Shown here: positions 1-64,000 of the stretch, piece by piece | How positions within the stretch are numbered: the stretch's first letter is position 1 | Layout of the letters: the number at the start of each line of letters is the position of its first letter | NCBI GenBank assembly: GCA_010093815.1 | Contig: ML996568.1 | Reading direction: 5' to 3' (one strand) | Length of the DNA stretch: 64,000 bases | From: Pseudovirgaria hyperparasitica | Taxonomy: Eukaryota | Program-made: the position numbers and the translations under genes | Notes under the pieces: generated by a model | The model's input: only the letters and a program-made list of their open reading frames with translations | Told to the model about the DNA's origin: nothing | Database searches by the model: none

Positions 1-2371
1 TGTCAATTTGTGTTTTTATGACGAAGGTGACCTGACTCTCGAGAGCCTACGAACGATTACTCAGAACAGGATTCATGTATGAATTGACGCGTTACTACTT
101 ACCGTTTTCATCTTAGATCGAGCGTATGTGCTGGCACCATCATGGATGTACTCGAGATTGGAAAGAAGAACAAAACATGTCAAAAATATTTCATACCAAG
201 GCTTCGCTCCGGATCCGAATATCTTGCTCTTCAGTCCCTTTACGAGCTCAACTTGGAGCTCGTTAATGTACTTTAGGATAGCAACATCGAACTGATGTCC
301 CATAGCCTGAGGCAATGGTGTATCCATTCCTCGGTTGTATGACTCATAATCGGAAGGACTTGAGCTGATGTAGTCTACTCGTCGAAACTGCGTTGGGTCA
401 CCCCCAAAAACCGAGCCATACCCTTGAGACATGATCGCACCGCATTGTATACGGAGAGCCAGTGCGACAATCCTTGAACCTGACTTGTCTCTATAGCGGC
501 AAGCTTCAAGGAAAGTGAGGTGATTCAAAGGATCATCCCGGTATTGTGAAACGATCCATTTCTCAACGCTGGGTTGCGCAGCCTGAATCAGTCTACTCAT
601 ATCGTCTACGAGCTTCGAGGTATTGTAGATGGCAAATGGCTGTGTGGTGATTGGCTGCCGTCCACTGATGTGGTACGTAGTAGTATCCATTGCGAGCGTT
701 TTGTCGACATTATATTGACCATATTGTACAGTTACATGGTGTCCGTGGACTTGGACATTTCCAGGAAGAAACCAATGCACTTCCACGGTAGGTAGAGGCT
801 CGTCTACACGAATGAAATTATAGCGTATAAATTCAGCATTCTGTTGCCGAAACCTGGCATTGCCTACAACTTACGTTATTAACCTAGTATTGAGTCTCAC
901 ACAGATATGACTTACAATGCCTGATCATGCTATGATCCGCTAAATCTGCTCTTGTGCATGGCTCCAAAAAGCTACGAGCTGATCCAGCAACTTTAGTGCA
1001 TCGTTGGCATGGATTATTTCCATCGCACTACGAATATGTGAGTACATGCTCGAAGGATGCCTTCTACAGACGAAAAGTGACGACCAGCTGGGAGTCGAAC
1101 CAGAACTCTCTAATCACCATGAAAATCTATAAACATCTCTTAGGCAGGGAGGTCTTGTGACGTCTAGCATTGGAAAGAGGACGTTCGAGAGTAATACAAA
1201 TCTGACAAAAACATACTTACCCCAAGCTTATACATCTTGCAACGTAGACAGCGCCCGGTCTTTCGCATTTCAGCAGCTTTGGCTCGCCCTTCATCAGTCA
1301 ACTTGCCCTGTCTCTTCGACACCTTGCTCTTTGGTTGACGTTTTTTAAAGTGAGCACTACTGCGACTTGGCCCATTCTGATACCGAGGATCCCCTTTCAG
1401 TGGTTGAGGTTCAGCAGGTTCTTCGGCCTGCTCAACTTTAGAATCATGAGCTAGTCCCGCTTCGGCAGATATAGAAGGTGAGCGGTTTTCGTTGCTAGGT
1501 GGGCTATCGATTACAAGCTCCTCTGTTCCATATGGAGAATCATGTGGGGAGCTGATGTTCTGCCACGAGCTTGACGAAGGGACCGGTCCAGCGACAAGGG
1601 GCTGATAGTGGCTTTGCTGAATCCCGGTGATGGTTTGAAAGTTGATACCAGACTGAGTCTCGTCCATATTGAACGGAGCGTAAGGCTCGCTGTTGCCAAC
1701 GCTTACGAAGCTAGGCGTCATTGACGTATATGTGGAGCTGTAATTTTGCGGAGCGCCATGATCGACATGGCCTACCTCTGTCGTCATTGTGAGTCTGCGT
1801 AGGCTATCGTCAGGATTATCTCTAATCACACCATTAGACTGTCAACATACTGGCCTTGCCTATCGACTGTATGACTGTGAACAAGAAAAGCGCCATCACG
1901 GACATTATGTTGGTGATACCCATGAGTAACGGAATTGGAGCGAACCAGCAGTCTACTCTGTTGGCCATCACCAAAACAAAGGGTCGAGCTGGGTGAATGG
2001 TAGGCCTGTCTTTCGACCACGACTCTACTATCCCAAGCTACGGAGTCGAGAGGATCCCCAGAATGTGAAGGTTCTGAATTGCTTGATTCATGCCCTCTTA
2101 TGGGTAATGAAACAGAGCCGGTATAATCATGACCTCGAAGGTTCGCATCTGTTGCAGAGGTGTATGTTGCATCAGAAGTTACAGGTAGACTGGCTTCCCA
2201 CTCGTGCTCGCGTGTGGTGTAGGATGGCAAGAAGGCTTGACTAGGCGAGTATGAGGACACCGGTACCCATGTACCCATATAGGTACCGGAGTAGTTCCAC
2301 GAGCTGCCCTGTCCTTGTACCATGCTCCACGATATTTCCTCGTCCGGACTGGCTGCACCCTGATCGGTCAT
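1..2371 (-). CDS. Zn(II)2Cys6 (GAL4-type) fungal transcription factor-like protein, 3' end runs off the window
   Basis: Splicing GT-AG introns 1220-1028, 915-864 and 102-47 joins the ORF-track pieces and creates CLRCKMYKLG|CDGNNPCQRC...EPC (six Cys), preceded by a basic stretch (KKRQPKSKVSKRQGK). A first intron ending at 1822 (donor 1850 or 1919) is needed to join ORF 2371-1826 to ORF 1829-1164; the start codon is uncertain. Confidence 0.85.
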
Positions 2372-3236
2372 GACCGGAGAAATAGCGTTGAGGTAGCGTG
2401 CTGTGCCTGTTCATGCGAGACCCGCGTCTGTTATATCAGGAATTTTGGTCGTTGTGTGCTTGTCAGGTCGAAGATAAAATTATCTTTGAGCTGCACATCG
2501 AGGGCGCTGCCAGCGCTGCTGACTTTCTAGAACCCGTTGCCTTCTTCCCTCAGCCTCACTGAAGGTAAGCGACAGGCCTCTCGCACAATGTGTGCCACGG
2601 CCAAATACAGCCCACGGGTGTTAGAAAGGCTGCGCTTACGTCGAATCTGGCACAGTCACAGTACGCTCTGGCCAGAAAGTCGCCTAAAAAAGAATAGTAG
2701 GAGGAAATTCGGCGTGGACACTGCCTGTCCTGACTAATTATGTAGATGAGGTCTGAGGTAATATTGGCTCAGCTGTTCGAACAACTTACTTGATCGGTCA
2801 ACGAAGCCACAATGTCCAGATCGGGTAAGCACCTAGAGCCACGCCCCTCCTAGCGTCGTCCCACTGGGTACCTATATTCCACTACACTCATGTTCCATGC
2901 AATCTGATCGCTCTACTATGCGCCTGCTTTGTACACAGTAACGTTAGTGAGACGTTTATTTTCTTCGTCCCTGGTGTATAGGACTGCGCCCTATACTAAT
3001 CTTCATGCGACCTATCATCTGCTCCATCATGTCTTAACCCCGTCAGGAGGCTTTTTAGTACTGCCTTGAGCGATCAGGCTATGCAAATTATGCATCATAT
3101 ATAAGTTGAGGAGCTCGCCAGGGCATAGCTTTACGTATATTGGCGTACCTCCTCTCGTGGAATGATACTTAATACGGCTTCAACTTTGGGTTTCTGTTCG
3201 GATTTGTGAAGGCTTTCCTTTGTTTGCACCCTCGAG

Positions 3237-4341
3237 ATGGACAACATGAGCACTCCTTCCATGTTAGAGACGGCTGCCGCGAAAGGCAGCCAAGTCTGGG
3301 GCAAGGCTTCTACGTGCTCTCGTTTTTTGTGGCTTGTTGGAATGTCTGATTCTACTGCGATATGTCAGCCTTCTGTGAATCCTACTGCGCCACTGCTTCC
3401 CGCGCTTCCTCAAGACGTCTCTGCCGGGAAGATCAATCAAACGAAGGCTCAGATTCGGAAAGCTAACCTTCATGATCTGGATAGAATAGCCTTGGTCGCC
3501 ACTGCTGGCTTTTCGAATTCTGCCGTGTTCAAATACGAGCGACCCTATTATGGTCCCGCAACTATAATGGACACAATAAGTAGCTACAAGTGTTGGTTCT
3601 ACCAACAGATTACTGACGGTGATCATATCGTCCTTGTAATCGAGACAGGAGCAGTCGATCGTGAGCACAAGCACGAAAATCTTGCTGGCGATAGAGCTAT
3701 CGAAACCTACTACAATCAGCATCCAGGACACATACCTAGGATAAGGGAGACCGTCATCGCAGGTATCGCTTCAGTAAAAGTACCCAGATGTCACAACGCT
3801 CATAACAAATCGTCCGAGTACTTCACATGTGAGTGAAGTTACATCATGATCCGGCCAGCCGCTTACGATACCAAGCCACGATACCACCGATTAGGTTCAA
3901 AAGGCCGACCAAAAGCCTGAGAAGAGATGAGAGCCAGGAAAGTATACAGATATACAATGAGGTAACAAAGATCAAGAAAAGGTGAGACACTACTTGCACA
4001 TTTTGGCCCGTCAGAACGTAACCTAATCCATATCTAGCAAGATTGAAGGCATGATGAAGCTGGAGAGCCTGGTCGTCCATCCCACATATTGGAAAAACCG
4101 GTATGCCACAATGCTCGCCAAGTGGTGCTGTGATTTCGCCGATGCGTGCGACGAGGAGCTCGGGGTTTCTGCCGCACCCATGAGTCAGAACATATTGGAA
4201 AATCGCTTTCAGTTCGTGTCAGAGTCTGTCAGTTTAAATCGACTCACTCTAGAGGAGGACAAGGCGACGAGTCGAGATCGCAAAACCGTCGAACCTTTCG
4301 ACTTACATATTGGGATCCGGGCTCGACGTAATGACAGATGA
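3237..4341 (+). CDS. GNAT-family N-acetyltransferase-like protein
   Basis: Introns 3829-3875 (GTGAGT..AAG) and 3982-4037 (GTGAGA..CTAAT..TAG) join the 3237 and 4051 ORFs in frame. IRKANLHDLDRIALV, LESLVVHPTYWKNRYATMLAKW and LGVSAAPM resemble the fungal GNAT N-terminal strand, motif A and motif B. The start may be 3237 or a later ATG. Confidence 0.7.
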
Positions 4342-4465
4342 CCGGAATGAACGCTCCAGCTCTTTAAATAAATAAGGGTTAGGCCCGTTAGCTATCATTA
4401 TATCATCCCATCCACTAGACCGAATACTACAAAACCTATTGTAAGGATCGGATCAGGCGTCGTCG

Positions 4466-5490
4466 CTATCTGATGCCCGCCACTTTCACCTTGAGAAGAT
4501 TTTCTGCATTTTTATATCCAATCATCTCAAATTGCTCTTTGGTCACCATCCCACTACTCTCAAGATCTTCCATGAATTTAAGACCCCAGATATTCTGCGC
4601 GAATGGATAGTCGATGCTAAACAGGATCTTATCGATCTTGGTGTTCCGCAATATACATGCCATAGGACTCAAGCTCCAAACACCGCTTGTCGTGATCCAG
4701 ATGTTATTGTCGTAGACCTCTTGGAAGCTCCTCTTGCGATTGCCCCAGCGACTAGATATATAGGTGATGCGCTCTAGCTGAAAAGGTATCATCTCCCCCA
4801 TGTGTCCGATAATAAGCTTGAGCTTTGGGCACTTGTCGAAAAGGCCCGAAGCAAAAAGTTTCAACACGTGCAGTTGTGTGTCCGCGTGCCAGCCGAAGCC
4901 AGAACTACCTATGCTGAGTGCTGCCCCAGTGGAGAAGTTACCTTCGTAACGTGGAACCATATCTTCCGATGGCCAAGTCGGATGCAGATAGACCTAAATT
5001 CATCAGACTTCACTCAAGCACACACACAATATTAGCTCACAGGAACATCAAGCTCCTCTGCGGTTTTCCAGAACTTCAAGTACTCATCGCCTTCGTAATG
5101 TTGACCATTGACATGATTGTCAATTAACGTGCCCACAAAACCAAACTCTTTGACACATCTCCTTAGCTCACCCGCAGCACCTACTGGATCTGCCATTGGC
5201 AGCACTGCAAAGCCAGCGAAGCGATCCGGATTAGCTTGGACTGCTTCGTAAAGCTGCTTGTTTGCAGCGGTACACAGCGCAACGGTCGAAGCATCCGCTA
5301 TCGGGGCATGAGAAACAATCTGCATGGTGACACCGCCCTTATCCATCTCAGATATGCGCAGCGGTCCAATATCGTCCAATTTGTCTCGGACGCCGTCGAG
5401 CCATTTGAGCTGTTCCGAGTACATTCCTTCAGCGGTGTTAATCATCTCCTGGGAGAGGAAATGTTCTTCGAGAGCGATCAACGGTATCAT
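4466..5490 (-). CDS. Amidohydrolase-2 family metal-dependent non-oxidative decarboxylase (ACMSD / aromatic-acid decarboxylase-like)
   Basis: One 47-nt intron (5040-4994, GTGAGC..CTGAT..TAG). Motifs IALEEHF, VYLHP, IIGHMGEMIPF and ILFSIDYPF are typical of this family. The substrate cannot be assigned from sequence. Confidence 0.92.
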
Positions 5491-5669
5491 ATTGTAGAGC
5501 TTCAGTAGATTGCCGCAGTTGACAGGTTTCGTAATTAGCCTTTATATTGAAAGCTACAAAAGTTAGTTGGATAGTCTCGGAGTGAGATTTAGAGGGTGCC
5601 GGCCGGATCCGTTTATCCATAGTTACATGAGAAAGCTTGGCAGTCGGTGCACGCTCATGTCGCACGCAC

Positions 5670-6906
5670 ACGTTTTACAGTATATACGATATTTTATAAT
5701 ATTTTTAATAATTACCACATATATTTATAAAAATACTACTATATATTAGTTTTATACTATATTAGCTATATATTAGTGTTTTTTTAAGTATTTTATAATA
5801 TCTATTATACCTTCTAAGTCGTGTAAAGGCGTCTAATTCGGTTATAATAACTTAATAGAACCTCTACTACTACTAGCTAGACTATAGCTATATATATCTA
5901 TATTAAAGACGCTCTAGAATAATATAGAGAAGGTATTAAGGGCTATAAAGATAGTAGTAAGGTATAAAAATATATCTCTAGCGCGCCCTATTACTAAATC
6001 TATAACTCTATTAAGCCCTTCTCTAATCTTACTAAGTACTATATCTAATAAAACTATTAATAATACTATAGATAATAAAGAGATAGTTAAAGTTAAGAAG
6101 AATAAGAATAAGAATATAGCCCTTAATAGAGTAATCTAGTCTATCTATATTAATTAGTAGTTAAGAGTAGATAGATTTAGTAAGATTATTAGGATAAGAT
6201 TCTTAGAGATAGTTACTTAGTATAAGTTTAAGAAAGAGAAGTATAAGGAAGAGATTTAGAGACTTATTAATAAGTCTCTAGCTATAGATAATTAGCTATT
6301 TAAGGCTAGAAGCTTTACTATAAAGCTTAGAATTAATAGACGTCCTAGAAAATAGTTAAGTATACTAGATTAGAGTATATTTAACTAGAATAAGATACTT
6401 AGCTTTATTAATAAGGTCTATAGTTTTATAAAAAGAATCTACTTAAGGCTATATTTATTATATTTAAGGATACTATCTATTATTAGAGTTACTAGTCTCT
6501 AGGGTATAAGAAGACTATCTTATTAAATCCGAAGTCCTCTATACTATTACTACTTACTAGTATAGTATCTACTAGTATAGTATTATTACTAGTAGATCTA
6601 AATCTTAAAGAACGTATAAAATAGCTAGTTAAATCTTAAGAGAATTAAAGATAGTAAGAATATAATTAAGAAGTTATTATTAATAATATATAGAGTAAGC
6701 TATAGTATAATAAGATAATCTATTTAAACTACTAAGGCTAGTACTATAAGGTTATCTTATCTAATAGTATACTTTATTATAAGATAGATAAGACTATCTT
6801 AGAGCTATAGATAAATAATATTATTAATAGTATCTAAGATATAACTAAAGATAAGCTATTAGTAGAGTTATTCTATAAGATATTAGTATAGCTATATCTA
6901 AGGAAG
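5670..6906. other. Heavily RIPed relic of unknown origin (outermost layer, target of element A)
   Basis: RIP composition with no recognisable domain; ends at the TG-start of LTR-A. Confidence 0.4.
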
Positions 6907-7435
6907 TATAATGAATTACTAGCTAGAGCCATAGAAAGATACGTAGACTCTAGTACGAGTAGCGTAAGGAATAGTATAATATATAGAAGAGGGGCCTATA
7001 ATATAATAGATAGCCTTAAGTAATAACCTAAGGCTAAGGTAGACACCTATAGGGAGAGCTAATTATAGATACTTAGAATAGGTATTCTAAGTAGCCTACT
7101 AGATAATTAGAAATAGAATATCGGTATTCTAAGTAATATACTAAATACTTAGAATAAGTATTCTAATTAGAGGACCTTAGTAGAACTATATAGACTCTTT
7201 AGACCCGACCTCTAGAGATAGTTCTATAGTAATTAATTTAAACTTATACTAATATAATTACTACTTTACTCGCCTACTAGCTAGTTACTATTTATACTCT
7301 ATTAATACTTACTATAAACCTACTTATACTCCTCTAAGCCTTCTAAGTACCTTTACCTTAAGGAAAGCCGGAATACTCTATATAATAGACTACTTAAGGG
7401 ATAGACTATATCCTTATCTAGGAAGGTTTATTATA
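6907..7435 (+). repeat. 5' LTR of Ty3/Gypsy family A (~529 bp)
   Basis: Termini tataatgaa...tttattata (de-RIP TGTAATGAA...TTCATTACA). The first ~350 bp match 9578-9930 in reverse complement. Followed by PBS gtttaattact and gag. Confidence 0.85.
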
Positions 7436-7489
7436 GTTTAATTACTCTACTTAGACTCTAAAATAAGTATTTATACTATCTATTTAAAT

Positions 7490-8635
7490 ATAAAATAGTA
7501 AATAATAGATAATCCTTATCTTTATAAACCGCCCTATAAGTACTAACTATAGAGTAAGTTAGATATCTTATTATTAAACTAGGGGAGTAAGTTACGAAGC
7601 TCTAGAGAGAAAATATTAAACTTAGAAAAGCTAAAGAGGGCTTTAAAAGAAAAATCCTAGAACCTTTTAAAGGTAAGTAAAGCGAACTCTAAGGATTTCT
7701 AATATAGATTAGAATATATCTTTAGGCCTATTAAATTTAGAACCTAGAAGAATAAGTTATATTTACTACTAGACTACTAAAGGGAGATATACTTACTTAG
7801 TTTAAACTCTACTTAAGGGACTTTATAGAAAATAATCTATAGAATTAATAGAATAATACTACTAAGGTCTTTAAATATTTTAAAGAATTTAAGGAATATA
7901 TTAAGATAACCTTTAGAGATATAGATAAGTAAAGAATAGCTAAGAGATAGATCTAGTAAATAGTCTAGATAAAATCTATATCTAACTATACCTCTAAATT
8001 CTAATAAATCTCTAGTTAGTTAGAATAGAATAATAAACCTCTAATTCTCTAGTTCTATACCGGACTATATAATAATATTAAGAATAAAATCTCTAGAGAG
8101 AGAGACTATTCTACTAACCTCTAAGAGTATATTAAGCTTATAGTCTAGATTAATAACTAACTATATAAGAGATACTATAAGAAAAGAAGAGAAAAGATCT
8201 TTTAATCTATACTTAAATAAGATACTAGGAAGGGCTATATTAATAAGGCTCTAAACTATCTATATAAGGAATTCTATAATAGACCTATACTAATAGAACT
8301 TAGTACCTTATAGATAAAATATCTATCTAATAAAGAAAGGGAGTAACTAAAGAAGGAAGGTAAGTATCTCTACTATAAGGAAAAGAGATACTATACCTAT
8401 AAATACTCGAAAAATAAAAACAAGAAAAATTAGATTAAGGACCCGGTACTAAGATAAGGAAACTTTACTATAGAAAAAGAAGAAGTACCTTATATAGCTA
8501 TATTATAGACTAGTTATACTAATAACCTCTACTTTATATATAAGTTAAAAAAAGATAGTATAGATTAGTATCTAAAGAAAAGAAATATTTTAATAGCTAG
8601 TAAATAACCTCTATTACTCTATAAAAAATAGAACT
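7490..8635 (+). pseudogene. gag: RIPed gag of family A
   Basis: De-RIP reading gives KIPEPFEGKQSELQGFL (~7650), a CCHC knuckle (~8365-8405) and a WTGC-DD-C-H motif (~8505). Ends abruptly at the SINE tail; start approximate. Confidence 0.8.
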
Positions 8636-9577
8636 ATAATAATAATAATATTAGTGTTTAACTAGGAAGAACTATATATATAGCCATATATATGCTCCAT
8701 AGGCTCAGGCCTCCTCTAGTATTAGCTACTATATATATAAGAAAACCTCCTATAATTAGCTCCCTAACTAGACCCTATTACTAATCTAACCTAGCCTAGT
8801 CTAAGTCCTCGAATCCCATTAGGTAACAAACTTACTTCTTATCCTTATATTAGGCTTTTATTACTATATTAGTACCGGCTCTTAATAACGCCCTAACTAA
8901 CTATAGTAGGTATTACCTTTCTTATGATTAGGTAGGTCGCTAGGCTAGGCCTAGTCTTTTATTCCTATGTTACCGTGTTTTTTCCTATCTATAGGAATAT
9001 AGCTTTACGCCGGGTAGTAGTTATTAATTAAGATAACTAATACCGGAGGGGGTATATATCTAATAGGTCCATGCCTTAGTACTAACCCTAGCTAGGCCGA
9101 ATTCGGAAATTATTCTTTGGGGCTATATAATCGTCTATAGGTGGGCGGGATACTTAATTAGGTATTACCGTCTATTTTATAGTTACCGAGCCGGAGTAAG
9201 CACGAGCTAAGCCGGATTAGGGTAGATAAGGCCCCGGTATATAGTAAAAATTCTATGATTCGAGCTAAGCTAGTTATGGGTCTAGCCGCTCTAGGCGTCG
9301 CTCTACTACTTAAGGTAGCTTAGTAGATAGCTATATTAGGTAATTCTTATTATATAATAATAGTATAGTTATTTTTACATTACCTAATGGTCGCTTAGGA
9401 CTAAGTAGTTATATAATGGTAACCTTTACATCACGTGCTCGCTTAGCCCCGTATACTTTTTAATAGAGCGTGCGAAAACTAGTGTATAAAAAGGTGGCCG
9501 TTATAGGATTCGAACCCACGACGTTAGATAACAAACGCTTCTAGTAACGTAGTATACTACTACTACGCCACCTGGCT
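8636..9577 (-). mobile_element. tRNA-headed SINE, copy 1 (~940 bp)
   Basis: Reverse complement of 36657-37594. A box TGGCGTAGTAG, B box GGTTCGAATCC and (TTA)n tail. The two flanks do not form a TSD. Confidence 0.88.
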
Positions 9578-11615
9578 AATTATATTAGTATAAGTTTAAA
9601 TTAATTACTATAGAACTATCTCTAGAGGTTAGATTTAAAGGGTCTATATAGTTCTACTAAGGTCCTTTACTTAGAATACTTATTCTAAGTATCTAGTATA
9701 TTATTTAGAATACTAATATTCTATTTCTAATTACTTAGTATACTACTTAGAATATCTATTCTAAGTATCTATAATTAGCTCTCTCTATAGTTACCTATTT
9801 TAGCTTTAGATTATTATCTAAGGCTATCTATACTATTATAGATACCCCTTCTATATATTATACTATCTCTTATACTACTTATACTAGAGTCTATATATTC
9901 TTCTATAGTTATAACTAGTAATTTATTATATAATACCTCTTCTAAGGTACTTTGTCCTAAAGTACTTCTATAGTTACTTATAAGTAGATAGTTATTCTAA
10001 CTTTCTTTAGTAAGGAGCTCTTCTCTCTTTTCTTCTATTATATCTAGAGTTACGAAATTAGTTAAGTTTTCTAAGTCTAATCTAGTAAAATAGAGAGTTA
10101 CTTTATCTATCTTAATTAATTATAAAGGTAATAAAATACCTTTCCCTTACTTATTTTATAAGAAATATAGTTTAACTTATAGAGTCGTATTTATAAAGTC
10201 TAATAAGTATTTAGAGTATATTTATTAGGGTTATTTAGTAAGTAAGTATAGAATTAAGACTTTAAGCGAGTTATCTTATAAGTCTTCTTTCTTTTTATTA
10301 GGGCTAGTAAATAATATTTCTAGATAAGAAGGTTTATTCTAAGAAGACTTATCTTAAGCTAGAGAAAGAATATATAACTACTATCTAGCGAAAAGCTTAG
10401 TAGAACGCTTAGACTATCTTTATATATCTAGAGTATTTAGAGAAATAATAGAAGCTATTAGAGTATTATTAAAATAATATACTTTATTAGAATCTATTAG
10501 TAATAGATCTTAAGAAAGAGAAGAAGTAACTTAAATAATAATAGAGAGTTATTACTAAGAAGGTTCCGAATTCTCCCTTAGATTTTAATAATTCTTAGCT
10601 TAGTATAGAAGACTAGGCGAATCTAGATTTATTTAATAGAACTTCTATAATAGTTACTAGTAGTTCGTTAAATATTCTCTAGATTTCTAAGTATTTAATT
10701 TATATCTATAGTCTTTCTACTTAATTAGGTATTCTAGTATTTTATTACTAATTCTAGATTCTAGAATCTTTTTAACTTTAAATTCTTTATCTATAGCTTT
10801 AATATTAGTTTTAACTTTTATATTATATAGTACTAGCTCTAGTAACGAGATATAAAATACTAGGTATATTCTTATATTCTAAGGTAAAGATAGTTTATAA
10901 TTAACTTCTAAAATTTTTTATTTTATTTAGAAAGGTCTAATCTTCTTAAAGTCTAGTTTACTATTTAGTTATTATATCTTAATATTTTTTTTATACGAGG
11001 AATACTAGGTCTCCCCCCTTTAGAGATAGTCTCTTTATTCTTTTCTAATTTATATATCTTACTATTCTTTTATTTATAAAAGAAAGTTTAGTTTATAGCT
11101 CTAAGTATAGCTTATATAGTTATTCTACCTTAATCCTTACTTTTAGTACGGATTATTCTAGTTTATAATTATAGCTAGCTATAGGGTTAAATCTATAGCT
11201 TACGTAGAACGGTAAAGTTTTAGTTATTAAGGTTATTATACTATTATAGATAAATTAAGCTAGTAGTAGTAGTTCTATCTAATTATCTTATTATTTATTA
11301 ATATAGTATTATAGATATTATTCTAATATTCTATTTAGAATCTCCGTTTATCTATCCGTCTATAGATAATAGACTATTAATAGTTAGTAACTTATTCTAA
11401 GCTATTATACTAGGCTTTTCTAAAAGTTTAATATAAAGAGCTTATCTCTATTAGATATAATACTATTAGATAATCTATAGTTTACTATAACTACTTATAG
11501 AAATATATAGGCTATTTCTTCTATATCTATATTCTTCTAATATAGTATAAAGTAGACATACTTTGTAAGTTTATTAACTACTACTAGTATAGTATTATAC
11601 TATACTCGCGAAACT
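9578..11615 (-). mobile_element. 3' part of family A: integrase C-terminus, chromodomain, PPT and truncated 3' LTR (9930-9578)
   Basis: Minus-strand de-RIP motifs QTDG...LEQYL.CY.N..QDNW (~11280-11370), IGPF (~10935) and chromodomain EFEVEKIL..EYLIKWK.Y..NTW (~10650-10790). Interrupted at 11616 by LTR-C. Confidence 0.88.
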
Positions 11616-13189
11616 TATAAGAATAGAGTTATTAGATAGTAGTATAGTTAGATAGAATAATAGAGTATATTCTATTATAGAATAAATTACTACTAAACCC
11701 TTTTAGTAGGAATCTAAGAGTATATATATAAAGAGACGCCGATCTATCTAGTATATAACTATTTACTACCCTTTACGCTACCTTCTAACTATATTAGCTA
11801 AGATATATATAGATTAGGTTATACCTAAGACTAAGTTCTAATAATTATCCCCTTTCTTTAGAAAGCTACCCTTAGTAACCTAGATTATTATCTATCTCTA
11901 TATTTCTATTCTAAGTTCTATAAGACCTTAGTTATTCTTTATACTTTATCTTAGATATATATAGATACTTACTAATCTAAGATTTATATAAGTATTTTTC
12001 TAATAAACTAGATTTTATCTATCCTAAATTCTTATATAGATAGAATTATCTAATTAGGCCTAGTGTATCACGTAATATAATTAGATAAGCCTAGGTACTA
12101 TCTATATTAAAATCTTTTCTTAGAAATATTCCTTTCTTTAAAAAACTTCTTAACTCTTTATAGAGTTTTTTAGATTATTAGATATATTACCTAATTCTTA
12201 TAGATATAGATTTATATAGATTTACTATAATTTAGTATAATTTATATAATTTACTAATTTTTATACTATATTTAGCTAGTAATAATAATAATCTATAATA
12301 ATCTATATAAATTAGTAATAATTATAATATAGTTTTCTAAAATCTTAATACTTAGAAGTAATTAATACTAAAATAGATACCCTTAAATAATTCTTATCTA
12401 GTATATATTACTAATATATTAAAAGCTATTAATCTACTCTAACCTAGGCCGGTATAAGGATTATAGACGTAGGATAGTAGTCTAATAGGTCATAGAAGGA
12501 TTCGGGAATATATTTAAAAGGGTAGTCTACTCTCCTAACGAGGTTGATTCCTAAAGAGTAGGAATTAAGTATATGCGGCCTACTTATATAGTAGTCTCGC
12601 TTATTCTAGCTAACTTACCCTAGGTCTACCTATTACGGACCGTACTAGACTATAGTATTCTAGTTAAGTCCATCCTAGTATTAGCCCTAATAATATCCTT
12701 CTTCTTTTTATACTTCGCCCCGAAGTACTTAGCTATATATAAATCCGTAATTCTATAAGCATTATATTTATACGCGCATCTAATTAAATCTATATAACGT
12801 TATTAATAGTCTTTATATCGGTAAACTTAAGCTCTAGTTTACTTTTATTTATGCACGCGCTTATCCCTTACTTTATAGCTACTACCTTAGAGATAGCTCC
12901 GCGGGTTATATAACTACTATATTAACTAAGCTTATATTTAGTTCTCTTATTCTAAATTTTCTTCTCTAGTATATCCACCTTACTCTTAAGGTAAGTCGTT
13001 AATTCGTATACTATCTCCTTTAGTTTAGATCCGTTCGGGTCTAGAGTAGTCTATTTTTATTAGAGCTAGTCCTATATAATCCATTCGCGTTATTATAGTT
13101 ACTAATTTAGCTTCTTTAATCGCCTTTAAGGCTAAATAAGTATTCTTCTCTTAGATCTCTAGCTAACGTGTGTATATAGATATCTAATA

Positions 13190-14483
13190 CTAGTCCTATT
13201 TCTAAGTCTACCTCCTCCTCTCGCAAGACTTACTCTAAAGGGATTATCTCTACCCCGGCTATACTAGCTAAAAAATCCACTTATCGTAGTAGTATAAAGG
13301 CGCGCTCTAAGTTAGAGAAGAAGATAGCTAAGGCTACTACTACTATTATTACTAACGTGGCCACTAGTTACTCTAATCTAGGTAATTCTAGTACTAGTAT
13401 TACGGAAGAGATAGCTATAAAGCCTACCTATACCTACTCGCGCCGTCTATCTACTCTACCTCCTTTAGAGGATGAAGAAGATCTTATTATAGACGATAAT
13501 CGAGAGTTTACGCCTTCGCCACCTCGCTCTAAACGCCGTTTCTCTTTTTGGTCTAATATAGACTAACTTAGTCGCTCTAGGTCCTTTTAGGACCTTAATA
13601 TTCGCTCTAAACCTAGCCCTAGTAATAATAAGGCCTAGGTCGCTAAAGATACTAAACGTAGTCGTGGTTTACGCCATAGGAAAACGGCGAACTACGGTTT
13701 AATATGCTTTAAGTATATTAAGGCTTACGCTACCGGCTCTAAATATCTCTTCCGCTCTAACTCTAGTATTAGCTACTACTCTACTAACCGCGACGGGCCT
13801 ATACACCTAATCTTTAAGCTCCCTACCCGCTGCTACCGCTATACTATAACTAGTAAGACTTATCTATAGGTAAGTATAATAGGCTATCTTAATCTAGTAT
13901 AATCTAAAGTGGTCCGCGCTAATACATTCTTAGATTCCTATGCATATATAAGATATATATAACGACCTTCGCGTCCGCGAGACCCTCAGGGGTCCTTATA
14001 GCCATCTATCTACTATATAGAGAGAGTTTAGGGAGCGCTATAAGCTCTTTCTAGAGGTTATTAAAGTGTAAGTTATAAGTATATTAATTATTTTTAATAC
14101 CTATTAATTTTTCTAGCCGCCGCGAGATCCCTAGCGCCTAGGCTACCTATTCTAGAGAGTCTATCCTAGCTATAGAGGCCGTAGAGAGGATTTACTCTAT
14201 CCCTCTCTATCCGTCTCGCGCTACTAACGGATCTTATAAGAGGTCTACTATTTCTCCCTCTAAGTCGCCTTATAAGAGAGTATATATTCTATTCTAGATT
14301 ATTCTAGACCGTGTTAGCTAACTTTGGGTCTAGTCGCTCCGCTCTAGCGCTTAGTCGTCGTCTTACTAGACTCTAACTAAGCGCGTGGTTACTCTAGAGG
14401 ATAAGGTCTCTAATCTCTATCGCTCTATTACTTAGTTAGTTCGTTCGCTACGCTCTAAGAGTAATAATAAGATAGAGGAGTAG
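13190..14483 (+). pseudogene. Antisense two-intron passenger gene of D1, Zn-cluster-like Cys motif
   Basis: Introns 13870-13933 (GTAAGT..GCTAAT..TAG) and 14068-14116 (GTAAGT..TAG) keep one reading frame. ORF-track 13357-13566 is an in-frame remnant. Cys pattern at 13705-13863; the same structure is present in D2. Start approximate. Confidence 0.75.
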
Positions 14484-14749
14484 CTCTATAGCTCTGTTTG
14501 CTAGGGTTTCTATATAGTGTATATTAGCTCTATCTACCTAGTTTCTATCCGTTTTAGTCCTTTTTAGACCGTTTAGATACCTATCTACTAGTTTTCTAGT
14601 AATTTAATTCTTAACTTAATAATATTATATACGTTCTTATTTATTCTATAACTATTAAATTTTAGGTTCTAATTTCCTTTAAGTTACTTAAGTATAGGTA
14701 TCGTATATAAATTAGTTTATCTCTCTAAATTATATTAGAGTATCTAAAC

Positions 14750-14834
14750 TAGTGGCCTAGTGGTTATCGATTCGGGTACTCTAACCTTTTATATTATATA
14801 TTACGAGTTTAATTCCGTAGTAGGGTACCTTTTT
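14750..14834 (+). promoter_or_regulatory. tRNA-like Pol III A-box/B-box cassette with T-run inside D1
   Basis: TGGCCTAGTGG (14753-14763), GAGTTTAATTC (14805-14815; GTTCAATTCC in D2 at 36031), TTTTT (14830-14834). Confidence 0.6.
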
Positions 14835-14899
14835 AGTTTCTTAGTCCTATATTCTTCTCGTGTATAATAGTCTATATTAGTCTATTCTAGACTTCTCTA

Positions 14900-17800
14900 T
14901 ATTATTCTATTATAATGTATCGCGTCGCGTGCCTATAATAGTTATTTACGTTTTCTTCGCGTTTAGTAACCGTGCATCGCTTGAATTATAGGGCTGCCTT
15001 ATAGAGTTTTCCTAGTATGCGTTTGGGATTCGTGATTCGACACTTCGTTCTCTATGGTATCCTTCTTCTTTTTATAACGACCGCGACGTCGCTATACTTA
15101 TATTAATAATACGCTATTCTATATCTTTTGCTTATACGTAGCCATTATAGAACTTAAGATATATACCGCTAGTTTCTAGGTGTTCTCGTCCTTAGTATAG
15201 TCCTTCTAATAGATTCTATATTTCTAAATACCGTCTTTATCGATCCTATGTTTAATAATATGGTCTACTTCGAACACGTCTAGTCTATCTTAGAGTATAA
15301 TAGAGTGTAACTATACGTTCGTGCGGCCATACATGTTAGGTCGAAATCTTTCGAGTAGTAAGACGTGGAACACGTTATAGATTCTTATATCGCTTTCTAA
15401 GTCGAGCTCGTAGGCTCTTATACCGATATAACGTTTAATTCGAAAGGGACTAGCTATTTTATAATCGAGCTTCTTATTTACTCGTAACGTTCATATATTA
15501 TAAACATTAAGAAGGACCTCGTCGCTCTCCTCGTACGTCTAATCCTTAGCTAACCTATTATAGTACTTTGTATACGAGTCGTTTACTTATTAGATTATAG
15601 CGCGATAGTTACGTACGGTTTTAAAGATTTTAATTACTAATTTCTAAGCGTGGACGTTCACGTCTATTATTCGATTAAATTAGACCGTCTAAGGCTTAAA
15701 ACCTATCCTTAGACTACGTCCGAGGTTCGCCTAGAAAGGTATAATATCTATTATACTATAACGACTATTATTATATATAAACTCTACTATACTTAGTAGG
15801 GAGGCCTAGTTATCCTACTCGAAATTATAGAATGCGCGTAGGTAGGCCTCGAGCGTCTAGTTCTATTACTCTATCTAGCTATCCGTCTAAGAATAAAATA
15901 CTATAGATATATTTCTATTTATACTTACTATTTTATAGAATAACGTCTAGAATTTAGACGTGAAGGTACTTCCTCGGTCCGTAACGATCCTTTTTAGTAT
16001 ACCATGGACCTTAATAATCTCGTTCTAGAACACCTACGCTAGTTCTTTAGATATAATCGTCTTCTATACCGGGATATATCTAGATATCTTTATAAGTCTA
16101 TCCACGATAATAAGAATAGAATTATAACTTATTCTAAGTATCTCGCTTAGAGATAAGTTAACTATAAAATCTATAGTAACGTCTTTCTATATAAAGAGAG
16201 GGACTAAAAGAGGCTATAAATTCCTATATGGCTTATACCTAGGGGCCTTCGTTCTTTAATAAATCGGATAAGTAGCTATCTATTCTTCGACGTACTTAGA
16301 TATATCTTTCTAAAAATAGTACTAATGAATTAAGCTTAGGGTACGTATATACCTAAAGTATTCTACTAGGTTAGTATTATAGTATTAGCTAACTACGTTA
16401 AATCGCGCGTTACCCGTTAGTATATAGTACTTTCTATTATAGTAAAGTAAGCCGTCCACGAAGGCCTACTTATAGTCTACTTTAGTCTATAATAACCTAT
16501 CTTACTATATTTTACGTAACTTTAAAACTATCGGGTCTATCTTCTATAGATCTATAATTAACTAGGCGAGGTTAATTAGATATTCACGCTAGGTATTATC
16601 GCCCTTCCCGATAGCGCTAATAAACGGTCTACTAGGGACTTCGGTACCGCGTCTTTAGTTACCGGCTTCGGTCTTAGAGATTCGATTACCGGTATTAACG
16701 TTAGCATCTCGCTAATCGCCTAATAACTTAAAATCTAACCTCGTCCTTAAGAGTTAGGCCTATAGCTACTCTAGGACCCTATAGCTACTATAATCCTAGG
16801 CGCCTTCTTTATAGTTAGGTCTTCTTAATATTCTATTAGCTAGATTTATACTTCTAGGTTAATAATAGATTATAAAGTAAAAGTTTATAAGCTACTTAGT
16901 CTATTAGACCTATCGACGGTTTAAAACCGTTATGCTTATAAACCCCTTTAAGTTATAGTAATTAGTTAGTAACTTAACGTTATATATAGTACCTTTAAGA
17001 TAATGTCGCTACTATTTAAACGACTCTACTATTACTAGTAGCTCTTGGTTATAGATAGTATATCTAGTCTTAATATCGACTATTTTACGTGAGAAGAACG
17101 TAACTAGATACTATTAGACCTTTTTAGACTTAGTTAGTCTAGGCTAGAAGAGAATACCTAAGATTATAAATCCTAACGCGTTAGTTTTAACGCGGATAGA
17201 TTTAGTTAGATCGAAGTGCACTAGTAATAGAGTAGTTATAAATGCCTCTTTAATTTTCTCGAAGGATATTCTTTCGACCTTAGTTAATTTAATAGGTTAT
17301 AATTTAATATTATACTATTTCTATCCACTACGGACCGTAATAGACGAGTTAGTAGTAGTAGTACACGTATTAAGTAGTGCGGCTAAACGGGAGAAGTACT
17401 TAACGAATTTTCGGTAGTAATTAGCGAATCTAATAAAGATACGTATATCTTAAACCGATTTTAGTTTAGGCCAGTCTATGATAGTAGCGACTCTATCCCT
17501 TTCTATAGTTATACCTTAATTAGTAATAACGAAGCTAAGGAAGTTAATATGGTCCTAGTGGAACTCGCATTTAGATAGCTTAATATATAGCTTATATTTT
17601 TCTAGCCTATCTAGAACTACGCGTACGTGCTAGATATATTCTTCTTCGTTATTAGAGAAGATAAGGATGTTATTAAGGTATATAATGCACGTCATATCGA
17701 GTAGGCCTACTAGCGCGTTATTAATGTACGCTTAGAAGGTTCCTAGCGTATTAGTTAGTCTAAAAGGAACTACTATATACTCGAAGTGTCTATAACGGGT

Positions 17801-20181
17801 CCTAAACACCGTTTTCTACTTATCGCCCTTCTTAATATATAGGCGGTAGTAGGCGTCGCGTAGATCGAGCTTAGTAAAGATCTTTATATACCCTAGTCTA
17901 TTAATAGACTCGGAGATAAGAGGTAGTAGATAATGATTCTTTCGCGTGATATTATTTAGGCTATAGTAGTCGATATATAGACGGAGACTCCTATTCTTCT
18001 TCTTTATAAAGAGGATTAGAGCTCCGGCTAGAGATATACTAGGCCTAATCTATCCTCGTGTAAGGTTCTTTTCGATATATTCTTAGAGGACCTATAGCTC
18101 GGGTTCTAATAGAGGGTAGATAGGTCCGTATAGGGGTTATTAACCGTCTTTAAGGTTAATAGTAAGGTTAGTAGATTAGTATTAAGGTAATTCGGACGAG
18201 TCAATCGCTAACACGATATGTTAGTACATTTTATACTAATATAGTAGGTTTTTATCTACTTTAATACTAAGCTCTCTATTTTAAGTAAGTAAGAGGACGT
18301 AGATAGCGGAGATTACCTTTTCGTAGTTCTTCTAGAATTATTCGTCGTCGACTAGCTATACTAGGTTCTATTATAGTAGATATATACGCTAGCCAGCTGT
18401 TTTCTAGATGAAGTCTAGTTTCGGGTTATATTTTTCGAGCTATAGTATACTAAGGATCATATTAAAGGGACTATCTACTACGATAAAGGTTAAGTAGTAG
18501 GGTTTCTACTTCCCCCCGCTATCCTAGATACTATATTTAATAGTATAGGTACCCTATAATTTAATAGGACTATCGATGCTATAGAAGGTAGTATCTATTA
18601 GTACTTAAATGTTAACGTTAAGTTCTTATACTCGTTAAGTCGATATAATGTTAGTAGCTAAACTACTATCGAGTATTACGGTCTAATGTTATCTACGAGG
18701 GACCTTAATAGGTCTAGCCTATAGTTCGATATACTATTTAGCGGATTACCCCTCTATTATAGTCGCGCCTATAAGTCGCGAGGGTTTCTTATAGGCTATT
18801 AGTTTTTTATGTTCTATGCTAGATAGTTAGGCGCGATATATTCTAGCTACTAGCACTTATAGTATATAACTAGTTAGTTAGTTATATTAGCACTCGGTGG
18901 CTTCCCTAAATAGTACTTAGATACTATATAGCCTATTCTACTATAGGTATAGTAAGTGACTTTAGGTTATTTATACGAGTTAGTCCTCGCATCTTAATAT
19001 ATTAATTAGTAGGGAGATCCACGATACGATCCGCGTGGTTTTGAATTTAAGGCGTGGTAGTAGCCTTATAACGTCCCGCGAGATCTATTACTAAATCGGT
19101 TTTAGTTAGATAATTTTATATTAGATTAGATTATTAGGGATAGTCGTACACTAGCGCGGCGTTAATTATTTATTATATACTAGTATCGCTCCGCGAGGTT
19201 TATAAGAGCTTAGAGGTCTATAGGGATTATTATTATAAGGTCGAGACGGTTCTTTATATTTAGGGTAAGGGACCGTTTAAAGTCGTCGTACTATCGAATT
19301 ATACAATCTTCTTCGGCTTCTCTCTAGAGAGGCCGAAGGTATTTAAGGAGGTATAATGGTAACTAATTATCTCGTTATCGAGTCTCGAAGATATGGCCCT
19401 AGGCCTAGTTACGTCGTTTAGCTCTATCGCTAAAATATTAGAGGAGAAATTCGGTGAACGTGTCCTAGTTATAGATATCCTTAGAATATTTAATTCGGTA
19501 TACTATCTAACGTTCTAAAGGCGTTAGGTCGAGGTAGTTCTAGGCGAATCTAATTTTATCGCTATCGTTCGTAAATAGATAGAAGAATCGGCTATATTAG
19601 TAAGCCTATATATGGAAACTCTTTCTACTTTTACTATCGAAGTAAGGTGGTTTCTTAGGTCGGGGTAATTAGGATAGTAGTAGACTAGGATAGATTATTT
19701 TAGTTGGTATAGGTCCATATAAATATAGATTAGTCGTTACTAGAACTAAAGTATATAATATAGCTTTAAGTCTCGTAGTACGTTCTCGAGCTTCGTTAAG
19801 TTCGCGTAGTTATTACTCGAGTTAAATCTATTGTTACCTCTCTTCGTATAGTCTAGTATATATATCGTTATAAGGTGTAGTTAATATTAGGCGATTCTAA
19901 CGGATTAACTCGTTAACGTTAATAAGGTCTAGCCTTATATTAAGGTTAGGTCTAGTATAGTTCGAACTAGACCGAGATAGAGTATAATAGACTCTATCCT
20001 CGTATTCTATAATATCTTCTATAGTTATACGGAATGTTATGCGAGTTATTAGTACGATAGCCTATAAGGTATAGTTATTAGTAGGGGTAGTTATAGATAG
20101 ACTATTCTCCTCGTTTAGGTTAGGAGAAGGTCTACTATAAGAGGTGGTGCCACGAGTGTTATAACGAGTGGTTAGAGCCAT
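14900..20181 (-). pseudogene. pol: RIPed gag-pol of D1 (PR, RT, RNase H, IN, chromodomain)
   Basis: ATG at 20181; protease LDSG-like (~18670); RT YLDDILIF-like (~17670); RNase H TDA(S)GF-like (~17180); integrase VTDRGSTF (~15980); chromodomain WKDY.KDENTWE-like (~15190). End approximate. Confidence 0.92.
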
Positions 20182-21919
20182 TTCTATAAACTACCGTCGT
20201 GCTATATAAAGAGGAATTAAAATATAAGGATTATAGACATAGGATAGTAGTCTAATAGGTCATAGGAGGATTCGGGAATATATTTAAAAGGGTAGTCTAC
20301 TCTTCTAACGAGGTTAATTTCTAAAGAGTAGAAATTAAGTGTATACGGTCTACTTATATAGTAGTCTCGCTTATTCTAGCTAACTTACCCTAGATCCACC
20401 TGTCACGGACCGTACTAGACCATAGTATTCTAGTTAAGTCTATCCTAGTGTTAGCCCTAACAGCCGGGCTCTAATAATCTAGCTATATATTACTATAGTT
20501 ATCGCTTTCTATTATATACCGCTTATAGTAGTACTAAATCTATAATATATAGTACTTATATAACTAAGAAGTATTATTATTTATAGATATTTAAATAGGT
20601 TTAAAGAGCTTTACGTAGATTTACTTATATTAGTATAGATTATTATTAGATCTCTAGTAACCTCTACTAATAAGAAGTATAGTACTACTAATTATAACGC
20701 CTTAGAGAAGGCTTTCTATAATTTATATATCTATAGTAAGGAGTACGTCTAGAAGTATAATTCTAATATAATCTATAAAAATTTATTAGAATATACTATA
20801 GCTATTATTACTATAATTACTAGATAATATTATTTTTCTTAAATTATTATAGATTCTTACTAATATATATTAATTTCTATAATAGTACTAAGATCTCTAC
20901 TACTTTAGACTTCTTTCTCTATACTAGAGATATTAAAATTCCTAGAAATAGTTCTAGAGAAAAGGCTAAGGTTCCTTTCTTACGTATACTAAAGAGCTAT
21001 AAATTTAGAGAAGATAGCTCTAATCTAGAAGTTTCTATACTAAAGATATATAGTTCTATATGTAATGGATATGACTAAGGTATTACTATAATAGTAATTA
21101 AGATATATTATAATTTAACTTAGAGAGAGTAGAGATAAGCCCGTATAGTTATAGCTTTAAGTATAGTCTTAAGTAAGGTCACGTAATACCTCTATACTAG
21201 TCTCTATCTATCCCGGCTCTATTATATAATACTAGAGATAAGGTAAAGCCGAAGTCCATAATATACTCTTATTCTCTAGAATTATTCTAGGGACCGGCTT
21301 AGTATTTTATATAATAATAACCGGGCTCGGTTAGGTCTTAGGTTTATAGTCTTTATATTATACTATTGTAATAAGCCATTGCTACGTATATCCCTTTTAT
21401 AAATGGCTATATTCTTAGTATAGTAGTCGCGACGAACTTACAAGTATCTCTCCTAGGTATTATAAGTTCTCTTTAAACGTACGACTTCTTATTAGTTCTC
21501 TTTTACGATAGGACGGGTCTATATAATACTCTTAATTAATTTATTAATAGCTAAGTCTAATAATTAATACCCATAGAGGCCTATAAACGTAAGGAAAGGT
21601 TGAATTATTAAATATTAGTAATGGGGGAAGCGCGCTAAGCAGAATGACCAAGGAAAACGCCCTCCTTAAATATATAATAAGCTATATAATTAAGCTAGGG
21701 ATATATATATATAGGGCTATAGGAACGGCCTTCTATATATACCTCCCCGGCCTATAGAACTACTACCCTTAGTAGTATAGTAACCGTATAAGAAACCGTG
21801 TAAAGAACGCCTAAAAGAAAGACCTTAATATAAATAAAATGCGCCCCTAGTAAACCTTTCGGCGCGGGTAAACCTTAGCCCGGATTATTAGTTAAGGGCA
21901 GCCCTTAACTAATAATTAG

Positions 21920-24872
21920 GTAGGTTTTTAGGCGCCTAATCTTAGTACTTAAGATCGCGAGCCAGCTCCTAAAGAATTATATTACTTATCTTAGAGAGGT
22001 TAGATTCCTCCTTATCGGATAGTTCGTTAGGCCTCTCCTATCTATAGAAGTTCTCTTTAATGTTATCTAGGCCCGCGTTAGGCTCGAATTTCTTTAAATT
22101 AATTAGCCGCTTAGCGGCGCGCGCCTTATTAAATTCCTTCTAGAACGACCTATCCCTATAGACTAGCCTTTTCTACCTTACTATTTTCTTAAAGGTCTCC
22201 ACGAATACCCTCGAGCCCTCCTTAAACTAGGCGTCTATCTTAGCTTTAAGTTATTAAGGACTTATATTAAGCCACGTAGCTACCTCTTCTTTTACCTTCT
22301 AGCTATTCTATCTTTTATAGCTAACTAATACGTTACTAACGGCGTTAAAACTCGGGAGTTAAACTACGGCTAGAAAGGTAAAAGGAATCGCGCTATATTT
22401 ATTAGAAAATTCTAACGGAGACGTAGGTCCCGGAGTTAAATTCCTATAAGCTACTGCGAGTTATTCCTATATATCTATTTTAGGTACTTCCATTATTATA
22501 TGATTAGGGCCAATCGCGATATACTATAGAAGTATTATATATCTTCTACCCTTTATAGAACCCTAGGCGCCGTGTATTATTAGTAGGCTAGAGATATATA
22601 CTTTAAGGGACTAGTAGGGGACTAGGACGAAGGGACTAAATCGTTTCCTATCGTCCGTATTATAGATCTTATCGTTAATAGCTATAATTATACTATTTTA
22701 ATTAACCCCCTCGCGGAGCTTAGCCTTCGACTACTATTTATTTAAGAACTTATAGAAGCGGGGAATGATTATAGTATAGTCGTTACTTTATTCGTCGTCG
22801 AGACTAATACTCCCTTAGATTATATTAAACCCGTGTCTATCGCTAGAATCGAGGATTTGATTAATAGTATTATCGAGATACTTAAAACCCGTCTTATCGC
22901 CTCTATCCCAGGACTTCGCATAGTACGGGTACGAGATTAGATAGTAGTTAAGATTAGGCCGAAGAGCGATATAGGTGAGCTAGTAAAGTAGGTATTACCT
23001 AATAAACTATTAGATATAGGAGTGGTATATAGTTCGTAGCTAGCCGTAGTTCGATTTCTTATTAAACATACGCTGGTAGTACTTATATATATTAAATTCA
23101 TCCCTCGCGAGTTCTAGAATACTCTTATTAAGTATAGAGGTCGTCTTTTTAAGTAGCTCGAAGAGCCCTTTAATATTAATACTTCTAGTACGTTCCTACT
23201 CGTCGAAGAGTTATCTATCTATTCTACTATCCTCCTTCTAAATTATAAATGCGATACTAGTAAGGATAGTTTTAATATTAATAACTTACTTCGGGGTCTC
23301 TAGGGCCTAGTAACGATAGATACCTAATGCCTCTATCGGATAAGGTAGCCGCGCGTACTTCGCGAACTAGGTATAGTAGTTCTTATAAACTTTAAGGGCC
23401 CCCACGTTATCTCTAAACTTATATACTATTTTAAGTCTCGCTACTAGGTTTAAGTAGGACATACTAACGAGTATATTATTCTTTCTAGCCACGTCTTAGT
23501 AATACTTATAGTAGACTTTATACGGAATAGCCATGTTACCTATCTACGCTTTCTAGTGTACTAGTAGGGCTATTCTCTTAATACTCGTGAAATTCTTCTT
23601 TAATAATATAGCTACCTTAAAAGTCTTCGTTACTAAAGGCGCGTATTAATACTTCTTAGGCTTATCCTCTTCCTTAACCGATACTATTATCTTAGAGTAC
23701 GAACTAAGAATAACCGGGGATTATCGTATAGGCGCCCCTAGTAATTACTAAGGGCTAGTAGATAAGGCATATCCGCGAGTAGGTTTTATCGGCGTGGCTA
23801 TAATAGATACTAAAGACGTTCTTATATAGTCTAGTAAGGGACGTTTACTAGTAGTAGTAGGAGGAATACTTACTTTAAATAGACGACTAGCTTCGAAGAG
23901 ACGACGTACTACTAAACTAGAAGGCGTGCTTTATAGAGGGGACTTTACCACGGGCGTTACCTACGCTAGTTTTAGTAATAGTAAGGTCTAAGGCGGAGGC
24001 GATGCACTCATCTCTTTAATTTATAGATAGTATTCGACGGGCCTATAAACCATTCTACTTATCTATAATAACTATTAACTAGCGGGGATAATAAGTCCCG
24101 TCTTATTATAGAACGTTAGTTTATTTTATTAGCTAGGGTAGTTCGAGAGTTACTAGAGAGATAGACCGTCCTTATTACTATTACTAGCTAGGGCGGTATC
24201 GATATTAGAGCTCTAAAGATATACCTTAATTCTCCTTCCCTTCTATCCCTAGCCGATTCGGGACCATAGGGATACGTTTAACTAGTTCCTTACTCTCGCC
24301 CATGTCCGCACTTATAAGAGCGCTACTAGCTTTTCTATAAAGTTCTATGTTTACTAGAGCTATCCGAGAGCGGATTAGAGTAACTAGCCATCGTTATTAG
24401 AGAGGTCTTTTTACTAGTTTTATAGGATTATATTTTTAGCTTTTAGGATACGGGAGTTAGTATCTCTTCTATAATAAATTATCTCGTGGACTTCTTTCGG
24501 AATAGAGGAGTTAATCTTTACCTTACTATACTCTATTACGGCTTCTACTTCCTAGAAGAGGTTAACTATACTACTTAAGAGCTATTCTATAAGGCTAGTA
24601 ATATAAAGGAGATTATTAAACGTGTCTAGAATATAGTCCTATCGCTCTTACGGGTTCTAGATAGCGATAATTCGGTTAATAGTAGACTTATTTATTTCTA
24701 TAGCTTCTATAGCCTATCTATACGGAGTAGTAGATGGCCTTAATACTACGATAGCCGTCGATAGCCCTACTTTAGTACTTACGACTCTTAACTAGGACCG
24801 TATCTATCTTATTAGTGCTTAATAATCTTATAACTCTTTATAAGTAGGCGTTTTCTTCTTTAGCGGGGCTAT
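21920..24872 (-). pseudogene. Passenger ORF of F1, putative 2OG-Fe(II) dioxygenase (RIPed)
   Basis: Reads LISYPYYAKSWDRGDKTGFK(Y<H)LD... and IHGA (CAC intact at 22572-22574). Colinear with 45804-48760; stop position uncertain because of RIP. Confidence 0.7.
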
Positions 24873-25549
24873 TATTATTATTAGTTCTATTAGTAAGTTA
24901 CATTCTAAGAAGAGATAGTTTAAGTAAGGCGGAAGTAGAGGAGGAGATTTTATTAATTAAGAAGATATAGAGAGGTATAAGAGGGAAGAGTTATATACTA
25001 TCTTAAGTTCTCTTTTTATGCCTCCTCGAATGCCGGGTATATAGTAATTTTTATAAATGATCCTTACTAACGGCTATAGGCCCGTATACGTGTCGAATCT
25101 ATAAATAAATATATACTAGATATATAGGAAATCTATAAATGAATATATCTACCGGGTATATAGCGGAATCTATAAATAAATAGATACCGGGTATATTCTT
25201 ATCCTTATAAGACTTCCTATAAGTATCTTTTTCTCTTATACCTCCTCCTTCTTTTCTTTCTTATTAGTTTCTAATAGGGCCCGTTCTATAGTAACGAAAT
25301 AGGCCTTTAATAGATAGGCTTCGATTACACGACCGGTTTCAATATATAGTAGGTGGAATTTCGTGTAAACGCCATTATATCTTCTTTCGAGCATTACTTA
25401 CTTTAATAATAGGTTTTATTATTTTATAGTAATAATAGGATTTATTATCCTCTTTCGATAATAGAGTTTATTATTATAAGACTACTTTTATAAGTATCCC
25501 TTCTCTCCTTAAAAAAACTTCTATCCCCTAGAAGGAGATATCGATTCTA

Positions 25550-28500
25550 GGGAAACGTAAATATTTCTCTCTATTAAAGTCTTACGGAGTAGAAATTACC
25601 ACTTCCACCCGGGTTCGTATGGCGTCGTCGAGGTATTCCGTAAGTTATTTATAATAGTTTTTCTTATCGCTACTCTCCTTATTTTCCTTAGTAATTCTTC
25701 TAATTAGTAGTCGTAAGGGCTCGTCCTAACTCTCGTTACTCGCATTTCTTATAAAATATTTCTTTAACCTATGGCTAGGAAACGTCCCTCTAAGCATGGC
25801 TCTATTAAGCTCCGCGAGCTTATAAGTATAATTAAACATAGACTAAATTCTATATGGCCCCCTCTAATACCACCTTAGCTTCCGCTCTATATTCTTCTAT
25901 CGCTACGAGTTATATAGAAGGATAATTATATTAACTAGTAATAACTCTTAACGAAGGTAATAGTTATTATTCTATGCCTCTCTCGATTCCTCACGCGTTT
26001 ATATTATATAGATATAGGCCTCCTTAAGATCCTCGGATCTTCTCTTAAGTTATCTAGCTCGAAGAGCGAGTAAGTTAGACGTCGATCGTACCTCGTTCTA
26101 AGAGAGTATTTAGAGTAACTTGAATTCGACTTCGATAGGCATAATTAGTTTATAGCTAAGCACGAGGTATACGGTACTATACCCTATACTAGCACGTGTC
26201 GTTATTCTATCTACCTAGATAACCGCATGGAGGTAGTTAGGCTAGTTCTTAAATCCGCCATTAGTTATCTTCGCGAGAGTATTAGCGAGTAGTATAAAAC
26301 TTCTCTTAATAATTCTATTTACTCGGAGATTATATATAGACGTAACCTTCTAATAAATTCTATAGAGTCGGAGGAGCTCCTCTATAGCACCTATATTTTC
26401 TCTACTACCGTTATAGATGATTTTAGGAATAATTCTATATCTATAGATTACGTTCTTAAAGAGGAACTTTACGATAACTATAGACGTAGCCGCCGTATAT
26501 ACCTCCGCCTTAGTCTATCCGCTTAGCTATTCTTATATAGATACTACTTTACTATACTCTATAGAAGGTAGTAGTATTATTATATCTAAGTATATTCTTT
26601 ACTAAAGAATAGGCGTTATAACGTGGTAGAGCCCTTTATTAAGATCTCCGAGGAGCTTACTTCGTTATTAATATTTATTATAGGTTTTTACGTGCTATCG
26701 CACGTCTCTATATATACCTATCTACTAATACTTATTCTTAATCCTTCTAAGGGTCCCTTCGCTACCTCTATAATCTATCTTATTATAAGTAGTAGTAATT
26801 ATATACGCCCTAGTATTCGGATCCTTAATTACTCGTATATATTAGCGATGCCTATCTCCTCTCTACTAGAGTATTTAGTTATATATAAGGAACTTTAGGT
26901 AGTCGGTTATAAAGGCCTTATATACTCGGTCGGTTAGGTCGGTTAGTCTCTTAAGTATAGTAAGATACTTCGTAATCCTCTACTATTTATTACTATATTT
27001 ATCTATTAAGGGAGACTTAATAGCGGTATAGTTAAGTATCCCTATCGTGTAATCTCTCCCGCTAATAGGCTTAATTAACGACGTCTCTAGCACGTCTATA
27101 TATAGAGCCATATCTACGAACTTATCTAGGTTAAAGGTAGAGACGTCTAGTAGTTCTTCTTCTTCGTGTATCTATAAGATACTATTAGCGACTATATTAC
27201 GCTTTCTAGGTACATGCCTAACTATAAAGTTCTATAGCTAAATCCACGCGAGCTACCTAGTAACGAGCGCCCCTAGTAAGTTAGTTATAGTACGGTTAAT
27301 TTAAGCGACTAGAGTATTCGCGTCTATTTCTATAATAAAGTATATACTATAGAGATATTACCGGAACTTCTATAACGCGTAGAGGAGGGCTTAGTACTCT
27401 AGTTTCACGGTATTATAGTTTCTCTTAGCTTTTAACTATATTCCTCTATTATACCGCGATAGCTAATATTTATAATTCTTGTTCTCCTATATTAACGTAG
27501 CCCCCTATCTAATATTACTAGAGTCTACTACTAGGATTATATCTCCCGTATCTATCCCGTACTATAACGTTATTAGTATAGAAGTAGTAGTTAGAGCTAT
27601 CTTTAGCGCGTCTATTAAGGTCTACTCCTTAGCTATCTACTACTAGACCGATTTATTCTTTAATAGTATAAATAGCGGCGATACGATAATAGCGTACCCG
27701 GGGATCTATATCCGGAAATATATATAAACGCTAAGGAAGGCTCGTATATTCGTCGTGTTTTTATAGGGTTTCTAGTCCCTAATAGTAGTAACCTTTTTAT
27801 TACTCGGTCGCCTCCCTTTAATACTATAGACGTATTCTATAACGTTAGCGGCTTTAACATACTACTAAGTCTTCTTACTACTTAGGGCGTATCCAGCGCG
27901 CTCTATATCCGCGAGAACCTTATCTATATTAATTAAATATTCTAGGATATATCTATGAATTCTAGGCAGGGCCTCCTTAGAGTTATATTTCGTCATAGGT
28001 CCTTTAATATCTAAGTTATCTAGGAATAGTAGAGCCCTCTCCGGGATATATTCTTATATAATAGTTAATATAATTCTAACGAACTAAGCTACTAAATTAG
28101 TAGCCCCTTAAGGTAATATTATCCTATATAGTAATTCTAGAGGTGTTATAAACCCCGTTAAGTCTCGGTAATACTCTACTAATAGAATCTAATTATATCC
28201 TAAGAAGAAGTCGGTAAACGTTAAGACGGCTATCCCCGTAAAGTACTCCGAGAATTCTTTATATAAGGGCGGCGTAGCCGTATTACGAATAGTAACTCGG
28301 TTAATTTCTATCGCCGAATTAATTAACCTATAATCTTATTTCTTATTAGCTTCCTTCTTCTTTTCCATAAGAAAATAGGCGTTTTAATAAGGACTACTAT
28401 AGGGCTCGAGCCTTCTACTATTAAGACGCTCTTTTAGAATCGTAAGTACCTTTCTATAAAGGGCTCTAGAAATATTAAAGTTCTTAGCCTACTATATCTT

Positions 28501-31500
28501 ATATTCTACCGTTCGGATCTCCTATAGAGGTACTATCTCTTTATTAAATTTACTAAGATATAAGAATTTCTATACTAGTACTTCCTCGCGATATAATAAG
28601 ATTATATATAGTAACTTAAGTTCTACGGGACGTAGCTCTATTCTAATCTTTAGCTAACTTATATATAGAGGCGTTAGACGTGTTCCTAGCGGGATAGTTA
28701 CCCTTTAAGGCTCTATTAGTCTATTAAATACGTTAAGGCCTAGGTGGATAGCCGGAAGAAGTATCTACTATACGATTACTTATTCACGCTAGTCTAGATA
28801 CCCTAATAGATTTCTAGAGACCTTTTAGTGGGCTTCGGAGTTATCTATAGGGTGTACTTTAACTCCCTTTCTTTTATATATAGTAGCTATACTAAATCCC
28901 TTTAATACCCCGGATAAATACCGTCTTTAGAGGCCGGTGGAGCCTACTATAAGCTATTCTATTATTATACCTTATTTATATACGAAGGTAGCGTACCTTA
29001 CCGCCGTAACTACTAGGGCGGCTAAGTTATCTTTTCTTAATAACCGAGTAATATTTTTAGGCCGGATTTTCTCGGAAAGTAACTCTATATAACTTATTTC
29101 TATATCCGTATAAAAATATATCCTATCCCCTTTATTAGTAGGTTTACTAGACCCTATTTAGTGCGGATTATTAGTTAAGGGTAGCCCTTAACTAATAATC
29201 CGGCTTAACTCCGGCTTCTAGTAATATACTCCGCTATATAGTTAGTCTCTAGCCACGGAGTTACCCTCCTTCTCTAAGACTAGAATATACTTATCTAGAC
29301 TAGTTTTAAAGGTTACTCGTTCTTATCTATATACGGAGTAGACTATTAAGAGTACTTACCCGGAGACTAACCTCCGCACTATAAGTAAGGTCTACCTAGT
29401 ATATAGCTCCCCTAGGATAAGGTTATAATTAAGTTTACTATATATAAATATTAAAGTAGCTATAATAATCCAATCTATACGGATAGAGTATTACTATACT
29501 ATTCCTACGAATAGAGTACTATACTAAATAGCGCTAACTAAACTCGAGTTCTTTATATATAGTAGAAGTAAAGATATTACTAGCCTAAGACGCCTCGTAG
29601 CATCTAGTTAAATACTATTTACCTACGCGCTACTATCGAATAGTACTATACTAGTTACCCTTTTAGAACTAACTTCTATAGGGTACCTTAGATACTCGGC
29701 TACTAGCCTTACTATCTCTTCCTTAAGCTAATTAATATCTTATTATATAATAGCTATCCCTATAGTATAGAGGGGTACTAATACGTTAAGTTTATTTATC
29801 TTAGAAGCCATAGTATAGTCGTTTCTTCCTTTCTTCTCGGCTCTCCCCTCTTAAGCCTTATAGATCTCTCTAGCTATAAAGTTAGGGGCGCCCTTCTTAA
29901 ATACCGCACGATATAAGTTACTATTAAGGCTTAATAGTTCGCTAATAGTAATATTTATAGTTATCCCTAGAACGCGTACTAGCTATACTTTACTAGCTTC
30001 TATACTTAGCTACTATCCCTCGTATAGATAGTTATTAAGCTTAACGCCTCGGATACGTGCCTTTTAACTAGAATTTAGGCTATCCCCTTTATCTATCTTA
30101 TCCTTAGACGCTATTAGCTCTTATTTAGACATTCTCTAGTCGCTACTCTTCTTACTATCCTCCTATTCCTTAATAATTCTTATATACTACCCTTAACGCA
30201 TTCCGCGGAGACGGGCGATCTTTCTTTCCTTAGTATAATTAGGTATACTCTTTATAATCCCCCTTCTAGATATTATAAGTATAGCGGGCTCTTCTAGGGC
30301 TATCTCCTTATAGATATATCTATTACTAGCTACGTCGAAGCGTTCGTAGAATTCTATATATCTATCTTTCTTACTCTTAGGCGACGTAACTTCTTCTTCT
30401 AAATTACTATCCGCTAAGGCCTAGTAGGGACTCTTCGTAGGTTTTATACTAATACTATATACTAGTACTCTCTATAAAGCGTTAATATTTACTACGGACG
30501 TAGAAACCTTCACTCCCCCTCTATACTAGCTTAGGCCGTTTTAAACCGTTACTACGTAATTCCGGATAGCTTATAGGGTAGCTTATGGCTCTACTAAGAA
30601 GGGTAGTAATAGAATTTCTTCTCTATTCGCCCCGAAACGCCCTCGGAATACTTATACCCTATTAATATTTAGTAATCCGTCTCTAATATATCCTACTATC
30701 TCCGGATATCTATATATTAGGTAATCTCCTCTATACGTGATATATATAACCGGTCTTTAAGGTCTATTCTAGACTATAACGCCTTCTTAGAAGTCTCGGG
30801 TAGAGACGTATTCTCTATTCTATATATAATTCTATAGATAAACTTACGTTAGTTCTATAGGTATGCCTCATACTTAGAGGTATATTAAAAGATTTAGCCT
30901 TCGCGCCTACTAGTTAATAATAGCCGAAAGAAGCTTAGGTTCGTACTTCTTAAGGGATAAGAATAAGAGATTAGAGGTAAAGTAGGACTTTATCTTAATT
31001 AACGTGAGGTCTAGTTTACTAAATCTCTCTACTATCTTATTAAACTTATCCGATTCTAGCGCGACGTATACTTTAACTAGAGAGGGGTAGCTAAATTCAT
31101 TAGTTCTTCTTTCTTCATGTAACTACTCTTCTAAGCTAGTCTTCTTACTCCCTATCTTTAATTTATAGTATATAGCTATAGCTAGCTCTTATACGGCTAA
31201 GTACTTATTAATACGAGCTAGTTCCTTAAGTACTCTAGCCTTTCGTAATACGAAGCCATAGATAATTACCTAGTTATAACTATATACTTCTATCGTGAGT
31301 TAATATTTCTCTATAGCCCGAGCCTTAAGACTATTAGATAGCCCTTCTAGGAAGAGCTCTATTCACGAATACGAGCTTAGGCTTCCTTTAGCCGTAAGTT
31401 TCTCTATAATAATACGATACTAGAAGTAGTATATAGAGAGAGAGTAGGATAGGTCTACTTTAACCATTTCCACGTATTTTTAGATAAAGTAGATAGTGCC

Positions 31501-31960
31501 TTCCTCGAGGGCGGAGTTAAATAGAGAGAATTCCTTTAATAATTCTTCACGTAGCGTAGCCTACTACTATTTCTAAAACCTATCTATTCCTTTAATAGTA
31601 GAACGGAGATAGTTCTCGTAGTATAACGGTAGGGAGGTTATCTTCTTATTAGGCGGAACTTCGTAGTTTATATATATATCCTTATACTTCCGAAGGAAGA
31701 CTATAATATTTATTCCTTTAAAGCGCTTAGGGGCTAGGGTAGATAGAGGTACTATCCTTCCTTATCGCGTAAATACTATAAAGAAGTTAAGTATCTCTCC
31801 ACGAGTTACTAGGTCGTTATTTTAAGCTCCTATCGCACTATTACTAGTAGTAGATATACTAGTAGAGACACTAGGGGTAAGGTTATTAGTTAAGGGATTA
31901 CCTTAACTAAAGGTTAGCCTAATACGTCTACCTATAACATCTATTATCCCTTCTCTATGT
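25550..31960 (-). pseudogene. pol: RIPed gag-pol of F1
   Basis: Reverse complement of the F2 gag-pol; LFDSSAQV protease motif (~29630); boundaries approximate. Confidence 0.9.
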
Positions 31961-32837
31961 TAATTAATCCCTTTATAAGATAAACTATTACTATCGTCTT
32001 TATTAATATAAGGTTCATGGTATTCTACTTATATTATTATCTTTATATAAGGCGTTTCTAAAGTAGTATACTCGTGTAGCCGTGTTTATAAATAACAGCT
32101 ATAGTAGTACTAAATAGGTTATATTTATCGTTTTTAAACTCTTCTTTACCGCTTTATCTAGCTCTATTTTATATTCTATTCCCCTAAGATATTTTTGAGT
32201 CGCGCTATCACCCGTGTTAGTATACGCATGCTTTTTACGGCTACTTTTAAGAGGCTAGCCCCTAGCGACTCCGGACTCTCTATTTTCCGGACTTATAGCT
32301 TCGATCTAGTAAGTCTAGACTACCTTATTAGGCACGCTATATACTTCCCCTAAGCTAGTTTCGGAGTCCTAATCTCCCTCTATAAGTTCGTAGTCCGGGT
32401 ACGACCTCTAAAATTATAATAAGCTATCGCTACGTATATCCCTTTTATAAATAGCTATGTTCTTAGTATAGTAGTCGCGACGAACTTACAAGTATCTCTC
32501 CTAGGTATTATGAGTTCTCTTTAAACGTACGACTTCTTATTAGTTCTCTTTTACGATAGGACGGGTCTATATAATACTCTTAATTAATTTATCAATAGCT
32601 AAGTCTAATAATTAATACCTATAGAGACCTATAAACGTAAGGAAAGGTCGAATCGTCGAATATTAGTGATGGGGGAAGCGCGCCGAGTAGAATGACCAAG
32701 GAAAACGCCCTCCTTAAATATATAATAAGCCATGTAATCGAGCTAGGGACACATACATATAGGGCTGTAGGAACGGCCTTCCATACTATATAATAACCGT
32801 AGGGCTATATATTTCTTCTAGTAAGGTAGTAGTATTT

Positions 32838-33065
32838 TATAGTTATATTCTAGTAGTTATATAGTAGAGGTAGATTCCTTATATTATGGCGTCGTAGGTT
32901 ATTAGGTCGTACTATAGTAGTATATTATAGTTATATTCTAGCGGTTATATAGTAGAGATAGATTCCTTATATTATAGTATTATAGATTATATAATTATAA
33001 GGTAGTAGAATCTCGTAGTTATATTATAGCGGTCACGTAGTAGAGGTAGACTCCTTATATTATAG
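32838..33065. repeat. Three ~50-bp direct repeats spaced ~89 bp apart in element E
   Basis: Unit TAGTTATATTCTAGCGGTTATATAGTAGAGGTAGATTCCTTATATTATAG at ~32840, ~32928 and ~33016. Confidence 0.85.
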
Positions 33066-34414
33066 TATACCGCGTCGGGTTATATAAAGGTATAGTAGTC
33101 TATATATAAACCGCGCGTTCTATTTTATTATTATCTATTTTAGAACTAGCTCTTCTCTAGACTAGGGGTTATATAGTAGTAGTAGAGTAGCTTATATATA
33201 ATCTATATTTATTATTATTATTATTTATTTTAGGACTAGCTCTACTCTAGTCTACACGATTTTCTCTAACGTAAGTATATAGATTCTACGCCTAGCGACT
33301 TTCTTCTTCCTTAACTACCCTTACGCCTACTATCTTAATACTATATAGTAGCTACTATAATATTAGTAAACTTATATACTACCTCGTAGCTTCTATACTA
33401 TTATTATAAGTACTCTAGGTCTAAATAGTTCTATTATAGAAGCTAGCGCCGTCTCGGTAGTAGCTATAGATACTAGGGGTTAAGACTCTAATAATCGTCG
33501 CGTACCTAGGCGCTAGAAACTAGCCGACCGTACCGTAAGTAGGTTCTATCTCTATACCGTTCCCTATACTAACTAGATAGACTATTCCTCCTACTATACT
33601 CTAATAGACTAAGTCTATTTACTATATAGAGCTATATATTATAGAGGGTAACTCGTTAGAAGACGAGTATACTAATATAAGGATTATAGACGTAGGATAG
33701 TAGTCTAATAGGTTATAGGAGGATTCGGGAATATATTTAAAAGGGTAGTCTACTCTCTTAACGAGGTTAATTTCTAAAGAGTAGGAATTAAGTATATACG
33801 GCCTACTTATATAGTAGTCTCGCTTATTCTAGCTAGCTTACCCTAGGTCCACCTATCACGGACTATACTAGACCATAGTATTCTAGTTAAGTCTATTCTA
33901 GTGTTAGCCCTAATAATATCCTTCTTCTTTTTATACTTCGCCCTAAAGTACTTAGCTATATATAAATCTATAATTCTATAAGCGTTATATTTATACGCGC
34001 ATCTAATTAAATCTATATAATGTTATCGATAGTCTTTATATTAGTAAACTTAAGCTCTAGTTTACTTTTATTTATATACGCGCTCATCCCTTACTTTATA
34101 GCTACTACCTTAGAGATAGCTCCGCGGGTTATATGACCGCTATATTAACTAAGCTTATATTTAGTTCTCTTATTCTAAATTTTCTTCTCTAGTATATCTA
34201 CCTTACTCTTAAGGTAAGTTATTAATTCGTATACTATCTCCTTTAGTTTAGACCCGTTCGGGTCTAGAGTGGTCTATTTTCGTTAGAGCTGGTTCTATAT
34301 AATTCATTCGCGTTATTACGGTTACTAATTTAGCTTCTTTAATCGCCTTTAAGGCTAAACGAGTATTCTACTCTTAGATCTCTAGCTAATATATATATAT
34401 AGATATCTAATACT

Positions 34415-35706
34415 AGTTCTATTTCTAAGCCTACCTCCTTCTCTCGTAAGACTCGCTCTAAAGGGATTACCTCTACCCCGGCTATACTAGCTAAAAAATC
34501 CACTTATCGTAGTAGTATAAAGGCGCGCTCTAAGTTAGAGAAGAAGGTAGCTAAGACTACTACTACTATTACTACTAACGTGGCTACTAGTCGCTCTAAT
34601 CTAGGTAATTCTAGTACTAGTATTGCGGAAGAGGTAGCTATAAAGCCTACCTACATCTACTCGCGCTATCTATCTACTCTACTACCTTTAGAGGATAAAG
34701 AAGATCTCGTCGTAGATAATAATTAAGAGTTTACGCCTTCGCCGCCTTACTCTAAACGCTATTTCTCTTTTCGGTCTAATATAGACCGACTTAGTCGCTC
34801 TAGATCCTTTTAGGACCTTAATATTCGCTTTAAACCTAGCCCTAGTAATAATAAGGCCTAGGTCGCTAAAGATACTAAACGTAGTCGTGGTTTACGCCAT
34901 AGAAAAACGGCGAACTATAGTTCGATATACTTTAAGTATATTAAGGCTTACGCTACTAGCTCTAAATATCTCTTCCGCTCTAACTCTAGTATTAGCTACT
35001 ACTCTACTAACTACGATAGGCCTATACGTCTAATCTTTAAGCTCTCTACCCGCTACCGCCGCTATACTATTCTTAGTAGAGTTTGTCTTTAGGTAAGTCT
35101 ATTAGACTATTTTAGTCTAGGGTAATCTAAAGTCGTCTATACTAATGCGTTTTTAGGTTTCTATTCGTGTATAAGATATATATAACGATCTTCGTATCCG
35201 CGAGACTCTCGGCGGTTCTAGTAGTTATCTAGCTTCTATATGTAGGGAGTTTAGAGAGCGCTATAAGCTCTTCCTAGAGGTTATTAAAGTATAAGTTTAG
35301 AAACCGTTAATTATTATTAACCTTAGCTTATAATTTTTAGTCGCCGCGAGATTCCTAGCGCTTAGGCTATCTATTCTAGGGAGTTAGTTTTAGCTACTAA
35401 GGCCGTAGAAGAGATTCGTGCTATTCCTTTCCGCCTACCTTATGCTACTAACGGGTCTTATAAGAGATCTACTAGTTCTTCTTCTAAGTTACCTTATAAG
35501 AGGGTATATATTCTATTCTAGATTATTCTAGACCGTATTAGCTAACTTTAGGTCTAGTCGCTCCGCTCTAGCGCTTAGTTATTATCTTACTAGGCTCTAA
35601 CCGAGCGCGTGGTTACTCTAGAGGATAAGGTCTCTAACCTCCGTCGCTCTATTACTTAGTTAGTTTATTCGCTACGCTCTAAGAGTAATAATAAGATAGA
35701 GAAGTA
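34415..35706 (+). pseudogene. Antisense two-intron passenger gene of D2
   Basis: Introns 35093-35156 and 35291-35340 (donor RIPed to ATAAGT) at the same positions and phases as in D1; TGT Cys codon intact at 35084. Confidence 0.75.
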
Positions 35707-36656
35707 GCTCTATGGCTCTATTTACTAGGGTTTCTATATAGTGTGTGTTGGCTCTATCTACCTGGTTTCTATCCGTTTTGGTCCTTTTTAGACCGTTTAG
35801 ATACCCATCTACTAGTTTTCTAGTAATTTAATTCTTAACTTAATGATATTATATACATTCTTATTTATTCTATAACTATTAAATTTTAGGTTCTAATTTC
35901 CTTTAAGTTACTTAAGTATAGGCATCGTATATAAATTAGTTTATCTCTCTAAATTATATTAGAGTATCTAAACTAGTAGCCTAGTAGTTATCGGTTCGGG
36001 TACTCTAACCTTTTATATTATATATTATAAGTTCAATTCCGTAGTAGGGTACCTTTTTAGTTTCTTAGTCCCATGTTCTTCTCGTGTATAATAGTCTATA
36101 TTAGTCCATTCTAGACTTCTCTATATTATTCTATTATAATATATTACGTCGCGTGCCTATAACGGTTATTTATATTTTCTTCGCGTTTAGTAACTATATA
36201 TCGCTTAAATTATAGGGCTGCCTTATAGAGTTTTCCTAGTATACATTTAGGATTCGTGATTCGATACTTTGTTCTCTACGGTATTCTTCTTCTTTTTATA
36301 ACGGCCCCGACGGCGCTAGGTTTACGGTAGTAACGTATTATTCTATAACCTCTATTTATATATAGCTATCGCGGTACTTAAGATATATACCGTAGATTCC
36401 TAGGTATCCTTATCCTCGGTGTAGTTCTTCCAACGGATTTAATACTTTTAGATACCGTTCTTGTTAAGCCTATATTCGATAATATAGTCTACTTCGTATA
36501 CGTCTAGTCTATCTTAGGGTATAATAGAGTATAATTATATGTTCGTGCGTTTATATACGTTAGGTTAAAACCTTTTAAGTAATAAGACGTGGAATACGTT
36601 ATAGACTTTTATATTATTTCCTAGGTTAAGCTCGTAGACTCTTATACTAATACGAC

Positions 36657-37594
36657 GGCCAGGTGGCGTAGTGGTAGTGTGCTACGTTACTAGAAGCGTT
36701 TGTTATCCAACGTCGTAGGTTCGAATCCTATAACGGCTACCTTTTCACACACTAGTTTTCGCACGCTCTGTTAAAAGTATACGGGGCTAAGCGAGCACGT
36801 GACGTGAAGGTTGCCGTCACATGACTACTTAGTCCTGAGCGACCATTAGGTAATGTGAAAAATAACTATACCGTCATCACATGATGAGAATTACCTAATA
36901 TAGCCACCTACCAAGCTACCTTAAGTAGCAGAGCGACGCCTAGAGCGGCTAGACCCACAACTAGCTTAGCTCGAATCATAGAATTTTCACCACATACCGG
37001 GGCCTTGTCCACCCCAATCCGGCTTAGCTCGCGCTTACTCCGGCTCGGCAACCACGAAACAGACAGCAATACCCAATCAAGTATCCCGCCTACCCATAGA
37101 CGATTACATAGCCCCGAAGAACAATTTCCGAATTCGGCCTAGCTAGGGTTAGTGCTAAGGCATGGACCTATTAGATATACACCCCCTCCGGCATTAGTCA
37201 TCTTAATTAATGACTACTGCCCGGCGCAAAGCTATATTCCCATGGATAGGAAAAACACGGTAACATAGGAATAAAAGACTAGGCCTAGCCTAGCGACCTG
37301 CCCAATCACAAGAAAGGTAATACCTACTATAGTTGGTTAGGGCGTTATTAAGAGCCGGTACCAATATAGTAATAAAAGCCTAATATAAGGATAAGAAAGT
37401 AAGTTTGTCACCCAATGGGATTCAAGGACTTAGACTAGGCTAGGTTAGATTAGTAATAGGGTCTAGTTAGGGAGCTAATTATAGGAGGTTTTCTTGTATA
37501 CATAGCAGCCAATACTAGAGGAGGCCTAAGCCTGTGGAGCATATATATGGCTATATATATAGTTCTTCCTAGTTAAACACTAATATTATTATTA
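36657..37594 (+). mobile_element. tRNA-headed SINE, copy 2 (938 bp)
   Basis: Head GGCCAGGTGGCGTAGTGG...GGTTCGAATCC and (TTA)n tail. ~15-bp TSD TTATACTAATACGAC / TTATACTAATACAAC (36642-36656 / 37595-37609). The site is empty in D1 at ~15420. Confidence 0.92.
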
Positions 37595-38265
37595 TTATAC
37601 TAATACAACGTTTAATTCGGAAGAGACTAGCCATTTTATAATCGAGCTTTTTATTTACTTACGACGTTTATATATTATAGATATTAAGGAGGACTTCGTC
37701 TCCCTTCTCATACGCTTAATCTTTAACTAATCTATTATAGTACTTTATATACGACTTATTTACTTACTAGATTATTACGCGATAGTTACGTACGGTTTTA
37801 AAGATTTTAATTGCTAGTTCCTACGCGTGGACGTTAATATCTATCGTTCGGTCGAACTAGACCGTATAAGGTTTAAAACCTATCCTTAGACTACTATGGA
37901 AGGCCGCTCCTACAGCCCCACATATATATGTCCCTAGCTCGATTACATGGCTTATTATATATTTAAGAAGGGCGTTTTCCTTGGTCATTCTACTCGACAC
38001 GCTTCCCCCATTACTAATATTCAATGATTCGACCTTTCCTTATATTCATGGGCCTCTATAGGTATTAATTATTAGGCTTAGCTATTAATAAATTAATTAA
38101 GAGTATTATATAGACCCATCCTATTATAAAAGAGAACTAATAAGAAGTCGTGCGTTTAAAGAGAACTTATAATACCTAGGAGAGATACTTATGAGTTCGT
38201 CGCGACTACTATACTAAGAATATAACTATTTATAAAAGGGATATACGTAGCAATAGCTTATTATA

Positions 38266-38290
38266 ATTTTAGAGGTTATACCCGGACTAT
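38266..38290 (+). promoter_or_regulatory. Primer-binding site of family F, probably tRNA-Gln
   Basis: The F1/F2 consensus T(G)GAGGTCGTACCCGGACT is complementary to ...CCGGGTACGACCT-CCA. This resembles fungal tRNA-Gln 3' ends as I recall them; not checked. Confidence 0.6.
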
Positions 38291-38721
38291 AAACTTATAG
38301 GGGGAGATTAGGACTCCGAAACTAGCTTAGGGGAAGTATATAGCGTGCCTAATAAGGTAGTCTAGACTTACTAGATCGAAGCTATAAGTCTAGAAAACAG
38401 GGAGTCCGGAGTCGCTAGGGGCTAGCCTCTTAAAAGTAGCTATAAAAAGTATACGCATGCTAATACGGGTAATAGCGCGACTCGAAAATGTCTTAGGGGA
38501 ATAGAATATAAAATAGAGCTAGATAAAGTAGTAAAGAAGAGTTCAAAAACGATAAATATAACCTATTTAGTACTACTATAGCTATTATTTATAAATACGG
38601 CTATACGAGTATACTACTTTAGGAACGCCTTACACGAAGATAATAATATAAGTAGAATACTATAAACCTTATATCGATGAAGATAATAGTAATAGTTCAC
38701 CTTATAAAGGGATTAATTAAC

Positions 38722-41700
38722 ATGGAGAAGGGATGATAGGTGTTATAGGTAGACGCATTAGGCTAACCTTTAGTTAAGGTAATCCCTTAACTAATAACCT
38801 TACCCCTAGCGTCTCTACTAGTATATCTACTACTAGTAATAGTATAATAGGAGCTTAAAATAATAACCTAGTAACTCGTAGAGAGATACTTAACTTCTTC
38901 GTAGCATTTACGCGATAAGGAAGAATAGTATCTCTATCTACTCTAGCCCCTAAGCACTTTAAAGAAATAAACATTACGGCCTTCCTTCGGAAGTACGAGG
39001 ACATATATATAAACTATAAAGTTCCGCCTAATAAGAAGATAACCTCTCTACCGTTATACTACGAGGACTATCTCCGTTCTACTATTAAAGGAATAGATAG
39101 GTTTTAGAAATAGTAGTAGGCTATACTACGTGAAGAATTATTAAAGGAATTCTCTCTATTTAACTCCGCCCTTAAGGAAGGTACCATCCACTTTATCTAA
39201 AAATATATAGAAATGGTTAAAGTAGACCTATCCTACTCTCTCTCTATATACTACTCCTAGTATCGTATTATTACGGAGAAACTTACGGCTAAAGGAAGCC
39301 TAAGCTCGTATTTATAAATAGAGCTCTTCCTAGAAGGGCTATCTAATAGTCTTAAGGCTCGGGCTATAGAGAAATATTAACTTATAATAGAAGTATATAG
39401 TTATAACTAGGTAATTATCTATGGCTTCGTATCACGAAAGGCTAGAGCACTTAAGGAACTAGCTTATATTAATAAGTACTTAGCCGTATAAGAGCTAGCT
39501 ATAGCCATATACTATAAATTAAAGATAGGGAGTAAGAAGACTAGCTTAGAAGAGTAGTTATATAAAGAAAGAAGAACTAATAAATTTAGCTACCCCTCTC
39601 TAGTCGAAGTATATATCACGCTAGAATCGGATAAGTTTAACGAGATGGTAGAGAGATTTAGTAAACTAGACCTCACGTTAATTAAGATAAAGTCCTACTT
39701 TACCTCTAATCTCTTATTCCTATCTCTTAAGAAGTACGAACCTAAGCTACTTTCGGCTATTATTAACTAGTAGGCGCGAAGGCTAAATCTTTTAATACAC
39801 CTCTAAGTATAAGGCATGTCTATAGAACTAATATAAGTTTATCTATAGAATTATATATAGAATAGAGAATATATCTCTACCCGAGACTTCTAAGAAGGCG
39901 TTATAGTCTAGGATAGGCCTCGAAGACTAATTATATGCATTACGTACGGAGGAGATTACCTAATATATAGATGTCTAGAGATAGTAGGATACATTAGAGA
40001 CGGATTACTAAATATTAATAGGGTATAAGTATTCTAAGGGCGTTTTAGGGCGAACGGAGAAGAAATTCTATTACTACCCTTCTTAGTAGGGCTATAAGCT
40101 ACTCTATAAGCTATCCGGAACTATATAGTAACGGTTTAAAACGGCCTAAGCTAGTACGGAGGGGGAGTAAAGGTTTCTACGTCTATAGTAAATATTAACG
40201 CTTTATAGGGAGTACTAGTATATAGTATTAGTATAAAATCTATAAAGGGTCCCTACTAGGCCTTAGCGGATAGTGATTCGGAAGAAGAAGTTATATCGCC
40301 CGAGAGTAAGAAAGATAGATATATAGAATTCTATAAACGCTTCGACATAGCTAGTAATAGATATATCTATAAGGAAATAGCTCTAGAAGAGCCCGCTATA
40401 CTTATAATATCTAGAAGGGGGATTACGAAGAGTATACCTAATTATACTAAGGAAAGAAAGATTACCTATCTCCGCGGAATGCGTAAAGGGTAGTATATAA
40501 GAATTATTAAGGAATAGGAGGACGGTAAGAAGAGTAGCGACTAGAGAATATCTAAATAAGAGCTAACGGCGTCTAAGAATAAGATAGATAAAGGGGATAG
40601 CCTAAATTCTAGTTAAAAGGCACGTATCTAAGGCGTTAAGCTTAATAACTATCTACGCGAGGGATAGTAGCTAAGTATAGAAGCTAGTAAAGCATGGCTA
40701 GTGCGCGTTCTAGGGATAACTATAAATATTACTATTAGCGAACTATTAAGCCTTAATAGTAACTTACGTCATGCGGTATTCGAGAAGGGCGCCCCTAACT
40801 TTATAGCTAGAGAGGTCTACGAGACTTAAGAGGAGAGAGCTAAGAAGAAAGAAAGAAACGACTATACTATAGCTCCTAAGATAAATAAACTTAACGTATT
40901 AGTACCCCTCTATACTATAGGGATAGCTATTATATAATAAGATATTAATTAGCTTAAGGGAGGGATAGTAAGGCTAGTAGCTAAGTGTCTAAGGTACCCT
41001 ATGGAAGTTAGTTCTAAAAGGGTAACTAGTATAGTACTATTTAATAGTAGTACGTAGGTAAATAGTATTCGACTAGATACTATAAGGCGTCTTAGGCTAG
41101 TAATATCTTCGCTTCTACTATATATAAAGAACTCGAGTTTAGTTAGTACTACTTAGTATAGTACTCTATTCGTAGGAATAGTATAGTAATATCTAATCTA
41201 TATAGGTCGGATCGTTATAGCCACTTCGATATTTATATATAGCGAACTTAATTATAACCTTATCCTAGGGGAGCTATATACTAGGTAGGCCTTACTTACG
41301 GTATAGAGGTTAGCCTCTAGGTAAGTACTCTTAATAGTCTACTCTATATATAGATAAGAATATATAACCTTTAAAACTAGTCCGGACGAGTATATTCTAG
41401 TCTTAGAGAAGGAGGGTAACTCTATAGCTAGAGACTAACTATATAGCGGAGTATATCGCCAGAAGCCGGAGTTAAGCCGGATTATTAGTTAAGGGCTACC
41501 CTTAACTAATAATCCGTACTAAATAGGGTCCGGTAAACCTACTAATAAAGGGGATAGGATATATTTTTATATAGATATAGAAATAAGTTATATAGAGTTA
41601 CTTTCCGAGAAAATCCGGCCTAAAAATATTACTTAGTTATTAAGAAAAGATAACTTAGCCGCTCTAGTTACGGCGGTAAGGTATACTACCTTCGTATATA

Positions 41701-44700
41701 AATAAGGTACGATAATAGAATAGCTTATAGTAGGCTCTACCGGCCTCTAAAGACGGTATTTATCCGGGGTATTAAAGGGATTTAGTATAGCTACTATATA
41801 TAAAAGAAAGGGAGTTAAAGTATACCCTATAGATAACTCCGAAGCCTACCGAAAGGTCTCTAGGAATCTATTAGGGTATCTAGACTAGCGTGAATAAGTA
41901 ATCGTATAGTAGGTACTTCTTCCGGCCATCTACCTAGGCCTTAACGCGTTTAATAGGCTAATAGAGCCTTAAAGGGTAACTATCCTACTAGGAACACGTC
42001 TAACGCCTCTATATATAAGTTAGCTAAAGATTAGAATAGAGCTACGTCCCACGGAACTTAAGTTACTATATATAATCTTATTATATCGCGAGGAAGTACT
42101 AGTATAGGAATTCTTATACCTTAGTAAATTTAATAAAGAGGTGGTACCTCCGTAGAAGATCCGAACGGTAGAATATAAGGTATAGTAGACTAAGAACTTT
42201 AATATTCCTAGAGCCCTTTATAGGAAGGTACTTATAATTCTAAAAGAGCGTCTTAATAGCGGAAGGCTCGAGCCCTATAGTAGTCCTTATTAAAACGCCT
42301 ATTTTCTCGTAGAAAAGAAGAAGGAAGCTAATAAGGAACGAGATTATAGGTTAATTAATTCGGCGATAGAAATTAACCGAGTTACCATTCGTAATGCGGC
42401 TACGCTACCCTCGTATAAAGAATTCTTAGAGTACTTTACGGGGATAGCCGTCTTAATATTTACCGACTTCTTCTTAGAATATAATTAGATTCTATTAGTA
42501 GAGTATTACCGAGACTTAACGGGGTTTATAACGCCCCTAGAATTACTACGTAGGATAATATTACCTTAAGGGGCCACTAATTTAGTAGCTTAGTTCGTTA
42601 GAATTATATTAACTATTATATAAGAACATATCCCGGAGAGGGCTCTACTATTTCTAGATAACTTAGATATTAAAGGACCTACGACGAAATATAACTCTAA
42701 GGAGGCCCTACCTAGAATTCGTAGATATATTCTAGAATATTTAATTAACGTAGATAAGGTTCTCGCGGATATAGAGCGCGCCGGATACGCCCTAAGTAGT
42801 AAGAAGACTTAGTAGTATATTAAAGCCGCTAACGTTATAGGATACGTCTACGGTATTAAAGGGAGGCGACCGAGTAATAAAAAGGTTACTACTATTAGGG
42901 ACTAGAAACCCTATAAAAACACGACGAATATATAAGCCTTCCTTAGCGTTTATATATATTTCCGGATATAGATCCCCGGGTACGCTATTATTATATTATC
43001 ACTATTTATACTATTAAAGAATAAATCGGTCTAGTAGTAGATAGCTAAGGAGTAGACCTCGATAGACGCGCTAAAGATAGCTCTAACTACTACTCCCGTA
43101 CTAATAACGTTATAGTATAGGATAGATATAGAAGATATAATTCTAGTAGTAGACTCTAGTAACGTTAGGTGGGGGCTACGTTAATATAGGAGAACGAGAA
43201 TCGTAAATATTAGCTATCGCGGTATAATAGAGGAATATAGTTAAAAGCTAAGAGAAACTACGATACCGTGAAACTAGAGTACCGAGCCCTCCTCCACGCG
43301 TTATAGAAGTTCCAGTAATATCTCTATAGCACGTACTTTATTATAGAAATAGATATAAATACTCTAGTCGCTTAAATTAACTATACCGTAACTAACTTAC
43401 TAGGGGCGCTCGTTACTAGGTGGCTCGTATAGATTTAGCTATAGAACTTTATAGTTAGGCACGTACCTAGGAAGCGTAATATAGTCGCTAATAGTATCTT
43501 ACGGATACACGAAGGAGAAGAACTACTAGATATCTCTAGCTTTAACCTAGACGAGTTCGTGGATATGGCTCTATATATAGACGTGCTAGAGACGTTATTA
43601 ATTAAGTCTATTAGCGGGAGAGATTACACGATAGAGACACTCGACTATACCGCTATTAAGTCTCCCTTAATAGATGAATATAGCGATAAATAATAGAGGA
43701 TTACGAAGTATCTTACTATACTTAAGAGGCTAACTAACCTAACCGACCGAGCGTATAAGGCCTTTATAACCGACTACCTAAAGTTCCTTATACGTAACCG
43801 AATACTCTAGTAGAGAGAAGATAGGTATCACTAATATATACGAGTAATTAAGAATCCGAATACTAGGGCGCGTATAATTACTACCACTTATAACGAGATA
43901 GATTATAGAGGTAGCGAAGGGACCCTCGGAAGGATTAAGAATAAGTATTAGTAGATAGATATACGTAGAGACGTGCGATAGTATATGAAAACCTATAACG
44001 AATATTAATAATGAAGTAAGCTCCTCGGAGGTCTTAATAAAGGGCTCTACTACATTATAATACCTATTCTTTAGTAAAGAATATACTTAGACGTAACGAT
44101 ACTACTATCTTCTATAGAGTATAGTAAAGTAGTATCTATACGAGAATAGCTAAGCGGATAGACTAAGGCGGAGGCATATACGGTAGCTATATCCATAGTT
44201 ATCGTAAAGTTCCTCTTTAAGAACGTAATCTATAGATATAGAATCATTCCTAAAATCATCTATAACGGTAGTAGAGAAAATATAGGTGCCATAGAGGAGC
44301 TCCTCTAACTCTATAGAATTTATTAGAAGGTTACGTCTACGTATAATCCCCGAGTAAATAGAATTATTAAGAGAAGTTTTATACTACTTACTAATGCTCT
44401 CGCGAAGATAACTAATAGTAGATTTAAGAACTAGCCTAACTACCTCTATACGGTCGTCTAGGTAGATAGAATAACGATACGTGCTAGTATAGGGTATAGT
44501 ACTATATATCTCGTACTCGGCTATAAACCAATTATACCTATTAAAGTCGAATTCGAGTCGCTCCGAATACTCCCTTAGGATAAGGTATAATCGACGTCTA
44601 ACTTACTCGCTCTTTAAGCTAGATAACTTAAGAGAAGATCCGAGGATCTTAAGGAGGCCTATATCTACGCGATACGAACGCGTAAGGAATTAAAAGAGGC

Positions 44701-45130
44701 ATGGAATAACGACTATTACCTTCGTTAAGAGTCGTTACTAGTCGATATAATTATCCTTCTATATAACTTATAGTAATAGAAGAATATAGGGCGGAAGCTA
44801 AGGTAGTATTAGAGGGGGCTATATAGAATCCAATCCGTGTTTAATTATACTTATAAGCTCGTAGAGCTTAATAGAGCTATACTTAGAGGGACGTTTCCTA
44901 GCCATAGGTTAAAGAAATATTTCATAAGAAATGTAAGTAACGAGAGTTATAACGAGCCCTTATAACTACTAATTAGAAGAATTACTAAGGAAAATAAGGA
45001 GAGTAGCGATAAGGAAAACTATTATAAATAACTCATGGAATACCTCGACGACGCCATACGAACCCGGGTAGAAGTAGTAATTTCTACTCCGTAAGGCTTT
45101 AATAGAGAGGAATATTTACGTTTCCCTAGA
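38722..45130 (+). pseudogene. pol: RIPed gag-pol of F2 (PR, RT, RNase H, IN; no chromodomain seen)
   Basis: Protease VLF(D)S(G)AQV (~41035); RT LP(Q)GATN and FLD(D) (~42560-42665); RNase H VVDSS..GWG (~43145); integrase GPY-like (~44815). Boundaries approximate. Confidence 0.92.
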
Positions 45131-45477
45131 ATCGACATCTCCTTCTAGGGGATAGAAGTTTTTTTAAGGAGGGAAGGGATACTTATAAAAGTAGTCTTAT
45201 AATAATAAACTCTATTATCGAAAGAGGATAATAAACCCTATTATTACTATAAAATAATAAAACCTATTATTAAAGTAAGTAATGCTCGAAAGAAGACATA
45301 ATGGCGTTTACGCGAAATTCCACCTACCATACATTAAAACTAGTTATATAATTAAAGCCTACCTATCGAAGGCCTATTTCGTTACTATAGAACGGGCCCT
45401 ATTAGAAACTAATAAGGAAGAAAAGAAGGAGGAGGTATAAGAGAAAAAGATACTTATAGAAAGTCTTATAAGGATAA

Positions 45478-45582
45478 GAATATACCTAGTATCTATTCAT
45501 TTATAGATTCCGCTATATACCCGGTAGATATATTTATTTATAGATTTCCTATATACCTAGTATATATTTATTCATAGATTTA
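45478..45582. repeat. Three ~35-bp tandem repeats upstream of the F passenger ORF (also ~25095-25197 in F1)
   Basis: Unit ~ATATACCCGGTATATATTCATTCATAGATT(CC), three times. Confidence 0.8.
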
Positions 45583-45803
45583 ATACGTATACGGGCCTAC
45601 GGCCGTTAGTAAGAATTATTTATAAAAATTACTATATACCTAGCATTCGAGGAGGCATAAAAAGAGAACTTAAGATAGTATATAACTCTTCCCTCTTACA
45701 CCTCTCTATACCTCCTTAATTAATAAAACCTTCTCCTCTACTTCCGCCTCGCTTAAACTATCTCTCCTTAGAATATAACTTACTAATAGAACTAATAATA
45801 ATA

Positions 45804-48760
45804 ATAGCCCCGCTAAAGAAGAAAACGCCTACCTATAAAGAGTTATAAGATCGTTAAGCACTAATAAGATAGACGCGGTTCTAGTTAAGAGTCGTAAGTA
45901 CTAAAGTAGGGCTATTAACGGCTATCGTGGTATTAAGGCCATCTACTACTCCGTATAGATAGGCTATAGAAGCTACGGAAATAAATAAGTCTACTATTAA
46001 CCGAATTATCGCTATCTAGGACCCGTAAGAGCGATAGAACTATATTCTAGATATATTTAATAATCTTCTTCACATTACCAGCCTCGTAGAATAGCTCTTA
46101 AGTAGTATAGTTAACCTCTTCTAGAAAGTAGGAGCCGTAATAGGGTATAGTAAGGTAAAGATTAACTCCTCTATTCCGAAAGAAGTCCATGAGATAATTT
46201 ATTATAGAAGAGATACTAACTCCCGCATCCTAAAAGCTAAAAATATAATCCTATAAAACTAGCGAAAAGACCTCCCTAATAATAATAGCTAGTTACTCTA
46301 ATCCGCCCTCGGATAGCTCTAGTAAACATAGAACTTTATAGAAAAGCTAGTAGCGCTCTTACGAGTGCGAATATAGGCGAGAGTAAGGAACTAGTTAAAC
46401 GTATCTCTATAGTTCTAAATCGGCTAGGGATAGAAGAGAAGGGGAATTAAGGTATATCTTTAGAGCTCTAATATTAATACTACCCTAGCTAGCAATAGTA
46501 ATAAGGACGGCCTATCTCTCTAGTAACTCTCGAACTACCCTAGCTAATAAAATGAACTAACGTTCTATAATAAGACGGGACTTATTATCCCCGCTAGTTA
46601 ATAGTCACGGATAAGTAGAATGGTTCATAGGCCCGTTAAATACTACCTATAAATTAAAGAGATAAGTATATCGCCTCTGTCTTAGACCTTACCGTCGCTA
46701 AAACTAGCGTAGGTAACGCCCGTAGTAAAGTCCCCTCTATAAAGCACGCCTTCTAGTTTAGTAGTACGTCGTCTCTTTAAAGCTAGTCGTCTATTCGAAG
46801 TAAGTATTTCTCCTACTACTACTAGTAAACGTCCCTTACCGGGCCATGCGAGAACGTCTTTAGTACCCGTTATAGCTACGCCGATAAAACCTACTCGCGG
46901 ACATGCCTTATCTACTAGCCCTTAGTAATTACTAGAGGCGTCTATATAATAATCCCCGGTTATTCTTAGTTCGCACCCTAAGATAATAGCATTAGTCGAG
47001 AAAGAGGACGAGCCTAAGAAGTATTAATGCGCGCCTTTAGTGACGAAGACTTTTAAGATAGCTATATTATTAAAGAAGAATTTCACGAGTATTAAGGGAA
47101 TGGCCCTACTAGTACGCTAGAAAGCGTAGATAGGTAACATAGCTATTCCGTATAAAGTCTACTATAAGTATTACTAAGACGTGGCTAGAAAGAATAATAT
47201 ACTCGTTAGCGTGTTCTACTTAAACCTAGTAGCGAGACTTAAAATAGTATATAAGTTTAGAGATAACGTAGGGGCCCTTAAAGTTTATAAGGACTACTAT
47301 ACCTGGTTCGCGAAGTACGCGCGGCCACCTTATCCGATAGAGGTATTAGATATCTATTATTACTAGGCCCTAGAGACCCTAAAGCAAGTTATTAATATTA
47401 AAACCATCCTTACTAGTATTATATTTATAATTTAGAAGGAGAACGGTAGAATAGGTAGATAACTCTTCGACGAGTAGGAACGTACTAGAAGTATTAATAT
47501 TAAAGGGCTCTTCGAGCCACTTAAAAAGACGACCTCTATACTTAATAAAAGTATTCTAGAACTCGCGAGGGATAAATTTAATATATATAAGTACTACCAG
47601 CGTATGTTTAATAAGAAATCGAACTACGGCTGGCTATAAACTATATACCACTCCTATATCTAATAGTTTATTAGGTAATATCTACTTTACTAGCTTACCT
47701 ATATCGCTCTTCGGCCTAATCTTAACTACTATCTAATCTCGTACCCGTACTATATGAAGTCCTAGAATAGGGGCGATAAGACGGGTTTTAAGTATCTTAA
47801 TAACGCTATTAATCGAATTCTCGATTCTAGTAATAGACACGAGTTTAATATAATCTAGGGGAGCATTAGTCTCGACGACGAACGAAGTAACGACTATACT
47901 ATAATCATTCCCCGCTCCTATAAGTTCTTAAATAAATAGTAGTTAAAGGCTAAGCTCCGCGAGGGGGTCAATCGAAACGGTATAATCACGGCTATTAATA
48001 ATAAGATCTATAATATAGATGATAGGAAACGATTTAGTCCCTTTGTCCCGGTCCCCTACCAGTCCCTTAAAGTACGTATCTCTAGTCTACTAATAATATA
48101 CGGCGCCTAGGGTCCCGTAAAGGGTGGAAGACGTATAATACTTCTATAGTATATCGCGATTAGCCCTAATTACATAATAATAGAAGTGCCTAAAATAGGT
48201 ATATAGGAATAACTTATAGTAGCTCATAGGAATTTAACTCCGGGACCCACGTCTCCGTTAGGATTTTCTAATAAATATAGCGCGATTCCTTTTACCTTCC
48301 TAGCCGTAGTTTAACTCCCGAGTTTTAACGCCGTTAGTAACGTATTAGTCGGCCGTAAAAGATAGAACAGCTAGAAGGTAAAAGAAGAGGTAGCTGCGTG
48401 GCTTAACGTAAGTCCTTAATAACTTAAAGCCAAGGTAGACGCCTAGTTTAAGGAGGGCTCGAGGGTATTCGTGGAGACCTTTAAGAAAATAGTAAGGTAG
48501 AAAAGGCTAGTCTATAGGGATAGGTCGTTCTAGAAGGAATTTAATAAGGCGCACGCCGCTAAGCGGCTAATTAATTTTAAGAAATTCGAGTCCAACGCGG
48601 GCCTAGATAACGTCAAAGAGAACTTCTACAGATAGAAGAGGCCTAATAAACTATCCAACAAGGAGGAATCTAACCTCTCTAAGATAAGTAACACAATTCT
48701 TTAGGAGCTGGCTCACGACCTCAAGTACTAAGATTAGGCGCCTAAAAACCTACCTAATTA
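45804..48760 (+). pseudogene. Passenger ORF of F2 (~980 codons), putative 2OG-Fe(II) dioxygenase, PhyH-like
   Basis: Start-like ATA(G) GCC CCG CTA AAG AAG AAA at 45804 is in the same frame as ORF-track 47181-47366. In the translated part (47181 onward) stops are TAA/TAG, as RIP produces. HxD at 47793-47801, H at 48099, RR at 48129-48134. Confidence 0.72.
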
Positions 48761-51700
48761 TTAGTTAAGGGCTACCCTTAACTAATAATCCGGGCTAAGG
48801 TTTACCCGCGCCGAGAGGTTTACTAGGGGCGTATTTTATTTATATTAAGGTCTTTCTTTTAGGCGTTCTTCACACGGTTTCTTACACGGTTACTATACTA
48901 CTAAGGGTAGTAGTTCTATAGGGCCGGGGAGGTATATATAGAAGGCCGCTCCTATAGCCCTATATATATATGTCCCTAGCTCGATTATATAGCTTATTAT
49001 ATATTTAAGGAGGGCGTTTTCCTTGGTCATTCTACTCGGCACGCTTCCCCCATTACTAATATTCGATAATTCGATCTTTCCTTACGTTTATAGGCCTCTA
49101 TAGGTATTAATTATTAGGCTTAGCTATTAATGAATTAATTAAGAGTATTATATAGACCCGTCCTATCGTAAAAGAGAACTAATAAGAAGTCGTGCGTTCA
49201 AAGAGAACTTATAATACCTAGGAGAGATACTTATGAGTTCGTCGCGACTACTATACTAAGAATACAACCATTTATAAAAGGGACATACGTGGCGATAGCT
49301 CATTATACTACGTTCTAGGTTCGCCTAGAAGGGCGTAACATCTATTATACTATAACGACTATTATTATACGCGAATTCTACTATACTTAGTAGAGAGGCC
49401 TAGTTATCTTATTTAAAATTATAGAATGTACGAAGGTAGGCCTTAAGCGTTTGATTCTATCGCTCTATCTAACTATCTATTTATAGATGGAATACTATTA
49501 ATATGTTTCTATTTATACCGGCCATTTCGTAGAATAACGTCTAGAATTTAGACATAAATATACTCCCTCGGTCTATAACGATCCTTTTTAGTATACTATA
49601 GACCTTAATAATCTTATTCTAGAATACTTATACTAGTTCTTTTAATATAATTATCTTCTATATAGGGACGTACCTAGATATCTTTATAAGTCTATCTACG
49701 ATAATAAGAATTAAATTATAACTTATTCTAAGCATCTTACTTAGAGGTAAGTTAACTATAAAATCTATAGTAATATCTTCCTATATAAAGAGGGGGACTA
49801 GTAGAGGCTATAAGTTCCTATATAGCTTATGCCTAGGTACCTTTATTCTTTAATAAATCGGATAAGTAGCTATCTATTCTTTAACGTACTTAGATATATC
49901 TTTCTAAAAATAGTACTAACAAATCGAGCTTAGAGTGCGTATATACCCGAAATATTCTACTAGGTTAGCGTTATAGTATCGGCTAACTACGGTAAATCGT
50001 GCGTTACCCGTCGGTATATAGTACTTTCTATCGTAGTAGAGTAAGCCGTCTACGAAGGTCTACTTATAGTCTACTTTAGTCTATAATAACCTATCTTACT
50101 ATATTTTACGTAACTTTAAAACTATCGGGTCTATCTTTTATAGATCCACGATTAACTAGGCGAGGTCTACTTAATATATACGCCGGGCACCATTACCCTC
50201 CCTAATAGCGCTAATAAATAGCTCGCTAGGGACTTCGGTACCGCGTCTTTAGTTACTAGCTTTGGTCTTATAAATTCAATTACTAGCATTAGTATTAGTA
50301 TCTCGCTAATTATTAGATAACTTATTATCTAACCTCGTCCTTAAGAGTTAGGCCTATAGCTACTCTAGAACCCTATAGCTACTATAATCCTAGGCGCCTT
50401 CTTTATAGTTAGGTCTTCTTAATATTCTATTAGCTAGGTTTATACTTCTAGGTTTATGGTAGATTATAAAGTAGAAATTTATAAGCTACTTAGCCTATCG
50501 AATCTATCGACGATTTAAAACCGTTATACTTATAAACCCCTTTAAGTTATAGTAATTAGTTAGTAACTTAACGTTATATATAGTATCTTTAAGATAATAT
50601 CGCTACTACTTAAACGACTCTACTATTACTAGTAGCTCTTAGTTATAAATAGTATATCTAGTCTTAACGTCGGCTATCTTACGCGAGAAGAACGTAACTA
50701 GATACTATTAGACCTTTTTAGACTCTATTAGTCTAGGCTAGAAGAGTATACCTAAGATTATAAATTCTAATATATTAGTTTCGACGCGAATAGGTTTAAT
50801 TAGATCGAAGTACACTAGTAATAGGGCGGTTATAAATGCTTCTTTAATCTTCTTAAAGGATGTTCTTTCGACCTTAGTTAATTTAATAGATTATGATTTA
50901 ATATTACGCTATTTCTATCTACCACGGACCGTAATAGACGAGTTAGTAGTAGTAGTATACGTATTAAGTAGTGCGGCTAAACGGGAGAAGTATTTAATAA
51001 ATTTTCGGTAGTAGTTAGCGAAGCTAATAAAAGACACGTATATCTCAAATAGATTTTAGTTTAGGCTAGTCCATAATAGTAGTAACTCTATCTCTCTCTA
51101 TAGTTATACCTTAATTAGTAATAACGAAGCTAAGAAAGTTAATATGGTTCTAATGGAACTCGCATTTAGATAGCTTAATATATAGCTTATACTTTTCTAG
51201 CCTATCTAGAACTATACGTACGTGCTAGATATACTCCTTCTTATTATCTAAGAAGATAAGGATATTATCTAGGTATACGATATATATCGTGTCGAGTAGG
51301 CCTACTAGCGCGTTATTAATATATGCTTAGAAGGTGTCTAGCGCGTTAGTTAGTCTAAAAGGGACTATAGTATACTTAAAGTATCTATAACGGGTTCTAA
51401 AAGCCGTTTTCCATTCGTTATCTTTCTTAATATAAAGGCGATAGTAGGCGTTACGTAGATCGAGCTTAGTAAAGATCTTTACGCGTTCTAGTCTATCGAT
51501 AGACTCGGAGATAAGAGATAGTAGATAACGATTCTTTCGCGTAATATTATTTAGGCTATAGTAGTTAATATATAGACGGAGGCTCCTATCCTTCTTCTTT
51601 ATAAAGAGGATTAGAGCTCCGGCTAGGGATATACTAGGCCTAATCTATTCTTATATAAGGTTCTTTTCGATATATTCTTAAAGGGCTTATAACTTAGGTT

Positions 51701-54700
51701 CTAAAAGAGAGTAGATAGGTCTATATGGAGGTTACTAGCCGTCTTCGAGATTAATAGTAAGATTAGTAGATTAGTATTAAGATAGTTTGGAGGAATCGAT
51801 TACTAACGCGATATATTAGTATATTTTATACTAATATAGTAGGTTTTCGTCCACTTTAATACTAAGCTCGCTATTTTATATAAGTAAGAGTACGTAGATA
51901 GTAGAGATCGCCTTCTTATAATCTTTCTAGAATTATTCGTCGTTAATAAGCTATACTAGTTCCTATTAAGGTGGGTTTATACGCTAGCTAGCTATCTTCT
52001 TAAGGAAGTCTAGTTTTAGGTTATATTTCTTAAGCTATAGTATATCTAGGATTATGTTAAAGGGACTATCTACCACGATAAAGGTTAAGTAGTAGAGTTT
52101 CTATTTCCCTCCGCTATCCTAGATACTATATTTAATAGTATAGGTACCGTATAACTTAATAGGACCGTCAATACCATAGAACATAGTACCTATTAGAGCT
52201 TAGATATCGGCGTTAAGTTCTCGTGCTCGTTAGGTCGACATAACGTTAGTAGCCGACCTACTATTAAGTATTATAGTCTAATATTATCTATGAGGGACCT
52301 CGATAGGTCTAGCCTATAGTTTAATATACTATTTAGCGGATTACCTCTCTATTATAGTCGCGCCTATAAGTTGCGAGGGTTTCTTATAGGCTATTAGTTT
52401 TTTATATTCTATGCTAGATAGTTAGGCGCGATGTGTTCTAGCTACTAGCACTTATAGTATATAACTAGTTAGTTAGTTATATTAGTACTCGGTAGCTTCC
52501 CTAAACGGTACTTAGGTGCTATATAGTCTATTCTATTATAGGTGTAGTAAGTGACTTTAGGTCGTTTATACGAGTCGGTCCTTATATCTTAATATATTAA
52601 TTAGTAGGGAGATCCACGATACGATCCGCGTGGTTTTAAATTTAAGGCGTAGTAGTAGTCTTATAACGTCCCGCGAGATCTATTACTAAATCGGTTTTAG
52701 TTAGACGATTTTACGTTAGATTAGATCGTTAGGGATAGTCGTATACTAGCATAGCGTTAATTATTTATTATACGCTAGTATCGCTCCGTAAGGTTTATAA
52801 GAGCTTAGAGGTCTATAGAGATTATCGTTATAAGGTTAAGATAGTCCTTTATATTTAGGGCGAGGGACCGTTTAAAGTTACCATACTATCGAATTATATA
52901 ATCTTCTTCGGCTTCTCTCTAGAGGGGCTAAAGGTATTTAAGGAGTTATAATAGTAACTAATTATCTCGTTATCGAGTCTCGAAGATATAGCCCTAGGCC
53001 TAGTCGCGTCGTTTAGCTCTATCGCTAAAATATTAGAGGAGAAATTCGGTGAACGTGTCCTAGTTATAGGTATCCTTAGAATATTCGATTCGGTGTACTA
53101 TCTAACGTTCTAAAGGCGTCGGGTTAAGGTAGTTCTAGGCGAATCTAATTTTATTACTATCGTTCGTAAATAGATAGAAGAATCAGCTATATTAGTAAGT
53201 CTATACGTGGAAACTCTTTCTACTTTTACCATCAAAGTAAGGTGGTTTCTTAGGTCAGGGTAATTAGAATAGTAGTAGACTAGAATGGATCGTTTTAGTT
53301 AGTATAGGTCTATATAAATATAGATTAGTTATTACTAGAACTAAAGCGCGTAATATAGCTTTAAGTCTCGTAGTACGTCCTCGAGCTTCGTCGAGTTCGT
53401 ATAGTTATTACTCGAGTTAAATCTATCGTTACCTCTCTTCGTATAGTCTAGTATATACGTCGTTATAAGATATAGTTAATATTAGGCGATTCTAACGGAT
53501 TAACTTGTTAACGTTAATAAGGTCTAGCCTTGTATTAAGGTTAGGTCTAGTATAGTTTAAACTAGACCGAGATAGAGTATAATAGACTCTATCCTCGTGT
53601 TCTATAATATCTTCTATAGTTATATAGAATATTATTCGAGTTATTAGTACGATAGCCTATAAGGTATAGTTATTGGTAGGGGTAGTTATAGATAGACTAT
53701 TCTCCTTATTTAGGTTAGGAGAAGGTCTACTATAAGAGGCGGTGCGATGGGTAATATAACGAGTAGTTAGAGCTATTTCTATAAACTACCGTCGTGCTAT
53801 ATAAAGAGGAATTAAAATATAAGGATTATAGACGTAGAATAGTAGTCTAATAGGTCATAGGAGGATTCGAGAATATATTTAAAAGGGTAGTCTACTCTCT
53901 TAATAAGGTTAATTTCTAAAGAGTAGGAATTAAGTATATACGGCCTACTTATATAGTGGTCTCGCTTATTCTAGCTGGCTTACCCTAGGTCCACCTATCA
54001 CGGACCGTACTAGACCATAGTATTCTAGTTAAGTCCATCCTAGTATTAGCCCTAACAACTAAGTCTATATACTTTATATATTATATATATATAAAGGCCC
54101 TAGAGAAAACTAGGGTACTTAGATATATACCATCTCTATACCGTAGTAGCGTCTACTAATCTTAGAGTATAGCTATAAGTCTAGCCGTGGTACTAACTAT
54201 ATAAAGTACTATATATTAAAGGGGATCTACTTATAGAATACTAAGGAGCTTACTATATACCTAGCCTTATATAAGGCGTAGAGTCGTCTTAAAAAGTTTA
54301 TATATAAGTTAGTTAATAATAACTTTAGCTATATAATAGACTATAGTAGTCGCGGCCTAGATCTAATAAAGCCTTTATCTAGTAAGTAGCCGCGTATAAA
54401 CTCTAAGTTCTACCGCCTCTATAAGGACTATAAGTCTAACTTAGAGATTATCTATATCGCGTAATATAATACTAGTATTATTAGTTAGACTTCTATAATA
54501 CTCTATCGTAGTACTATAATATCGTTTAAGCCGCTATATTATAGTAGTAGTAACCGTAGCTAGATTAGTAGTATAATTTACTAGATAAATTAGTACGTGT
54601 TCTATAACGAGGCCTAGATAGATAAGCTATATACTAGTGTCGGTACCTTATAGATATATAAGCTTTATAAGCCTAAATATCTATTCTAACGCGTAATATA

Positions 54701-54992
54701 GGGTACTATATAATAAGTTATATCTAGGTTAGTCTATCTAGTAGAGCTACTATCTCGCTATCTTATTACTTAGATAGTTATAGAGGATAAGAAGCCCTTA
54801 TTAGATAGTAGCCGCTTACGCTAACCTTAGTCTATAGACTATAGAGAGTCGCTAACTCGGAGCTCTTACTATTATACTATTAGACCCCCCTAGCTCTCTA
54901 TTACCGTCCCTCCTTATAAGTTTTCGCTATCTTATTATTAGCTCTAGACCCCCTCTTACTATAATAACTACTCCCGGTTCTATAAGTATTAT

Positions 54993-56883
54993 TATAAGAA
55001 TAGAGTTATTGGATAGTAGTATAGTTAGATAGAATAATAGAGTGTATTCTATCATAGAACGAATTACTACTAAACCCTTTCGGTAGGAATCCGAGAGTAT
55101 ATATATAAAGGGACGCCGATCTATCTAGCACGTAACTATTTACCGCCCTTTATATTACCTACTAACCCTATTAGCTAAGGTACGTGTAGATCGGATCCTA
55201 CCTAAGACTAAGTCCTAATAATTATCCCTTCCCTCTAGGAAGCTACCCTTAGTAACCTAGATCGTTACCTATCTCTATATCCCTATCCTAAGTCTCGTAA
55301 GACCTTAGTCGTTCTCTACGCTTCGTCTTAGATACTTACTAATATTTACTAATCTAAGATTTATATAAGCGTTTTCCTAATAAACTAAATTTTATCTATC
55401 TTAACTTCTTACATAGGTAAGATTGCCTAATTAGGCCTAGCGTATCACGTAATGTAATTAGGTAAGCCTAGGTACTACCTATATTAAAATCTTTTCTTAG
55501 AAATATTCCTTTCTTTAAAAAACTTCTTAACTCTTTATAGAGTTTTTTAGATTATTAGGTATATTACCTAATCCTTATAGACATAGATTTATATAGATTT
55601 ACTATAATTTAGTATAATTTACGCAATTTACTAATTTTTGTACCGTCCTTAGCTAGTAATAATATAATTCGTAATAATCCGTATAAATTAATAATAATCT
55701 TAATATAGTTTTCTAAAATCTCGATACTCTAAAGTAATTAGCGCGGAAACAGGCGCCTTCGAATAATCCCTATCTTATATACGTTACTAATATATCGAAA
55801 GCTATTAATCTACCCCGACCTAGGCCGGGCTCTAATAATCTAGCTATATATTATTATAGTTATCGCTTTCTATCGTATATTACTCACGGCGGTACTAAAT
55901 CTATAATATACGGTACTTATATAACTAAGAAGCGTTATTACTTATAGGTATTTAAGTAAGTTTAAAGAACTTTACATAGATTTACTTATATTAGTATAGA
56001 TTACTACTAGGCCTCTAGTAACCCCTACTAATAAGGAGCGTAATACTACTAATCGCAACGCCTTAGAGAAGGCTTTCTACGAGCTATATATCTAAGGTAA
56101 GGGTTACGCCTAGGAGTACGATTCTAATAAGATCCGTAAGGATTTATCGGAATCTACTATAGCTATTATTACCGCGATTACTAGGTAATATTATTTTTCT
56201 TAAATCGTTATAGATTCTTACTAATATATATTAATCTCTATAATAGTACTAAAATCTCTACTACTTCGGACTTCTTTCTATATACTAGTAATATTAGAAT
56301 TCCTAGAAAAGGTTCTAGTAAAAAGGCTAAGGTTCCTTTCTCGCGCGTGTTAAAGAGCCGTAAATTTAGGGAAGATGGCTCTAATCTAGAAGTTTCTATA
56401 CTAAAGGTATATGGTTCTATACCGATCGTTAAATCTTTTTGCTAATTTATATAATTCTTAGCGTGCCCGCGCCGGTCTATCCCTCTCTATCCTAGATCCC
56501 GCCGCTCTATAGGTTTCTATAGAGGAGTTTATAGCTATAAGGCGCGCTATATAGAATTTATAGCGTTGGAACGAAAGGCTAGAGACTTATATTATAAAGC
56601 TCTACACTATACTAAATAAGAACTAGCGGAAGAAATTAGATATAACCATCGCGGTAATTAGTACTTCTACTCCTACTCCGACTTAATTAGTTTAGATCTA
56701 TACCGATCGGTACTAATATATCTCTTTTATCTAGCGTTTTTAGTTTTTCGGTTTTAATTTTAAAGCGATCTTACTTCTTCTAGATAGATTAGTACGAGTT
56801 TATATAGATCTATATAGATCTTTATATTTTCTTTTAGCTTTCTTAATTTTATCTTTCTTTAATAATAACTTCTTTAATCTCTT
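54993..56883 (-). mobile_element. Family C copy 2, 3' LTR (54993-55220) and 3' internal region
   Basis: LTR and PPT as in C1; uninterrupted version of 11844-12452 plus 20468-21060. Confidence 0.9.
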
Positions 56884-57263
56884 NNNNNNNNNNNNNNNNN
56901 NNNNNNNNNNNNNNNNNNNNNNNNNNNNNNNNNNNNNNNNNNNNNNNNNNNNNNNNNNNNNNNNNNNNNNNNNNNNNNNNNNNNNNNNNNNNNNNNNNNN
57001 NNNNNNNNNNNNNNNNNNNNNNNNNNNNNNNNNNNNNNNNNNNNNNNNNNNNNNNNNNNNNNNNNNNNNNNNNNNNNNNNNNNNNNNNNNNNNNNNNNNN
57101 NNNNNNNNNNNNNNNNNNNNNNNNNNNNNNNNNNNNNNNNNNNNNNNNNNNNNNNNNNNNNNNNNNNNNNNNNNNNNNNNNNNNNNNNNNNNNNNNNNNN
57201 NNNNNNNNNNNNNNNNNNNNNNNNNNNNNNNNNNNNNNNNNNNNNNNNNNNNNNNNNNNNNNN
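56884..57263. other. Assembly gap (380 N)
   Basis: Run of N. Confidence 1.
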
Positions 57264-60200
57264 CTATTATCGTATAGTTAAGCTTCTTCTTTAGCCTAAT
57301 ACTACGAATATTCTTACTATTTAGTAAAACTTTATCCCTAATATTAAAGATTATAGGTTTTCTACCCTTATTATAGTGCGATTTACTATAATTCGTAGTA
57401 TCTTATAGTAACTTTATAACGCTTCTTTATATTTAGAATAGTTCTATAGTAATTTCTATTACTTTAACGTTAGGTCGTTCTACTTTAAACTAAGTCCCTA
57501 AGAACTACGTATTATAGTTCTAACCGAAGTTTACTTCGAATAGACTTACGTAGGTTAATGTATGTTAGCTATTATTATACGCGAATTCCGCGATATAGAC
57601 TAACCTTACCTAGTTATCCTACTTATAGTTATAATATATGCGTAAATACGCCTCGACTATCTAATTCTACCGCTCCGTCTATCTATCTATTTATAGATAG
57701 AACGTAGTACTAAGTTTCCGCTTAATTCCTAGCGTATAGTAGAAATCCTTCTAAAATTTAGACGTTATCTACGGACCTCTATCCGAAACTATACCGTTTA
57801 GTATACTATAGAGCCGGACTACGTCACGGAGTAGTATATCTATAAGATCCGGTGCTTAGATCGTCTTCCTTATAGGGATATAGTATAATATCTTTATAAA
57901 TCTATCTAGAACTATAAGTAAACTATTATAAATATACCTAGAACACTTACTTAGGGGTAGATCTATAATGAAATCCATCGATAATTCCTTCCATGCCTCC
58001 TTTAGTATAGGTAATGGCCTTAATTCGCTATATAGTAAGTGTCTATATACTTTCGTATACTAGTAAACGTTATACGTTTTTATGTAGTCTTTTATATATT
58101 TATAAAGACCTAGCTAGTTATACGTCCTTCGGATTAAATCGACCGTCCTTATAACGCTAAAGTACCCTACTAACGCGTAATCGTACTGTTCCCTTAAAAT
58201 ATTAATTTATAAGCCGCCTTCCGGCACGTAGAGTCGGCCTTAGAAGTAGATCGCGTCCAATTATCATTCCTACCTTAATAACCACAGCGGATCTATAGCG
58301 CTTCCTTTTATGCTTATGACTTTCTTTACTAATATATCGGAATTCTAGGTAGATTTAATTAAGTCTTCGAGGGTTTTCTTAGTTTCTTAGACGTTTATTT
58401 AGATTACTTAATACCCGCTCTAATTCCCGCGGAGAATCGCCGAAAGTGTCCTAGCTTCTAGTATTCTATTAGATAACTAGTCTTATAGTATCTAAAGTAT
58501 AGTATAGTCTAACTTGTACCGACTATCTACGTTATTCTATAACGATTTCTTATAATCTTTATACCGCGATAGAGGATTAGCTTTATTCTCTCTTCTAGCT
58601 TTATATAAGATTTTAAAGTTAAATATTAATATCTACTTAGCCTAACGTACTTATCGGCGATTAAGGACCTTAGTCGATATAAAGTAACGTAGATTTATAT
58701 AATCTAATAATAATTCAATCTAATATACGGAGCCTTCTAAATAATATTACTATTACTTAAAACTCTTAATAATTATAAGTAGTTCCTAGTCGTACGTGTT
58801 ATAACGCGTCTCTATATCCGCTATTTTATAGGAAAAGAAAGCGACCGGGTGCTATTATACCTTATCTTTCGTATCTTTATACGGTTAACTAATAATTCTA
58901 GTAATTATAAATCCTAACGCGTTAGTTTCGACCTAAATATACTTCTTAGAATCGAAATACCTAAGAATCGGTATAGTTATAAAGTAATTCTTTAACGATC
59001 GGAACGTATCTCGCGCTTCCGGCGTTAACTATATCTTAACCGACTTAGCTTTACGCTATGCTCGCCTATCTATAGAGATTTTACCGCCATTCTCTATGAG
59101 TTTATTAAGCGGCGCCGTAATTCGTAAGAAGCCTATAATAAATTTACGATAATAGTTTATAAAACCTATAAATATTCTAATTTAACGTATAGTAGTAGAT
59201 TCTAGCCATTCTATAATAGTCTTTACACGCTCCGGCTCCATTTTTAGGCCGCTATATATTATAATAAAGCCGAGAAACCTAACTTCTTATTAGTAAAACT
59301 CATATTTAGATAATTTTACGTAGAGTTTATACTACCTTAGACGATTTAGCACCAATTTTACGTGTTCTTTATAATCCTATATACTATCGGAGTAAATTAG
59401 TATATTATTAAGATAAACTACGTAAATCACGTTAAGTAATCCTACGAGTATAGTATTAATATATCCTTAAAACGCTCCTAGCGTATTTATTAGCCCGAAT
59501 AGCATAATAGTATACTTAAAATAACTATATCTAGTCCGAAATGCGGTTTTCTACTTATCTCCGCGACGAATTTAAAGCTAGTAATATATATCTTATAAAT
59601 CTAGCTTCGTAAAGTACTTTACCTTCGTTAATTAGTCTAAAGATTTACTAACTAGCGGTAATAGATAACGATTCTTCTTAGTTACTATATTTAGTGCCTA
59701 ATAGTCGACGCATAGATATAAACTTCTATCTTTCTTCTTTACGAAGAGAATAGATACGCCGGCCGATAATATACTACGACGTATCTAGCCTCTTTTAAGG
59801 TATTCTTTAATATATTTATAAAGAACTTCGAGTTCTAGTCTCGAAAGTAGGTAAAGTAGGCTATAAGGGACGTCTACTCCCTCTTTAAGCTTAATCTTTA
59901 GCTTATATAGCCCGTGATTAGGGAGAAGTAACGCATCTCCTACTAAAAATATATCCGTATACTACGAATATACGTTAGGTAGCGTGTCTTCGCCCCGATT
60001 ATTACTATCGTCCTTATCTTTATCGATAATTAATAAGAACGTAAGATAGATTAGCGATAATCGGGTCCGTATAGTAAGGTTCCATGCCTCCTTACTAATA
60101 GTTACGACTTACTAGTATAATTTACTATAGTATTATCGGAACGTTAATATCTCCTTCTAAAAATTAAGGATAGGGTTTAGGCGTCTAAGCTAAGGCATCC

Positions 60201-62148
60201 CTAGAATCATATTCTATTAGCTAATATTAGCCACGATAAATTCATTAGATATCTACTATTTTATTATCTTCGAGTCATGAACTTCGTAATTTATTATAGC
60301 TTTACCTAAAGTTCTAACTTTATATCTATTAACTATAATAGTTCGGCTAACTTTACCGAGATCGTACGATAATCTACACTCCTTTATAAGAATTAATAAA
60401 ATATAGTTATCTTCTATACTAGTATCCACGAGGGCCTATATAGTTTTATTACTATTTACTATAGATAACGATACTTTTAGTAATATTAGGTCTTTACTCG
60501 CCGGAAGGCGCTACGGCTTCTTCTAAGTATATATAATTTAGCTAAGAACGCGGTTAGATCTTATATACTAGTCTACTCTTTTTTTAGATTCTTATAGTTA
60601 GATAAAATATATTCTATTTCTCTATACTTATAGTAACGAAGTACGCTATAATCCTACTATTTTACGATAGGCGTTATATTTAAGCCTATGCCTTATCCTT
60701 TTCCGTGTTAAGAAGCACCGCCTTAATTATTTTAGTATCCTCTTAACGCGTTTCTACCCCGATTTACGCTCTTCTAGCGCTAATCGCGGTAAGGTTACTC
60801 TTAATCGAACGTATTCGATCGACCTCGTTTCTAACCCGTATAGGGTTCGTCGGTTTTACCTAGAGAGCCGCGTTCCTTAAGGATGCGGTAGTATTTATTA
60901 GCTTTCTCCTCTAATTCGTATAGATAGTTAAAACTTAATAATACTATTTCTAGTCTTTCGCGGATTAACGGAAGTAGTACTTCGCGAAACTAGAATATAC
61001 GAATATTTTTCTATAGCGTAGGGATATTATTCTATAGGTTTTAGAGGTATTATAGTAGTTAAGTAGGTGTCTAGTTCGGTCGTTATACCACGCTTCTTAA
61101 CTTAGATAGTGCCTTTCTTTCATGTTCTCTATCCGTTCCGAGGGTGTTTAGTATAAATATAGCTAAATATTCCTAGGTTATCGTAGATAGTGGCTGTACT
61201 TCCTTCTATCTATCCTATTAATCGCGGGATTATAAGTCTAGGTATTATTCTCCGAACAAAATATATTATACTTTAGTAGAAAAGAGTAGAGGGTTATCGA
61301 GGAAGTACTTTTCGTAGTCTCTCTTCTAGTCTTTCTACTCCTTTTAGTTCTTCCCTATAAATATAGTCGGGTCTTTAGATTTCGGTATATCTAGGGAAGG
61401 AGTAGAGTAAATCGGTAATAAAGCGGCTAGGTATACGGTGGATTGTCGCAACTCTAATGGTAGGTAAACTAATTCCGCCTGAATTAGTATAGGAAGTTAT
61501 CCACCTACTATCGTTTAGCGTAGTTCTTTAAGAGACTCCTTAAGTTCTCGTCTCTTTACGAGGAGTTTCGCGCGTTCTATCTATTCTTTAAGGGTTTAAA
61601 TCTCTCGAGTCTAATTCGCGACGTATTCCTAAAGTTCGGCGATAGTTTATTATAATACCTTACGTAGCTCCGCCACGACTCGTTATCCGGCTTTATATTA
61701 TTAGAAGTTACTCGGCGTATCTACCATTTCTTCGTCTAAAAGCTCCGTGATTTAGTCTAATATTTCTACTTCTCGGTTAGAAACGGCCGGGATTAATACC
61801 GATTATAGAGGATCCCTATTATTTAATATAGTATTACTTATCCCTATAGTAGATCGTGTTAACCTTCTCGGTTCTAGTTAGACTATCTTAACTATAGTAC
61901 TATATAGGGAGTAATTCGAATATAAGAATAGGGTTATTAGATAGTAGTATAGTTAGATAGAATAATAGGGTGTATTCTATTATAGAATGAATTACTACCG
62001 AACCCTTTTAGTAGAAATCTAAGAGTATATATATAAAGGGACGCCGATCTATCTAGCACGTAACTATTTACCGCCCTTCACGTTACCTCCTAACCCTATT
62101 AGCTAAGGTACGTGTAGATCGGGTTCTACCTAAGGCTAAGTCCTAACA
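57264..62148 (-). mobile_element. Family C gag-pol (RIPed) and 5' LTR (61921-62148)
   Basis: ALVDT(G) protease (~60425); VVYL(DD)ILIY RT (~59410); PVAFFS RNase H (~58840); VSDRG integrase (~57780). The LTR ends in CCTAACA. Confidence 0.92.
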
Positions 62149-63328
62149 TTGCGTTATTATCTATGCCCTATCCCATGGTTCCGCCGTAAGTAGCTCTCCT
62201 TCGGCTAGGAAGCCCTCCTATATTATTCTATAGGCGAGAGCGGGGTCCCTAAGCTCTACTATTATAGTAGAGTGCTTTTTCGATTTTATCTTAATCCCTT
62301 AGACGTTCTTCTACTACGCCTTTACGATCTTAATCCCGGGGTACTTTAGTTCATTAGATTACTCTATTTACTCGATATCGTCTTCTCCGATAACGTGTCC
62401 TTAGACGGGGATAGTATATATCTATATTAGGTACGTGGTTACGCGGACGGACGCGCTAGGGAAGATATTATTAATTACATTCGGGTCGCGTAAGATAGTC
62501 TACTAGGCCGTATTAGTAGTGGTAGTTAGTACTATACCTTCTAGGGTAAGTTTGGTAGCTACTATATTTAACTACATCCCTTTCTATTCGTTAATCTTAT
62601 TTATAATATCCTTTAGGGACGCTTACTAGACTTATACGAGTACTTCTTTATCCTAGATAGCGACTCGTATACTATATACCCCGTCTATAGGTGCCCTTAG
62701 TATTTTAGCTAATATGGCTATTCTACTTATAGGTGCGGCGACCTATGCCCACGTGCTAGGGCGTTTTCCCTAGGTAAGGCCCTCCTAGATCCTCTATAGG
62801 CTAGCCTCTATACGATCTAGTCTAGATTCTAGGTCTAGTTCCGGCGCCTATTTTACTTCTATAGTAAGCTCCCTAATATTCTAGATAAGGTTTTAGAAGA
62901 TACTAAGGAGGGCCGTTTCTCCCTTCTTAACTTCCCTCTCTATACGTACTATCTAGTAGTTAATCTTATTTAGAAGGGTCTCCCCGGGTAGAGTCCTATC
63001 TATCTCTATTATCTATAGTATTATACGCCCTTAGTTATTCGTCGTTTATTAGACGGGGGTTTAATCGTTCTAGGATATGCCGCTATATAGCCGTTTCTAC
63101 CGTACTAGTATTAGGGGTATACCCGGTGGAAGCCAAGGTACGTCGGTGCCTAAGGCCGCTATAATTATTAGTAAAGGGCTACCCGTAACTAATAAAAAGG
63201 GGGTTAGCGTGTCGGCGTTTATTAGAGATAGTCTATACTTATATTATCGAAGAGCCTTCGAGTATATATATATAGTATCTCTATACATTGGTATCGTTAC
63301 GTATTATATACTATACGTACGTGCATGT
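62149..63328 (-). mobile_element. 5' end of a LINE (Tad1-like): 5' UTR and RIPed ORF1 from ~63162, cut by LTR-C
   Basis: Minus-strand reading has TWA(Q)VAAP and KKHST.IVELRDPALA...EGFLAEGELLTAEPWDRA(Q)IITQ, as seen in fungal LINE ORF1 just before the CCHC knuckles. Confidence 0.7.
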
Positions 63329-63644
63329 ATTTAGTAAGTAAGTATAGAATTAAGACTTTAAGTAAATTATCTTATAAGTTCCCTTTTCTCTTATTAGGGC
63401 TAGTAAGTAATATTTCTAGATAAGAAGGTTTATTCTAAAAAGACTTATCTTAAGTTAGAGAAAGAATATACGGCTACTACTTAGCGAAAGGCTTAGTAGG
63501 ACGCTTAGACCGCCTTTACGTGTCTAGAGTATCTAGAGAAATAGTAGAAGCTATTAGAGCGTCGTTAAAATAATATACTTTATTAGAATCTATTAGTAAT
63601 AGATCTTAAGAAGAAGGAGAAGTAACTTAAATAATAATAGAGAG
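63329..63644 (-). mobile_element. Fragment of another family A copy
   Basis: Direct match to 10233-10548 apart from RIP-type changes. Confidence 0.85.
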
Positions 63645-64000
63645 TATAAGGAGGCGGGCTCTATATACTAACTAACTACACTATAAAAGGACCGAATCTT
63701 AAAGCTACTACTTCAAGGGTAGAGCACACTACTTATATACGACTACTATATATATATATAATTAACTAGTAGGCCACGTGCTCCTCACGTGCCTAATATT
63801 ATCCCCCTTTTTAAAGGCGCGTGTCCTTACGCGTCGTGGGTATACTACCTTACGAAAGATAAACTAAACTAGCCGTAACGGGCCTAGTATAAACCATGTA
63901 CATATACAACCAATACTCGTAATGCCGCCTCTAGCACTAGACACGCTAACTTACCGTAGTAACGTTACTACCATGTTATCCGTTACGTGTATAAAGTACA
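63645..64000 (-). mobile_element. 3' end of LTR element G (LTR 63645-63798 and PPT), continuing beyond the window
   Basis: Interrupts the A match at tataagg (TGTAAGG), ends cctaata (CCTAACA) and is followed by ttatccccctttt. Only one LTR is visible. Confidence 0.65.

Follow-up and report, generated by a model that had tools for sequence, protein, structure and literature searches.

Little is understood about the accessory genes that LTR retrotransposons carry, and the locus considered here raises the question of whether a retrotransposon family of Pseudovirgaria hyperparasitica (family D) once carried such a gene on the strand opposite to its gag-pol genes. The window analyzed, a 64-kb stretch of contig ML996568.1, is an AT-rich tract degraded by RIP, in which we delimited two copies of the family, D1 and D2, both of them dead. 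The original prediction for this DNA was an antisense gene at 13190-14483, spliced from three exons and encoding an expanded Zn2Cys6-like motif. We consider it likely that family D, prior to RIP, did carry an accessory gene in the pol-to-3' LTR interval, in antisense to gag-pol.

D1 (12453-20462, minus strand, 8,010 bp) was delimited by self-comparison and Pfam as a full-length, RIP-inactivated Ty3/gypsy chromovirus. Its 3' LTR (12453-12692, minus strand, 238-240 bp) has 93% identity to 20223-20460, and its 5' LTR, the 240-bp partner of the pair (20223-20462), begins with TG on the minus strand. Flanking the element, GCCGG at 12448-12452 and 20463-20467 forms a 5-bp target-site duplication. 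The insertion site is another repeat, of which an uninterrupted version exists at 54992-56421; in the self-comparison, the flanks of D1 match this repeat with a 5-bp overlap at 55824-55828. A purine-rich tract on the minus strand just inside the 3' LTR (approximately 12697-12712), picked out by eye and unscored, is a candidate polypurine tract. The pol gene of D1 (15092-18784, minus strand), defined by Pfam and homologues, extends from protease to chromodomain and is interrupted by many RIP stops. RVT_1, RT_RNaseH_2, RT_RNaseH, and SH3_Tf2-1 all match the same minus-strand frame out of the six in the Pfam search, and there are 108 homologues at E ≤ 1e-10, the best with 35% identity over 96% of the query; these homologues carry PF00665 and the chromodomain PF00385. 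Family D is thus a Ty3/gypsy chromovirus, as indicated by its RT, RNase H, SH3-like integrase C terminus, LTRs, and target-site duplication, with integrase and chromodomain assigned via the homologues. D2 is split by other elements into three parts in the self-comparison (33676-36646, 37595-37894, and 49300-54057). A more distant D-like element is found at ∼57.3-60.5 kb; its pol end is masked by an N-run (56884-57263), and little space is left before the next repeat.

The spacer between pol and LTR measures 2.4 kb in D1. Because pol ends near 15095 and the 3' LTR occupies 12453-12692, the interval 13190-14483 does lie between the two, as predicted; likewise, gag-pol of D1 is on the minus strand and the proposed frame is on the plus strand. 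The frame itself, the first exon of the original prediction, consists of 229 codons followed by TAG (13180-13869, plus strand), and was recognized by its stop codons and periodicity. The same frame is present in D2 (34403-35092, plus strand), and thus in two of the two copies in the window, with 83% protein identity to D1 and differences almost all of RIP type. Its 229 codons include 3 stops in D1 and likewise 3 in D2, compared with a background mean of 22.5 (SD 7.3) per 230 codons across 114,622 windows of the RIPed part. It is the most open real frame among these windows: All others with four stops or fewer were N-run artefacts, with no other real locus. Across 13180-13869, the stops per frame are 3, 13, and 42 on the plus strand, and 10, 15, and 54 on the minus strand. 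The three-base periodicity is also strong, with chi-square values of 42-48 (13173-13412) versus a background 99th percentile of 26, and fades beyond ∼13890. No ATG survives as start codon; the frame begins with ATA at 13180, and likewise in D2, a codon that RIP can yield from ATG. Statistically, the 229-codon frame at 13180-13869 shows the hallmarks of DNA that once coded for protein.

Could such a frame be open without ever having been a gene? It might be a chance or compositional open frame in DNA rich in Ser/Thr codons, or a functionless piece, taken from a host gene or from a different element, in the master copy. The composition of the product, basic and rich in Ser, Thr, Arg, and Lys, is of low complexity, as expected under this explanation. 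A codon log-odds model trained on pol (3,975 in-frame codons of RIPed pol) also leaves room for it: The frame scored -0.04 bits per codon, the best of the six frames but not significant. Since even this predicted first exon was not separated from background, we dropped the model as uninformative. Against an origin without a gene stand the openness just described, and a frame asymmetry (3/13/42) and periodicity far above background. Moreover, we found no tandem repeats in the frame that could account for its openness or periodicity. The frame was also kept by a family that multiplied to high copy number, as the genomic copies described below indicate.

The assignment of this frame to the plus strand required calibration. 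We took 90 windows from homology-defined frames of RIPed pol and compared the true frame with its best antisense shadow frame. On average, the two are equally open (9.70 stops per 150 codons in the shadow versus 9.72 in the true frame), and the shadow is more open in 48% of the windows; for this reason, stop counts alone are insufficient to assign the strand in RIP-degraded DNA. It could then be argued that the plus frame is the shadow of a third sense-strand ORF downstream of pol, for instance an env-like gene with a hydrophobic segment. The aligned minus frame indeed has a hydrophobic stretch, and its 9-10 stops per 229 codons would not be unusual for a true frame of RIPed pol. However, in none of the 90 windows did a shadow have one third or less of the stops of the true frame, as would be needed here (3 stops in plus versus 10 in minus). 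Leucine codons point in the same direction. Ten of the 15 Leu codons of the plus frame are of the CTA/TTA type, comparable to 75% in true RIPed pol frames, whereas in the aligned minus frame only 3 of 20 are; a true minus frame would need CTT/CTC for 17 of its 20 leucines, while true frames use them for 25% of theirs (P about 3e-8).

The original prediction had proposed comparing synonymous and nonsynonymous transversions between D1 and D2, and the outcome agrees with a coding plus frame: Three of the four transversions are synonymous in this frame, versus 0, 0, 0, 1, and 0 of four in the other five, minus frames included. With only two comparable copies, which share ancestry, the test is limited to these four sites, three of them in the variable tail. 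The calibration on pol frames and the usage of leucine codons both give the plus strand, so that on these two lines the frame does not mirror a gene of the sense strand. We thus assign it to the plus strand, on stop-count calibration, leucine codons, and synonymous transversions, and regard a sense-strand ORF casting this shadow as decidedly unlikely. Openness, periodicity, and strand tests together uphold the core of the original prediction, namely that the pol-to-3' LTR interval of family D contains a frame, antisense to gag-pol, that was formerly coding.

We searched for relatives of the encoded protein at several levels. A word-indexed homology search with the frame (stops as X) produced 319 candidates, none with E ≤ 0.01, and a profile of the D1 and D2 frames, a RIP-damaged query, had no matches among 1.84 billion protein representatives. 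Pfam at E ≤ 10 returned no family for this frame or the putative third exon in both copies, nor for the putative second exon of D1, and a PDB sequence search with the frame gave no match. The stop-free first 128 residues reached a best score of 0.75 in the ESM Atlas, a level often attained by chance, and the AlphaFold2 model of the frame, built from a two-row alignment, was unusable (mean pLDDT 36.8). The profile and structure searches suggested in the original prediction thus provided neither a homologue nor a usable model. Within the 64-kb window, tblastn detected no paralogue beyond D1 and D2. The frame is an orphan, with no relative detectable by the word-indexed, profile, Pfam, and PDB searches, and an orphan frame of low complexity is harder to trust as a gene.

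Sequencing reads and metagenomes extended the comparison beyond the window. Contigs from two DNA runs cover the region of the frame at high depth, which indicates that the family is highly repeated, and the genomic variants in this region (four DNA runs; 40 of 112 variant places listed) are almost all of RIP type. We also collected 80 metagenome loci related to the best pol homologue, examined the 26 with long flanks, and recognized LTR pairs in 21. Twenty of these 21 are compact, un-RIPed chromoviruses of 6.19-6.36 kb, with 282-408 bp between pol and LTR, and none of the 20 has a conserved extra ORF after pol; the remaining one, of 11.9 kb, looks nested. The best tblastn match of the D frame in the 80 loci (1.33 Mb) had an E-value of 0.74. 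Since the 20 more distant chromoviruses are devoid of such an ORF, the antisense gene would be specific to the lineage of family D. This absence, along with the lack of a homologue and of a fold in the searches above, also fits a frame that was never a gene; weighed against openness, asymmetry, periodicity, and retention at high copy number, we judge that explanation improbable.

The second question is whether the gene extended beyond 13869 through introns, as the original prediction proposed. Its model joins 13180-13869, 13934-14067, and 14117-14483 into a gene of three exons. Introns in this orientation, antisense to the genomic RNA, would for that reason survive retrotransposition, and, if real, they would constitute built-in proof of antisense transcription by the host RNA polymerase II machinery. 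Putative intron 1 (13870-13933, plus strand, 64 nt) reads GTAAGT...CTAAT...TAG and contains four D1/D2 transversions; putative intron 2 (14068-14116, plus strand, 49 nt) reads GTAAGT...TAG in D1 and coincides with the maximum of D1/D2 divergence. Two canonical introns had been claimed for both copies. In D1, the donors GTAAGT are indeed found at 13870 and 14068, and the acceptors YAG at 13933 and 14116; in D2, the second donor is ATAAGT, a RIP-type change from GT. Fungal spliceosomal introns are about 50-70 nt long, and the two spans of D1 have GT...AG borders, a branch-like YTRAY, and fungal length.

The context of the first donor favors splicing: GTAAGT begins directly after the TAG that closes the frame, a combination of stop codon and GTAAGT occurring after only nine of 11,358 stops in RIPed DNA, two of the nine being the D copies. 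Similarly, TAGGTAAGT occurs three times in 116 kb of strand, of which two are D1 and D2, and the CTAAT located 11 nt ahead of the acceptor of intron 1 is kept in both copies. On the other hand, strings of the form GTAAGT..YTAAY..YAG occur 30 times per 116 kb of RIPed strand, so that two within 1.3 kb have a P of about 0.05, and the second donor is AT in D2.

The divergence at putative intron 2 also favors splicing. Most of the transversions that separate D1 from D2 in 12693-15200 (26 of 35) are located inside 13848-14251, a 404-nt segment of non-RIP differences delimited in the divergence profile of the whole element; DNA sequencing reads indicate that other genomic copies also diverge from D1 past 13844. 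Nine of these 26 local transversions, and the sole true indel, are concentrated in the 49 nt of putative intron 2 (Poisson P about 0.002 within the divergent segment), with none in the 47 and 45 nt flanking it. Putative exon 2 (13934-14067, plus strand, 44 codons plus 2 nt) has 2, 1, and 5 stops in the three plus frames, and only one of its six transversions is synonymous. In putative exon 3 (14117-14483, plus strand, 122 codons in frame 14118), two of four transversions are synonymous in the model frame, but the frame is ambiguous, being tied with another on its strand (8, 8, and 15 stops in plus; 7, 14, and 20 in minus). Of its stops, 2 are in the first 61 codons and 6, the background level, in the last 61; position 14483 was picked arbitrarily as the end, from eight in-frame TAG/TAA codons. 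We detected no independent coding signal in putative exons 2 and 3, which speaks against splicing: Their stop densities do not differ from those of neighboring noncoding DNA, and the periodicity in 13890-14490 stays under the background 95th percentile. The putative introns are plausible but unproven. From these sequence features, we put the continuation of the frame through one or two short antisense introns (13870-13933 and 14068-14116) at only just below an even chance, and the complete gene of three exons somewhat lower, as a tentative model.

The proposed Zn2Cys6 nature of the product can be evaluated codon by codon. The canonical motif of fungal binuclear clusters is C-x2-C-x6-C-x5-12-C-x2-C-x6-8-C. 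The cysteine codons reported in the original prediction are exactly where it had located them (TGC at 13705 and 13831 in D1, and TGT at 35084 in D2), and these three survivors speak for a cluster with expanded loops. In addition, the Tyr codons two residues beyond the first two Cys might be RIPed Cys codons, and the last three positions are compatible with C-x2-C-x6-C; thus, the C-terminal C-x2-(Tyr)-x6-C resembles the second half of the motif (PF00172), provided that this Tyr was Cys. Overall, a Cys codon is present in at least one copy at only three of the six proposed positions. The other three are TAT/TAC in both copies, as predicted, but their derivation from Cys does not follow, given that the source before RIP could be Cys, His, Arg, or Tyr. 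Indeed, five Tyr codons pair with Arg between D1 and D2, one of them adjacent to the Cys at 13831, where D1 has TA and most genomic copies have CG in the sequencing reads. By this comparison, many Tyr codons of the frame are provably former Arg codons, and Tyr codons in RIPed DNA cannot be taken back to Cys.

The remaining features do not fit the motif either. The spacers of 19/20 and 17/18 residues are far outside it, so that the first half and the linker are incompatible with PF00172. The site of the third Cys, six residues past the second position, is GGC (Gly) in D1 and AGC (Ser) in D2, and RIP can derive neither from Cys. Zn_clus is not matched at E ≤ 10 in either copy, a test weakened by RIP damage, and the proposed motif is at residues 176-228, rather than N-terminal. 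An expanded Zn2Cys6-like motif is therefore not sustained: Judging from its codons, the product of the frame is not a Zn2Cys6 protein, and we see a DNA-binding binuclear cluster with expanded loops as very improbable.

An antisense accessory ORF is a known arrangement in Botrytis and plant elements, of which the D frame is an orphan case. The closest fungal parallel is brtn of the Boty element, whose source study is reportedly Zhao et al. 2011, Virology 417:248. It is also the sole fungal example named in the literature that we searched. Boty is a Ty3/gypsy chromodomain element of Botrytis that has, in the interval from pol to the 3' LTR, an additional gene oriented antisense to gag-pol, whose product has unknown function (PMC7264820, PMC8365987, PMC4227169, PMC5987419). 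Family D shares with it the type of element, a fungal host, and the location and orientation of the gene. In contrast to Boty, which resides in Leotiomycetes, the host of family D belongs to Dothideomycetes, and family D is known here from RIP-dead copies only. The protein library that should include BRTN also gave no match to the D frame in the profile search with its RIP-damaged query. An additional case with no relation to brtn, in another class of fungi, would point to repeated origin of antisense accessory genes in chromoviruses.

Precedents for an antisense extra gene in this position appear in PMC7264820, PMC11963269, and PMC8365987, the first two of which also mention antisense retroviral genes. 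Among plants, such genes, termed aORF-3R, are described in maize Grande (gene23, with expression shown), rice RIRE2, Silene Retand (TRP28 domain), and Phaseolus PvRetro13, mostly in non-chromovirus Tat/Retand lineages with spacers of 2.9-6.6 kb (PMC7264820, PMC11963269). Two features of an aORF-3R, its place in the interval from pol to the 3' LTR and a coding strand opposed to that of gag-pol, are found in the D frame, where the pol-to-LTR spacer is likewise long. Many aORF-3R have no homologues, and by analogy a basic protein such as that of family D could plausibly be nuclear or bind nucleic acids. Unlike them, the D frame has neither a TRP28 nor an SMC domain (Pfam), and it belongs to a chromovirus. 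In animal retroviruses, HTLV-1 HBZ, an antisense gene with its transcription driven from the 3' LTR, has a spliced isoform and encodes a bZIP protein. Both genes are located at the 3' end of a retroelement in antisense, and the putative D intron would be retained by being antisense to the genomic RNA. However, the bZIP protein of this animal retrovirus has no similarity to the D product, and splicing in family D is putative.

We therefore return to an accessory gene of pre-RIP family D as the preferred reading, and suggest how it might have worked. The frame would have been transcribed from its own promoter, in the ∼490 bp adjoining the 3' LTR or inside the LTR, convergently relative to the element's genomic RNA. 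The protein would be basic, rich in Ser/Thr/Arg/Lys, and largely disordered; residues 26-67 or thereabouts would form a helix rich in Lys and Arg, and the protein would further have an acidic patch and Cys in its C-terminal part. Plant antisense accessory ORFs and Boty brtn, taken as analogues, would place its action in the nucleus, where it may have targeted nucleic acid or the way in which the element itself is expressed; alternatively, the antisense RNA itself might be the regulator. The DNA-binding regulator or anti-silencing factor of the original prediction is speculative. The most specific version, in which a spliced, lineage-specific antisense gene encodes a basic product that is nuclear, contains a zinc-ribbon-like CX2C...CX2C-x6-C module distinct from Zn2Cys6, and acts as self-regulator or against host silencing as a fungal functional analogue of HTLV-1 HBZ or maize gene23, appears to us rather unlikely as a whole.

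One further frame was considered as a second antisense ORF, at 26149-26838 on the plus strand of an 11.4-kb element of the window. It is just downstream of the RT match, probably opposite to the integrase part of that element, and was set aside as a likely shadow.

Self-comparison of the window revealed nested repeats, among them two copies of family D, a RIP-dead LTR retrotransposon. D1 spans 12453-20462 (8,010 bp, gag-pol on the minus strand), with LTRs of about 240 bp (12453-12692 and 20223-20462) that are 93% identical to each other; it is flanked by a 5-bp duplication (GCCGG) and inserted within another repeat, uninterrupted at 54992-56421. D2 (33676-36646, 37595-37894 and 49300-54057) is split twice, once by a repeat of 0.95 kb and once by an LTR element of 11.4 kb. 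When D1 was translated with X for stops, Pfam matches came from a single frame out of six, on the minus strand: RVT_1 (1.7e-18), RT_RNaseH_2, RT_RNaseH and SH3_Tf2-1. At E<=1e-10 the pol translation matches 108 homologues, most of them bearing integrase and chromodomain families; identity to the best is 35% across 96% of the query. These matches and the chromodomain-bearing homologues make D a Ty3/gypsy chromovirus whose gag-pol lies on the minus strand. Since the Pfam matches are minus-strand and pol ends at ~15095, leaving 2.4 kb up to the 3' LTR, the original prediction was right to place a frame (13180-13869, the D ORF) between pol and the 3' LTR, opposite gag-pol.

This plus-strand frame is open in both copies, each with 3 stops in 229 codons, and its periodicity is strong. 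The remaining frames over the same interval contain 13 and 42 stops on the plus strand and 10, 15 and 54 on the minus strand; the background mean, over 114,622 230-codon windows of RIPed sequence, is 22.5 (sd 7.3). Windows with four stops or fewer cluster at both D copies and at two spurious sites created by the N-run at 56884-57263, four places in all. Codon-position periodicity reaches a chi2 of 42-48 over 13173-13412 (versus a background 99th percentile of 26), remains moderate as far as about 13890 and lies at 2-8 beyond it, and Tandem Repeats Finder detected no repeat able to imitate it.

Stop counts alone cannot fix the strand in this DNA, since shadow frames (open antisense mirrors of a true coding frame) are on average as open as true pol frames: in 90 pol windows whose true frame is known from homology, the best antisense frame averages 9.70 stops per 150 codons versus 9.72 for the true frame, and has fewer stops in 48% of windows. 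Open-frame scans of RIP-degraded coding DNA need a further test for strand, such as Leu-codon usage. In none of the 90 windows did a shadow have as few as one third of the stops of the true frame; the D ORF region has 3 (plus) versus 10 (minus). The codons CTA, CTG, TTA and TTG make up 75% of Leu codons in true RIPed pol frames, 10 of 15 in the plus D frame and 3 of 20 in the codon-aligned minus frame (P about 3e-8). After correction of RIP-type differences, three of the four D1/D2 transversions within the D ORF are synonymous in the plus frame, versus 0, 0, 0, 1 and 0 in the other five, a comparison with only four sites, three of them within the frame's last 22 bases. Stop asymmetry, Leu codons and synonymous transversions favour the plus strand, and the plus-strand D ORF is quite probably real.

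The original prediction extended the D ORF into a three-exon gene (exons 2 and 3 at 13934-14067 and 14117-14483), with canonical introns at 13870-13933 and 14068-14116 in both copies. It is established that antisense introns outlive retrotransposition, the basis of antisense-intron retrotransposition reporters. In favour of splicing, the TAG closing the D ORF is immediately followed by GTAAGT, an arrangement seen at 9 of 11,358 stop codons in RIPed DNA, two of the nine being the D copies; TAGGTAAGT occurs three times, twice in D; and CTAAT lies 11 nt ahead of the first acceptor in both D1 and D2. Also in favour, putative intron 2 (49 nt) holds nine transversions, together with the only genuine indel, with none in the 47 nt before or the 45 nt after (Poisson P about 0.002 within the divergent segment). 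Against splicing, the second donor of D2 is now AT. GTAAGT has a frequency of 0.63 per kb per strand, and 116 kb contain 30 full intron-like strings, which gives P about 0.05 for two within 1.3 kb. In exon 2 one of six transversions is synonymous. Over the 122 codons of exon 3 the stop counts are 8, 8 and 15, the model frame being level with another, and 6 in the 61 codons of its second half; because true pol frames average 6.5% stops, its density of 7% is neither for nor against coding. Periodicity in exons 2 and 3 is under the background 95th percentile, and the end at 14483 is one among several in-frame TAG codons. Splicing of the D gene at putative introns 1 and 2 is a serious but tentative possibility. 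A third plus-strand GTAAGT of D1, at 12991, 190 bp upstream of the D ORF (34214 in D2), may belong to a 5'-UTR intron or be due to chance.

Divergence between the copies is concentrated here, 26 of the 35 D1/D2 transversions of 12693-15200 falling within 13848-14251. Their density is 6% at 13853-14252, about 1.6% in pol, and almost nil in the LTRs, gag, 12453-13850 and 14253-15052; contigs of other copies likewise diverge from D1 past 13844. On the simplest reading, D1 and D2 would be recombinant mosaics of sublineages, and 13848-14251 would be an old, weakly constrained piece. Such a piece fits introns plus a short exon, and equally a 3' untranslated spacer behind a single-exon ORF. One contig (DNA run X2) omits 74 bases within 14381-14456, a number not divisible by three, and so represents a deletion variant of some family-D copy.

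The pattern C-x2-C-x19/20-C-x17/18-C-x2-C-x6-C just before intron 1 had been described as an expanded Zn2Cys6-like motif. Three intact Cys codons are present as claimed, and the other three positions are TAT/TAC in D1 and D2 alike. Many D1/D2 differences (e.g., 13150-14520 versus 34373-35745) are paired CG versus TA dinucleotides; therefore CpG besides CpA was mutated in the RIPed part, and a TAY codon has four possible ancestors, CGY (Arg), TGY, CAY and TAY, one of which would make Tyr a former Cys. Five Tyr codons resolve as Arg when D1 and D2 are compared, one of them directly following Cys 13831; at that codon CG also stands in most genomic copies. The Zn2Cys6 motif has six residues after its second Cys and a linker of 5-12. 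The D ORF has spacers of 19/20 and 17/18, and six positions past the second motif position lies Gly (GGC) or Ser (AGC), neither codon being RIP-derivable from Cys. Given the spacers, the Gly/Ser in place of the third Cys and the ambiguous Tyr codons, we reject the Zn2Cys6 identity; a generic CX2C...CX2C-x6-C zinc site may exist but is unsupported.

Profile and structure searches, proposed with the original prediction, found no relative of the D ORF among 1.84 billion representatives (0 profile matches), in Pfam at E<=10 or in the PDB; a word-indexed homology search gave no match, and an ESM Atlas search scored at chance level only. The AlphaFold model is unusable (mean pLDDT 36.8), a helix at residues 26-67 being its sole moderately confident part. 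Ser, Arg, Thr and Lys are the commonest residues, and the N-terminal part of the translation is rich in Lys and Arg, with an acidic patch and runs of Ser/Arg also present, a composition suggestive of a basic, disordered protein; the predicted K/R/A-rich N-terminus is roughly right, yet Ser and Thr are commonest.

Relatives of the best pol homologue were taken from 80 metagenome loci, and we examined the 26 with long flanks. LTR pairs are present in 21, of which 20 are compact, 6.19-6.36 kb long, with 282-408 bp past pol in which no extra ORF is conserved; tblastn with the D ORF gave no match across the full set of 80 (best E 0.74). On these compact relatives and the null tblastn, the extra gene is particular to the D lineage. 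Antisense accessory ORFs located between pol and the 3' LTR have been described for plant elements (Grande gene23, RIRE2, Retand, PvRetro13) and, as brtn, for the fungal Boty elements; a nuclear or regulatory role has been suggested for them (PMC7264820, PMC11963269, PMC8365987, PMC4227169, PMC5987419). The D ORF resembles them in position and orientation, but has no detectable sequence relation to any, and a literature search on Pseudovirgaria and retrotransposon found nothing related. It is an orphan, a newly found antisense accessory ORF of an already known type, kept only in RIP-dead copies. We hold with fair confidence that it is real; with the Zn2Cys6 label rejected and splicing tentative, the original prediction is partly confirmed.

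G+C is 45-51% at 1-5500 and 23-41% over the remainder, where the RIP signature is strong (TpA/ApT 1.72 and (CpA+TpG)/(ApC+GpT) 0.17, versus 0.77 and 1.22 in the GC-rich flank). The flank carries intact genes at 73-2371 and 4466-5490 (both minus); an exon of 164 residues is 100% identical to NCBI 'amidohydrolase 2' of Pseudovirgaria hyperparasitica, a Dothideomycete. The Amidohydro_2 gene has two exons (Pfam 2.3e-17); another gene is Ser/Pro-rich, its ORF 1164-1829 terminating in a stretch with C-x2-C, and its ORFs, queried singly, gave no Pfam match.

The 11.4-kb LTR element has two inverted copies (21365-32790 and 37892-49307; 92% identical, LTRs about 375 bp), the second within D2. About 5.4 kb separates its RT match (27181-28485, minus, copy 1) from the 3' LTR, and its plus-strand frame 26149-26838, with 5 stops in 230 codons, may be merely a shadow of its integrase. 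The 0.96-kb repeat (inverted copies 8635-9594 and 36641-37599, 91% identical) splits D2 near the pol end, is absent from D1, and may be a solo LTR from another family. The run of 380 N at 56884-57263 produces false open frames on both strands in stop-count scans, and conceals where pol ends in a distant D-like element (minus strand, pol at about 57265-60507), patches of which are about 65% identical to D1.

Follow-up and report, generated by a model that had tools for sequence, protein, structure and literature searches.

The window, the whole 64-kb stretch of Pseudovirgaria hyperparasitica DNA that was analyzed, contains two copies of a Gypsy LTR element, F1 and F2, on opposite strands, together with the truncated 5' end of an unrelated LINE. 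A palindrome of about 33 bp lies three times in each F element and once in the LINE fragment. Positions are those of the window.

37895..49307, plus strand: Gypsy LTR element F2; LTRs at 37895-38265 and 48937-49307, 4-bp target duplication, RIP-inactivated
38766..38798: F2 site 1, degenerate (33-mer with 5 arm mismatches), in the gag frame about 500 bp past the 5' LTR
41478..41516: F2 site 2, 18-bp perfect arms around 3 nt, in frame in the protease-reverse transcriptase (RT) linker
45810..48764, plus strand: remnant of the passenger gene, about 985 codons (start approximate), predicted PhyH-like Fe(II)/2-oxoglutarate dioxygenase family, with RIP stops
48757..48789: F2 site 3, 15-bp arms; the passenger frame ends at the left-arm TAG (48762-48764), about 150 bp 5' of the 3' LTR
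21367..32785, minus strand: Gypsy LTR element F1; 4-bp target duplication, RIP-inactivated
31882..31914: F1 site 1, degenerate (33-mer with 5 arm mismatches)
29164..29202: F1 site 2, 18-bp perfect arms around 3 nt
21884..21916: F1 site 3, 16-bp arms around 1 nt
62147..63330, minus strand: LINE 5' fragment (5' UTR and start of ORF1)
63164..63196: palindrome in the 5' UTR of this truncated Tad1-like LINE, with two non-complementary changes, a variant present in 8 genomic copies

A preliminary description of this DNA had reported three palindromes per F element, and all six are present. Its positions and perfect arms for sites 2 and 3 (41478-41516, 48757-48789, 29164-29202, and 21884-21916) were borne out, and the degenerate sites that it quoted at 38770-38797 and 31883-31910 lie inside the 33-mers 38766-38798 and 31882-31914. 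The motif is not specific to F, however, since the LINE holds most of the copies and host DNA holds one; the seventh window copy, at 63164-63196, was absent from that description. The palindrome does occur inside coding sequence as described, sites 1 and 2 lying in the gag-pol frame and site 3 carrying the last stop of the passenger frame. The palindromes are not chance products, as the real 58-kb RIP region holds 11 arm/spacer combinations with arms of at least 15 bp, at four places, against a mean of 0.03 combinations in 30 order-4 Markov simulations of that region.

The internal regions of F1 and F2 differ by 810 transitions and 7 transversions, which indicates a young Gypsy family that was inactivated by RIP; the F2 LTR pair differs by 26 transitions and 1 transversion. 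Searches for pol homologues returned 14 and 2 proteins, only one of which reached the protease side, and in one related intact pol the protease and RT share one ORF, with a linker that could not be aligned to that of F. Other LTR families, with LTRs of about 240 bp, are nested around F1 and F2 (12453-20462, 33674-37894, and 49300-56421) and lack the palindrome. Just outside the window, an F element is nested in another F (L025:192-10000; G000:C4:1960192-1970000).

On profile matches and a structural model of its closest homologue, the F passenger is a predicted member of the PhyH-like Fe(II)/2-oxoglutarate dioxygenase family, an identity that ruled it out as a recombinase. A query with X at the stops found 597 homologues at E values up to 0.001. 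PhyH gave weak matches in 9 of 24 homologues scanned, one of them above the cut-off, and an H-x-D...H...R set and four Cys/His residues show little or no variation across 50 sequences. The model of the top homologue (pLDDT 80) resembles 2-oxoglutarate oxygenases of the PhyH/DUF1479 type; a PDB sequence search with the dioxygenase profile gave nothing below an E value of 0.36. The protein also has a Cys/His cluster and a helical N-terminal part. Stops are present in every passenger copy scored (46 of 46 and 50 of 50). An AlkB-type domain has reportedly been found in Gypsy elements of orchids. The passenger ends in DY and its two closest foreign homologues end in DHY, an ending seen in 2 of the top 2 homologues versus 1 of 148 others with a similar end (Fisher p = 3e-4, for homologues that are not independent); these endings may reflect an old motif at the passenger stop.

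Copies in the genome and their sequence

A degenerate form of the palindrome, searched with up to two mismatches, matched the genome 577 times and its reversed control not once. An exact RIP-tolerant 23-mer gave 474 copies (76 + 61 + 174 + 163), of which 473 lie in four contexts, with F site 1 falling outside what this pattern counts.

LINE 5' site: 179 exact copies
LINE 3' site: 167 exact copies
F site 2: 61 exact copies
F site 3: 66 exact copies, 5 of them from an older, more mutated F relative

The remaining copy sits at a junction, and a single stray junction copy in 474 suggests that the module is not freely mobile. Flanks were read by eye for 407 of the 474 copies, the other 67 being constrained by two diagnostic bases to LINE 3'-like sites, and none of the 407 joined the flanks of two site classes. 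An origin as a MITE or DNA-transposon terminal repeat was rejected, as a half-site scan found no such family and the 474 copies amount to four inherited contexts and one junction. At that junction (G000:C47), 54 bp of LINE 5' UTR plus the palindrome is flanked on one side by unique DNA and on the other by a third Gypsy family, in which the site is natively absent. The break falls at the end of an arm and not in the spacer, and it looks like filler at a break rather than a spacer exchange. The locus (L039:4991-7457) is un-RIPed and single, with a truncated gag-pol of the third family that is related to window positions 58975-61352.

The second carrier family is a 5.3-kb LINE with endonuclease and RT domains, which we take to be Tad1-like. 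It comprises at least three subfamilies at 6 to 8% transversion divergence and bears the palindrome at both ends of its coding region. A search with ORF1 found one homologous protein. The LINE is present in four sequencing runs, all under one organism code, and no RNA dataset is listed among the runs that hold it. Some subfamilies have swapped segments: one copy (L018) combines a 5' UTR from one subfamily with the body of a different one, and the 5' UTR of a second (L017) is common with a subfamily that is 6% distant elsewhere. One RIP-escaped copy (L034:3500-8420; G000:C52) has an open ORF1 and an ORF2 that is open for 925 codons and then interrupted; it is without the normal 3' tail of the family. 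Another copy has a tandem partial duplication of the 5' site, giving one and a half palindromes (L081:5580-5645; G000:C27:214577).

Many LINE copies carry damaged sites. In at least 24, a 33-nt deletion removed the left arm of the 3' site. Two non-complementary changes in the 5' site are common to eight copies, among them the one in the window, and a ninth has one of the two changes. Seven of the eight doubly changed 5' sites are paired with a half 3' site about 4.7 to 4.8 kb away, so the LINE has spread with both sites altered, and the copies with a lost arm or a doubly changed site show that intact sites were not needed for that spread. The palindrome is accessory, not essential, to LINE spread. 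Short tandem-like 27-bp repeats precede the 3' site, and the half-site deletion lies between short C runs (L034:3660-3740, minus strand).

Un-RIPed copies have a 31-bp core, TTATTAGTCAAGGG-C-W-G-CCCTTGACTAATAA, with 14-bp arms and a 3-bp centre. The inner C and the C-W-G centre that had been deduced from the RIPed sites are thus both seen in real un-RIPed copies. The TGATAA expected in de-RIPed arms is not, since the outer arm of RIP-escaped copies reads TTATTAG instead of TTATCAG, and an arm of the GATA type was accordingly rejected. TTATTAG is present in both arms of 4 of the 6 copies with an un-RIPed core, the other 2 being old divergent fragments. The centre is C-W-G in the elements, A-W-T in the host copy, and a 5-bp spacer in F site 1, whose least-RIPed copy has perfect 10-bp arms and a centre that is a single change away from the host form and three changes away from C-W-G. 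Centre orientation is constant at F site 2 (61 of 61) and F site 3 (66 of 66); a flipped centre occurs in 4 of 167 copies of the LINE 3' site, and the LINE 5' site is divided 86 versus 93 by subfamily. At both LINE sites, no arm column varies across the three subfamilies, against a mean of 3.45 variable columns per 31 bp, although 7% of LINE windows likewise have none and the 31 bp downstream of the 3' site is as conserved as the site itself. In at least 3 LINE copies, an A-to-G change in an arm disrupts the DNA symmetry and one of the heptamers. Likeness of the flanks runs a few bases beyond the arms at the LINE 3' site and at F sites 2 and 3.

On either strand, the 33-mer can be read through in one frame and has stops in the other two, which would restrict its placement to a UTR, an in-frame linker, or a stop codon. 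All five placements are compatible with coding in this sense. The ATG of LINE ORF1 lies 1 nt past the 5' site in an un-RIPed copy, the ORF2 frame stops at the left-arm TAG of the 3' site in two copies, F site 3 likewise supplies a TAG, and F sites 1 and 2 form part of the gag-pol frame. The passenger stop within site 3 was present in 20 of 20 F copies, which is weak evidence because 35 of 75 stop positions are invariant in F copies through RIP saturation; un-RIPed LINE copies, in which the same arm occurs, also support the stop. The peptide encoded by the in-frame palindrome was absent from the 165 proteins examined.

Beyond this genome, the exact core had no match in a viral collection or in prokaryote genomes. 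A metagenome collection, the only fungal-containing collection scanned and, like the others, not a proper fungal genome set, gave no fungal match; its two matches were judged chance rather than true homologues (bacterial-type ORFs, GC 0.5-0.65). No published description of the palindrome sequence, or of a dyad common to a Gypsy element, a LINE, and host DNA, was found in a literature search that was thin on subscription papers.

The host copy and its neighbouring gene

When the genome was searched for both arm heptamers a set distance apart, it gave, besides the element copies, one un-RIPed host site and two matches at chance level. The host site and the gene beside it are as follows.

G000:C19:255587-255633: host site, 23-bp arms with two mismatches, A-W-T centre
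L072:1659-4229 (G000:C19:252259-254829): Reb1-like chromo-Myb gene, single-copy, with Chromo, Reb1_MybAD, and Myb domains

The host site matches the palindrome at 27 of 28 arm positions, for which the chance expectation is 3e-8 per genome. Its flanks are single-copy and un-RIPed, and they resemble element flanks with z at most 2.0 over 36 comparisons, on which ground a decayed LINE end was rejected. DNA contigs from a second sample bridge the site with zero differences. The site is intergenic, 758 bp past the stop of the chromo-Myb gene and 439 bp from a convergent zf-DNL gene; in one run with contigs that skip GT-AG introns, there was no cover at L072 4821-5170, across the host site, an observation that was given no evidential weight because it comes from a single run.

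The chromo-Myb gene is spliced in the contigs of one run (a 54-nt in-frame intron). Its protein resembles S. pombe Reb1 (5EYB) at an E value of 4e-15 and, weakly, the CBX5 chromodomain (E value of 4e-4); its Chromo and Reb1_MybAD matches are below the Pfam cut-off. An HP1-like chromodomain thus appears to precede the DNA-binding region in a Reb1-like Myb protein, for which the ESM Atlas held no usable match. Of 15 Myb matches, this gene alone was a Reb1-like locus, in a count that could miss intron-rich paralogues.

The position of the host site next to a Reb1-like gene is suggestive, as a single adjacency noticed post hoc. Two results bear on whether such a protein uses the palindrome in the standard way. 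In the 3.7 kb after the assembled LSU rRNA gene, no half-site was found within 3 mismatches, in a check that covered one rDNA copy, itself RIPed, and in which another spacer was masked. Half-sites across the genome were at control level (71 matches, including element-derived ones, versus 57 for the control). The lack of a motif after the LSU gene and of dispersed half-sites speaks against a standard Reb1 site. The assembled rDNA unit (L106-L107; G000:C40:1-12500) is RIP-mutated and carries a group I intron within its LSU gene; LINE insertions follow the unit.

Possible roles of the palindrome

The same arms recur in five element contexts, in two unrelated element classes, and in host DNA. We give a probability of roughly one half to the reading that the palindrome is a candidate duplex DNA site, contacted by a protein on both arms, which the progenitors of both elements captured as an accessory signal. 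Among the functions proposed in the preliminary description, a dimeric protein-binding site is the best supported, if indirectly, by the fixed arms, the variable centre, and the single host copy, though not by way of TGATAA. Fixed arms around a varying centre are more in keeping with a dimeric DNA-binding site than with an RNA stem, and the symmetric change at the ±1 positions, which would be loop bases in RNA, is explained more easily by duplex dyad symmetry or fold-back repair than by RNA pairing.

On this reading, the 31-bp core would be a dyad-symmetric double-stranded site for a sequence-specific protein gripping both arms. A short module would have been copied into the progenitors of Gypsy F, at three places, and of the Tad1-like LINE, at two, limited to where coding tolerates it (UTR, in-frame linker, or stop codon). 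As the elements multiplied, it would have been carried along passively, until RIP froze it. We infer that a protein binds the site and that binding aided the elements, perhaps by keeping chromatin open, by insulation, or by regulating transcription at the two ends of the coding region. The binder might be the Reb1-like chromo-Myb protein, a Yap/AP-1 bZIP factor, or a product of F itself. Yap1-type heptamers are retained in F site 1, in the host copy, and in the 8-copy LINE variant, in which the right-arm heptamer becomes TTACTAA. These heptamers and most of the tolerated variants would suit a Yap/AP-1 binder, which would leave the 14-bp arm and the A-to-G variant unexplained. The single host site found and the control-level half-sites argue against an ordinary Reb1 terminator or a general regulatory site.

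It is possible, if on balance doubtful, that the palindrome is a functionless hitchhiker, a self-complementary module that was copied by template switching or as break filler and amplified with its carriers. Fold-back repair would maintain its symmetry and flip its centre, and the host copy would be another old landing. The 54-bp LINE piece at the G000:C47 junction ends exactly at an arm end, centres flip at both LINE sites without exchange of flanks, damaged LINE sites still spread, and the few bases of flank likeness past the arms are what copying predicts. Such a history would nevertheless require the module to have been fixed independently five times in element progenitors, on three occasions precisely at an ORF boundary. 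It sits poorly with arms that are invariant between LINE subfamilies and with only one stray copy among 474, and the DHY/DY passenger ends hint at something old at the stop.

We consider unlikely an RNA hairpin, which the preliminary description had proposed for packaging or processing, that acts on the element transcript at the ORF1 start, in processing of the stop or 3' end, or in packaging or RT pausing. The stem is stable in every context, with z values of -4.0 to -7.6 (only -2.3 for F site 1), as any palindrome would be. The sites do adjoin the LINE ORF1 start, and the stops of LINE ORF2 and the F passenger are in the left arm. In a check for compensatory changes, the arms were nearly invariant, with one variant compatible with G-U pairing (A to G), one with two non-complementary changes, and symmetric change only at loop positions. 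Two old LINE fragments differ at an outer base, and the other arm of one of them may carry a matching change. Against these, no arm pair covaries among the young families, the doubly non-complementary LINE variant exists in 8 copies, and sequence is kept beyond the needs of pairing across unrelated contexts; the host copy is intergenic, and there was no Rfam match at E values up to 1.

Targets of recombinases of the lox/FRT type have inverted 13- to 14-bp arms around a spacer, give deletion and inversion products, and have a cognate recombinase. The layout of the palindrome (14-bp arms, a variable centre of 3 to 5 bp), the way its sites bracket coding modules, and the one junction at an arm end recall such targets, and the preliminary description had likened it to a recombinase site with 13-bp arms and a 7-bp core and called for F derivatives deleted or inverted between sites. 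A tyrosine-type recombinase target that excises or inverts element modules is nonetheless highly improbable, since none of 407 sites had exchanged flanks or represented a deletion or inversion product, F sites 2 and 3 each keep one centre orientation, the G000:C47 junction lies outside the spacer, and the passenger is not a recombinase; frequent recombination between sites is largely refuted.

A bolder form of the protein-binding reading, rather unlikely in our estimation, is that the palindrome is a docking site of a chromatin-acting protein (the Reb1-like Myb protein, whose locus has the only host copy, or the F dioxygenase). Both element classes would have taken it up on either side of their coding regions as a means of evading or modulating silencing, with the LINE hitchhiking on a host or Gypsy system. 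If true, this would be a fungal, cross-class counterpart of sequence-specific anti-silencing. For the question of how retrotransposons reach hundreds of copies despite strong fungal RIP and heterochromatin, a 31-bp cis-element in a Gypsy element, a LINE, and one host locus offers a testable handle with named candidate binders. Should a host or element protein bind the palindrome, unrelated element classes would have converged on one regulatory site; with no binder, short palindromic modules would move between element classes and host DNA.

Comparison with known systems

The palindrome fails the tested features of the Conserved Hairpin Site, recombinase targets (the arm-spacer layout excepted), MITEs, VANC arrays, and rDNA terminators. 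The Conserved Hairpin Site of GalEa Copia elements lies immediately downstream of the 5' LTR and consists of two 9-bp sequences that are separated by 12 to 41 bp and contain a fixed A/A mismatch (PMC5445492). It resembles the palindrome in being a self-complementary sequence common to distant retroelement families in one fungal species. The palindrome differs in its 14-bp arms and 3-bp centre, in lying at least 500 bp from the 5' LTR, and in its presence in a LINE and in host DNA, and membership in the GalEa class was rejected on the position in place of the PBS, the 9-bp A/A-mismatched arms, and the Copia host.

VANC motifs of Arabidopsis VANDAL transposons are 8 to 9 bp long and form dense tandem arrays in the same orientation in noncoding element DNA, and the unrelated element AT9TSD1 also carries them (PMC5735166). 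Gypsy F similarly combines an element-borne motif with an element-encoded accessory protein, although it and the LINE have 2 or 3 isolated 31-bp dyads per element rather than dense arrays, and a link between the dioxygenase and the site is only putative. TET/JBP dioxygenases are reported only from DNA transposons (PMC12730594).

Proteins of the Reb1/TTF1 type bind long sites, such as the 18-bp Sal box of mouse TTF1, and can block Pol II (PMC8501966, PMC11358750, and PMC5052057). The host copy recalls their terminators in lying between convergent genes beside a Reb1-like gene. Reb1/TTF1 terminator sites, as described, are orientation dependent and located in rDNA, whereas the stretch past the assembled LSU gene yielded no half-site of the palindrome, and the genome as a whole shows no enrichment of half-sites.

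TTAGTCA/TGACTAA, and also TTACTAA, are listed Yap1 elements (PMC6545440). Each arm of the palindrome holds TTAGTCA/TGACTAA, as in Yap1/AP-1 response elements, although the 14 bp conserved per arm and the fixed 11-bp spacing go beyond what a 7-bp element needs.

The LTRs of S. pombe Tf1/Tf2 carry a conserved site for Sap1, a host protein that also acts at host loci (PMC5371812). Sap1 sites are polar fork barriers in the LTRs of one lineage, whereas the palindrome is a putative site in the form of a perfect dyad outside the LTRs; it occurs in both an LTR element and a LINE, and a single host copy was found. Like the Tf elements with their Sap1 site, Gypsy F is a retrotransposon with a conserved candidate site for a host factor, and the palindrome may work likewise.
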